Source: a virus
Taxonomy: Duplodnaviria > Caudoviricetes
Reading direction: 5' to 3' (one strand)
IMG/VR virus record: IMGVR_UViG_3300036715_003055
Span: 1-52,545 of that record
Length of the DNA stretch: 52,545 nt
The position numbers were made by a program, and so were the translations under genes. How positions within the stretch are numbered: position 1 is the stretch's first letter; each line of letters starts with the position of its first letter. Below the pieces are notes generated by a model. It made no database searches. It was not told the DNA's origin and worked only from the letters and a program-made list of their open reading frames with translations. This document shows, one piece after another, positions 1-52,545 of this stretch.

Positions 1-2238
1 GGTTATTGTGGATGTTCCTTTAGCAATAGTATTTAACACAATTTGCCTATCTAAAGATTTAAGCAATTTATATAAATCTTTAGTGTCACGATAATGATTT
101 GATTGATCATATGATATATTTGTAAATCTTTTATATTCATCTTTAGTTGTTAATCTTCTGTAATTAACTGATCTCATAAATTTATCTATTATATCAGCAG
201 TTTTTAAAGATTCGCTATTTTTTAATACTTGTTTATAAGAATTTTTTAATTCCTTTATAGCTAAATAAAATTTTAAAGTATAAATTACTTCCTTAGGTAA
301 TTTTTTTAAATCTTCTTCTTTATACTCAGATGGCAATATAATATTATTATCATTTTTTAAAAATTTTAAAATGGAATAATCATAATAAGGATCTGATGGA
401 AAAGAATTTTCTGTAAGATTACTACTATAAGATTTAAACATATCAGAATCTTTTGCAAATTTTTCAAACTTTCTATTCTTATGTGAAATACCTTTTACTA
501 AATATGTATAAACATCTTGACCAATTGTATCGAAAGAATATAAATCTGGACTAAATAAAAATTCATTTATAGCTGTCAATTTATCTGTAGTTAAATCATT
601 CAACAAATATTTTTCTAATCCTTTCGTATCAGCGGTTTTATTAATTATCGGATTAAATTCTGTTTGTAAATCTTCATCATATATTAATCTACAATTTCTT
701 AATGAAATTTCAGAAGTAGCTGCCCCATTAGAATCTATTGTTGTATTTATAGAAGCAATGATACCTAATATAGTTGGACCATTAAGGTCAAAAAATACAG
801 CCGGGAAACCAATTAATCTATATGGATTCCATGATGTTACAACTCTAGCAATTCTAGATGAATAACGATTATGTAGATATTGCTCAACAGAAAATACTCG
901 CATGGCCGCACCAATTTCATTTTTTAAATTTACATCTTTACCAATTACTTCTTTTCCTAATTTAACATCAATATTAGTTTTATTATTATAAAATGCTTTT
1001 GTTATAACTCCATCATATGTCGATATAGCTAAATTAACACCTCTAAAAGATTCTTCTTGTGTATAATTAGATATAACTGCTCCATTTTTATCGGTTGAAA
1101 TTTCTAATGAAGGTAATACATAGATAGGATTTATCCATTCCGGTAAAGATTGTCCATCAAGTAATGACCAAGATGTTTGTGAAATTTGTCTGGTAACTTC
1201 ATTTACTAAATCTCTTGAAAAAGTTATTCTACTAACTTGTGAAGGAAATATTACGTTTGGTAATATTGGTACACCATTCTCTAATCTAGGAAAGTAAAAA
1301 CCACGTAAAGGATAATGATAATTATTATCTAAATTGTTAAAAAAGCTTTTTACTGCTGTTGGTGCAGTTGGTACTATAAATTGATAATTAACAAATTCTT
1401 GAAATCTTGCAAGAACTTCATACAAAGTATATATCTTTTTTTCACCCAAAACAAAATTTTGTGTATTTTGAACATAGTCGGTAAAACTTTCCCATATAGC
1501 TTTTAACATTAACGGGTTAGAATATCCAGGATTTGGGAATGAAAATATTGATTGAGATAATTTATATGAATTAGAAAGTATCCCATAAAATATATCATTA
1601 AATTCAAAATATTTATTAAAAGTATCAAAAATTAATTGATAGTTTCCTTTTTTAACTCCATCTGTTTGTAATAATCTAGCAAATTCATCCCCTAACCCAC
1701 CAACTCTTGTCATAGCCCCAAGTTTAGATAAAGCCCCTTTTATTTCTATATCTTTTGCATTTTCTGTATTTAATAAATCAAGATTTATCATAGATTGTGT
1801 GGTAATTTTATCTAAAGATTTATCATTCATTATTGTTACATTTGTTTTTTGCAAATACTCTGCCATTTCCTTTTGTTTTGTAACTATAGAATCAGTAGGT
1901 CTTAATCTAGCAGTCAGCATTCTATTAAATAGATGTGTAAATTTTAATACAACTTGATATCCACCTGCAGGATCTTTTACAAAATCACTCCCTGTAAGTT
2001 CACCTTCAAATAAAAGACATGACTCTTTTTGGTTTTGATCATTATATACATCTCCAAATACCTGTATATTAGTTGATGCTGGAATTCTTAGAATTCTATA
2101 GTCAGAAGAAAAAGTTATAGCCAAAGATGGTATTGTACCTTCAGCTTCTGAAATTTGAATTGAAGAAAAATGAATTTTCAACCCTTCTAAATAAACTTCC
2201 AATCCTGAAATATTTGTTACTGTTTTTGTATTTACCAT
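1..2238 (-). CDS. Tail/baseplate hub-like protein (partial, runs off window start)
   Basis: Not in ORF track. ATG at 2238 overlaps the tape-measure stop (TAATG). Reads MVNTKTVTNISGLEVYLEGLKIHFSSIQI...WNPYRLIGFPAVFF. Position directly after the tape measure is typical of hub proteins. Confidence 0.6.
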   Translation of the reverse strand, partial: MVNTKTVTNISGLEVYLEGLKIHFSSIQISEAEGTIPSLAITFSSDYRILRIPASTNIQVFGDVYNDQNQKESCLLFEGELTGSDFVKDPAGGYQVVLKFTHLFNRMLTARLRPTDSIVTKQKEMAEYLQKTNVTIMNDKSLDKITTQSMINLDLLNTENAKDIEIKGALSKLGAMTRVGGLGDEFARLLQTDGVKKGNYQLIFDTFNKYFEFNDIFYGILSNSYKLSQSIFSFPNPGYSNPLMLKAIWESFTDYVQNTQNFVLGEKKIYTLYEVLARFQEFVNYQFIVPTAPTAVKSFFNNLDNNYHYPLRGFYFPRLENGVPILPNVIFPSQVSRITFSRDLVNEVTRQISQTSWSLLDGQSLPEWINPIYVLPSLEISTDKNGAVISNYTQEESFRGVNLAISTYDGVITKAFYNNKTNIDVKLGKEVIGKDVNLKNEIGAAMRVFSVEQYLHNRYSSRIARVVTSWNPYRLIGFPAVFFDLNGPTILGIIASINTTIDSNGAATSEISLRNCRLIYDEDLQTEFNPIINKTADTKGLEKYLLNDLTTDKLTAINEFLFSPDLYSFDTIGQDVYTYLVKGISHKNRKFEKFAKDSDMFKSYSSNLTENSFPSDPYYDYSILKFLKNDNNIILPSEYKEEDLKKLPKEVIYTLKFYLAIKELKNSYKQVLKNSESLKTADIIDKFMRSVNYRRLTTKDEYKRFTNISYDQSNHYRDTKDLYKLLKSLDRQIVLNTIAKGTSTIT

Positions 2239-5200
2239 TATTTATTTCCGCCTTTAGGTGCTTGTTGTTTTGATCTAACAATACTATGTGGGTAATAGAA
2301 GGCTCCTCCATTTTCACTTGTATATAATAAATTAACTATGTCATATAAATAATTATTAGCTGTTTTTTGTAATTCAATTTGATCATTTACTTGAAGACCA
2401 CTATATGTATTGGATACTAAATCAGATCCTTTATTATAAAATGCAGCCATCGTTTTTTGCTGATCATCAATAACACCATTTGCCATTTCTAATTTTTGTC
2501 TCAGATAACGTAAACGTAAATCATGCTTTTGTAGCTCTGTCATATTGCCATTTTTCTCTTCATATTGAAGTATTTTACCTTCTAATTCTAAAGCATCAGT
2601 CTGAGAAGTTTCATCTATAGTATATACAAAATCTTTACCATTAGCTAAAGCATACCCAGCTTGTGATTTTAACTGAGTTTTTATTTTTTCTCTTATCGAT
2701 GCATCTGTTATATTTAATTTATCTACAGCTGTTTTAGCAACATCTTCAAACATGTTTGCATAAGTATTTGATTTAGTTTGTTGTACTAATTCTGAAATAT
2801 CAAAAAATTCAGAATTATTTTTAAATTCTTTTAATTGAGTTTGTCTATATTGATAGCGTTCCATTTTTTGACGTATAGCTTTGGCTTCATCACTATTTGG
2901 GGCTAAATTTTGTAATTGATTCCTAAAATCATTGATATATTTTTGTAAATTAGCTATGTCGTTTGTGACAAGAGTCATCGCACTATTAGTTTCAATATTT
3001 GATGTATCGCCTTGTTGATATTTTTCTAAGTCACTTTCCAATGTTGAAAAATATTTACCAAAATATTTATCTACCTCTTCTTCAGTGTATCCATATTTCT
3101 GTTTTATCTGTTCTCTAAGTTGATAAATTTTATTACCCCTATCCTCTTTAAAATAACCTTTTTCATCATATATTGTATCATGTTTTAAAATATCACTAAC
3201 TTTTTTATCTAAATATAAATCTACTACATCTTTACCAGTTCTTTCTAAAAAATTAGCTTCTAAAAGTCCTTTATCTTCGTAAGCAATACCACGACCTCTA
3301 AGAGTTCTCATTATATTTTCAGAAGAATTAATATTATTAGCTACCACCATTTTTTCAGCTTTAGATAAATTATCCCATTTTTTTCCAACCATTTTTTCTG
3401 ATACTACATCTAAAGCTTGTGATAAAGTTTTTGATGTAATAATTTTTCCATTTTTGTCAACCCGATCTATTGTCATATCTGGTAATAAATATTTATTATT
3501 TTTATCAAATAGTCTAGCATTTATATAACCCTCAGCCTTGTAATATTCATCTTTAGTAACTGCACTACTTTTACTATTAAAATCCATATTACTATATAAA
3601 TTTAATTCTCTTGCATAGACTATATCATTTTTTAATTCTTTTGCACTTAAATTATTATTTATATTTTTTACACTATTTAATAATTTTCTTTGAGTATCTT
3701 CTGTAGTTCCATATGCTAAATCATTAAATATATCTTGCTGTTCCTGTGTTAATTTATCGCGTTCTCTAGCTATACTTGAATTTTTAATATATTTTTTATT
3801 TAATTCTTTAATTATATTTTCTCGTTCATCATCTTTTAAAGATGAGAACCATTTTTTAGCTTCAATTGCATAATCAGCATTTTCTCCTTTTAAAGCTTCA
3901 GTTATTGCTCTTCTATTTCTTGTTTGGTTTACAGTTAATTTTCCAGCTCGTGTAGCACCAGTCATCCAATCTGATACGTCATTCCATCCATACTCAGCCG
4001 AGTCTCCAAGAAATTTTGATGTTTCATACGAAAACCTACCTAAAAAACCTAATAGAGGAGATATTACAGGAATATTTCTAAATACATTTTTAATATCAAA
4101 CCATACATCATCATACCAAGGAGTTGCCATATTTTCTGCATCCCGCATAATAAAGTCTGTTAAAACTTTGTCTGAAATTTTACTGTACGGACCTTTATAG
4201 GCAATTACAGCATTATGAGTATCATATAGCATTCCTTTATCTTTCATTTCTTCATATGTTCTTAAAAATATATCTCTACGGCCAATTAATGATGGAGCTG
4301 CTTTACCTGTTCCATATTGAAGACTAGTACCACCTCCTTTTAATGCTTTTATAGTTGAATCAACTCCTCCATAATGTATCATATTTAAGATAGACATAGA
4401 ATTTTCATCCAAATTATTTAAATCTATCCTATCTGATAATCCTGCTTTTGCTGCTTTTGTATTAAATTCTTCAGTTGTTAGCCCAACATATTTTTTAAAA
4501 TATTCGTCCTGTAATGATTCATTTGCTAAAAATTCTTCTTCAGTACCAGTGTATCCAAGTTGCCTTAATGTAGTAGGCATAAATTGATATTTACCTAATG
4601 CCCTTGTACCATAATGTTTACTTTTTGGGTCTATAATCATATCACCGCGAATATTAGATCTTCCCCCAGATTCAACTTGACTTAATACAGCTGCATAAGT
4701 TTCTAAGCCATTTAATGGTTCACTTTCATATCGTTGTAATTCTTCCATTTCTTCAGGTGTTAATGTTGTTGCATGCTCAACCAATATTCTAGCTTGGCCT
4801 TCAGATATATTATTCATCAATTTAACTGCACCTACTAATTGTTCTTTACTAAATTTTCCACCTTCTCCTTTTAATCCTTGAATATCTAATAATTCCATAG
4901 CGGATTTTACAGCTGCAGTAGCCTGATCAATAGCGGCACCAAATCTTCCCTGATTGGCCTGTAAAACGTAATAATTACCAGGATTATTAGCGAACATTCC
5001 ACTAATATCTGATAATTTAGAAGTCATGTCACTATAAGGCGATCCCCCCGACATAGTAGTTGCTATGTTTAAAATACCTAGCCCAGTATTAGAATAATTT
5101 AATCTAAATTGCATTAATTGAGCAGCAGCCGCATCTGGTCCACCTAAATTATACATTAATTCTCGTGAATAAGGATTAGATGACAATGCTAATCTAGCCA

Positions 5201-6365
5201 TCTCTTCCCGTGCATCCACCATCATTTCGAAACCTTGCCTTGCCGTAACGCCTGTCCCAACAACTGCTTGAGCTCCTTGTAATCCAGCTTGAATTAATTC
5301 TACCCCACTCATTCCTACCAAGGATGCTCTTGTCTGCATAGAACTAGCAAATAAACCTGCTTGATTAGCACTTACTATTCCTTTTTGTTCTAAATCCCCC
5401 ATTAATCTAGCAGCTTCATCTTGAAAAATTTCTAAAGTTTTAGATACAAGTCTTAAATTATCCATTACTGCTTCTACTCGTCTCTGAAGTTCAGCAGGAT
5501 CTTTACTACCACTAAGCCCCCCAGCTGCAGCATAATTTAATATTCCGCTTGTTACTTCATCTTTTGTATACTCATGTAAACGCCCTTGCGGAGAATTTAT
5601 AAATCCTGCTACTGCATCTGCTAAATGTCTAGAATCAGCTGGAGTCATTAAACGTAATGTTCTTTGCCCCAATTCTTGAAACGCGTATTGCATTTCATCT
5701 CTTTCTTTATATTTATCTGCAATACCGCTAACAGCTAAATCTGCTACAAATAAACTTGCAGCAGTTGCCCAACCTACCGGTCCAGAAGCAGCAACACCCA
5801 ACAACTCAAGCCCTTCACTAACAATCGTTCCGGTAGCTATACTAGAAATAGTTGGTGCAGCGTCCCTAACAAAGTAATTTACTTTTTTACCAAATGCTCG
5901 TTTATTTTCTTCTTCATATTTAGTTTCAAAAATTGGCATTTGTTGTTGATATCCAAAACCAAATGATCCAGAAAAAGAACCAGATGTTTCAGGAATTAAT
6001 TGACTAGCCCCGTATTGTACAGTATTAACAGCGTTAGACATATCATTATACATATTTTGTGCAGCTTGCCAAGATATATAAGCTGATGAATTAACATCCG
6101 ATATTAACTTATCAGTTGCTTGTGGTATATAACTATAAAATGGTAAATCTGGCGGTTTGGCGCCATAAGTTTGTAATGCCGTAACATCCGGTTGTTGAAT
6201 TTGAGCCGGGGCCTGTATAGGAGTTATAGATGTAGTCTGTTGCATTTGAGCATTTGCGAATGCTTCCTGAACTGCTTGGTCTATTCTTTGTCTAATATCG
6301 ATTAACTGTGAATTTAAATCACTAGAATCTAATTCTATTCTATATCTTAAAACAGTGTCTGCCAC
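2238..6365 (-). CDS. Tape measure protein with lysozyme/lytic-transglycosylase-like domain
   Basis: 1375 aa, Ala/Gly/Gln-rich helical N-half, follows the frameshifted chaperone pair. Internal LSQVESGG...ALGKYQFMPTTL is a lysozyme-fold motif (catalytic Glu). Confidence 0.8.
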   Translation of the reverse strand: MADTVLRYRIELDSSDLNSQLIDIRQRIDQAVQEAFANAQMQQTTSITPIQAPAQIQQPDVTALQTYGAKPPDLPFYSYIPQATDKLISDVNSSAYISWQAAQNMYNDMSNAVNTVQYGASQLIPETSGSFSGSFGFGYQQQMPIFETKYEEENKRAFGKKVNYFVRDAAPTISSIATGTIVSEGLELLGVAASGPVGWATAASLFVADLAVSGIADKYKERDEMQYAFQELGQRTLRLMTPADSRHLADAVAGFINSPQGRLHEYTKDEVTSGILNYAAAGGLSGSKDPAELQRRVEAVMDNLRLVSKTLEIFQDEAARLMGDLEQKGIVSANQAGLFASSMQTRASLVGMSGVELIQAGLQGAQAVVGTGVTARQGFEMMVDAREEMARLALSSNPYSRELMYNLGGPDAAAAQLMQFRLNYSNTGLGILNIATTMSGGSPYSDMTSKLSDISGMFANNPGNYYVLQANQGRFGAAIDQATAAVKSAMELLDIQGLKGEGGKFSKEQLVGAVKLMNNISEGQARILVEHATTLTPEEMEELQRYESEPLNGLETYAAVLSQVESGGRSNIRGDMIIDPKSKHYGTRALGKYQFMPTTLRQLGYTGTEEEFLANESLQDEYFKKYVGLTTEEFNTKAAKAGLSDRIDLNNLDENSMSILNMIHYGGVDSTIKALKGGGTSLQYGTGKAAPSLIGRRDIFLRTYEEMKDKGMLYDTHNAVIAYKGPYSKISDKVLTDFIMRDAENMATPWYDDVWFDIKNVFRNIPVISPLLGFLGRFSYETSKFLGDSAEYGWNDVSDWMTGATRAGKLTVNQTRNRRAITEALKGENADYAIEAKKWFSSLKDDERENIIKELNKKYIKNSSIARERDKLTQEQQDIFNDLAYGTTEDTQRKLLNSVKNINNNLSAKELKNDIVYARELNLYSNMDFNSKSSAVTKDEYYKAEGYINARLFDKNNKYLLPDMTIDRVDKNGKIITSKTLSQALDVVSEKMVGKKWDNLSKAEKMVVANNINSSENIMRTLRGRGIAYEDKGLLEANFLERTGKDVVDLYLDKKVSDILKHDTIYDEKGYFKEDRGNKIYQLREQIKQKYGYTEEEVDKYFGKYFSTLESDLEKYQQGDTSNIETNSAMTLVTNDIANLQKYINDFRNQLQNLAPNSDEAKAIRQKMERYQYRQTQLKEFKNNSEFFDISELVQQTKSNTYANMFEDVAKTAVDKLNITDASIREKIKTQLKSQAGYALANGKDFVYTIDETSQTDALELEGKILQYEEKNGNMTELQKHDLRLRYLRQKLEMANGVIDDQQKTMAAFYNKGSDLVSNTYSGLQVNDQIELQKTANNYLYDIVNLLYTSENGGAFYYPHSIVRSKQQAPKGGNK

Positions 6366-6368
6366 TAA

Positions 6369-7150
6369 TTAGACCTCTTTTTGAGTTAATTTATATAAAT
6401 CTTTTATATCCATTGGTTTAAATTCATTTTTTACCTTATTTCCTATTTTTAACTTTAATTCTTTTTGTCTAAAATTTTTTTGAAAATCTTTCATTTCGTC
6501 ATCTATATTCAATATTTTGCCGTCCGCAGTTCTCGGTTTTTTAGGTATATCAAATAACATTAATTCTTTATAATCTTTAAAAAGATTATTAAATCTTGTT
6601 ACTTCCGATTGTTGTGTTCTATCAAGAGTCATTGCTGTAACAAGCAAATTTGTTTCTAATAATTTTAAAGTATCATTTATATCTTGATTCTTTATTAAGA
6701 CGGCCTCTCGTAAGCTTCCAGGTTTACCTAAATTTATTCCTTTGGAGATTGCTCTTGCTTTGCTTGCGAGTCGGCCTTTTCGAAAAAATTTTCTTCTATC
6801 TCCTCAGCTTTTAATGCCTCTCTTACTTGTTTTTCAAAAGTATCTTGTTCTTTTAATAATCTATCTACAACCGGAACAGCAAGTTTAGATATATATTCAA
6901 AGGCTTCGTCTGAATTATTAAAAGTTATATTTTTGTATTTTACAAGAGCGTGTGCTAATTTTTGTAATCCATATAATTGATAGACTTTTAGTTTACTACC
7001 TTTTTCATCCATCATTTTATCATCAATATCAAGATAATCTTCTCCGGATAAATTTTTAATTGTTGCGTCTAATTTATCTGGAATTAAAGAAACTGTGTGA
7101 GTTGCAAAACCATTATCAAAAATTTCTTCTAATATTTTTGAATAATCCAT
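6369..7150 (-). CDS. Tail assembly chaperone, -1 frameshift fusion product (lambda gpGT-like), about 260 aa
   Basis: The -1 frame from the slippery site (6791-6782) is open (FRKGRLASKARAISKGINLG...) and continuous with track ORF 6369..6647. Confidence 0.8.
6702..6791 (-). promoter_or_regulatory. Programmed -1 ribosomal frameshift signal (slippery site plus 3' stem)
   Basis: In-frame A-AAU-UUU overlapping U-UUU-UUC. Downstream GGCCGACUCGCAAGC (6776-6762) can pair with GCUUACGAGAGGCC (6715-6702). Confidence 0.75.
6734..7150 (-). CDS. Tail assembly chaperone (gpG-like)
   Basis: 138 aa acidic protein upstream of the tape measure, ending ...EENFF at the slippery site. SD GAGG. Confidence 0.8.
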   Translation of the reverse strand: MDYSKILEEIFDNGFATHTVSLIPDKLDATIKNLSGEDYLDIDDKMMDEKGSKLKVYQLYGLQKLAHALVKYKNITFNNSDEAFEYISKLAVPVVDRLLKEQDTFEKQVREALKAEEIEENFFEKADSQAKQEQSPKE

Positions 7151-7181
7151 TTTTACCTCTTTTGACTAAAATTAATACTTA

Positions 7182-7210
7182 AATATATGATAAAAATAAA
7201 TAGATTTCAA
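7182..7210 (-). promoter_or_regulatory. sigma70-like promoter for the chaperone/tape-measure operon
   Basis: TTGAAA-N17-TATATT. Confidence 0.55.
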
Positions 7211-7228
7211 TATAAATATTAATAGATT

Positions 7229-7242
7229 TTGGTATAAGAATA
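7229..7242 (+). promoter_or_regulatory. Conserved TTGGTATA(A/G)GAA motif, copy 1
   Basis: TTGGTATAAGAATA. Also at 42618, 46457 and 47674, each intergenic and upstream of + strand units. Confidence 0.55.
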
Positions 7243-7271
7243 TTGACAAGGGTTATTTTTTGTTATATTTT
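7243..7271 (+). promoter_or_regulatory. sigma70-like promoter, probably leaderless, for the replication block
   Basis: TTGACA-N17-TATTTT-N5-ATG(7277); no SD. Confidence 0.55.
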
Positions 7272-7276
7272 TACTT

Positions 7277-8668
7277 ATGAATTTTTTTATATCAAATATT
7301 TGTACTATAACTGGAATTGAAGATCCAGTAATAATGGCTACAATAAAAAAAAGACTGACAATAGCAAATCCATTTTACAACAAAAAAACTGAACTTGGAC
7401 TTAGCACTTGGAATGTTCCAACCACATTAACCTTTTATGACCAAATAGCAGAATCCACAATTCAAATACCGGTTGGAGCTTTACCGGACATTATATCCTA
7501 CTTAAAAGAAAATTACAAACCTATACAACAATCTGACATTCATGATTTAAGATTAGATACTTCTGATATAGGAAAAATTTATTTTAAAGACGTTAAGTTT
7601 ACTGGCACTTTACGAGACTATCAACAAGAAATAGTAAATTGTGTGCTAGATAAAACAATAGGAGTTGTAGAAGCTATGACGGGGTCTGGTAAAACAATAA
7701 CATTCGTTAAAATTATTGTTGATAGAAAAATACCGACTTTAATTTTAGTTAATACATTAGAATTAGCAAACCAAATAATAGATTCATTTATAACATTTAC
7801 TAATTTAAAAAAAGAAGATATTGGTTATATCGGAAATGGTAAATTTATATTAAAGCCGATTACAGTAGCACTGCATCAAACTATGCATAAGCTAGGTAAA
7901 TCGGAATTTGCATTAATTAATTCTTTATTTGGTCAAGTTATTGCAGATGAAGTCCATATCGTTGCAGCAAAAACTTATTATAAAACTATGACTTCATTAA
8001 AAGCAAAATATAAATTTGGATTTAGTGCAACACCGAAGCGTGATGATGGATTAACAAATGTAATCTATTTTGCTACCGGACCTAAGATTCATACAGTTCC
8101 TTTAGAAAAATTAAAAGATGTATTAATTGTGCCTTCTTACAAACAAATTTTAACTGACTATTACTTTCCATTAATGGACTCTAAAGAATACATAATGTTG
8201 TTAGATGACTTATCTATTGATAAAGACAGGAACCAAAAAATAGCCCAAGAAGCTCTAACAAATTATAATGATAAATATGTATGTTTATTATGTAATAGAA
8301 TAAATCAAATAATAGAATTAAAAAATTTGTTAGGAGAAGAAGCAGTAATAATACATTCAAAAACAAAAAAGAAAGAGAGACTTTTAGCAATGGAGCAATT
8401 AAAAAATAAACAAAAAAGATATGTAATATCTACCTTCGGGTTATTTAGTACAGGCATAGATATTCCTCATCTAGACACTGTTTTTATTTGTGCTCCTATC
8501 AGAAGCGAAGTAAAATTAAGACAAACTGCAGGACGAATAATGCGTTTGGCTGAAGATAAAGGGTCAGCAACAATAGTGGATTTTGTAGATTATAAAATTG
8601 AATTGCTAAGAAAACAAGCAAACAAAAGAAAATATATTTTTAACCAAATAATGACAGGCACATTATGA
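7277..8668 (+). CDS. Superfamily 2 DNA helicase (UvsW/ResIII-like)
   Basis: LRDYQ, AMTGSGKT (Walker A), DEVH, SAT, QTAGRIMR motifs. Confidence 0.9.
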   Translation: MNFFISNICTITGIEDPVIMATIKKRLTIANPFYNKKTELGLSTWNVPTTLTFYDQIAESTIQIPVGALPDIISYLKENYKPIQQSDIHDLRLDTSDIGKIYFKDVKFTGTLRDYQQEIVNCVLDKTIGVVEAMTGSGKTITFVKIIVDRKIPTLILVNTLELANQIIDSFITFTNLKKEDIGYIGNGKFILKPITVALHQTMHKLGKSEFALINSLFGQVIADEVHIVAAKTYYKTMTSLKAKYKFGFSATPKRDDGLTNVIYFATGPKIHTVPLEKLKDVLIVPSYKQILTDYYFPLMDSKEYIMLLDDLSIDKDRNQKIAQEALTNYNDKYVCLLCNRINQIIELKNLLGEEAVIIHSKTKKKERLLAMEQLKNKQKRYVISTFGLFSTGIDIPHLDTVFICAPIRSEVKLRQTAGRIMRLAEDKGSATIVDFVDYKIELLRKQANKRKYIFNQIMTGTL

Positions 8669-9183
8669 TAAAAAAAATAAATATATATCCTAATCCAATT
8701 TTATTTAAAAAAGCAAGACAATGTCAATTAATAAAAATTATAGAAAATGAAGATAACATTGGAATTCCTCAAGCAAAAAAATGGGAACAAGAAGTAATTG
8801 ATGCAACACAAAATTTACTAGATACAGCAAATAGTTTAAGTGAAAAAGCTGTAGGATTATCTTGTTCACAAATTTGGGATGACCCTGATAAAGATCCATT
8901 AGCTATTTTTGTAATTAAATTAAAAACTAATGATAATTATGTATGGAAGGAATTTATTAATCCTAAAATTATAACTAGTGGACATACAGTAAAAGTTAAA
9001 GAAGAGTGTTTAAGTGTACCAGATATGGAGATAATTAAAAAACGCGAAATCAATGTTACAATAACATATCAAACATTAGAAGATGTAACTCCATTAACAA
9101 TAAAACTATACGGTAAATATTCATTTTTACCAGTTATTATTCAACATGAATATGATCATTTAAATGGGAAATTAATAATATGA
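8665..9183 (+). CDS. def: Peptide deformylase
   Basis: AVGLSCSQI, EECLSVP and QHEYDHLNG match the three PDF motifs (first two divergent). Confidence 0.88.
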   Translation: MIKKINIYPNPILFKKARQCQLIKIIENEDNIGIPQAKKWEQEVIDATQNLLDTANSLSEKAVGLSCSQIWDDPDKDPLAIFVIKLKTNDNYVWKEFINPKIITSGHTVKVKEECLSVPDMEIIKKREINVTITYQTLEDVTPLTIKLYGKYSFLPVIIQHEYDHLNGKLII

Positions 9184-9515
9184 GTACTTCGTCTTATAAT
9201 TTTTCATTTTCAAATAAAGAAAAAAAAGAAGAAGAAAGTGAGGATCCGCGTAAAGGATTACGTATAGCAAAGTGTTGTGGTAACTGTAAATTTTTTTGGT
9301 ATGAACATGCTAAAGAAAGAAGAGGTTATTGTAAGTTACCATATACAAAAGATAAAATATCTAGTATAGATAAAGAATTTGCACTTTCTACTTTTCGTAA
9401 AACCCATACTACTGCGGTTTGTGATTTGCATAGATTTAGAAGCAAAAAAAATAGTATAGAGCGCTTAGAGAGATGGATGGGAATTAAATTTGATATAAAT
9501 GGAAATCAAACGTAA
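9180..9515 (+). CDS. Small Cys-rich putative Zn-binding protein
   Basis: CCGNC...GYC...VCDLH; coupled by ATGA/TAATG overlaps. Confidence 0.6.
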   Translation: MSTSSYNFSFSNKEKKEEESEDPRKGLRIAKCCGNCKFFWYEHAKERRGYCKLPYTKDKISSIDKEFALSTFRKTHTTAVCDLHRFRSKKNSIERLERWMGIKFDINGNQT

Positions 9516-10984
9516 TGGAAAAACAAATTATAAAATTTCTTCAATCCCATAAAATAAATGGGTTATTTTGTGGTGGCACAGCGCGAAACATATATTTAGG
9601 CATTGACAATAGACATTATGATATATCTGTCGATAAAAATATTTCTGAATTAAGAGATATATTTAAAAATGGTAGTGAAGTCGATGATTATAATGTATGT
9701 GTAAAAATATTTTATAAAGATATTCCAATTATATTATATCCTAGAAAAAAAGTAGAACTAATAAACACATATTATAATTATAGTTTTACTAATAAAATAA
9801 GTGAAGATGTACAATCTAGAGATTTTACAATAAATGGGTTATATTACAATCCATTAACAAATGAATGGATTGATATGATTAACGCTATTAAAGATATTGA
9901 TAATAAAATTATTCGATTTATAAATAACGGTGAAACAAAAATTTTAGAGTCAAAAGTTAGAATATTACGTGCCCCGGTATTTGCAACTGTTTTAGGCAAT
10001 TCTTGGAAAATAGATGCTAAAACAATAGAGGATATATATAATAATAGATTAAAGTTAATGACAGTAAACCCAAAACAAATATATCCTGAACTTAACAAAA
10101 TTTTTAAATATGCAGAAAATCCTAGTAAATTTTTCAAATTTTTATCTTTTATTGGCATATTAGATGACTTCTTCCCCGAATTAAAAAGATGTATAGGAAT
10201 AGAACAATCTAATAAAGCCGCAAATTTGGATTTATTTAATCACATTATGTTAACACTTGACGCGATTCAACTAAATAAACAAAATACTGATATATTAAGA
10301 ATTGCTGCACTTTTACATGATATAGGTAAACCTTATACCGAAGTAAAAACTGATACAGGAATTCATTTTTACAATCATGAAAATGTTGGAGCTTATCTAT
10401 CAGAAAGAATACTTTATCGATGGGGATTCCCAAAAAATATTATTTCAAAAATAATGATATTAATTTCCAATCATTTATTTGATGCATCCCCAAATAAAAC
10501 TTCTCAATCAATTAAAAAACTTATAAATAAAGTTGGTGCCGAAAATATTCATGATTTAATAGAACTTAGAATAGCGGATAGACTTGGTACAGGTAGAAAA
10601 GATATAAGTATGAAAAATATTTATAAACTTCGCGATAAAGTTAACGCAGTGCTAACAGAAATAGATCCTAATAAATTTAAATTGCAAATTGATGATAATG
10701 AAATTATTAAAATTTGTAACTTAACAAAACCAGGTATTAGTGAATTACAAAAAATTAAAGAATATTTAACATTTATGGTAATCACTAATAGTTTAGTTAA
10801 TAAAGAATCTTCAATAAAAAAGATACTTACCAAATTAAATAAAATACAGTGCCCTTTAGGTATGTATCATTTTTATAATGTACAATTAAGTATTAAAAAT
10901 GGCAATGCACAATTATTCCCAGATGGTCGTTTAGAATGTGGAATATTTTGTAATTTCCTATGTAATAAAACGAGAAAAAAATAA
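9515..10984 (+). CDS. cca: Class II tRNA nucleotidyltransferase (CCA/poly(A) polymerase family) with HD domain
   Basis: GGTARN, RDFTINGLYY, RILR, and HD domain H...AALLHDIGKP...FYNHE. Catalytic DxD reads H-Y-D. Confidence 0.78.
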   Translation: MEKQIIKFLQSHKINGLFCGGTARNIYLGIDNRHYDISVDKNISELRDIFKNGSEVDDYNVCVKIFYKDIPIILYPRKKVELINTYYNYSFTNKISEDVQSRDFTINGLYYNPLTNEWIDMINAIKDIDNKIIRFINNGETKILESKVRILRAPVFATVLGNSWKIDAKTIEDIYNNRLKLMTVNPKQIYPELNKIFKYAENPSKFFKFLSFIGILDDFFPELKRCIGIEQSNKAANLDLFNHIMLTLDAIQLNKQNTDILRIAALLHDIGKPYTEVKTDTGIHFYNHENVGAYLSERILYRWGFPKNIISKIMILISNHLFDASPNKTSQSIKKLINKVGAENIHDLIELRIADRLGTGRKDISMKNIYKLRDKVNAVLTEIDPNKFKLQIDDNEIIKICNLTKPGISELQKIKEYLTFMVITNSLVNKESSIKKILTKLNKIQCPLGMYHFYNVQLSIKNGNAQLFPDGRLECGIFCNFLCNKTRKK

Positions 10985-11376
10985 TGATTATTTATTTTAT
11001 ATTTGGTTTTTTATTTTTTGCTTTTTGTTTTGGTATATATTATATTTACACACTGAATAAAAAACTAATAACTACACAAAATGAACTCATCAAGTTAAAT
11101 GAAGCTAATATGAAACTTCTTTCACAAAAAAAGAGCAGCGAAGTAAGAGTAGGACAAATTGCAGAACAATTAGCTCCATTTTTAGAAAATTTCAAATATG
11201 ATCCTAAAAAAATAAAATTTATAGGAATGCCTATAGATTATATTTATTTTGGAGATGATGAAATTGTGGTTATTGAAATAAAATCAGGAAACTCACAATT
11301 ATCTACTGTCCAAAAAAATATTAAAGACCTTGTCGATAATAAAAAAATTCGATGGGAAGTGTACAGGATAAAATAA
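10984..11376 (+). CDS. Membrane-anchored endonuclease related to archaeal Holliday junction resolvase (PD-(D/E)xK)
   Basis: N-terminal TM; SEVRVGQIAEQLAPF, FIGMPIDYIYF, EIKSG. Confidence 0.75.
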   Translation: MIIYFIFGFLFFAFCFGIYYIYTLNKKLITTQNELIKLNEANMKLLSQKKSSEVRVGQIAEQLAPFLENFKYDPKKIKFIGMPIDYIYFGDDEIVVIEIKSGNSQLSTVQKNIKDLVDNKKIRWEVYRIK

Positions 11377-12150
11377 ATGCAATTAATTAATTTAATGAGT
11401 GGTAGTTCTGGAAATTCAACTATAATTAAATCTGACGATGTAGAAATAATGATTGATGCTGGCGGTAGCTTTAAAAAAATAGCTGAAAAGTATAAATCAT
11501 TATTAAATAAAGATTTAACTGATCTTAATGGCTTATTTATTAGCCATGAACACGGAGATCATATAACAGGCGCAGGGATAATAGGTAGAAAGCTAAAATG
11601 CCCAATATTTATACCTGAAAAATCATATGAAAAAAAGAAAAATTTATTTAACGGATGTATAATAAATTATATAAATGGAGGTGAAACAATAAAAATAAAA
11701 CATTTAGAAATAAAACCATTTAACACTCGACATGATAGTGAAGCATGTGTTGGATTTGTTATTACCGATACTTTAAAAAATAAAAAGTTAGGGTATTTAA
11801 CTGACACTGGAAGTATTACTAAACTAATAAAAGAATCTCTTCGTGATTGCAATGCTTATATGATAGAATCAGATTATGACGAAGAAGGTTTAGAAAAATG
11901 TGCAGAATATGATGATATATTAAAAGAAAGAATTAGAAGTGATTTTGGACATTTAAGTAATGACCAAGCTTTAGATTTTATTTACAATAATATAAATATT
12001 GATAGTGTTGATTGGATACTATTTAGCCACTTATCAGAAAAAACAAATTCTCCAGATATTTTAATGAATAAAGTTAAATATAAATTTCCTGAACGTTATT
12101 GGAATAAATTTCATGTCGCAGAGTCAATTGAATTAAAAATAGAAGGATAA
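11377..12150 (+). CDS. Metallo-beta-lactamase-fold hydrolase/exonuclease (YycJ/WalJ-like)
   Basis: SGSSGNS, IDAG, SHEHGDH, HD, TDTG, ESDYD, GHLSN, HLSE. Confidence 0.85.
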   Translation: MQLINLMSGSSGNSTIIKSDDVEIMIDAGGSFKKIAEKYKSLLNKDLTDLNGLFISHEHGDHITGAGIIGRKLKCPIFIPEKSYEKKKNLFNGCIINYINGGETIKIKHLEIKPFNTRHDSEACVGFVITDTLKNKKLGYLTDTGSITKLIKESLRDCNAYMIESDYDEEGLEKCAEYDDILKERIRSDFGHLSNDQALDFIYNNINIDSVDWILFSHLSEKTNSPDILMNKVKYKFPERYWNKFHVAESIELKIEG

Positions 12151-12152
12151 TA

Positions 12153-12830
12153 ATGAGTGATATATTAGTAATAGACATAGAAACAATTCCACAACAAGAA
12201 ACAATGACAAGTAAACAAAAAGATCTTTATAAAAAATTAATGGCTACACAAATAAAAAAATCAAATGACTCGAAAATTAGTTTATCAGAGTTAAAAAAAT
12301 TACGAGGACTTGTTATGTCGACTAATCCTTATCTTGGAGAAATTATTGTTATTGGTCTTTATAGAAATAAAGATGGTAATACCGGGTCAATAGGGTTAAC
12401 TGGCCCAGAACCTCAAATACTAAAAAGGTTTTGGGATACAATGTCAACATTTAAAGGACAAATAGTTACATTTAATGGACTAGAATTTGATATACCTTTT
12501 ATTATAAAAAGGTCAATGAAACATGGGATATTACCAACTAATAATGATTTATTAGATATGAAAAAATTTAGCCGATACCCGCACTTTGATGTTAAAATGA
12601 TTATGGGTAATTGGGATAAATTTGCAACTGGAAACTTAGATCTAATATGTGATTTTTTAGGTGTAGCTTCACCAAAAGAAGGAGAAATAAAAGCCTCTGG
12701 AGTTGAACAAGCTTATAAAGAAGGCAAAATAAAAGAAATAGCTGAATATTGTGTAAGAGATGTGGAAGCTACATATAAAGTATTTGAAAAAATTAAAGAT
12801 TATACTTTTAAACCTCCGATAAAATATTAA
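12153..12830 (+). CDS. Stand-alone DEDD 3'-5' exonuclease (PolB-exonuclease-related)
   Basis: DIET, TFNGLEFDIP, YCVRDV. Confidence 0.85.
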   Translation: MSDILVIDIETIPQQETMTSKQKDLYKKLMATQIKKSNDSKISLSELKKLRGLVMSTNPYLGEIIVIGLYRNKDGNTGSIGLTGPEPQILKRFWDTMSTFKGQIVTFNGLEFDIPFIIKRSMKHGILPTNNDLLDMKKFSRYPHFDVKMIMGNWDKFATGNLDLICDFLGVASPKEGEIKASGVEQAYKEGKIKEIAEYCVRDVEATYKVFEKIKDYTFKPPIKY

Positions 12831-12850
12831 TAAAAAAAAAGAGAATACAA

Positions 12851-13807
12851 ATGAGTTTATTATCAAATGCAGAACCTATATCTACAAGATTGAAAATGTA
12901 TGTGTATGGGCCAACAGGAGTAGGTAAAACAGTAACAGCATTACATTTTCCAAGCCCCGCTGTAATAGATGCTGAACGCGGTACCGAACACTACGGTAAA
13001 TTTTTTAAATTCAAAAGAATTTTTACAGCTAATCCAGATACAATAATTGCTGTTATTGATGAACTACTACAAAATCCGGTTGTTGATGGAGAAACAATAA
13101 AAACATTAGTAGTTGATCCTATTAGTGTCGTATATGATACTTTAGTTTCCAACTATGAAAGTAAAATGAAAGTAAAAACTGGTAATGCAAGTTACCAACT
13201 AAAGCCATTAGATTATAAATATATAAAATCTGAAGTAAGAAGACTAGGCTTAAAATTATTATCTTTAGATATGAACGTTATAGTAACAGCTAAAGAAAAA
13301 ATTCAATATTCTTCTGATCCTTCAGAATTTATGAAAGTAGAAGGAACTTCGCCAGAAGGTCCAAAAGACTTTCCTTATTTATTTGATGTAGTGTTAAGGT
13401 TAAGTAAAACAACAGATGGAAAATTTTGGGCTAACGTAGAGAAAGATAGAACCAACAATTTACCGCCAGAGTTCGAATACTCATATGAAACCTTTACAAA
13501 ATATTTAGGTATTGAAGGTTTAGAACGCGAACCAGTGGTTTTTAATCAACAACGAAATTTAATTCAACGTAATAATAGAACAGTAAAAACAATCTTTAAT
13601 GGTAAAGAAATAATGACAGCTGGAATTACAGGTGATAATTTAGAAAAAATACAAAACTTAGTAAAAGACTATGGTGCTGATAAATTAACTGCTAAATTAA
13701 AAGAAGATTATTTAGTTGACAGCGCTTTAGATCTTAAAAATGACGAAGCTGAATTATTTATTTCCGATATTAATCAAGAATTAGCTGGTAATGCGGCTAA
13801 GGAGTAA
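12851..13807 (+). CDS. Sak4-like AAA_24 ATPase (single-strand annealing recombinase)
   Basis: YGPTGVGKT, IDAERG, LVVD; adjacent to a DUF669-like SSB. Confidence 0.75.
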   Translation: MSLLSNAEPISTRLKMYVYGPTGVGKTVTALHFPSPAVIDAERGTEHYGKFFKFKRIFTANPDTIIAVIDELLQNPVVDGETIKTLVVDPISVVYDTLVSNYESKMKVKTGNASYQLKPLDYKYIKSEVRRLGLKLLSLDMNVIVTAKEKIQYSSDPSEFMKVEGTSPEGPKDFPYLFDVVLRLSKTTDGKFWANVEKDRTNNLPPEFEYSYETFTKYLGIEGLEREPVVFNQQRNLIQRNNRTVKTIFNGKEIMTAGITGDNLEKIQNLVKDYGADKLTAKLKEDYLVDSALDLKNDEAELFISDINQELAGNAAKE

Positions 13808-13814
13808 TTATAAA

Positions 13815-14285
13815 ATGAGTGAAGCATTTAATTTCAAATCAGATATTTCAAAAACAGTTGGTACTTTTGCACCAATTGAAACTGGTAGATACACAGTAAA
13901 AGTTATAGAAGCAAAAGCTGTAAATTCAAAAGAAAAAGGAACGCCACAAATTGCTGTTACCTTTCAGTTATTAGATGAAAAATTTAAAAATAGAAAATTA
14001 TTTCATAACTTTACATGGTCTGTAAAAGCTATTCCTTTTGTATTTTCATTTTTAAAAGCTATTAAGTCTCCAATAGTTGAACAAGATAATGTAACAAGAG
14101 AACAAGCTGTTAATGCTATGTTAGGAGGTGTGTGTTCAGTTTATGTAGATGTTGAAAATACTATTAATGGCACGCCTAGAAATACTGTATCTAATTTTAA
14201 AGAAGCGGATGGGGCTGTTGCCCCCTCAATTAACACTGTTGCCCAAAATACCCCTAATACTCAAGAGCAACCTTTATTTAAATAA
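13815..14285 (+). CDS. DUF669-like single-stranded DNA-binding protein
   Basis: FAPIETGRYTVKV...GTPQIAVTF...RKLFHNF, flexible tail ending PLFK. Start moved to ATG 13815 (SD GGAG). Confidence 0.72.
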   Translation: MSEAFNFKSDISKTVGTFAPIETGRYTVKVIEAKAVNSKEKGTPQIAVTFQLLDEKFKNRKLFHNFTWSVKAIPFVFSFLKAIKSPIVEQDNVTREQAVNAMLGGVCSVYVDVENTINGTPRNTVSNFKEADGAVAPSINTVAQNTPNTQEQPLFK

Positions 14286-14297
14286 TTAATAAAAAAT

Positions 14298-14322
14298 GGG
14301 AGGAGTAATCCTCCCTTATATT
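14298..14322 (+). terminator. Hairpin with GNRA loop (weak terminator)
   Basis: GGGAGGA-GTAA-TCCTCCC followed by TTATATT. Confidence 0.55.
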
Positions 14323-14330
14323 AAAAAATT

Positions 14331-14813
14331 ATGACCACAAAAACAAATGAATTGGAAAAAACTGCAAATGCAGTACATATAAAATACAGAAAAAATAAAA
14401 CTGCATTAATATTAAAAGTTCCGGTTCCAATTTTAATGACTAATAAAGGTCTGATAGCCCAACAATCCACAGTTGATTATACAGGGTTAATTAATGATGG
14501 TACTTTTATTGCTTTTGATGCTAAAGAAACATTAAGTAAAACAAGTTTTCCATTATCAAATATCCATCAACATCAGCTTGTTTATTTAGAATATGTACAG
14601 GAATTAAATGGCATAGCTTTTTTTATGATTCATTTTAAAAATGTTCATAAAGATAAAGTATATATTACACCTCTACATTTGATTAAAAAATTTTGGTATG
14701 GCGGTGAAAGAAAGTCTATACCATTATCAGCATTTGATGATAATTGGTTAACCACAGTAGAAAATTATATTAATAAACTACAGGAATTAAAAGATGAGCT
14801 TTTTAAAAGATGA
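14331..14813 (+). CDS. recU: RecU-family Holliday junction resolvase
   Basis: KVPVP, STVDYTG, FDAKET, FPLSNIHQHQ, RKSIP. Confidence 0.88.
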   Translation: MTTKTNELEKTANAVHIKYRKNKTALILKVPVPILMTNKGLIAQQSTVDYTGLINDGTFIAFDAKETLSKTSFPLSNIHQHQLVYLEYVQELNGIAFFMIHFKNVHKDKVYITPLHLIKKFWYGGERKSIPLSAFDDNWLTTVENYINKLQELKDELFKR

Positions 14814-15051
14814 CCTAGAAAAAATATTATTAGATGATAATGGAAATTTAATCGAAGATATTATCCAAATAGCTATGAAACATGCTGATAATGTAATTGT
14901 AACCAGAGTTGGTAAATTAAATAAATTATTAAATTCAGCTATTATATTAGTTCCACATTCTATTAAAAAAATAGAACCTAATATAATAGGAAAATTCGAT
15001 ATTATCCCAATTAACACTATTAAAGAAATTATAGTATTAAATTATGAATAA
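14794..15051 (+). CDS. Hypothetical protein
   Basis: 85 aa ORF packed in the operon with overlapping neighbours. Confidence 0.55.
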   Translation: MSFLKDDLEKILLDDNGNLIEDIIQIAMKHADNVIVTRVGKLNKLLNSAIILVPHSIKKIEPNIIGKFDIIPINTIKEIIVLNYE

Positions 15052-15493
15052 AAAAATATTAGAAATAAAATTTAAAAAATTAGATAAAAATGCAAAAAGT
15101 CCAGTTAAAGCATATGATACCGATGCAGGTATAGATTTTTTTGCAAATGAAAATAAAAAAATAATTGGTGGGGCGGTTATTTCGATAGCTACCGGAATAA
15201 AAGTAGAAATTCCAAAGGGTTATTGTTTAGTTGGCAGAGATAGAAGCGGTATTGCATCAACTACATCTTTAATATTAAAAGCTGGAGTAATTGATGAATC
15301 GTACCGTGGAGAAATAAAATGCGTAATGGCAAATTATGGGTCATATCCTGTTAGTATAAAACGAGGAGATAAAATTGCTCAATTTTTATTGTTACCTGTT
15401 CCACAAGTAATATTAACTGAAGTAGATGAAATATCTGAAGTAACAGATAGAGGTACAAAGGGATTTGGGTCTAGTGATAAAAAGGAGTTATAA
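15044..15493 (+). CDS. dut: Trimeric dUTPase
   Basis: DAGID, RSG, GVIDESYRGE, KIAQ, RGTKGFGSS. Confidence 0.95.
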   Translation: MNKKILEIKFKKLDKNAKSPVKAYDTDAGIDFFANENKKIIGGAVISIATGIKVEIPKGYCLVGRDRSGIASTTSLILKAGVIDESYRGEIKCVMANYGSYPVSIKRGDKIAQFLLLPVPQVILTEVDEISEVTDRGTKGFGSSDKKEL

Positions 15494-15494
15494 T

Positions 15495-15797
15495 ATGAAG
15501 GTAAAAGATTTAATAGAAAAAGAAAGAAAGATTAATGAGTTACTAGATTTGCAAGAAGAAATACAATTAGTATTAAACTCATTTGATGAAATTCAAGATC
15601 AAACTAATACTGTTTATATTACTGGTATGTCAATATCTAGCTGGCATTTAAATGCAACAGATTCAACAAATGAAAAAAAATATAAGCAAGTTGATATAAA
15701 AGAAAATTTAGCTAAACGTATCAAACCAAAAATTCGTTTAATAATAGAAGAAGAGTTGGTTAAAGTAGAAAATGAAATAAATAGTATTGAAATATAA
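15495..15797 (+). CDS. Hypothetical protein, tandem paralog 1
   Basis: MKVKDLIEKE... start at ATG 15495 after AAGGAG. Confidence 0.75.
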   Translation: MKVKDLIEKERKINELLDLQEEIQLVLNSFDEIQDQTNTVYITGMSISSWHLNATDSTNEKKYKQVDIKENLAKRIKPKIRLIIEEELVKVENEINSIEI

Positions 15798-15811
15798 ATA
15801 GGAGTTATAAT

Positions 15812-16114
15812 ATGAAAGTAAAAGATTTAATAGAAAAAGAAGGAAAGGTGAATGAGTTACTAGATTTGCAAAAAAACATACAATTAACCTTAGATTCATT
15901 TGATGAAATTCAAGATCAAACTAATAATGTGTATCTTTCTGGTATATCAATATCTAGCTGGCCTTTAAATGTAACAGATTCAAAAGATAAAAAAGAATAT
16001 AAGCAAGTTGTAATAACAGCAAGTTTAGCTAAACGTATCAAATCAAAAATTCGTTTAATAATAGAAGAAGAGTTGGTTAAAGTAGAAAATGAAATAAATA
16101 GTATTGAAATATAA
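15812..16114 (+). CDS. Hypothetical protein, tandem paralog 2
   Basis: 100 aa, highly similar to paralog 1. Confidence 0.75.
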   Translation: MKVKDLIEKEGKVNELLDLQKNIQLTLDSFDEIQDQTNNVYLSGISISSWPLNVTDSKDKKEYKQVVITASLAKRIKSKIRLIIEEELVKVENEINSIEI

Positions 16115-16127
16115 ATAGGATTTATAC

Positions 16128-18677
16128 ATGAACGAATTTTCTAAAACTATATGGGAACAAAATTATAAAGGCCCCGACGATATAACGGTAGAAGACACTT
16201 GGAAACGATTAGCTATTTCTGCCGCTGAAGTGGAAAATGAAAACATTAAGAAACAGATTGAAAATGAGTTTTATGATATTTTAAAAGATTTTAAATTTGT
16301 TCCTGGAGGTAGAATAATGGCCAATTTAGGAGTTAAAGGCCGTGAGTCAACTACCTTAATGAATTGTTTTGTCCACTTTCCTAAGGATATTAATTTAAAA
16401 GACCCGGACTCTATAGAAGGTATATACACCTTGCTAAAAGCTCAAGCTCATACTTTAAAATCCGAAGGTGGCTACGGAATGAACTTTGGATGGATACGCC
16501 CACAAGGTTCATACGTATATGGTATTGGAAGTAGAACCCCTGGTGTAGTAAAATTTATGGAACTATGGGATAAATCGTCCGAAATTATAACCCAAGGATC
16601 AGATGTTATTTTAGGTGAACAAAAAGCCGATGAAAAAAAGAAAATTCGTAAAGGTGCTCAAATGGGGGTTTTACCTGTTTGGCACCCAGAAATAGAAAAT
16701 TTTATAAAAGCAAAACAAACTCCAGGACGGCTAACAAAATTTAATCTATCTGTTGGGATTACTGAGGGGTTTATGGAAGCCTTAATAAATAATAAAAAAT
16801 GGGATTTAGTATTTCCAGATACCACGTACGAAAAATATGAAAATGAATGGGACGGGGATTTAGAATACTGGAAAGAAAAAGGTTACCCAATTATTGTTTA
16901 TAAAACCATTGACGCAAAACAATTGTGGGATATGATAACATATTCTACATATACTAGAAATGAACCTGGAGTTTTATTCTTAGATTTATTTAACAAATTA
17001 AATCCTTTATCATACGCAGAAAAAATATTTACAACAAATCCTTGTGGGGAAATTGGGATGGCCACAGGGGTATGTAATTTAGGAGCGTTAAATTTAGTTA
17101 AATTTGTAAAAATAATTGATCATAAAGTACATTTTGATTTTGATGACTATAAAAAAGCTATTCCAATAGCAGTAAGATTTTTAGATAACATAAATGATAT
17201 ATCAAGAGCCCCTCTGCCAGAATATAAAGAATCAATGCTCACAAAAAGAAGAATTGGTTTAGGCAATATGGGGTTAGGTTCGTTACATGTAATGATGGGA
17301 ATAGAATTTGGTTCTCCAGAATCATTAGATTTAATTGAAAAAATTTATAAAATAAAAGCTGAAACAGAATTATTAGCTTCAGCAAAATTAGGAATCGAAA
17401 AAGGTTCTTTTAAAATATTTGATCCAAATAAATATTTTAATACATATTGGTGGAACAATTTAGATATTTCTCCTAAAGTTAAAAAAGAAGTTGTTAAAAT
17501 TGGTGCAATGAGAAATTCCCACAGAAGTATGAATGCACCAAACGGTAACTCTTCAATTGTGGCAGGGTTAGTTACCGGAGGAATAGAACCACCATATTTA
17601 TTATCTTATGTTAGATGGGTTATTGTTACAGAACACGAAAGACGTCAATTAAAAACAGAAGGATTGATATTTCCAGATGTTTATAACGGTGAATGGTATG
17701 AAACCAAACATTTTCATTTTGATAAAAAGGGGGATGAAGAGGTTTTATCTGGCGAATTTAATAATGTAAAATATATGATAGATAAAAATAGAGGATTAAC
17801 AAAAGCTGAAACTGTTGAAGACTACGGTTGGACTTTTGCTCAATCATTCTATTCAAAAGAAGAATTAAAAGCACTTAAAGAAAAAGGTGCATTTAAAACA
17901 ACTTCTGAATTATCTGTCAACGCGCATTTAGATACATTGAGACTAATATCAAAATATTCTGATATGAACAATTCTAAAACAACAAATATCCCTGAACAAT
18001 ACCCTTATGAAGATTTTCAAAATTTATATTTAAATGCTTGGAAATCAGGAATTAAAGGTATTACCACCTACCGAGCTGGGACTATGACTGCTGTTTTAGA
18101 AAAAATAGAAACTAGTACAAATGAATTAGAAGCTCAATTTTTAAAAGCAGGTAATAATATTATTAAAGATGTAAATAAACTCCCAGATGAAGCTATATCT
18201 AAAATATACATACTTAGAGATAATAATAAAAAGAAATGGTATGTAACAGTCAGTTTTGTATCTGAAAATATAAAACGTCCATTTGCTTTATTTATAAATA
18301 CTAATTGTAAAGAAAATAACGAAGTTACCGCCGAGTTTATTCATGCAATGGAAACATTGTTAATAAATAAAGGTATAGAAAAACAAAAAGTTGATGAACA
18401 AATAAAAAAATATGCTGGCCAATCTAATACAACTAAAATAGCTCGTATTATTGGAATGGCTCTAAGGCATAATTTATCAATTTTGGATATTATTGAAGTA
18501 TTAAATAAATTTGATATTCAAATATCAAGTTTTATGTTTCATTTAAGTAAACTTTTATCTAAGTTTGTTGAAAATGGGACAATAGTAGCAGGTATGACTT
18601 GCCCAACTTGTAAATCTGAAATCGTATATAATGATGGATGTAAGATTTGTAAAGACTGTGGATGGACTGCTTGCTAA
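16128..18677 (+). CDS. nrdJ: Class II (adenosylcobalamin-dependent) ribonucleotide reductase
   Basis: PGGRI, MNCF, NPCGE, GVCNLG, KGITTYR and a C-terminal CxxC...CxxC Zn ribbon. No nrdB nearby. Confidence 0.88.
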   Translation: MNEFSKTIWEQNYKGPDDITVEDTWKRLAISAAEVENENIKKQIENEFYDILKDFKFVPGGRIMANLGVKGRESTTLMNCFVHFPKDINLKDPDSIEGIYTLLKAQAHTLKSEGGYGMNFGWIRPQGSYVYGIGSRTPGVVKFMELWDKSSEIITQGSDVILGEQKADEKKKIRKGAQMGVLPVWHPEIENFIKAKQTPGRLTKFNLSVGITEGFMEALINNKKWDLVFPDTTYEKYENEWDGDLEYWKEKGYPIIVYKTIDAKQLWDMITYSTYTRNEPGVLFLDLFNKLNPLSYAEKIFTTNPCGEIGMATGVCNLGALNLVKFVKIIDHKVHFDFDDYKKAIPIAVRFLDNINDISRAPLPEYKESMLTKRRIGLGNMGLGSLHVMMGIEFGSPESLDLIEKIYKIKAETELLASAKLGIEKGSFKIFDPNKYFNTYWWNNLDISPKVKKEVVKIGAMRNSHRSMNAPNGNSSIVAGLVTGGIEPPYLLSYVRWVIVTEHERRQLKTEGLIFPDVYNGEWYETKHFHFDKKGDEEVLSGEFNNVKYMIDKNRGLTKAETVEDYGWTFAQSFYSKEELKALKEKGAFKTTSELSVNAHLDTLRLISKYSDMNNSKTTNIPEQYPYEDFQNLYLNAWKSGIKGITTYRAGTMTAVLEKIETSTNELEAQFLKAGNNIIKDVNKLPDEAISKIYILRDNNKKKWYVTVSFVSENIKRPFALFINTNCKENNEVTAEFIHAMETLLINKGIEKQKVDEQIKKYAGQSNTTKIARIIGMALRHNLSILDIIEVLNKFDIQISSFMFHLSKLLSKFVENGTIVAGMTCPTCKSEIVYNDGCKICKDCGWTAC

Positions 18678-18735
18678 TTTCCATTAAGTGAGGAACCTAC
18701 CTATTAATGACATGAACTTATGGAAAAAATAATTT

Positions 18736-19143
18736 ATGAAAAACTTTTTAAATGCACAAATTGGATCACAATTAAGAAAAGTAAAAGTTAAAGACATAAA
18801 AAAAGAAGAAATTAAGTCCAATGAAAAAGACTCAGAAAAAATTGTATTTACAGTATATGATGACACCGTAAAAAGAGAGTTCAAAATTTCTGATTGTTGG
18901 ATAGAATCTGAAAAAACTTTAAAAATATCTGGACTTTGGTATTTAGCAAATGATGAAGGAATTATAGCACCTAACAGCACTTTAGCAAAAATGTTAACCT
19001 TCTATAAATGCTCTTCTCTTGTAGATTTACTAAATTCTGAAGTATTAACTTATCCTGATCCTAAGGGTTTTTTAGTTTTAGTAGGATGTAAATGTACTGA
19101 ACAAACTTTAGAAAAAGCCTTAAGTGAATTAAAGAAAAAATAA
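18736..19143 (+). CDS. Hypothetical protein
   Basis: 135 aa ORF in operon orientation. Confidence 0.6.
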   Translation: MKNFLNAQIGSQLRKVKVKDIKKEEIKSNEKDSEKIVFTVYDDTVKREFKISDCWIESEKTLKISGLWYLANDEGIIAPNSTLAKMLTFYKCSSLVDLLNSEVLTYPDPKGFLVLVGCKCTEQTLEKALSELKKK

Positions 19144-19147
19144 ATTT

Positions 19148-19167
19148 AGCGGGGAGCAATTCCCGCT
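19148..19167 (+). terminator. GNRA-capped hairpin (no U-tract; pause or processing site?)
   Basis: AGCGGGGA-GCAA-TTCCCGCT. Confidence 0.45.
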
Positions 19168-19180
19168 CAAAGAGGTGATT

Positions 19181-20176
19181 ATGTATTTTTATTTTAAAAA
19201 AGATGACGGTAAACAAAAAAATAGACAATCAAAAGATTTTGGTGATATATCTAATATACAAACAGATGTAAATATTGACTCAGAAAAATGGGATAAAATA
19301 TTTCATAACTGGGACCATCCAGAAAAATGTGCCGGTAAACAAAAACCACAAGGTTGTAAAATTTGTGATAAATTAATGAATATGGAGTATGTGGTGAATA
19401 ATAATAAAATTTATAATACAACAATATTAATTGTTGGTGACATACACGGACAGCTAAATAGAGTAAAAGAACTAGCTGAACAATTTAAAATAAACACAGT
19501 AATTAGTACAGGCGATTTAGAAATTTATACGTCATTAGAAGAAATATCATCTGATAAAAAAGCTATAAAAGATAGAAGTGATGACTTATTAAAAAATTAT
19601 ACTTCTATAAATAAAAATATACTTCAGCCATTATCATTTAAATTATTTTGTGTTAAAGGAAATCATGATGTATATTCAACTGAATCAATTAAACAATTAG
19701 AAACCTACAATATTTTTTATCCAGAAAATGGTAAATCGGGAGAGCTAATAACTGTTAATGGGGCCAATATTTTAGTATTTGGTGGAATTTTTTCTAAAAA
19801 TAATTTTAACGCTTATCCTGAAGAATTAGAAGATACAAAGAAAAAATATTTTACCCAAAATGAAATTAATTCTATTTTGGAAAAAATGAATAACACTAAT
19901 ATTGATTTGCTAATAACTCATCAAGTAGCGGCAAACATAATAGAAAACACTGGACATATAAAACATGAAGAAGGCAATAAAAACTTAAATGTACTTTTAG
20001 ATAATTTAAATCCAAATATTTACATACACGGTCATCATCATATAACATATAAGAAAAATTATATTAATAGTAATAATAAAATTATTAATGTATTCGGGCT
20101 TGGTAATTTAAGTTCTAACCCCAATTCATATATATTATATGAAACCCTGTCTAAAAAGGTTATCCAATCATGTTAG
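19181..20176 (+). CDS. Calcineurin-like metallophosphoesterase with N-terminal extension
   Basis: GDIHG, TGD, KGNHD, THQ, HGHHH. Start at ATG 19181 after GAGG. Confidence 0.85.
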   Translation: MYFYFKKDDGKQKNRQSKDFGDISNIQTDVNIDSEKWDKIFHNWDHPEKCAGKQKPQGCKICDKLMNMEYVVNNNKIYNTTILIVGDIHGQLNRVKELAEQFKINTVISTGDLEIYTSLEEISSDKKAIKDRSDDLLKNYTSINKNILQPLSFKLFCVKGNHDVYSTESIKQLETYNIFYPENGKSGELITVNGANILVFGGIFSKNNFNAYPEELEDTKKKYFTQNEINSILEKMNNTNIDLLITHQVAANIIENTGHIKHEEGNKNLNVLLDNLNPNIYIHGHHHITYKKNYINSNNKIINVFGLGNLSSNPNSYILYETLSKKVIQSC

Positions 20177-20967
20177 ATAAATATTTAAAGGACATAAGAA
20201 AATTCGACCCATTAACAAAAAAAGAAGAGCTAGAATTATTTGAAAAAGCTAAAAATGGTGACAAATTGGCTAGAGAAAAAATAATAAATTGTAATTTACG
20301 CTTTGTTGTTCAAATAGCCAGGGAATACCAAAATCAAGGGTTAGCTTTAGAAGAATTAATTCAAGAAGGTAATTTAGGTCTGTTAAAGGCCTTTGATAAA
20401 TTTGATCTAAGTAAAGGACATAAATTTATTACTTATGCAGTTTGGTGGATACGTCAATCAATTACAAACGCTATTCATGAGCATTCACGAAGCATAAGAT
20501 TACCCTTAAATAAAATAACTAATGTCACAAAAATATCAAAACTAAAAGATAATTTAGAACAACAAGAGGCCAGACAAATTGGATATACTGAAATAAGCGA
20601 ATATTTAGAAGATCCATCCATTGTTGAGGATTTACAATTTAATTATACAATTATAAATTTAGATAAACAACAGACAGAAAATGAAAAAGACTTGAATGAT
20701 ATTATACCTGACGAAGATAATGATATTTTTGCTAGTCTTGAGCCAATAAAAGATGAACTTAAATTGATACTAAATGAATTTAATGAAAGAGAAATTAAAA
20801 TACTAAAAATGTATTTTGGAATAGACCATGTAAGACGATACACATTAAAAGAAATTGGCTATGAATTGAAATTAACTAAAGAACGAATAAGACAAATAAA
20901 AGATAAAATAATTGATAAACTACAAAAAAGAAAACGTTCTGAAAAACTAAGAGGTTATATAAAATGA
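20170..20967 (+). CDS. sigma70-family RNA polymerase sigma factor (RpoD-like, no region 1.1)
   Basis: LDKYL, NLRFVV..A..YQNQGL, EGNLGL, YAVWWIRQSI, RLPLN, TLKEIG...ERIRQI. Confidence 0.92.
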   Translation: MLDKYLKDIRKFDPLTKKEELELFEKAKNGDKLAREKIINCNLRFVVQIAREYQNQGLALEELIQEGNLGLLKAFDKFDLSKGHKFITYAVWWIRQSITNAIHEHSRSIRLPLNKITNVTKISKLKDNLEQQEARQIGYTEISEYLEDPSIVEDLQFNYTIINLDKQQTENEKDLNDIIPDEDNDIFASLEPIKDELKLILNEFNEREIKILKMYFGIDHVRRYTLKEIGYELKLTKERIRQIKDKIIDKLQKRKRSEKLRGYIK

Positions 20968-22853
20968 TGATATTTGTGGATACATATGATAAATTACAAG
21001 AATGTCTTAATTGGTTAAACGAACAAAGTTTAATAGGATTAGATACTGAAACTAATGGACTGGACCCAATAACTTCAAAAGTGTTACTAATACAAATAGG
21101 AACGGAAGTAACACAATATGTAATTGATACTTATAAATTAAAAGAACATATACCAACTTTATTAAATACATTAAATTTACCATTTTTAAAAAAAGTACTA
21201 CATAATGCTGTATTTGATTATGGTATGCTATATTCAAACTATAATTTTCAACTGGATAATTTTGTATGTACTTTAACAGCTAATAAATTATTAAATCAAG
21301 GAAGAAAAACTGAACATCATAGTCTTGCTGCATTATTAGATAAATACCTTAGTATTAAATTAGACAAAGAAACTAGAAGTAGTTTTATAGATATGAAATA
21401 TGGCGACAATTTTACAGAAGATCAAATTAAATATTCCGGACTTGATGTTAAATATCTACCTAAACTATTTGGTATAGTAAATAATTTAATTAAACTAAGA
21501 AATTTAAGTTTAGTAGCTGAGTTAGAATATGAAACAATAAAAGTTACTGCTGAGATGCAAATAAAAGGAATTTATATTGATCAAGAAAAATGGTTAGATT
21601 TGAAAAAAGAAGCAGAAGTTTTAGCAAATAATGCATTTGCTAAAGCAGAAAAATATTTTGCTCCATATTGCACAAAAGATATGTTTGGTGATTTATTATT
21701 TGACCAAAGTTTAATTAATGCTAAACAAACTAAAAAAACTGTTGGTAAACCAAAAAAAGTAAAAACTACTTTAGTTCCATTTAATATTAATTCAAATATA
21801 CAAACAAAGGCTATACTTGAAAAAATATTAGGGCATCCGTTAGATTCAACAGATAGTAAATACTTAGCTGAATTTGACCATCCAGCAATTGATGCTTTAT
21901 TAGAATATAGAAAATACTATAAACTAATAACAACTTATGGCGAAGAATTTATTACTGATAATGTTCATCCAGTAACAAAACGAATACATACTACGTTTAA
22001 GCAATTAGGTACAGAATCCGGAAGATACTCAAGTGACCATCCAAACCTACAAAATATACCGCATCAGCAATCTTATCGAACTCCTTTTTGTGTACAATCC
22101 CCAGATAGAAGGATAATAAGTGCAGATTTTTCAGCACAAGAATTAGCTTTAATTGCAAAAATTACACAAGAACCAAATTTTATTGAAGCCCTAAAAAGCG
22201 GAAAAGATGTACATTGTTATTCAGCTAGTTTACTTCATAATATACCATATGAACAGTTTTTTGATTATGATGAAAATGGTAATGTAATCGGGTTCAATAA
22301 AAAAATGAAAAAGGAGTATAGAGATCCAACTAAATCAATTACATTTGGATTAGTTTATGGTATGGGACCTGGTAAATTAGCCAAACAATTAAACATATCA
22401 TTTAGTGAAGCAAAAACATTGATAGATAAATACTTTAAAATGTTTCCACAAGTTAAAATAAAATTAAATGAATTTGTTGAAGCACTGTATAAAAACAAAT
22501 ACGCTTACTCACCATTGGATGGAAGACGCAGAGATTTTTCAGATATAGATTGGGATGATAAAAAAATAGTAAGTCATGCAGTAAATGCGGCAAAAAATTT
22601 ACCATTTCAAGGATCCGGAGCATCTATAACAAAGTTAGCTATGTGTAATATTAGAAGACGTTTTCTAAAAGAAAATTTAGATGCATTTATAATATTAACA
22701 GTTCACGATGAAGTACTTGTTGAATGCCACGAGTCGATAGCTACTACTTGTGCTAAAATTGTTGAAATTGAAATGATAGAAGCATTTAATTATTTTGCTC
22801 CTGATATTCCAATGAAAGTTGATGCGCAAATAGGCACTCATTGGATACATTAA
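20964..22853 (+). CDS. polA: Family A DNA polymerase (3'-5' exonuclease + polymerase)
   Basis: LDTET, HNAVFD, SGRYSS..PNLQNIP, ADFSAQEL, KSITFGLVYG, VHDE. Confidence 0.95.
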   Translation: MMIFVDTYDKLQECLNWLNEQSLIGLDTETNGLDPITSKVLLIQIGTEVTQYVIDTYKLKEHIPTLLNTLNLPFLKKVLHNAVFDYGMLYSNYNFQLDNFVCTLTANKLLNQGRKTEHHSLAALLDKYLSIKLDKETRSSFIDMKYGDNFTEDQIKYSGLDVKYLPKLFGIVNNLIKLRNLSLVAELEYETIKVTAEMQIKGIYIDQEKWLDLKKEAEVLANNAFAKAEKYFAPYCTKDMFGDLLFDQSLINAKQTKKTVGKPKKVKTTLVPFNINSNIQTKAILEKILGHPLDSTDSKYLAEFDHPAIDALLEYRKYYKLITTYGEEFITDNVHPVTKRIHTTFKQLGTESGRYSSDHPNLQNIPHQQSYRTPFCVQSPDRRIISADFSAQELALIAKITQEPNFIEALKSGKDVHCYSASLLHNIPYEQFFDYDENGNVIGFNKKMKKEYRDPTKSITFGLVYGMGPGKLAKQLNISFSEAKTLIDKYFKMFPQVKIKLNEFVEALYKNKYAYSPLDGRRRDFSDIDWDDKKIVSHAVNAAKNLPFQGSGASITKLAMCNIRRRFLKENLDAFIILTVHDEVLVECHESIATTCAKIVEIEMIEAFNYFAPDIPMKVDAQIGTHWIH

Positions 22854-23602
22854 TCTATAAAATAAATAAAGTTATGAGTATAATTTTAGGCATAGGATAT
22901 AAAGCACGACATGGAAAAGATTATTTGGCTACATATTTAAAAAACAAATTAAATAACTGTTTCTTACTACATTGGGCAGATAGTCTAAAAAAAGAAGTTA
23001 TGAATAAAGAAAGAACCCTACCATTAATATATACAAAAGAACATAAAGGAAATATTTATTATAATATTCTAAATAAAAATAATAACCTAATTTATTATCA
23101 CGTATTACAAGCACAAAATGTACCAACCCTACATAATATATTCATTAATAGAAATATAACTGAATATTGGGGAATGGATGGTAACGGAGATGATGAATTT
23201 AAAGATGGCCCAATGCTACAATTTTGGGGAACAGATTATAGACGAAAAATGTTCGATACAAATTGGTGGGTAAATTTAACAATGCAAGAAGCATCTGATA
23301 TTGCAGAAAAATATGATAAAAAAAATTATCCTGCAATTATAATAATTCCAGATACTCGTTTTCCAAATGAAGTCGATGCGATAAGAACAAAAAATGGTTA
23401 TTATATAAAAGTTAATAGAATTAATAAAGATGGAACACCTTATATAGATCCATCTAGAGATCCGCAACATCCATCTGAAAATAGTTTAGATGATGTTATG
23501 GGAGATTATGAAGTTACTGCAGTTAGTGGAGATCTGCAAACAATACATAACTTTGGTGATGAATTAATTAAAATACTTAAATTATCTTCATTAGTAAAAT
23601 AA
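22841..23602 (+). CDS. Deoxynucleoside monophosphate kinase
   Basis: IGYKARHGKD, ADSLK, LQFWGTD, DTRFPNE, HPSE. Alternative start ATG 22874. Confidence 0.82.
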   Translation: MDTLIYKINKVMSIILGIGYKARHGKDYLATYLKNKLNNCFLLHWADSLKKEVMNKERTLPLIYTKEHKGNIYYNILNKNNNLIYYHVLQAQNVPTLHNIFINRNITEYWGMDGNGDDEFKDGPMLQFWGTDYRRKMFDTNWWVNLTMQEASDIAEKYDKKNYPAIIIIPDTRFPNEVDAIRTKNGYYIKVNRINKDGTPYIDPSRDPQHPSENSLDDVMGDYEVTAVSGDLQTIHNFGDELIKILKLSSLVK

Positions 23603-23636
23603 AAAAAGGGAACGTGAGTTCCCTTTATTTTTTTTA
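23601..23636. terminator. Bidirectional intrinsic terminator between convergent blocks
   Basis: A-tract, GGGAAC-GTGA-GTTCCC, T-tract. Confidence 0.85.
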
Positions 23637-23645
23637 CATTAAAAA

Positions 23646-24371
23646 TTATACTATTGACGCAGGATCAATAGGTCGTATTGCAGTGCAGCGTAAGCTAACA
23701 TTTTCAACAAGGATTGTTTGTTGTGATGATATATTAAATTGATGACTTTGTACATAACATCCTTCTAAATAAAGCCCGCCGTATGCTTGCTGTTCACCAT
23801 CATATAAAACAAAACCTAACCCTAAAGGTCTGTTAAAGAATCCAGATGCCAAATTTATAAAAAATAATCCAGGAGTAGCTGTGTCTGTGGGATTATTTTT
23901 AAGATGAGCTTTTGAAGAAAAATTATCTGTTGAATCTACACCAGCTACTGGAGTAAATCCATCTACTGGGGCAACTGGTGCCTCTGTTTCATCAACAGGT
24001 ACATTATATGCTGGCATGCTAACATCAGTACTTTTACCACCCTCACCTTTAGAAACATACATTGCATACATTAAAGATGGTCCATCAAATAATACTCTAG
24101 AAATACCAGCAGAAATAATAGTTCTTCCAGGAACAAAGAAGGGTTTACGTGATCCTATTTCAAATATCTGTTGCAATTGTTTCTGTTGAGCAACAGAAAC
24201 ATTTTGTACAAGCCCTATAGGAACTAAATTAGGTGTATCTACCCCTGATAATGTAGGAGGTCCAGATACTACAACTACAGTTTCAGAAGATAGAAAATCT
24301 GCTCCTTTTACATTCTGTGACTGCACGTGCTCACTTAAAAATTGAGTTTTCCAATCATTTAAATTATACAT
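23646..24371 (-). CDS. Tail tube protein
   Basis: Immediately downstream of the sheath; beta-rich, IGLVQN...IFEIGS. SD AGGAGG. Confidence 0.7.
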   Translation of the reverse strand: MYNLNDWKTQFLSEHVQSQNVKGADFLSSETVVVVSGPPTLSGVDTPNLVPIGLVQNVSVAQQKQLQQIFEIGSRKPFFVPGRTIISAGISRVLFDGPSLMYAMYVSKGEGGKSTDVSMPAYNVPVDETEAPVAPVDGFTPVAGVDSTDNFSSKAHLKNNPTDTATPGLFFINLASGFFNRPLGLGFVLYDGEQQAYGGLYLEGCYVQSHQFNISSQQTILVENVSLRCTAIRPIDPASIV

Positions 24372-24385
24372 ATCTTAGCACCTCC

Positions 24386-26032
24386 TTAGAATGTAAGTTT
24401 TATTTTAATATAATTAACAGGATATTTAGGTAGCACATTAACTTCAGCTTCTAAAACATCTTGTTGTAATTCATTTTGGGTTACTGATAAAACTTTTAAG
24501 TCCTCAATAACACCCATGCGAACCAAAAATCTACCTACATTGAATAAAATAGAATCAACTAAGTCTATAAATGCTGGAGTTATATTATATTTTCCAATGT
24601 ACGGCTTCAAGCTTTTTCTCATAAATTTAGCTGTATAATCTAAAGCTTTTACAACACTGAGTTCACGTTTAGCAACTGAAGTAATATCAGTTGACATTTG
24701 GTGGCGGCAATAAATTGGACCAAATTCAGAATCTTGTGTCATAATCCATGTACCACCTTCAGCCATTATATTTAATTCAGCTTCACTAAATATATCTTGA
24801 GATCCGTATGTTTTTGCTAAACCACTTCCAGCTACATTTGTTAATGGTTGTTCAGGTGTTGTTCCAATAACTTGACCACATGCTTGAGCTGTATAATAAT
24901 ATCCTGGAACTGGAGCATAAACAGTAACCATTCCTGATGCACCTGCCCAATTATTAGCCATTAAATTTGTCCATACTGATTCTGTAATGTCTTGCCCAGC
25001 TTTATATTTTATACCACCGACTACTGTATCAGCCACAAATTTAGCATAAGGCCCATAAGTTGTAAAATCAATCGTAGTAGTATAATTAAAAGATTTATTT
25101 ATCCAAGACGGTTTAATAGTACTAATATGGCGGGTTTCAACAACAAAAGCTCTATCAGGGTGTATTGAATATACACGTTGAGACCCAATAGCTGAATTAG
25201 CATCACGTACAGCTGCTGCAATTGTAGCACGCTGTGTAGAAGTTAGAGTTGTCGGGTTGTCTGGATAAGAAATTACATTATTTACAAATGCAATTCTTTC
25301 TTTTTTATTTTCTGGCAAAGATTGTGTTGAACAATGAGCCTTTAAATCAGATGCTGTAATCTTATGCGTAGCCACACCTATTGCAAATATATCTTTTAAA
25401 GACAAAACATCATTTATAGCATTAATAGCATTTGATCCGGGATCGGCTGTCCATTCTACACCAAGTGCATTAAATTTTGTTCCAGAATTATTCATAGCAA
25501 TGTTAACTCCAAATGCCAATGGATTCCAAGAAACTGCTTCACCCAATAATTCTTCAATTTCAGTTGAAGATCCAATTACTTTAAATCCAACAGCATTAGG
25601 ATTTTTAGCTCTAAATCCTACCTTTACTAAAAATTCTGATGTACCTCCGGTTTCAGTCATACCACTACAAGTAATAGTATTTGTTGTTTCATTAACTGAA
25701 AAATCAGTTCCATATTTTAGATGCATTGTTTTACCTGTACTAGGGCCAGATACACCTAAAAGATCAACAATAACTAATTCACCGTCTCCAGCAACTATAT
25801 CATTATAAACTGGATTTATATCAGAAAGAGGAATGGTAACAGGGTTACCGTTAGAAACAAATTTTGTTCCCCAAACTGAATTATATAGTTGACTACCAGA
25901 ATCTTCCCAAGTAGGATCTTGCCACCAATATGCATTACCAACAATAACACCTTCTAAATCAGGTGTATTTAATACAGCTGATTTAGTTTTTTGTACTTGG
26001 CTTACCTCAACCCCTGGTTTATTATATGCCAT
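24386..26032 (-). CDS. Contractile tail sheath protein
   Basis: N-terminal YNKPGVEV; C-terminal RELSVVKALDY...YPVNYIKI typical of sheaths. Start ATG 26032 (SD GGAGGA). Confidence 0.85.
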   Translation of the reverse strand: MAYNKPGVEVSQVQKTKSAVLNTPDLEGVIVGNAYWWQDPTWEDSGSQLYNSVWGTKFVSNGNPVTIPLSDINPVYNDIVAGDGELVIVDLLGVSGPSTGKTMHLKYGTDFSVNETTNTITCSGMTETGGTSEFLVKVGFRAKNPNAVGFKVIGSSTEIEELLGEAVSWNPLAFGVNIAMNNSGTKFNALGVEWTADPGSNAINAINDVLSLKDIFAIGVATHKITASDLKAHCSTQSLPENKKERIAFVNNVISYPDNPTTLTSTQRATIAAAVRDANSAIGSQRVYSIHPDRAFVVETRHISTIKPSWINKSFNYTTTIDFTTYGPYAKFVADTVVGGIKYKAGQDITESVWTNLMANNWAGASGMVTVYAPVPGYYYTAQACGQVIGTTPEQPLTNVAGSGLAKTYGSQDIFSEAELNIMAEGGTWIMTQDSEFGPIYCRHQMSTDITSVAKRELSVVKALDYTAKFMRKSLKPYIGKYNITPAFIDLVDSILFNVGRFLVRMGVIEDLKVLSVTQNELQQDVLEAEVNVLPKYPVNYIKIKLTF

Positions 26033-26066
26033 GTGCAATATCCTCCAATAATATTAAATATTTTTT

Positions 26067-26834
26067 TTATAAAGATTGTTGTTCGTTATTTTTTTTCTTA
26101 AACGACTTTAAAATATCAACACCCATTCCAACTTCAGCCGCAGGTCTTGCAACTGTCCATAATGCTGTATCTTTTAACCCGCGTCCTATTCTGTTGGGTA
26201 TTCCGTCTGAATTTGATTGTGTCCCGTTTTCTGTTTTATTTGAAGGAAATAATGCAGATTGAATACCAAACCCAACTGGAGTTACTGACATTGCCCCAAC
26301 TTGAGCTAAAGCTCGCTTTTTTACTATTCCTTTGGCGCCATCTGCACTAGTCCCTAATATTGGTCTATCAGGAAGACCAAATTTACCTTTTAAAAATTGT
26401 TTACCATCTTTAGTTATTATATTTTTATTTGCGTCTAAATCAACAGTTTTAAATCTTGCATCTCTAAGTTGGTCTTGTACAGTTGTCCAAATATTTCCAC
26501 CAAAATTTTTTGCATTTTGAAAAAGTGTATTTTCTGTTGAAATTCCAGAACCTAAATTTCGAAAAGCTGATACTGAATCTCCAATACCTTTTTGAAGCCA
26601 TCCTGTATTTTTTAATTCGTTACCAACGGTCATAGTTCCATTATTTAATGTTTGGAAAGCTGGTGTTTTATATTTTTCTAAAGTATCTAATGCCCCCACA
26701 AAACCTTTTGCTTTATAAGCATCAGATACTTCAGACCCCCATGAAAGTAGTTTAGGTATAAAATCCGTTAGACCGGCGGTTTTTTCAAGTTCGCGAAGTT
26801 CGCTTACAAAGGCTTTAAATTGTATTTCGTTCAA
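26067..26834 (-). CDS. Putative internal head/ejection protein with K-x-A leader
   Basis: AFVSELRELEKTAG leader, followed by a Gly/Lys-rich body. Confidence 0.55.
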   Translation of the reverse strand: MNEIQFKAFVSELRELEKTAGLTDFIPKLLSWGSEVSDAYKAKGFVGALDTLEKYKTPAFQTLNNGTMTVGNELKNTGWLQKGIGDSVSAFRNLGSGISTENTLFQNAKNFGGNIWTTVQDQLRDARFKTVDLDANKNIITKDGKQFLKGKFGLPDRPILGTSADGAKGIVKKRALAQVGAMSVTPVGFGIQSALFPSNKTENGTQSNSDGIPNRIGRGLKDTALWTVARPAAEVGMGVDILKSFKKKNNEQQSL

Positions 26835-27682
26835 TTTATTGTTATCTCCAAATCTCTTAATATATCATAATAACCTAATATTTTTCCTCCATTTGGTATT
26901 GAAAAAATAGTAGGATCTGATGTTGCTATTAGTTCTACTCCTGTTACAGATTGTAAAGTTATAGCATCTGTATAATCAATTGTTATTGGGATATTTGCAT
27001 CTTTATTAAAATTTATTTTTATTGCTGTACCATTTGAAACAACTTCAAAATCTAAAGTTTCAAAAATTTCTTGGTTATTATAAAAACCATATACATTATT
27101 AAATCTTTCTGCTTTTACAATAAATTCTTGTGTTAAAAAATTTACTGTTACAGGAACTCCAATTAATCTTATTTCAGAATCAGTTCTTAAAATTGTTTCC
27201 CCGCCAATTGACATTCCTGTAAATTTAAATATTCCAGCTTTTCTTAATTCATTTGTCATTCCAGTTAATGCTACAAATATATCATTTGCAATCATCTCCG
27301 CCTGCACCCCATTTTTTGATAAAGCATTAAAAGTCACAGATCCATACAATAAATCTGTTCTAGATTCTTTTGCAAATAAATTAGCATTAAGCGGCCCACC
27401 ATGTAATGGTATAACTTCATTTTGTAAATTAACAGAATTTAACCCACTCTGCCCTCTAATAACATAACCCCAACTAACTGGATTTCGTGACAAAATTAAA
27501 GCTGGTTTTTTAGTAGCAACCCCAAGATCTATTGCATTTCTATCAGCTATTATAATTTTTGTTACTCTAACATCTTTATCCCATTTGAACTTAAATGACT
27601 CTGCAAAGTAAGCTTGAGCAAAAGTTAAAAAAACTTTTTTTATTTCTAATGGGATATTTTTATAGTTGGTTATTGAATTCAT
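26831..27682 (-). CDS. Putative tail terminator/completion protein
   Basis: Lies between neck and sheath genes; 283 aa. Confidence 0.5.
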   Translation of the reverse strand: MNSITNYKNIPLEIKKVFLTFAQAYFAESFKFKWDKDVRVTKIIIADRNAIDLGVATKKPALILSRNPVSWGYVIRGQSGLNSVNLQNEVIPLHGGPLNANLFAKESRTDLLYGSVTFNALSKNGVQAEMIANDIFVALTGMTNELRKAGIFKFTGMSIGGETILRTDSEIRLIGVPVTVNFLTQEFIVKAERFNNVYGFYNNQEIFETLDFEVVSNGTAIKINFNKDANIPITIDYTDAITLQSVTGVELIATSDPTIFSIPNGGKILGYYDILRDLEITIN

Positions 27683-27818
27683 ATATAAATTCTTCTAAAT
27701 TTTTCGTCTCTAATAAATCCTCAACTCCTTCTAAATCCCATTCAAATAGTAGTTGGTTATCAAGCTCTTCTTTTATTATATCTAATTCTTCTGGATCATC
27801 TATTCTATATACTTGCAT
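27660..27818 (-). CDS. Small highly acidic protein (52 aa)
   Basis: Not in track. MQVYRIDDPEELDIIKEELDNQLLFEWDLEGVEDLLETKNLEEFIYEFNNQL; starts 5 nt after a -10 hexamer. Confidence 0.6.
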   Translation of the reverse strand: MQVYRIDDPEELDIIKEELDNQLLFEWDLEGVEDLLETKNLEEFIYEFNNQL

Positions 27819-27823
27819 AACTA

Positions 27824-27852
27824 AATATACTTTTTATTCGATAAATAGTCAA
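27824..27852 (-). promoter_or_regulatory. sigma70-like promoter, probably leaderless
   Basis: TTGACT-N17-TATATT-N5-ATG(27818). Confidence 0.6.
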
Positions 27853-27853
27853 G

Positions 27854-28984
27854 TTAACTAAACTGTTTAATGCCTATAAAATGCGTAATATTTCCTTGTT
27901 CATCCTTAATAGGAGTAATTATTAGTTTTGTATTTATAATCCCGCCAGATTTTGTTTTATTTGTAATTGAATCAAACCACACTTCTCCTGATAATATTGT
28001 TTTCCACATTAACTCATAATATTCTTTAGAGTGTAAACCAGACTTTAATATTCTAGGGTTTTCACCAATTATTTCATCCATTGTATATCCAAGCATTTCA
28101 CAAAAAGCATTATTTGCCCAAATAATTGTACCATCTTTATCTGTAATTAACATTCCATTTTTTGCATCTAAAATTGCAGCGGAATGTAATTTTATTAATT
28201 CTTCTGACTGCTTTCTTTTTGTAATGTCAGTTATTATTCCAATTTTTTCTATTGGAACACCATCTTCATCTCTTCTGAAGACTCGTTCTCTTGCTAAAAA
28301 CCATCTATATGTACCATCTTTTATTTTTAACCTAAGTTCAAACTCATATACATCATTAGATGAGCTATTTTTTAATATCGAATTTTGCTTATTTATTTTT
28401 GGTATATCTTCAGGATGAATAATGTTATTAAACAACTTATCCTTCATATTTTTTAAATCTTCTTGAGAATACCCAAGAATATCTAAACCGGGTTCATTTA
28501 TAAATATATTGCTATTAGACCTTAAATCCTGCACATATATTATATTAGGACTTGTTGCAAGTAAATTATCAATAAACTTATTTTTATTAATTAGTATTCG
28601 TTGAGTATTTAATAATTCAGTTATATCATTCAAATGAATTATATAATAAGTATTAAATACATTTACTTTAGTAACATTTATTTCTAAATAATAATTAGAT
28701 AAAACACAGGCACTTGAAAACTTATAGCTTTCTGAATTTTCTAAAATCATTCCTAAATTAGGTGGTACATTTTTTAAAAAAGAAAAAATTTTTATAGTAT
28801 ACGCTTGTTCTGTATTTATATTTAAATATGTTAAAGCAGCTTTATTAATAGTAATTACTTTAAAATTTTTATCAAGAATTATTTTACCGACTTGAGAAAA
28901 TTCAAAAGATGTTTTATACAGCATCAACTCAGATGATATATTTTCATAAAGTTTTTTATATGAGCTATTTTCTAAATTTAACAT
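27854..28984 (-). CDS. Multi-PAS/PAC sensor protein with no output domain
   Basis: ILGYSQEDL...IIHPED...DGTYRWF...DITKRK and ANNAFCEMLGY...IGENPRILKSG...MWKTILSGEVW. Ends right after the last PAS. Confidence 0.85.
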   Translation of the reverse strand: MLNLENSSYKKLYENISSELMLYKTSFEFSQVGKIILDKNFKVITINKAALTYLNINTEQAYTIKIFSFLKNVPPNLGMILENSESYKFSSACVLSNYYLEINVTKVNVFNTYYIIHLNDITELLNTQRILINKNKFIDNLLATSPNIIYVQDLRSNSNIFINEPGLDILGYSQEDLKNMKDKLFNNIIHPEDIPKINKQNSILKNSSSNDVYEFELRLKIKDGTYRWFLARERVFRRDEDGVPIEKIGIITDITKRKQSEELIKLHSAAILDAKNGMLITDKDGTIIWANNAFCEMLGYTMDEIIGENPRILKSGLHSKEYYELMWKTILSGEVWFDSITNKTKSGGIINTKLIITPIKDEQGNITHFIGIKQFS

Positions 28985-29769
28985 TATGATAAATCCTTGT
29001 TATTAAATTTATACGATTTTAACTCACCATTAAGTTCTTTAAGTAATTTAATACTATCTATAGTAATACCAAACTTTAACATAAATAAAATAGAAGTTAA
29101 AATAAAAAATAACGCTTCTTCATAATTATCTTCGGCTCTATAAAAGGCTATAGTATCAATGTCACTTAAAATTAACTGAATTCTTCCTTGATATAAATCT
29201 CTGATTTTATCTATGACGATTTGTGGAACTCCAAGTTTACTCCATCTTTCTTCATATGCTCTTATTATATTAACAATTAATTGCCTACATTGATTTCTAA
29301 AATCAACAGGAGATTTAAATTCATAATTAGCTGATAAAAATTTTCTAGCATACTCAGCAAAAATATTGTATTGTTCTGTTAACATTAATCTAAACATTTC
29401 TGTACGACCTTCATTACCGAAAGTTATATTTTTTATATTAAAAAGAGATTGCTCTAATTCAGAAAATAAAGGATGTGTTTCATCTAATATTGGTTTATAT
29501 GTTTTAGTTTTTCTATCATACCAATAATATTTTAATAAAAAAGTAATAAATGCAATAAAAGATGGTATTAAAGTTTCCCAATTTATGTAAACATCTTTAT
29601 CAGCTTCTCCTACTTTTACCATTTGTTTATCAATATTTGATAATTTATTTATAACATCTTTTGACATAGAATTATATGAATATATAGATGCAAAAAACCA
29701 AACAGGTCCTGCAATAGCTAACGCAAAGAGAAAATAATTAATTGATCTCAATATTTTTGGTTTAAACAT
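28984..29769 (-). CDS. Two-TM membrane protein in the lysis cassette (holin/antiholin-like)
   Basis: Hydrophobic segments YFLFALAIAGPVWFF and LIPSFIAFITFLL, then a soluble helical domain. Follows the amidase. Confidence 0.5.
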   Translation of the reverse strand: MFKPKILRSINYFLFALAIAGPVWFFASIYSYNSMSKDVINKLSNIDKQMVKVGEADKDVYINWETLIPSFIAFITFLLKYYWYDRKTKTYKPILDETHPLFSELEQSLFNIKNITFGNEGRTEMFRLMLTEQYNIFAEYARKFLSANYEFKSPVDFRNQCRQLIVNIIRAYEERWSKLGVPQIVIDKIRDLYQGRIQLILSDIDTIAFYRAEDNYEEALFFILTSILFMLKFGITIDSIKLLKELNGELKSYKFNNKDLS

Positions 29770-29781
29770 CTAACGGTCCCC

Positions 29782-30393
29782 TTATAATAAATTTTGTAAA
29801 GACAATAATGGAAAAGCTGGTGATATATCTGATTTATCCTCTCTAACATTACAATGTGATAAAATTCCTGTATAATTTAATGCATAATTTGTATTAAAAT
29901 CATAGCTTTCTAAAACTTTCTTTTCAATATTAAATTTAGGAATTAAATATTTTAATAATTCTACTACTGCATTTATTTGTTGGTCCGTATATGCTGCAAA
30001 ATATTGATACCCCCTCCACGGTTTTTCCAATGTTACGACTTTTCCGACATATTTGGACTTACCATCGTTCCACATAAAATTTCCATCAGATATTTTTGTG
30101 AGCCCACCTTCATTTACTATTTCTATTCCTATTGATTTTTTATCAGCAAATCCTTTAGAAGGGCCATATTTTAACCCCAAATGAAAACTCCAATATTTTG
30201 GGTCAAATGTTTGGTATATTGTACCATCTTTATCAATAACATAAGCTACTGCAACTGGTCTTCCATCTTGGTCCCACCAAGATATAGACCCCTTTGCACT
30301 TGAAGATACTGTATGATGCAAATATATTTGTGTTTTTTTAATTTCTTCTTTAAAGAAATTATCACTTTTGATTGGATTATTTATAATATTCAT
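29782..30393 (-). CDS. N-acetylmuramoyl-L-alanine amidase (Amidase_2) endolysin
   Basis: IYLHHT, YVIDKDG, WSFHLG, SIGIEIVN, SHCNV..DKSD. Confidence 0.88.
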   Translation of the reverse strand: MNIINNPIKSDNFFKEEIKKTQIYLHHTVSSSAKGSISWWDQDGRPVAVAYVIDKDGTIYQTFDPKYWSFHLGLKYGPSKGFADKKSIGIEIVNEGGLTKISDGNFMWNDGKSKYVGKVVTLEKPWRGYQYFAAYTDQQINAVVELLKYLIPKFNIEKKVLESYDFNTNYALNYTGILSHCNVREDKSDISPAFPLLSLQNLL

Positions 30394-31214
30394 TGGTATT
30401 TAAATTTTTCTAAAGGTAGATTATAATCTACCGGAAGTGAATAAACGATATCGTCATGTTCAATCAAAGCTAATTGTGCTCTTTGTTCAATTAGATATCC
30501 TAATTTTTCAAGTTTTTGAACTTGAACAACTACCCATCTGGAACCAGAATCATCCACAATAACATCTTTTTCGCGTAGTGGTGGGTAATTTAACATTTCT
30601 AATAGCACATCACTTGGCTTCCATTCACCAAACATCATTATTTGATTTCGTTCAGGTGAAGGAGTAATCATTGCTAAAAAAGGGGTTGGAGGTAAATATC
30701 CAGTAGACCAGCCTGTACCTTGACACTCACTGCAATTTGGGTCGGTGGCCCTAAACAACACATCATCCCAACATTTAGAACAATGTGCACCCCAAGTTTT
30801 TCTCTTTAATAAAAAAAATTTTCTACCTACAAATTTTTCTAATACTAATCTTTTTTGTCTTAAAATTTCTTTAGTACTCAAATCTATTGACAAATACTTA
30901 AAGTATATAGCATGAGGAGTAAGAATAGTTACTTCATTTGTATTTATATTTTTTACAGAAAGTTTATAATACCATATTCTACCAGGTGTTGACAATCCAT
31001 CTAAACTTGTATCAGTATAATGTGAAATTTCTAGAGCTAAATCTGTAGCAATTTGTTCGAACCCATCTAAACTATTTGGAAAACCAGTAGACTCAGATCT
31101 ATAAATAGATAATTTATAGTCGTTTAAATTTTCATCTATAACCTCTAATTCCCATTCTATATAAATTGAATTAGTGTTTATTTGATTTATAGCAGCTCTT
31201 TTTAAATTTAACAT
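30390..31214 (-). CDS. Putative neck/head-closure protein with Zn finger
   Basis: FN3-like N-terminus, CSKC...CSECQGTG; two genes downstream of the major capsid gene. Confidence 0.55.
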   Translation of the reverse strand: MLNLKRAAINQINTNSIYIEWELEVIDENLNDYKLSIYRSESTGFPNSLDGFEQIATDLALEISHYTDTSLDGLSTPGRIWYYKLSVKNINTNEVTILTPHAIYFKYLSIDLSTKEILRQKRLVLEKFVGRKFFLLKRKTWGAHCSKCWDDVLFRATDPNCSECQGTGWSTGYLPPTPFLAMITPSPERNQIMMFGEWKPSDVLLEMLNYPPLREKDVIVDDSGSRWVVVQVQKLEKLGYLIEQRAQLALIEHDDIVYSLPVDYNLPLEKFKYQ

Positions 31215-31215
31215 T

Positions 31216-31683
31216 TTATACTAAGCTATATTCAGATGGAATGTTGCCATAACAATTATCAATATTTTTATTAACTTTAAATTGTTGTACGGATCTTTCA
31301 AATTGGTTAACCAATATATTAAAATAATTTATATATCTACCGTATTTATCATAATTTTGAACCGTCACCCCGCCGCTATCACGATAAGTTAAAGTATTTC
31401 TAGCAGATAGAATTCCTTTTGTTGTTAAAATATTTAATGCAGCACCTAACCTTAAAATAAACCACGGAACTTCATTAAATTTTTCATATCCTGCTGTATT
31501 AACTATAGGAGTAGTAAAAGATATTTTATCTAATGCATCCTGTAATGCCTCAAATAATTCTTTATCTGTAGATTCTTGCAGTTCAGTTAAGACATTTAAT
31601 TCAGCTGAATCGTTCAAAAAACGACGAAGTCTATCTACGTATACTTGATCTTCCGGTGTTATGTTGGTTACATTTAGTTCCAT
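31216..31683 (-). CDS. Putative head-tail adaptor
   Basis: Helical 155 aa protein directly after the MCP; RLRRFLND...TYRDSGGV. Confidence 0.55.
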   Translation of the reverse strand: MELNVTNITPEDQVYVDRLRRFLNDSAELNVLTELQESTDKELFEALQDALDKISFTTPIVNTAGYEKFNEVPWFILRLGAALNILTTKGILSARNTLTYRDSGGVTVQNYDKYGRYINYFNILVNQFERSVQQFKVNKNIDNCYGNIPSEYSLV

Positions 31684-31696
31684 AATACCTCCAATT

Positions 31697-31750
31697 TATA
31701 TTGACAATATAATATAAATATAAGTATATTGACAATATAATATAAATATA
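31697..31750. repeat. Perfect 26-bp direct repeat x2, each with a 15-bp palindrome
   Basis: TATATTGACAATATAATATAAATATA at 31697-31722 and 31725-31750. Confidence 0.9.
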
Positions 31751-31756
31751 TTTAAT

Positions 31757-31785
31757 AAAAAAGGCCAGACATGCTGGCCCTTTTT
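31757..31785 (-). terminator. Intrinsic terminator after the major capsid gene
   Basis: GGCCAG-ACATG-CTGGCC flanked by A/T tracts on both sides. Confidence 0.75.
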
Positions 31786-31805
31786 AAGACAAGGTATGAA
31801 AGTTA

Positions 31806-32726
31806 TTAATCTGTGCCTGTAAAAGTAAATTTTGCGCATGATTTAGTATTACCGATACCCATACCAACAGTTTCATAAGCTGCGAAAGTAATGATATTTT
31901 TCTTCTTTTCAATCCAGAATTTAGTATCATTTAAAATTAAAAATTGACCGAAGAAATCTTGAGATGTAAATGCATATATTTTATTTTGTAACAAAGATAC
32001 TTTGTTTGAAACAACTAATCTACGACCAAATAATGTAGAGTAAGTATAACCATTTACAATAACTTCAGAACCTACAGCATCACCGACTGTTGTTGCATTA
32101 TACAAGAAAAGTCTGTTATACATTGTAGAATCCATCAATAAAACTTCAGCTTTTAATTCATTTCCGTCCAATGCATCAAATAAACGTTTGATGTCATTTT
32201 TCTTTATAGTACCATCTGATGCATAAGTTCCTGTTAAAGCAGTATTATTTCCATTACCAACTTCAACATTAATAGCTTGATCTACTTGTTGTATGAATGC
32301 AGTATCTTCTATTTTTTGAATGTCAAGAACAGAATTTTTTTCAATTACTTCTGTTAAAGGCATTTCATAAGCTAATAATTCTTCTTCAGTTTTTTGGAAA
32401 TCAGAACTCGAAATCATGAAGAAAGGAATTTCAAATCTTTCACCAACAACGTATTCAGCATTTGGGTTACCACGGAAGTTAACAAGCATTGCTTTTGAAT
32501 CTGGTTCAATATCAACGATTTTGACTAAACCATCATGATTAACACTTCTTTGTAATTCTTGCTTTGTAACATATTGTGGTTGAACAATTTTACGAGCAAA
32601 AGAAACCTCACGAAGTTTTTGACGAATAAATGCCGAACCTTCCTCAGCAATTTTCATAATACCATCTTGAGTTCCTAATTTTTGAACAAAAAGTTCATTT
32701 AATTGTCTTGCACTTAAATCAGCCAT
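31806..32726 (-). CDS. Major capsid protein (HK97/encapsulin-like fold)
   Basis: About 306 aa, last gene of the protease-scaffold-decoration run, followed by a terminator. IRQKLREVSFARKI; SD GGAGGA. Confidence 0.8.
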   Translation of the reverse strand: MADLSARQLNELFVQKLGTQDGIMKIAEEGSAFIRQKLREVSFARKIVQPQYVTKQELQRSVNHDGLVKIVDIEPDSKAMLVNFRGNPNAEYVVGERFEIPFFMISSSDFQKTEEELLAYEMPLTEVIEKNSVLDIQKIEDTAFIQQVDQAINVEVGNGNNTALTGTYASDGTIKKNDIKRLFDALDGNELKAEVLLMDSTMYNRLFLYNATTVGDAVGSEVIVNGYTYSTLFGRRLVVSNKVSLLQNKIYAFTSQDFFGQFLILNDTKFWIEKKKNIITFAAYETVGMGIGNTKSCAKFTFTGTD

Positions 32727-32743
32727 TATTATATCCTCCAAAA

Positions 32744-33172
32744 TTATAACAATACGAACTCTATTGCTGTGAATGGTTTGCTCAAATACTTAGAAGTATG
32801 AGGAGCTTTTGTACAGATTGCAACTGCAACCTCTTTTCCTGCAGCTGTATTAGTAAGTTTACCGTTAGCATCAACGTATAACTTATCATTTACTGCTGGA
32901 GTTCCAACAAATTGATCAGTAACACCTCTCATTTTTCCATAATATACTGTAACTTTACCTGTTATACTTACATCAGGTGTAAATCCTGCAGCACCGTTAC
33001 GATTAGATTCTGTCCAAATTGGTACTGCAAAATCGCCTGCTACAGGTTTTTTAACATCATCATTGCCACCAAAAGATACAAATGTGCCTGTTTGGCCAGA
33101 TGCTATAATCCAAGCATCAGCTGTTAGGTCTATTCTTTGGCAAAGATTGATATTGCTCAATGGTTGAAGCAT
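32744..33172 (-). CDS. Capsid decoration/cement protein
   Basis: Small beta-rich protein (TDQF...VNDKLYVDANGKL) directly upstream of the MCP. SD GGAGGA. Confidence 0.6.
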   Translation of the reverse strand: MLQPLSNINLCQRIDLTADAWIIASGQTGTFVSFGGNDDVKKPVAGDFAVPIWTESNRNGAAGFTPDVSITGKVTVYYGKMRGVTDQFVGTPAVNDKLYVDANGKLTNTAAGKEVAVAICTKAPHTSKYLSKPFTAIEFVLL

Positions 33173-33193
33173 GCTTAAATCCTCCAATAAATT

Positions 33194-33535
33194 TTAATAA
33201 TTATCTGACTCTAATAAAGCTCTATGTATAAATATAGAAGCAGCGTCAGTACTGTTTGAATATGTTTCCTCACTGCTTAAAGAAAATAAATTAAACTCAG
33301 CAGTTTTTGTTAATTCAAATGCCCGTTTTGTTATTTCCAGTTCTTCAGTAGATTCAGACGCAAATTTTTCTATTGTAGATTCAATGTGTTCAGCCGGTAT
33401 AATACCCTCTTTAAATAATTTAAACGCAAGAATTTGAGCATTTTTAATATGCTCTAACTCCTTTTTTAAATTTGTATTTTCATTACGCAGCTGCAAAATT
33501 GCATCAGCTGCTGCTTTTGCTAAACCATTGTCCAT
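33194..33535 (-). CDS. Scaffold-associated coiled-coil head protein
   Basis: 113 aa, coiled coil, EKFAS/TKTAE motifs. Confidence 0.55.
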   Translation of the reverse strand: MDNGLAKAAADAILQLRNENTNLKKELEHIKNAQILAFKLFKEGIIPAEHIESTIEKFASESTEELEITKRAFELTKTAEFNLFSLSSEETYSNSTDAASIFIHRALLESDNY

Positions 33536-33542
33536 AATTTAT

Positions 33543-34148
33543 TTATTCGTTTGAAAGTCTTGTTAAAAATGCATCAGCCATAATTGTTCCTAATTCGTGA
33601 GCTTCAGCTACTTTTTGTACTGCTTCTTCTTGTTCCTCTTCTAAAGCTTGTTCTATTATTTCTTGATCATTTTCAATTAAAGCTTCAGCTACTTTAACTA
33701 CATCTTCTTCAGTAAAGTTACCTTCACCTACTTCTTCAGCTAAAGCTTCTACAGCTAGTTCAGCATATTTATCTAATAGTTCTTCAGCTTCTGCTATCAT
33801 AGCCTGATCGTTTTCAATTAAAGCTTCAGCTACTTTAACTACATCTTCTTCAGTAAAGTTACCTTCACCTACTTCTTCAGCTAAAGCTTCTACAGCTAGT
33901 TCAGCATATTTATCTAATGCTTCTTGTTCCTCAATTAAGGCTTGATCTGCTTCAATATATGCGCTTGCTACTTTAACTACATCTTCTTCAGTAAAGTTAC
34001 CTTCACCTACTTCTTCAGTTAAATTTTCTACAGCTAATTCAGCGTATTTATTTAATACTTCTTGTTCATCAGAAGATAATTCTGAATCATTTGCTGCAGC
34101 TTGTTTTTGTAACATATCTTCATAAACTGATAATAAATTTAAAGCCAT
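33543..34148 (-). CDS. Acidic scaffold protein with three internal repeats
   Basis: 3x KYAELAVE.L.EEVGEGNFTEEDVVKVA, DNA periods 138 and 141 bp. Confidence 0.7.
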   Translation of the reverse strand: MALNLLSVYEDMLQKQAAANDSELSSDEQEVLNKYAELAVENLTEEVGEGNFTEEDVVKVASAYIEADQALIEEQEALDKYAELAVEALAEEVGEGNFTEEDVVKVAEALIENDQAMIAEAEELLDKYAELAVEALAEEVGEGNFTEEDVVKVAEALIENDQEIIEQALEEEQEEAVQKVAEAHELGTIMADAFLTRLSNE

Positions 34149-34178
34149 TGTTAAATCTCCTATTATTTTTTTTGTTAA

Positions 34179-34475
34179 TTAATTATTTGATGCTAATTTT
34201 TGTAATTCATCATAAAATGCTCTAGCCATTATTCTACCTTGAGCATCATATAACGCAGCTACTTTTTCCAATTCAGCTCTTTCTGCAGCTTCTTTTTCTA
34301 GATCTGCATCTTGATTAGATGTTTTAACTTGTGTTTCAGTTTGATCATTCGCTACTTTTGTTTGCTCGTCGTTTGTTTCAGCTAAACTTTCTGCTAAAAT
34401 CTCTTCAGCAGTTTTTTCTGATGTTTTATTCAATCTAGCTAAAATATCGTCGAGAAAAGAACCATTATTAGCCAT
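34179..34475 (-). CDS. Small scaffold-like K-x-A-rich protein
   Basis: Start ATG 34475 (SD GGAGG). C-terminal G.IMA.AF is shared with the next gene. Confidence 0.65.
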   Translation of the reverse strand: MANNGSFLDDILARLNKTSEKTAEEILAESLAETNDEQTKVANDQTETQVKTSNQDADLEKEAAERAELEKVAALYDAQGRIMARAFYDELQKLASNN

Positions 34476-36255
34476 TACTCTGACCTCCATTAATATTAAG
34501 TAAATCAATATAAATACGATTAAGTTCTTTGATTGGTAAATTACTAACAAAATTTGCAACTTTTGTAAATTTTGATTTTATGGCACTTTCTGCTTTTGTG
34601 CCAACTAATGCACCAGTCAAAGCTATTAAAGCCGGGTGCTTACGAACAAAATCTCGAGTAGGTGTTATCGGCTCACCCTGTTGAGCTTTAAACTCATTTT
34701 TTGCTGAATAATAATAAGACAAAGGAAAAGCTATTAAAGAATTTCTCATAAATGTATCAATAGCTGCTGATGTTTTTGTAAATTCTTTATCTTGCATAAA
34801 TATTGAACCTGCTGTTCCAGCGCCAATTAATACAGGAAGTAACCATGGATTCTTTGATATAAATTCTTTAAATTTAGAAGTAGAAGTATCCTTAAATACC
34901 TTAGTATAACCATAATATAAACTACCCAAAATACCTAAAGGCAAAATAGGATTTTTATGAGCAGTCAATTGATACTCTGGTTTTTTATCAAAAAATAATT
35001 GCTTCCACATTGCCCTACTATCAGTATTTGCGTTCAGTGGTATTTGTGGTTGTGGTTGAAATTGCATAGATAAGTCTTCTGCTACTTTCATTAAACCTCT
35101 AGTTACCACCAATTCTTTTGTAATTGATAAATTTGGAACTTCATCAATTAAAAGTTGTGCAATTTTTTCATTAAAATTATCCAATGATATATCAGTTGCT
35201 ATAATTATATCATTTTCATTTGGAAGAGAAAAAATTATTTTTTCATTTTCAAGTTGTTCAGCTTCTTTAATAAAGCCTCTTGACATTAAAGCTAATTTTT
35301 GAAAATCACGTGGATCTGGAACTATTCGTAATCCTAAAAAAGTCGACATTACTTCATTTAATGGAAATTGGGCTAACTTATTAAGTGTGTTTTTATTTAT
35401 TCTGTTTTGATTCTTAATCACCAAGTTAATTAATTTTTTAGGATATTCTTTTAATTTTTCGGGATCTCTTTCTATTAGACCTGGTTCTCCAATAGCTTCT
35501 ACTGTTTTTGATATTTCTGCATAATTATTAAAACTTGCTTCCTTAGTATATGAATTTTCTAAATAAAAAGCAACTTTTTTTAATGGTTCTTCTTCTGAAT
35601 TTATTAAATCAGAAAACATCTTTAATACACTTGAAGTTTTTTCTGCAGGAATTGTAACAATACTAATATCAAAAAATTTTGGTTTTCTATTTATTGCATA
35701 AACTTTTCTACCACCTGGTAATATCATATTCATTTGTTCTTTTAAATGAGAACAATAATCTGCTCTTGTTTTAGCCCTATTACCACAAATACTGCATTCA
35801 TCCCATGGAACTTTACATCCCATTGATGTTGCTGGTAATTTTCCTGCATTTAAGTCATCTATAATATCTTTAGCTTTATCATTATATAGTTCAACTATTA
35901 ATTCAACTCTATGCATATCAGGATTATAATATGCAAATATTACCTTACCAATTGATTTATTTGGATCTTTATTTATATGATGTCTATAAACATGTCCAAA
36001 AATTTCAAAAGTTTTATGATGTTCTTTTAATGCATCTTCTGGAAAATAATCTCCATTTCTATTAGAACCATAAAATTCTCCAGATGATAATGCATTAATT
36101 AATGCATAAGAAGATCCTTTAACAGGAGTTAATGACTTAACAAACTCTATAATAGCATCAGAAATACCAGCAGTCTTTTCTAAAGACTGTGGGTGTATTA
36201 ATTGAAATACTTCAGAGTTATTATCACCATAAAAATATGTAATAGTTTTTTCCAT
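34468..36255 (-). CDS. Prohead maturation protease with C-terminal extension
   Basis: NRNGDYF, RHHINKD, TSMGC (catalytic Ser candidate), CSICG, FFDISIV; position in the head module. Confidence 0.75.
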   Translation of the reverse strand: MEKTITYFYGDNNSEVFQLIHPQSLEKTAGISDAIIEFVKSLTPVKGSSYALINALSSGEFYGSNRNGDYFPEDALKEHHKTFEIFGHVYRHHINKDPNKSIGKVIFAYYNPDMHRVELIVELYNDKAKDIIDDLNAGKLPATSMGCKVPWDECSICGNRAKTRADYCSHLKEQMNMILPGGRKVYAINRKPKFFDISIVTIPAEKTSSVLKMFSDLINSEEEPLKKVAFYLENSYTKEASFNNYAEISKTVEAIGEPGLIERDPEKLKEYPKKLINLVIKNQNRINKNTLNKLAQFPLNEVMSTFLGLRIVPDPRDFQKLALMSRGFIKEAEQLENEKIIFSLPNENDIIIATDISLDNFNEKIAQLLIDEVPNLSITKELVVTRGLMKVAEDLSMQFQPQPQIPLNANTDSRAMWKQLFFDKKPEYQLTAHKNPILPLGILGSLYYGYTKVFKDTSTSKFKEFISKNPWLLPVLIGAGTAGSIFMQDKEFTKTSAAIDTFMRNSLIAFPLSYYYSAKNEFKAQQGEPITPTRDFVRKHPALIALTGALVGTKAESAIKSKFTKVANFVSNLPIKELNRIYIDLLNINGGQSNG

Positions 36256-36890
36256 TATTTATTTTTAGAATCTTTTTTTCCTTTAAGCGCCAATTCTTCT
36301 TTTCTAATGTCTAATTCTTTTCTTTTCAATTCTGCACCCTGCAGATCTGATAGTGATCTTGCAAAATTAGAAGTCTGAGTATAATGCTCTAAGAATGGCT
36401 GTTTTCTAGGTGTTATAATATTACCTCTTGAATCAAATCTACTTTGTATATCTGTCAGTGTTTTATATACATCAATTGGGGGACCACCAAATTGCCCCAT
36501 ATAATCGCGTCTTATTGATTGAGTTATATAAGCACCAGCGGCTAATGGGTCAGCTGCTACATTAGGAGCAAAATGATATAAAGATTCCCAATATCTAGCA
36601 ACTAATATAGGATCTTCATTCTTTAATGATGGATGAGCTTCTAACATTTTTTCAAAATATTCATTTTTTACTTTTGTTATATTTCTTTTTGCTAGATAAT
36701 CTTTTATAGCATTTATAGTCACATCAGCTGTTGCACCGATAACTCCAGCAGCCAATGGCAATGCTAACTGCACACCTGGATTTTTTTCTACATAAGAATT
36801 GAATCGTTGCCATAAATTACCTGCTAGTTTCTCTAAAAGAGAATGATCATAGTTTTCTACTAATTTTTGAAATTGAGCTTCTTTTATCAT
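36255..36890 (-). CDS. Putative internal head protein with shared 24-aa leader
   Basis: MIKEAQFQKLVENYDHSLLEKLAG, then a hydrophobic Ala/Gly segment; APNVAADPLAAG. Confidence 0.6.
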   Translation of the reverse strand: MIKEAQFQKLVENYDHSLLEKLAGNLWQRFNSYVEKNPGVQLALPLAAGVIGATADVTINAIKDYLAKRNITKVKNEYFEKMLEAHPSLKNEDPILVARYWESLYHFAPNVAADPLAAGAYITQSIRRDYMGQFGGPPIDVYKTLTDIQSRFDSRGNIITPRKQPFLEHYTQTSNFARSLSDLQGAELKRKELDIRKEELALKGKKDSKNK

Positions 36891-37188
36891 TTTATTTATC
36901 CTTAAAAATTATTGATAATTATTTATAGCTGCTAAAATTACTTTTACCTAATGTTCTGGCAACATTAGCTCTAGTTAAATAATTAATTTCTGATCCTTTG
37001 CTTTTTAATCCAGTAAAATACCCAGCTCCTAAACCAACTCCTAAAGCTGGAACAGCTGCAGCTATTGCTGGATGTTTTTTTCCAAAATTAAAAAAACTTT
37101 TTACAACCCCACCTATACCCGCTAGTTTCTCTAAAAGAGAATGATCATAACTTTCTACTAATTTTTGAAATTGAGCTTCTTTTATCAT
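36823..37188 (-). repeat. 68-bp repeat encoding near-identical leaders (36823-36890 and 37121-37188)
   Basis: 66/68 identical by manual comparison. Confidence 0.85.
36919..37188 (-). CDS. Small putative internal head protein with shared leader
   Basis: MIKEAQFQKLVESYDHSLLEKLAG plus a TM-like AIAAAVPALGVGLGAGY. Confidence 0.6.
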   Translation of the reverse strand: MIKEAQFQKLVESYDHSLLEKLAGIGGVVKSFFNFGKKHPAIAAAVPALGVGLGAGYFTGLKSKGSEINYLTRANVARTLGKSNFSSYK

Positions 37189-37200
37189 TTTTAGCTGTCT

Positions 37201-38160
37201 CTAAAAATTATTTATGTTTTTATTTACCATAGTTTGAGCAGCAGTTGACCTAGTCATATAATAATTACCTGGATTTTTTTGTCTTCTGCCAACTATATAC
37301 CCTGCTGCAAAAAGTGGAAGACCTATTGTTGCTAAATTTTTTATAACTCCAGAAATTTTAACTAAATCACCAGCATTGTTTTCTTTTATTAAAGAATTTA
37401 CTTTATCTGTTTCTTTCATTAATAAATTTATATCTTCAGACATACTTTTATATATCGTATCTAGTTGAGATAATTTTTGAAATAAATCAGAAGTTTTTGA
37501 TGGGATTAAATTTTTTTCAGCATCTTTTTCTAAATCAACAAAAGGACATTCAGTTGTAAAATTTTTCTTAAAATCATTTATTATTGTATCTCCTAATAAT
37601 GGAGTTGCTAGTTTAACTAATTCACAAATATTATTAAAATTAACCCCACCCAAAATAGCTTGTTTTATCATATCGTTAGATTTATCAACACCTACTGATA
37701 ATTCCGCTTTTTTTACCAAAATTTCATTTTGAAGAATATTTATTTTATCTTTTAATTTAGATATTTCTTGCTCAATTGCTATAGTTGCGCTAGCTTCTTT
37801 TGTAATAACTTCATCACCTTTAGATTTTTGTTTATACATACTTAATGAAAATGGTATATCTTGGATATCATTATATTCATCTAAATCTTCTTCAACATCT
37901 TTATGCATTATTGAAGCAGCTTTATAAAATGAATCTACCGGATTAGCTAAATTAAATTGAACATAATGATCAGGAGTTTTCGTAACTAACCCTAAATATG
38001 TTTCAACGTTAGCTTGTTCCGCAACTCTATGTATTTCTTCTTTAGTTAAGGAATTTGCTACAGCAACTTTGGTTAATGACTCAGTTAAATCTTCCCCATT
38101 TTGCAAATATGCATTTGCTATATTTTTCCCTAACTGTAATAATTCATTTGCATTTTTCAT
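37201..38160 (-). CDS. K-x-A-rich head protein
   Basis: Follows the terminase; RVAEQANVETY, several KxA sites, hydrophobic C-terminus. Confidence 0.6.
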   Translation of the reverse strand: MKNANELLQLGKNIANAYLQNGEDLTESLTKVAVANSLTKEEIHRVAEQANVETYLGLVTKTPDHYVQFNLANPVDSFYKAASIMHKDVEEDLDEYNDIQDIPFSLSMYKQKSKGDEVITKEASATIAIEQEISKLKDKINILQNEILVKKAELSVGVDKSNDMIKQAILGGVNFNNICELVKLATPLLGDTIINDFKKNFTTECPFVDLEKDAEKNLIPSKTSDLFQKLSQLDTIYKSMSEDINLLMKETDKVNSLIKENNAGDLVKISGVIKNLATIGLPLFAAGYIVGRRQKNPGNYYMTRSTAAQTMVNKNINNF

Positions 38161-38165
38161 ATTTA

Positions 38166-38194
38166 AATATATCTCCTTTAATTATAACAGTCAA
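38166..38194 (-). promoter_or_regulatory. sigma70-like promoter for the head operon
   Basis: TTGACT-N17-TATATT-N5-ATG(38160); the spacer also contains SD AAGGAG. Confidence 0.55.
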
Positions 38195-38207
38195 GTATTT
38201 TTTTATA

Positions 38208-39755
38208 TCAGTGAATTAATAATGAACTTCCATTTAACAAATCCAAAGATATAATTGCATACAAAAGACTATGGAAAAAATCATCAGGACCAATATTTAC
38301 ATATTTAGTTCTTCCCATTTCTTCGTCATATTCAGCTTGTATGTTTAATATATCATCAGCAAATGGTTTAAAATATTCCCACCTTGGAAATTCCACTTTA
38401 CCTTTTCTGATTGCATCAAATAAAGCTTGCATCATTTTAGTTCTGCTTAATGTAAAAGCAGGTAATTTTTCATTCCATTTAACATTTTCTTTTTGGTTCT
38501 GTTCGTGCTGGAAAGCAACAACTTTATTGTAACCAATTCTAGAACGAATTTCAGCATTAGATGCCTCACCCATTCCATAGTCAGCTGCTAAATGACTGCA
38601 GTTCCAAACTTTCATTAATCTTGGTATTTCTTTATGTATAAAAGCAAAATCAGCTTCTTTACCTAAAAATTTTTTAGCATATACTACTACATACCTATCC
38701 GGTCTTCGTTGAACTATACATATAACGGTATTTGAATTTTCAGAATTTGACGGTCCATAGTCTACTCCCATAATTGATTTATAAGAAGCATCTAATGCAT
38801 CTGGTTCTAAAGGAATAATTCTATCTACATTACAAGAAGCTTGTAATTCCATTTCTGTAATTGGTGATACACCCTCATCGTAGGGTAAAGCTAAAACGTC
38901 ATTATAAAATAATGCTCTTGAAGTTGTTTGTTTTTTAACTAAAATATCATCATGCCAATTAACCCAAGGAGCTTTAGCAAAATGTAATGCACAAACTCTA
39001 TAACCTTCCATTAACGGTGCTTGTGTTTGGGAATAGGTAGAAACCCATTGGCCATTTTTTAAGTTTGGTTCTTTTCCACAATTTTTACAAATAACCCCAT
39101 TTAACCCAATATTACCTTCATCTAATATATTCCACTTTCCGCAATGATCACATTTAATAATATATTCATTTTGAGATGAAGCACGCCATAAATCTGCTAA
39201 TGTACCTTTTGATCTTTTTGGAGTTCCCGAATACATAGTTATTTTATATAAAGATCTAGACATTGTTTCTCTAACAACTGGAATTATATCTTTTTTTAAA
39301 TCCTGCGCCTCATCAAATATATTCATATCAGCACTATACCCACGAATTTTATCAGCATTTAATAATGCATATCTTATATACATTCTGCTTCCATTTGATA
39401 GTTGTTTCATATGAACATTTTGCACTAATGAATTATGCAAAAAATATTCTTTAATAAGAGGTGAGCCCTCTAATACAGGATTTACACGATCATGAGAAAA
39501 TACTTTAGATTGATCAACAGTAGGTGCAATATAAAGAGTTTTAAAATGTGGTATCATTGCTGAATTAGCAATCATCATCATAGCCATTGTTGTTGATTTA
39601 GCCGTTTGTCTTGAAAATTGCAATACAATATTTTTAGCATTTGAATCAAATATTTTTACCATGTGAGGATAATCAACTAAAGAAAAAGGTTCTCCATTCA
39701 AATATAAAAATGCCTGAGCAAATTGACTTCTTGTTAAATCAAATGTTTTTTTCAT
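38208..39755 (-). CDS. Terminase large subunit (GpA-like)
   Basis: SRQTAKST (Walker A), IRGYSAD..IFDEAQD (Walker B), SGTP, Zn finger, GVDYG and PDDFFH nuclease motifs. Confidence 0.9.
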   Translation of the reverse strand: MKKTFDLTRSQFAQAFLYLNGEPFSLVDYPHMVKIFDSNAKNIVLQFSRQTAKSTTMAMMMIANSAMIPHFKTLYIAPTVDQSKVFSHDRVNPVLEGSPLIKEYFLHNSLVQNVHMKQLSNGSRMYIRYALLNADKIRGYSADMNIFDEAQDLKKDIIPVVRETMSRSLYKITMYSGTPKRSKGTLADLWRASSQNEYIIKCDHCGKWNILDEGNIGLNGVICKNCGKEPNLKNGQWVSTYSQTQAPLMEGYRVCALHFAKAPWVNWHDDILVKKQTTSRALFYNDVLALPYDEGVSPITEMELQASCNVDRIIPLEPDALDASYKSIMGVDYGPSNSENSNTVICIVQRRPDRYVVVYAKKFLGKEADFAFIHKEIPRLMKVWNCSHLAADYGMGEASNAEIRSRIGYNKVVAFQHEQNQKENVKWNEKLPAFTLSRTKMMQALFDAIRKGKVEFPRWEYFKPFADDILNIQAEYDEEMGRTKYVNIGPDDFFHSLLYAIISLDLLNGSSLLIH

Positions 39756-39761
39756 ACAATG

Positions 39762-39968
39762 CTATTTTTTCTTTTTATTTTTTTGTCGATGTTTTATATC
39801 AGATGGTTTTGAATAAAATTGCTTCTCTTTATATATATCTAATATTTCATATTTTTCTACTTTTTTCTTAAATCTTCTAATAGCTTCATCTATTTTAGAT
39901 GGATTAGTAAGATATATAGCTAAATTAGCTACCTTTTTAGTTTGTGTGTTAGAATGTTGTGTTTTCAT
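39762..39968 (-). CDS. rpsU: Phage-encoded ribosomal protein bS21
   Basis: IDEAIRRFKKKV...IL...KEKQFYSKPS matches the bS21 signature. Start uncertain (39968 or 39986). Confidence 0.85.
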   Translation of the reverse strand: MKTQHSNTQTKKVANLAIYLTNPSKIDEAIRRFKKKVEKYEILDIYKEKQFYSKPSDIKHRQKNKKKK

Positions 39969-40809
39969 AAATACCTGGATGTGCATCGCTTATAGATGGC
40001 TTAGGGATTAAGTTTAATTCTTTTATGTATTCAAAAAAATCAGAATATTCAGACCCTTCGAGAGTTTTAAAAATTATATTTCTCCAATCTGTTCTAGGAA
40101 TTCCCCACCCTAGATCATATTCTAATTTTCTAGCCTGGTCAATATCGCGTACAAACATGTACACTTTAAATAAAGCTTCTTGTTCTAATGTTTTTAAATT
40201 TTCTAATTTTGTATTGTAGTAATCTTTATTTAATTCCCATAAATTAGAAGTTCTCTTATCTTCTAAAAATTTTTCATAATCTTCTCTTAATTTTACTTTT
40301 TTGTGATATTCATTTGTGAGCCTTATAAATTCATCAAGCATTACTTTTGCAGTATATAATTCTAACCTAAAAAATTCAGTTGGAGGAACATGGAATAAAG
40401 TTTTTGGTTTTGCTAACCATACATCATGTAATAAATCATAGGCGCCAAAGACTACATCTTGCCAACTAGTGGATAAATCTTCTGGAATTGCTTGTAAAAA
40501 TAAATTAACCGGATGTTTTGTTCCGGGGGCAAGAGCACCATTCATTTCTTTTCTTTTTTGATTTAGTTCATCAGTTAATTTCCAATCCGGAATTCTTACA
40601 TTAACATCTATGTCACTATCAAATGACCATTGATAACCAACACTTGTGCCAATCATTACCAATTCAGAAAAATCATGCCCGAGTAATTTAATAGCCTGTT
40701 GTATTATAAATTTTTTTATGTGAGGATAAACATGCCCATCTGGATCCCATATATCTGGACATAGAATTTTTTTAACTGGAGCTAATACACTTGCATATTT
40801 ATTTTTCAA
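39949..40809 (-). CDS. Pol-beta-superfamily nucleotidyltransferase-like protein
   Basis: IGTSVGYQW..DSDIDVNV (G[S/T]...DxD), HPVNLF, AYDL...W. Confidence 0.7.
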   Translation of the reverse strand: MKNKYASVLAPVKKILCPDIWDPDGHVYPHIKKFIIQQAIKLLGHDFSELVMIGTSVGYQWSFDSDIDVNVRIPDWKLTDELNQKRKEMNGALAPGTKHPVNLFLQAIPEDLSTSWQDVVFGAYDLLHDVWLAKPKTLFHVPPTEFFRLELYTAKVMLDEFIRLTNEYHKKVKLREDYEKFLEDKRTSNLWELNKDYYNTKLENLKTLEQEALFKVYMFVRDIDQARKLEYDLGWGIPRTDWRNIIFKTLEGSEYSDFFEYIKELNLIPKPSISDAHPGIYENTTF

Positions 40810-41722
40810 ATGCTATTTCCCCATCTTTTAACAAATCATCTAAATGTAAAGGTTTTTCTTCTATTTGTTTTGGTGCCTCAGCTTCAGAAATCAATGGAAT
40901 TCCTAAGCCATTTTTTATTTCATCAGAAGTATTTTTTAGTAGTTTACCTTTTAATGAAAATTCTATTTCTTCCAAAATAGATTTCTTCTCTTCTTTAGAG
41001 TCATTTAATTTTTCTAATCTATCTACTATACGTAAAGCTAACGCACCCCATTTTTGTGCTTCTTCTGGTATTGCCTTCATTTTCTCTTTGAAGTTGTAGT
41101 AACAATCTGACCCCATTTCTCTTAACATAGCATCAAATGATTTTTCTGGTGAAATCCCAAGTTTCCATATCAAATAATCTTTATCACCTTCTAATGCAAG
41201 ATCATAATATCGTTTCAATCTATTATCAGTTACCAATTTAACATAATCTCTTTTTTCTGAAATAGTCCAATCATCCACATTAAAAAAGTAATGTAAAAAT
41301 TCTTTAATATCTTCCGGCCCATAATGAATATTGTATTTAGCATTAACAATAAGCTCAATATCTTCTTCTGTTACAGAAGCTAAAGCTAGTGAACTCATAG
41401 TCTGATACATATTAAAATCTTTTAATATTTCAAATGCTCCTGGTATTCCTATAGTGCCTTCTGGTATCTCTAGTTTCATCAAGTAAGCTACCATTTTTTT
41501 AACACCAATTTTATCTAACCACTCAGGATCAGGTAATGCTGTTGGTTCTTTAAAATATTCTGGGTGACTATTCCAAAATACACTACATACATGTAATATA
41601 TCTTCTTTTTGAAATAAAGATGACATTGCTACATCTAGTTCTTTTACGATTTGAAAAATTTCTTCGTAAGATCTACGAGCAACAACTAAAGATTCTATGT
41701 ATTTTATAAATGGTACTCTCAT
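40799..41722 (-). CDS. Hypothetical protein (possible terminase small subunit)
   Basis: 307 aa helical protein a few genes upstream of TerL; function from position only. Confidence 0.45.
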   Translation of the reverse strand: MRVPFIKYIESLVVARRSYEEIFQIVKELDVAMSSLFQKEDILHVCSVFWNSHPEYFKEPTALPDPEWLDKIGVKKMVAYLMKLEIPEGTIGIPGAFEILKDFNMYQTMSSLALASVTEEDIELIVNAKYNIHYGPEDIKEFLHYFFNVDDWTISEKRDYVKLVTDNRLKRYYDLALEGDKDYLIWKLGISPEKSFDAMLREMGSDCYYNFKEKMKAIPEEAQKWGALALRIVDRLEKLNDSKEEKKSILEEIEFSLKGKLLKNTSDEIKNGLGIPLISEAEAPKQIEEKPLHLDDLLKDGEIAFEK

Positions 41723-41724
41723 AG

Positions 41725-41967
41725 TTATTTACTAAAATTTTTACTAATTTCTATTAATCTATTTTTATCTAAAGATAATTTATCTAACCATTTAGCAAAT
41801 TTTAACATAATTGCCTGGTCGTTATTAAAAAAGGTTCTTACTTTTTCTTCTAAATCAGCAAATGATTTAACATCTTCACTTGCTATTTTTGTAAAAGCAC
41901 GATCAAAATCATTATCAACTAAATCATTTTGATCTTCATATTTTTTTATATCTTGAAAAATTTCCAT
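41725..41967 (-). CDS. Hypothetical protein
   Basis: 80 aa, contains AFTKIAS. Confidence 0.6.
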   Translation of the reverse strand: MEIFQDIKKYEDQNDLVDNDFDRAFTKIASEDVKSFADLEEKVRTFFNNDQAIMLKFAKWLDKLSLDKNRLIEISKNFSK

Positions 41968-42215
41968 TAGTTATCATCTCCTTCATTATAATATTGTTCT
42001 AAATAAAACCTAATAACTTCAATATCAGGTTTCTTATTAAATCTAGCTAGTTCTTTTAATATATTATCTTTAACTCCATATACTATAACTGGTTCAGTTT
42101 CGTAACCATTAACATACTCAACAGTCATTCCGAACTCATCATCAGCTACTTCTTTAATTAAGTCTGCTATTTCATTATCTTCTGGAGTTCCAGATGATTG
42201 TACTAAAATATACAT
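41967..42215 (-). CDS. Hypothetical protein
   Basis: 82 aa, TAATG-coupled to the next gene. Confidence 0.6.
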   Translation of the reverse strand: MYILVQSSGTPEDNEIADLIKEVADDEFGMTVEYVNGYETEPVIVYGVKDNILKELARFNKKPDIEVIRFYLEQYYNEGDDN

Positions 42216-42216
42216 A

Positions 42217-42543
42217 TTATACCTTTTTAGTTTTTTTAGATTTATTTTTATTATCTAAAGATATATTATTTGGTTTTTCTGTAGTTGCCTCACTAGCTTT
42301 TGAATCTTCTTCATTTGTAGATTCTTGTTGAAACAAAACCGTAGAATTTTCTACATCCTCCTCTGAAGAAATGTTAGTTAATTCTGGTTCTTCATTTACA
42401 GTTGTTAATTCTTCATTTACAGGAGTAGATATGTCCGTAGTATCTTCAACAATAGAGGGAGACTGTGTTGGTTGTGTTGGTTGTGTTTGTTCTTCTTTTT
42501 CCCTCAATTCTTTTAGTAATTGAAAATATCTGTCGTATGCCAT
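42217..42543 (-). CDS. Hypothetical low-complexity acidic protein with basic tail
   Basis: 108 aa, E/T/S-rich. Confidence 0.6.
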   Translation of the reverse strand: MAYDRYFQLLKELREKEEQTQPTQPTQSPSIVEDTTDISTPVNEELTTVNEEPELTNISSEEDVENSTVLFQQESTNEEDSKASEATTEKPNNISLDNKNKSKKTKKV

Positions 42544-42575
42544 TTTTATCTCATAATGTTTTATTAATATATTAT

Positions 42576-42604
42576 AATGTAAACTTTTTAATATAAAATG
42601 TCAA
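42576..42604 (-). promoter_or_regulatory. sigma70-like promoter for the packaging operon
   Basis: TTGACA-N17-TACATT. Confidence 0.55.
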
Positions 42605-42617
42605 GTTTTTTCAATTA

Positions 42618-42632
42618 TTGGTATAAGAAATA
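42618..42632 (+). promoter_or_regulatory. TTGGTATA(A/G)GAA motif, copy 2
   Basis: TTGGTATAAGAAATA upstream of the lone + strand gene at 42666. Confidence 0.55.
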
Positions 42633-42665
42633 TAAGTAATTATATTAACCTAAAAAGGAGACACT

Positions 42666-43181
42666 ATGAAATTTATTTGCTTTAACGGTTCTACTTTTAC
42701 TTCAGATCACTCAGAAATTGAAGTGATAACCCCAGTTTTTATTTATCTTAAAAAAGATAATGTACTTGTAAATTATAGAACTACAAGCCATGACTATGAT
42801 TTTAATTGCCAATTGCCAGGCAATAATATTGGGCAGTATTTAATTACAAACAATCTAGTTATACCGGATACAACACAATTAGAACTTGGATTAAATTTTG
42901 CTGGGTTTAAAGCTATTACTTCTGGTACTAATTTTGAACAATTAAAAATAGGTATGGAAGAAATAGAAAGATTAGTTCCTATAAATAAAAATAATTTTTT
43001 AGGAAAGTTTTTAACCAACTTAAATCCTAGTATTTCGATGGGAAAGACAACCAACATTACCCCAACATTAGTTGGCAGTGCTACAACATTAAGTCCTTCG
43101 TTTTTAACAGGCGACTTTTCCTTTTCAAATGGAAAAGTAAAGTATGTAAGATATGATTGGTTAGATTATATCAAATTATGA
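42666..43181 (+). CDS. Hypothetical protein
   Basis: 171 aa, SD AAGGAG. Confidence 0.7.
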   Translation: MKFICFNGSTFTSDHSEIEVITPVFIYLKKDNVLVNYRTTSHDYDFNCQLPGNNIGQYLITNNLVIPDTTQLELGLNFAGFKAITSGTNFEQLKIGMEEIERLVPINKNNFLGKFLTNLNPSISMGKTTNITPTLVGSATTLSPSFLTGDFSFSNGKVKYVRYDWLDYIKL

Positions 43182-43784
43182 ATTTTGTGATAAATTATTA
43201 TTAGAAAATGCAGAAGTACCAACTAATCCGGCTATTTCTTTTGCTATATTTGATTTTTTAAAATTCTTTAAATTTGGAGTGTCATATACCTCCAAACCTG
43301 ATTTATTTTGCGACCCTTTTCGTCTTGATAATAAAGCTTTTAATAATTCTCTATCTTGATTTTCAGCTCTTAATAACATTCTAGATGTATCAATTTTTTT
43401 ATCATCAGAAATTTTCATTGCAGCCCCTATACCGCCGGCAGCTAATCCGACACCAGTAATAACTGCCGGTTTATATTTTTGTAATAATGGGTGCAACAAA
43501 TTTTTAGCTTCTAATCCTCTTACAGCTAAATGTGCCAACGCTGACCCTATGGCCGCTGGGTATATAGTGGTTACTAGCCATTTTGATTTTGGTTCGTAAG
43601 CTTTCTCATTAACATATTTTTTATATAAAGGCAAAGCCATTTCAACTGGAAGATTTTGATCATAAACTCCATCTGGCAATCCTAATCCAGTTATTTTTGC
43701 TGTTTTTAAAATTTCTTTATTATTAGACATAGCTCTAATAACTGCTTTTGACAAACTGTTATCAAAATCTTTTAAGTTATGCAT
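43176..43784 (-). CDS. Putative internal head/membrane-interacting protein
   Basis: ILKTAK leader; two Gly/Ala hydrophobic segments. Confidence 0.55.
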   Translation of the reverse strand: MHNLKDFDNSLSKAVIRAMSNNKEILKTAKITGLGLPDGVYDQNLPVEMALPLYKKYVNEKAYEPKSKWLVTTIYPAAIGSALAHLAVRGLEAKNLLHPLLQKYKPAVITGVGLAAGGIGAAMKISDDKKIDTSRMLLRAENQDRELLKALLSRRKGSQNKSGLEVYDTPNLKNFKKSNIAKEIAGLVGTSAFSNNNLSQNS

Positions 43785-43796
43785 TAGCTTATATCC

Positions 43797-44162
43797 TTAA
43801 TTTTGTATAGAAGGTGAAGTTTTTGATTTATCATCTTCAGTAGTTACTTTAGCTGTAGGTTTATTTTTAGATAATAAACCGCCAATTGAGCCTATATCCC
43901 AATTAGTGATAAGTTTTTCACTAACTTTTCCACCTATGGCTACTACACCAAATAATAATTTAGTCGTTGTAAAATCCCAAACAACTCTAAGTACAATAAG
44001 GGTCCAATAAGCATCAAAACATAATGTAAATATAACCATGAAGGTAACTAACCTTCCCATAGAGAACATTTTTGTTTTGTCATCTTTAAAAAAATCTGCG
44101 GTGTCCCCTAGATTTTTAATAAAATTATTTGTAGATTCCAATATAGTTTTAAATAAATTCAT
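43797..44162 (-). CDS. Small two-TM membrane protein (holin-like)
   Basis: FSMGRLVTFMVIFTLCF and LLFGVVAIGG segments, charged C-tail. Confidence 0.5.
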   Translation of the reverse strand: MNLFKTILESTNNFIKNLGDTADFFKDDKTKMFSMGRLVTFMVIFTLCFDAYWTLIVLRVVWDFTTTKLLFGVVAIGGKVSEKLITNWDIGSIGGLLSKNKPTAKVTTEDDKSKTSPSIQN

Positions 44163-44167
44163 GATTA

Positions 44168-44196
44168 AATTTAAATAATAATTTAATAATAGTCAA
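44168..44196 (-). promoter_or_regulatory. sigma70-like promoter, probably leaderless
   Basis: TTGACT-N17-TAAATT-N5-ATG(44162); no SD. Confidence 0.55.
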
Positions 44197-44211
44197 TACT
44201 AAAGGTATTAT

Positions 44212-44418
44212 ATGTTTTTAGTTAAAATAATACATCTCCATGCTTTACTTGATGTAAAAAATGGACCTGCCGTTGAAGATGTTGAATTTGACAATATGGC
44301 AAAATTAATGGCGACATTTATGTCTATTGATGGAGTATCAATATCTAAAGATACTATTTTTAAAAATAGAATACCAGTGGCAAAAATATTTACCACTGGC
44401 CCAATAGAAGAAGATTAA
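44212..44418 (+). CDS. Hypothetical protein
   Basis: 68 aa, SD AAGG, fills the gap between - strand genes. Confidence 0.5.
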   Translation: MFLVKIIHLHALLDVKNGPAVEDVEFDNMAKLMATFMSIDGVSISKDTIFKNRIPVAKIFTTGPIEED

Positions 44419-45714
44419 TTATAAAATATTAGCAGCTAGTTCTGCTAATTTAGAACGTTCGCTTTTTTCTAGATTAATATGGGAAAAAATTTCTTGTCCT
44501 TTCATTTTATGAATTAAATAAGTTAATCCATTTGATCTAGAATCTAAATAAGGAGAATCAATTTGATAAATATCACCAGTAAATACAATTTTTGTTCCTT
44601 GTCCAGCTCTAGTAATTATTGTTTTTACCTCGTGAGGAGTTAAGTTTTGTGCTTCATCAATAATAAAAAATACACGTGGGATAGAACGCCCACGTATGAA
44701 AGGTAAAGGTGTAATTTCAATTTTCTTTTGTTCGTTCATTTGTTCAAATAATTTATCATTATTAAATTCACCTTTTATTACTTTTAAATTATCATATAAG
44801 GGTTGCATATATGGATCTATTTTTTCGTTTGTATCACCAGGTAAAAAACCAATTTCTTTATTACTTAAAGGTATTATTGGTCTCGCTAACAATATTTGGT
44901 TATAAAGTTTACGCTGATGTATCGCTGCAGCAAGGCTTAATATTGTTTTTCCTGAACCTGGTGTACCGGTAAGAGTTACTAATGAACAGTTAGGATTTAA
45001 TAAAGCATCTAAAGCAAAAAACTGTTCCAAGTTTCTGCTTTTTAAACCAGCTGTCATTTCTTCTCTTACTTTCTCAAATAAATTAGTTAATGGATTATAT
45101 CTTACCATAGCTGTTTGTTTTCCGTTTCGTAATAAAAAATATTCATTACTAATTGGAGTATCTATTATTTTTGATAAATCTACTCCATCGGGATATTTAT
45201 AAACGAGATCGATTACTTCTCCTGGTAAGTTAGATATAATTCTATATCCTTTATACAACTCATTAACATTTTTGACTTTTCCAGTTTCATAATCTTGAGC
45301 ACAAATACCTAATGCTTTAGCTTTCATTCGTAAATTAATATCTTTTGTAACTAATATATAATTTGCATCAGCCTGTTTTGTTTTATTATAGGCAAAGTTT
45401 AAAATTATATTATCATTCACAGAGGAGTCAAGGACTTCTAAAGCAGCAGGCTTATTAAAACCATTTACAGCAATAGATAAACAACCTAAACCATTTCCTA
45501 AAGAAACATCTTTGGTAGGGGAATTTTCAAATAACAAATCTAAATCACGTATAAAATTACGTGCATTTATATTTATTACATCATTCCCCTTTTTAAATTT
45601 ATCTAATTCTTCAAGAACTGTAATTGGGATAATAATATCGTTATCTTGAAAATTGTATATTGAATTACAATCATACAAAATAACGTTTGTGTCTAAAATG
45701 AATATTTTTTTCAT
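44419..45714 (-). CDS. phoH: PIN-PhoH protein (PhoH2/YlaK type)
   Basis: PIN domain LDTNV...EELD...ND...TKD; PhoH domain GTPGSGKT, IGFLPG, RGRS, IIDEAQN, GD..QID. Confidence 0.92.
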   Translation of the reverse strand: MKKIFILDTNVILYDCNSIYNFQDNDIIIPITVLEELDKFKKGNDVININARNFIRDLDLLFENSPTKDVSLGNGLGCLSIAVNGFNKPAALEVLDSSVNDNIILNFAYNKTKQADANYILVTKDINLRMKAKALGICAQDYETGKVKNVNELYKGYRIISNLPGEVIDLVYKYPDGVDLSKIIDTPISNEYFLLRNGKQTAMVRYNPLTNLFEKVREEMTAGLKSRNLEQFFALDALLNPNCSLVTLTGTPGSGKTILSLAAAIHQRKLYNQILLARPIIPLSNKEIGFLPGDTNEKIDPYMQPLYDNLKVIKGEFNNDKLFEQMNEQKKIEITPLPFIRGRSIPRVFFIIDEAQNLTPHEVKTIITRAGQGTKIVFTGDIYQIDSPYLDSRSNGLTYLIHKMKGQEIFSHINLEKSERSKLAELAANIL

Positions 45715-45743
45715 AAGTTATCCTCATATTAATTGGTAATTTA

Positions 45744-45772
45744 AGTATAACCTGAAAAAAATTAATTGACAA
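45744..45772 (-). promoter_or_regulatory. sigma70-like promoter for phoH
   Basis: TTGTCA-N17-TATACT. Confidence 0.55.
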
Positions 45773-45828
45773 TCTTTACTTTTAAAAAGTAAAAATTTAT
45801 TTTTAGGCACAAAAAAAATTAAGAGTTA

Positions 45829-45990
45829 TTAATATAATAATCTGCGAATGCGGGTTGGTGGTTTATTTGCCAGTTCTCTTAATTTCCTTGCCAATGCAAA
45901 TACTTCTGCAAATGTGTATCTTTGCATCGGTGTAGGTTGCGCAACTTTTATTAACGCATTTTTGAATCCAATTAAAGTATTTATCGTCAT
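45829..45990 (-). CDS. Small basic protein with K-x-A leader (53 aa)
   Basis: Not in track. MTINTLIGFKNALIKVAQPTPMQRYTFAEVFALARKLRELANKPPTRIRRLLY; has its own promoter. Confidence 0.6.
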   Translation of the reverse strand: MTINTLIGFKNALIKVAQPTPMQRYTFAEVFALARKLRELANKPPTRIRRLLY

Positions 45991-46024
45991 AATATTTATA
46001 TGTTTTAAAATAATAGTCTAATAC

Positions 46025-46053
46025 AATATAACCTTTAACTCAAAAAATGTCAA
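46025..46053 (-). promoter_or_regulatory. sigma70-like promoter
   Basis: TTGACA-N17-TATATT. Confidence 0.6.
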
Positions 46054-46060
46054 GGTAAAA

Positions 46061-46447
46061 ATGAATACTACAAAAAATCCTTTTAATATTAAACAAGTTG
46101 GTTTTGGTGAGTTTTATTATGGAACAAACGAAACACGATTAATAGCACCAAGTTATGCTTCTATTCCTAAAGAATTTAAAGTACAAACAAATATGACTAA
46201 ATGGAGAATAGCAAGTATAGTTTGGTTTAGATATGGCTTGCACAAAGATTCAAGATTGATACCAAAAAAAGGTATTGACAAAGAAGCAGCAATAAAACAT
46301 ATACAATGTTTGTTAAATTGTTATTTTATAAATTTGCAGCATAAGATAGCTGCAGCAGCTTATCTATTATCGTTATGGTTCGAAGATGTTTATATGATAG
46401 GATTACAGCAATTTACTTTAGATACTTTAGATACTTTAAATAAATAA
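46061..46447 (+). CDS. Hypothetical phage protein
   Basis: 128 aa, SD AAGG. Confidence 0.65.
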   Translation: MNTTKNPFNIKQVGFGEFYYGTNETRLIAPSYASIPKEFKVQTNMTKWRIASIVWFRYGLHKDSRLIPKKGIDKEAAIKHIQCLLNCYFINLQHKIAAAAYLLSLWFEDVYMIGLQQFTLDTLDTLNK

Positions 46448-46456
46448 AATTAAATA

Positions 46457-46470
46457 TTGGTATAAGAATA
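46457..46470 (+). promoter_or_regulatory. TTGGTATA(A/G)GAA motif, copy 3
   Basis: TTGGTATAAGAATA. Confidence 0.55.
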
Positions 46471-46489
46471 ATATAAGAAGGTATGGTTT

Positions 46490-46622
46490 GATTACGTTTT
46501 TTGTCTCGCCCCTTTAGGGGGTAAGACGTGATTTTTATGTTAGTTAGGGCCTCTGTCGAATATGGGTATTACAATCGTAGTTAGGGCGATTGCATTGAGG
46601 TAATCGACAGAGGTTATTTTTA
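46490..46622 (+). ncRNA. Structured intergenic RNA/leader
   Basis: GC-rich relative to surroundings. CCTCTGTCGA (46550-59) pairs with TCGACAGAGG (46604-13); inner CAATCG/CGATTG; TAGTTAGGGC occurs twice. Confidence 0.5.
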
Positions 46623-46644
46623 ATTTAAAAATTAATGGAGCAAT

Positions 46645-52545: not shown

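Follow-up and report, generated by a model that had tools for sequence, protein, structure and literature searches.

Overlapping genes for a membrane-anchored phrog_18926 protein and a PAS-only protein in the late structural operon of a large uncultured phage

Gene order at the locus and the amidase

The window, which is the whole stretch of 52,545 nt that was analysed, comes from an uncultured myovirus-like large phage and is a fragment of its genome (~26% complete). Three consecutive genes lie on its minus strand: an Amidase_2 gene (29782-30393, 203 aa), a gene for a membrane-anchored protein (28984-29769, 261 aa) and a gene for a 376-aa PAS-only protein (27854-28984). As read from the sequence, the spacer between the amidase and membrane protein genes is 12 nt. 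The membrane protein and PAS genes overlap in a TAATG motif (28982-28986, minus strand, also read from the sequence), in which the stop codon of the former and the start codon of the latter share one base. The original prediction had described an amidase, then a two-TM protein with a soluble domain, then a TAATG-coupled PAS gene, and both the coordinates and the overlap were verified.

The start of the amidase gene overlaps the stop of the gene upstream, which encodes a 274-aa Zn-ribbon protein (30390-31214, minus strand, phrog_2806). This protein is conserved and part of the head/neck gene block. The downstream border is formed by a small acidic ORF of 52 aa (27660-27818, minus strand) and by the conserved gene for a 283-aa structural-module protein (26831-27682, minus strand), which precedes the tail sheath gene (24386-26038, phrog_2839). 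All genes of the module lie inside the structural block, with head/neck genes on one side and tail genes on the other, and the slot that they fill in the late structural operon varies in content. Promoter-like sites were not in excess (41, compared with 43.1 in shuffled sequences). A hot-spring habitat was considered for the phage and dropped, as run X5 (listed share 0.25) yielded only pieces of 18-37 nt.

The amidase matches the Amidase_2 family (Pfam PF01510) with an e-value of 3.6e-15 and 56.9 bits, against a Pfam cut-off of 26. Amidase/endolysin families of PHROG were also matched, with an e-value of 1.2e-17 for phrog_1794 (amidase). The protein is small and single-domain, and Pfam detected no fusion to a structural protein. 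Its sequence contains His26/His27, His180 and Asp189, which are putative Zn ligands and are kept in the orthologue from the related locus L014. Hydropathy analysis found no hydrophobic peak in the amidase and no signal or membrane segment. From its sequence it is a candidate endolysin of the T7-lysozyme/AmpD type. When the 51 ORFs of the window were compared with PHROGs, the amidase was the only match to a lysis family, and the sole membrane protein encoded adjacent to it is the 261-aa protein. Since the window covers only ~26% of the genome, the phage may encode a canonical holin and endolysin in the part outside it.

The PAS-only protein and its probable flavin-binding domain

Among Pfam families the 376-aa protein matches PAS families only: PAS_3 (PF08447) at residues 160-251 (93.1 bits, cut-off 25.6, e-value 1.3e-26) and PAS_9 (PF13426) at residues 276-372 (98.7 bits, cut-off 27). 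The NCBIfam model TIGR00229 also detected it (e-value 4.7e-35, 120.5 bits, cut-off 22.9). No kinase (HisKA/HATPase), GGDEF, EAL or HTH output domain was found in it with Pfam or NCBIfam. The protein is laid out as an N-cap helix followed by PAS-A (residues 30-121; 28622-28897, minus strand), PAS-B (residues 148-254; 28223-28543, minus strand) and PAS-C (residues 276-376; 27857-28159, minus strand). PAS-A is the third PAS fold, recognised in the AlphaFold2 model, where residues 30-120 show the PAS order of strands and helices with pLDDT 83-90; its profile matches are weak (PAS_8, e-value 0.021, and PAS regions of PhoR/WalK). The same strand and helix order was modelled at residues 148-253 and 277-375, the last segment with lower confidence. 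A stand-alone multi-PAS protein lacking a kinase, GGDEF or HTH output had been expected from the original prediction, and this description holds: only PAS families match, and a third fold is modelled.

Full-length orthologues of the PAS protein (P0002-P0005) are 373-377 aa long and share 97, 96, 64 and 51% identity with it. They stop at the same residue as the window protein and contain no breaks. PAS-C is the most conserved domain, with 70-71% identity in the distant orthologues compared with 34-52% for PAS-A, which is the least conserved (34% identity to P0005). In other samples the PAS gene showed 9 synonymous and 3 non-synonymous variants, the membrane protein gene 2 and 1 and the amidase gene 13 and 2, respectively; these counts for the three genes make up 30 of the 40 variants listed, out of 64. 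No indels were seen among the variants from other samples. The module genes are under purifying selection. The PAS gene is not a product of chance, because it has full-length orthologues down to 51% identity and its variants are mostly synonymous.

Among cellular proteins, PAS-B and PAS-C are most closely related to histidine kinases, SpoIIE phosphatases and GGDEF proteins. No close cellular donor was found; the top matches in cells are 42-52% identical and cover one domain only.

The solved structures that PAS-C matches best are MmoS (3ewk, e-value 1.5e-29) followed by NifL (2gj3, e-value 1.4e-11). At residues 307-316 it carries the stretch GENPRILKSG, in which Pro310 occupies the position of the LOV cysteine in all five orthologues; the adduct-forming Cys of the LOV motif (GxNCRFLQ) is absent from PAS-C in each of the five. 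Invariant residues in the five orthologues are T281, P310, K314, W327, N342 and K373. Trp327, in helix F-alpha, aligns with the Trp of NifL and MmoS, and Asn342 aligns with the Asn in the NRRKD stretch of both proteins (N164 in MmoS). Thr281 lies at the position of MmoS T103, and Lys373 at that of MmoS R195, the I-beta Arg. The position of the E-alpha His of MmoS (H132) is Pro310 here, and in NifL it is Glu, not His.

The MmoS flavin site has been described as comprising T103, H132, N164 and R195 (PMC9668731). In the NifL/MmoS cluster, the F-alpha Trp and the Asn are reported as FAD-binding determinants, with the Trp being the primary determinant of FAD binding in cluster 4 (PMC10468136, Xing et al. 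2023). PAS-C therefore shares with the NifL and MmoS domains the F-alpha Trp, the Asn, the Thr and a basic I-beta residue, and differs from MmoS and from LOV domains in having Pro310 where these have His and Cys, respectively. From these alignments PAS-C is probably of the FAD-binding NifL/MmoS type and may be expected to bind a flavin. The earlier assignment of the last PAS domain as NifL-type and non-LOV is borne out by the structural matches, by the invariant Trp327 and Asn342 and by Pro310 at the Cys position. NifL and MmoS are cellular sensors with output domains, whereas the window protein is viral and has none.

The membrane protein, its family and the related loci

The 261-aa membrane protein has no Pfam family match. 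It matches phrog_18926 over residues 98-256 with an e-value of 6.1e-10; the corresponding e-values are 2.4e-23 for the homologue in L014 and 1.1e-104 for that of phage XacN1. Hydropathy peaks are present at residues 13-31 and 60-78, and a third one (219-237) falls within a modelled helical bundle. Two N-terminal TM segments are thus predicted, and the charge pattern puts both termini in the cytoplasm. The C-terminal part of ~170 aa is modelled as a cytoplasmic helical bundle (AlphaFold2, pLDDT 79-94 for residues 100-230). Orthologues of the membrane protein (P0122-P0127) share 39-61% identity. One of them, P0123, is encoded on a 206.7-kb contig.

A profile search detected 425 clusters at an e-value of 1e-3 or lower, and phrog_18926 is an uncharacterised family of jumbo phages. 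In 60 family members, H99, F102, R122, P182, D238, N247 and G248 are near-invariant. A profile built from the 60 members gave exactly one match in every related or jumbo-phage locus examined, apart from L005, where there was none. The cytoplasmic domain is better conserved (0.41) than the membrane part (0.33), and the number of membrane segments varies among subfamilies. Holin families were matched weakly by one member each among the 60 (Phage_holin_9, e-value 0.0072; P21 holin S, e-value 0.018). The membrane protein does not look like a classical holin, because conservation is centred on the cytoplasmic domain, the segment number varies and there is no Pfam match.

Fold searches with the membrane protein model gave little. 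Foldseek against the PDB found nothing at an e-value of 0.001 or lower, and BFVD returned three uncharacterised phage proteins only. In the ESM Atlas the best score was 0.88, for a cluster named DUF4760, which is short of the 0.9 taken as the level for a lead. A dynamin stalk fold was rejected, as the best VIA-align match had a Z of 11.7, under the level of ~13 for helical bundles. A Fic-like active site (HPLF...GNEGRTEMFR) was likewise rejected, with no Fic among the listed Pfam families of the 60 members or among the fold-search matches. Fusions of the membrane protein to PAS domains were also looked for: the 12 longest of 150 listed members had no Pfam PAS match, and no alignment to the PAS profile was obtained for the C-terminal extension of P0223.

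The slot is bordered by the same genes in several related loci. L003, L005 and L014 have homologues of the Zn-ribbon protein at the equivalent position, and homologues at the downstream border are found (the 52-aa ORF or the 283-aa protein) in L002, L003, L005 and L014. Between the borders the content varies. The membrane protein is paired with a PAS-type protein through an overlapping stop and start in three of the four related loci that carry the membrane protein gene, namely the window, L002 and L003. In L002 the PAS protein is 51% identical and the one-base overlap is the same. In L003 the overlap is four bases and the partner is a 144-aa protein with a single PAS-like domain (PAS_9, e-value 1.2e-5, 25.9 bits, slightly below the cut-off of 27). 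Its matches to PAS-A are weak (BLASTP, e-value 0.008 over 42 residues; hhalign, e-value 0.0066), so by sequence it may correspond to PAS-A in position only.

The amidase is encoded directly upstream of the membrane protein gene in the window and in L014, two of the three loci in which this flank could be seen. The L014 amidase is 48% identical and sits in the same slot, with a membrane protein that is 35% identical and no PAS gene. The slot of L003 contains the membrane protein and its PAS-like partner without an amidase, and that of L005 is filled by a LigD_N-like protein together with a small membrane protein. The source record of L014 is labelled a provirus by IMG/VR; the end that was examined carries only very long phage-like ORFs. 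No further loci were found in viral_contigs with the alignment, P0223 or single-protein searches, and a search of genome_contigs with the membrane protein alignment found nothing, as did a search for shorter forms with PAS residues 1-140.

Named relatives in phrog_18926 are XacN1 ORF269 (BBA65417.1), Xoo-sp13_254 and WAX21692 of Stenotrophomonas phage RAS14, which have the same cytoplasmic helical domain. Like the window protein they have a membrane anchor, and their genes lie in late or structural regions, close to one for a cell-wall hydrolase. They differ from it in having one membrane segment instead of two and no PAS neighbour, and their hydrolase is a GH19 enzyme, encoded one to two genes upstream of the phrog_18926 member in these three Xanthomonas/Stenotrophomonas jumbo phages. 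With Amidase_2 here and GH19 in the XacN1-type phages, two enzyme classes are found near phrog_18926. All three proteins are annotated as hypothetical, and membership in the family therefore gives no function.

In three huge uncultured phages, no recognised hydrolase was found beside the phrog_18926 member among 11 neighbour proteins, and the member sits among baseplate-like or structural genes. Two of these phages encode an amidase homologue 46-75 kb from the membrane protein homologue. PAS_9 had no match in the whole records of the three. Since L014 has no PAS gene and the three huge phages no PAS_9 match, the PAS protein is an optional add-on; the membrane protein is the constant element across the loci.

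Possible roles of the module

The unit would be a two-gene module of the late operon, consisting of the membrane-anchored phrog_18926 protein and a translationally coupled, cytoplasmic PAS-only protein. Because the predicted topology puts the conserved domain of the membrane protein in the cytoplasm, the PAS protein could reach it. A plausible, if tentative, reading is that the PAS protein docks on this domain and thereby links a late membrane event, most probably amidase release, to redox state. The redox state of the flavin would reflect the infected cell's respiratory or energy state, and the sensed state would alter the action of the membrane protein late in infection. The likeliest such action would be to let out the Amidase_2 enzyme, which has no signal and whose gene lies immediately upstream, with the PAS protein binding the cytoplasmic domain in the manner of a cytoplasmic antiholin or lysis-timing regulator. 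A more specific version, in which the pair forms a membrane-tethered flavin "redox antiholin" that reads the respiratory state and times the passage of the amidase, and in which the same platform recruited different PAS modules (one fold in L003, three here), is more doubtful. Complex prediction was run for membrane protein residues 88-261 with PAS protein residues 1-140 only; both scores were 0.00 (mark 0.32), but the controls did not fold either, so the run counts neither for nor against a contact.

A functional parallel would be T4 lysis inhibition, which involves the holin T and the antiholins RI (periplasmic) and RIII (cytoplasmic). In both cases the release of a cytoplasmic cell-wall enzyme would be governed by a membrane protein that has a single globular soluble domain, and the timing would depend on a separate small soluble protein bound to it. 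RIII works from the cytoplasm, as is proposed for the PAS protein. However, no relation in sequence or fold was found between the T4 and window proteins, and the globular domain is periplasmic in T but predicted to be cytoplasmic in the window protein. The partner here has three PAS domains and a probable flavin, and the signal would be redox and not superinfection.

The original prediction had called the three genes a lysis cassette. The part of this that stands is the amidase directly upstream of the membrane protein gene, in the window and in L014. Set against it are L003, where the amidase is missing, the huge phages in which the two genes are far apart, a membrane protein that does not resemble a classical holin and, in XacN1, a neighbouring hydrolase found in virions (PMC5852040).

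The membrane and PAS proteins might instead form a tethered redox or metabolite sensor for a late process other than lysis, such as superinfection exclusion, membrane remodelling or membrane-associated particle assembly, with the amidase being a mere neighbour in the cargo slot. The differing cargo of relatives such as L005, the membrane protein-PAS pair of L003, the structural surroundings of the huge-phage members and the conservation centred on the cytoplasmic bundle all fit such a sensor. We nevertheless regard it as rather unlikely, as the adjacency of amidase and membrane protein genes recurs in L014 at 48% and 35% identity, a hydrolase of another class lies near phrog_18926 in XacN1-type phages, and positive evidence for any of the alternative processes is absent.

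It is less likely again that the amidase belongs to the virion or serves in entry, with the membrane protein helping to handle it, for instance by holding it inactive at the membrane or by aiding its packaging, and the PAS protein acting as an accessory regulator of this step. Endolysins are frequently carried over into virion preparations, and the amidase is small and single-domain with no fusion to a structural protein. The location of all the genes within the structural block agrees with an entry role. In XacN1 the GH19 enzyme encoded beside the phrog_18926 homologue was detected in virions by mass spectrometry (PMC5852040), and that enzyme may consequently serve entry rather than lysis; on the other side, ORF269 itself goes unmentioned in the main text of the same paper.

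PAS domains commonly pair with each other. The PAS protein could be a decoy, an option that the original prediction raised for host sensor kinases. It would engage the PAS domains of host sensor kinases or phosphatases and redirect host signalling, and its coupling to the membrane protein gene would set only its expression level and location. The kinds of cellular proteins to which PAS-B and PAS-C are nearest suit this idea. A PAS protein that works by binding alone also has a precedent in KidA, a cyanobacterial multi-PAS protein without enzymatic output that is reported to act by binding KaiB (PMC9478674); KidA is a cellular clock component that is not membrane-linked, and the comparison with it covered the PAS fold. 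A decoy nonetheless appears improbable: no close cellular donor was found, and the idea would not account for PAS-type genes of two architectures that are each coupled to the membrane protein gene from the same position.

It is extremely improbable that the PAS gene is a functionless piece of host DNA picked up by the phage, since against the absent output domain and the variable cargo slot stand unbroken orthologues of the same length, the predominance of synonymous variants and the strong conservation of PAS-C, so that the gene is kept at its full length, unlike the non-conserved, truncated fragment that the original prediction had named as its counter-case.

For the preferred reading, in which the PAS protein acts on the membrane protein to time amidase release, the consequences concern lysis control. 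The timing of lysis is central to phage fitness, and to our knowledge the known antiholins respond to membrane energisation or superinfection and not through a dedicated ligand-sensing domain. A full-text literature search found no paper on a phage PAS sensor of this kind, coupled to a membrane protein beside the lysin. VqmA of vibriophage VP882 is also phage-encoded and PAS-containing, and is described as a receptor that reads a small-molecule signal for the lysis decision (PMC8284805). It differs in regulating transcription through a DNA-binding output, and in belonging to a temperate phage, whereas the window PAS protein has no DNA-binding domain and is encoded in a late structural operon.

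The lysis genes of jumbo phages are poorly known; in the case of Atu_ph07 the authors widened the search for them to all predicted membrane proteins (PMC6102473). The module would provide a first functional lead for phrog_18926 and its 425 clusters. If the reading is true, phages can read the redox or energy state of the host directly, by means of a flavin PAS sensor and a membrane protein encoded beside the lysin, and the lysis clock would be gated by a dedicated intracellular sensor domain.

Three co-oriented genes and their conservation

Three minus-strand ORFs were found exactly as the original prediction had described them. The first encodes a 203-aa Amidase_2 enzyme (29782-30393 (-); E 3.6e-15, over the cut-off), in which a search for a hydrophobic segment found none. 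Behind a 12-nt spacer lies the gene of a 261-aa membrane protein (28984-29769 (-)), which matches the uncharacterised phage family phrog_18926 and no Pfam family. A TAATG stop/start overlap joins it to the gene of a 376-aa PAS protein (27854-28984 (-)); both junctions were read directly in the sequence. The PAS protein matches PAS families and no others, in line with the claim that it consists of PAS/PAC domains only, and its model has an N-terminal helix followed by PAS folds at residues 30-120 (PAS-A), 148-253 (PAS-B) and 277-375 (PAS-C). A TTGACT-17 nt-TATATT sequence is present at 27824-27852 (-), within the 35 nt that separate the PAS gene from a 52-aa ORF. Promoter-like sites around the cassette are not above chance (41 vs 43.1 in shuffles).

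The membrane protein has two hydrophobic segments at its N-terminus, and its residues 100-245 were modelled with confidence as a helical bundle. Three positive charges at the N-terminus, a neutral loop and further positives past the second segment put the bundle on the predicted cytoplasmic side. Fold searches with this protein found no informative relative. One BFVD structural match to its model, A0A8S5T0D4 (Myoviridae sp. ctWb16, 411 aa; E 1.8e-4), exceeds the family norm by 150 aa and may be a fused form.

When 5.8 billion proteins were searched with the PAS protein, 308 matched, among them five full-length PAS-only orthologues of 373-377 aa (99, 97, 96, 64 and 51% identity). Identity to the two distant orthologues peaks in PAS-C (70-71%) and the linker preceding it, and is lowest in PAS-A (34-52%). 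The cassette is also covered by contigs from other public runs, one of which (3,600 nt) spans 26800-30144 with 18 differences and zero indels. Among the 40 variants listed (64 in all), synonymous changes outnumber non-synonymous ones by 9 to 3 in the PAS gene, 2 to 1 in the membrane gene and 13 to 2 in the amidase gene.

The last PAS domain had been called NifL-like and said to lack the LOV cysteine. The cysteine is indeed absent, and the best solved matches of PAS-C are MmoS (3ewk, E 1.5e-29) and NifL (2gj3, E 1.4e-11); LOV domains come next. Xing et al. (PMC10468136) give a Trp on F-alpha and an Asn as determinants of FAD binding within the NifL/MmoS cluster. PMC9668731 names MmoS residues T103, H132, N164 and R195; by alignment, PAS-C has Thr281, Pro310, Asn342 and Lys373 at these positions. 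All four, together with Trp327 on F-alpha, are invariant in the five orthologues. On sequence criteria, PAS-C is therefore likely to bind flavin.

The slot in related loci and the wider family

The window was compared with the related phage loci L002, L003, L014/L015 (99.97% identical to each other) and L005, giving five loci with a common frame: Zn-ribbon protein, slot, small acidic ORF, 283-aa protein and sheath. The window slot holds the amidase, the membrane protein and the three-PAS protein. The L002 contig begins within the membrane gene, whose stop codon overlaps the start of a three-PAS gene by one base, as in the window. In L003 the Zn-ribbon gene directly precedes the membrane protein, the slot has no amidase, and the next gene, joined by a four-base overlap, encodes a protein of 144 aa whose PAS_9 match lies near the threshold. 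The L014/L015 slot begins with an amidase (48% identity between L014 and the window) and the membrane protein; two further proteins follow, one of 112 aa and a weakly hydrophobic one of 84 aa, and there is no PAS. L005 carries unrelated cargo and lacks a family member. Since four of the five loci contain it, the membrane protein is their common element. A PAS-type partner lies behind it in three of these four, and an amidase ahead of it in two of the three loci with a visible upstream side.

In L014 the two ORFs behind the membrane gene (7873-8462) may be lysis accessories; the 112-aa ORF has no family, and the 84-aa ORF is glycine-rich with a highly charged N-terminus. The 66-kb record behind L014 (G002) is classed as a provirus in IMG/VR, and its first 14 kb contain only very long phage-like ORFs (1987, 863 and 1045 aa). 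In L005 a GIY-YIG endonuclease gene (3992-4333, Pfam E 8.4e-07), probably that of a homing endonuclease, lies directly behind the major head protein gene.

Among 1.84 billion representatives the family profile detected 425 clusters with a threshold of E<=1e-3, of which 119 also pass E<=1e-10; most are 200-270 aa long. Seven residues are nearly invariant among 60 members, all seven in the cytoplasmic domain. Cultured members occur in Xanthomonas phages XacN1 and Xoo-sp13 and Stenotrophomonas phages RAS14 and CM1. In the three cultured phages examined, which are mutually related and were counted as one lineage, the major capsid protein gene comes first, then that of a GH19 hydrolase, and the family member follows after one or two small soluble ORFs.

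Source phage and host

IMG/VR classes the record as linear and about 26% complete (52,545 bases). Its GC content lies at about 24-37%, and a search of the 52,545 bases for tRNA genes found none. PHROG matches indicate a large myovirus-like phage: terminase, DNA polymerase, ribonucleotide reductase, major head protein (31806-32741) and tail sheath (24386-26038), the last with only distant cultured-phage relatives. The host-like auxiliary genes are those of peptide deformylase (8665-9183), a sigma factor of RNA polymerase (20170-20967) and PhoH (44419-45714), each with a PHROG match, and of a tRNA nucleotidyltransferase (9515-10984).

Shine-Dalgarno-like motifs precede 28 of the 53 window ORFs, vs 9.7% of random 20-mers, and are strongest ahead of the tube, sheath and neck genes. 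The host therefore probably uses such motifs, and their frequency argues against a Bacteroidota host. Contrary to this signal, Tenacibaculum phages are among the nearest phage relatives of the amidase.

A very acidic 201-aa protein (33543-34148 (-)) with three tandem ~40-aa repeats (LDKYAELAVE..EEVGEGNFTEEDVVKVAE) is encoded between the head protein gene and the genes on the portal/protease side. It looks scaffold-like, and L003, L005 and L014 carry shorter relatives at the corresponding position. The sole holin-sized two-segment ORF in the window (57 aa, 45848-46021 (+)) is near the PhoH gene, about 15 kb from the amidase.

Proposed function

The late-operon cargo slot very probably carries a conserved, selected module, in which a membrane-anchored protein with a cytoplasmic bundle is coupled to a PAS-only protein with a flavin-type domain, beside a signal-less amidase. 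As to function, we tentatively infer that the PAS protein would dock on the cytoplasmic domain of the membrane protein and make a late membrane event, probably the release of the amidase, depend on redox state.

That the module serves a membrane process other than lysis is less probable. In the huge uncultured phages LR745206, LR756502 and LR756500 no recognised hydrolase was found among the scanned neighbours of the family member, nor a PAS_9 match in any of the three records. Handling of a virion-associated hydrolase is unlikely. According to PMC5852040, the GH19 enzyme of XacN1 was detected in virions, which weakens a simple endolysin reading of that enzyme. A decoy for host sensors is unlikelier still. 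A functionless fragment is scarcely credible: with full-length orthologues and mostly synonymous variants, the PAS gene is not a non-conserved truncated host fragment.

Databases do contain PAS proteins from phages: Agrobacterium phage Atu_ph07 has a multi-sensor kinase, and uncultured phages have small proteins named 'PAS domain'. Full-text literature searches returned no report of a PAS sensor within the lysis cassette of a phage.

If the PAS protein does dock on the membrane protein as proposed, its role would be analogous to that of a cytoplasmic antiholin.
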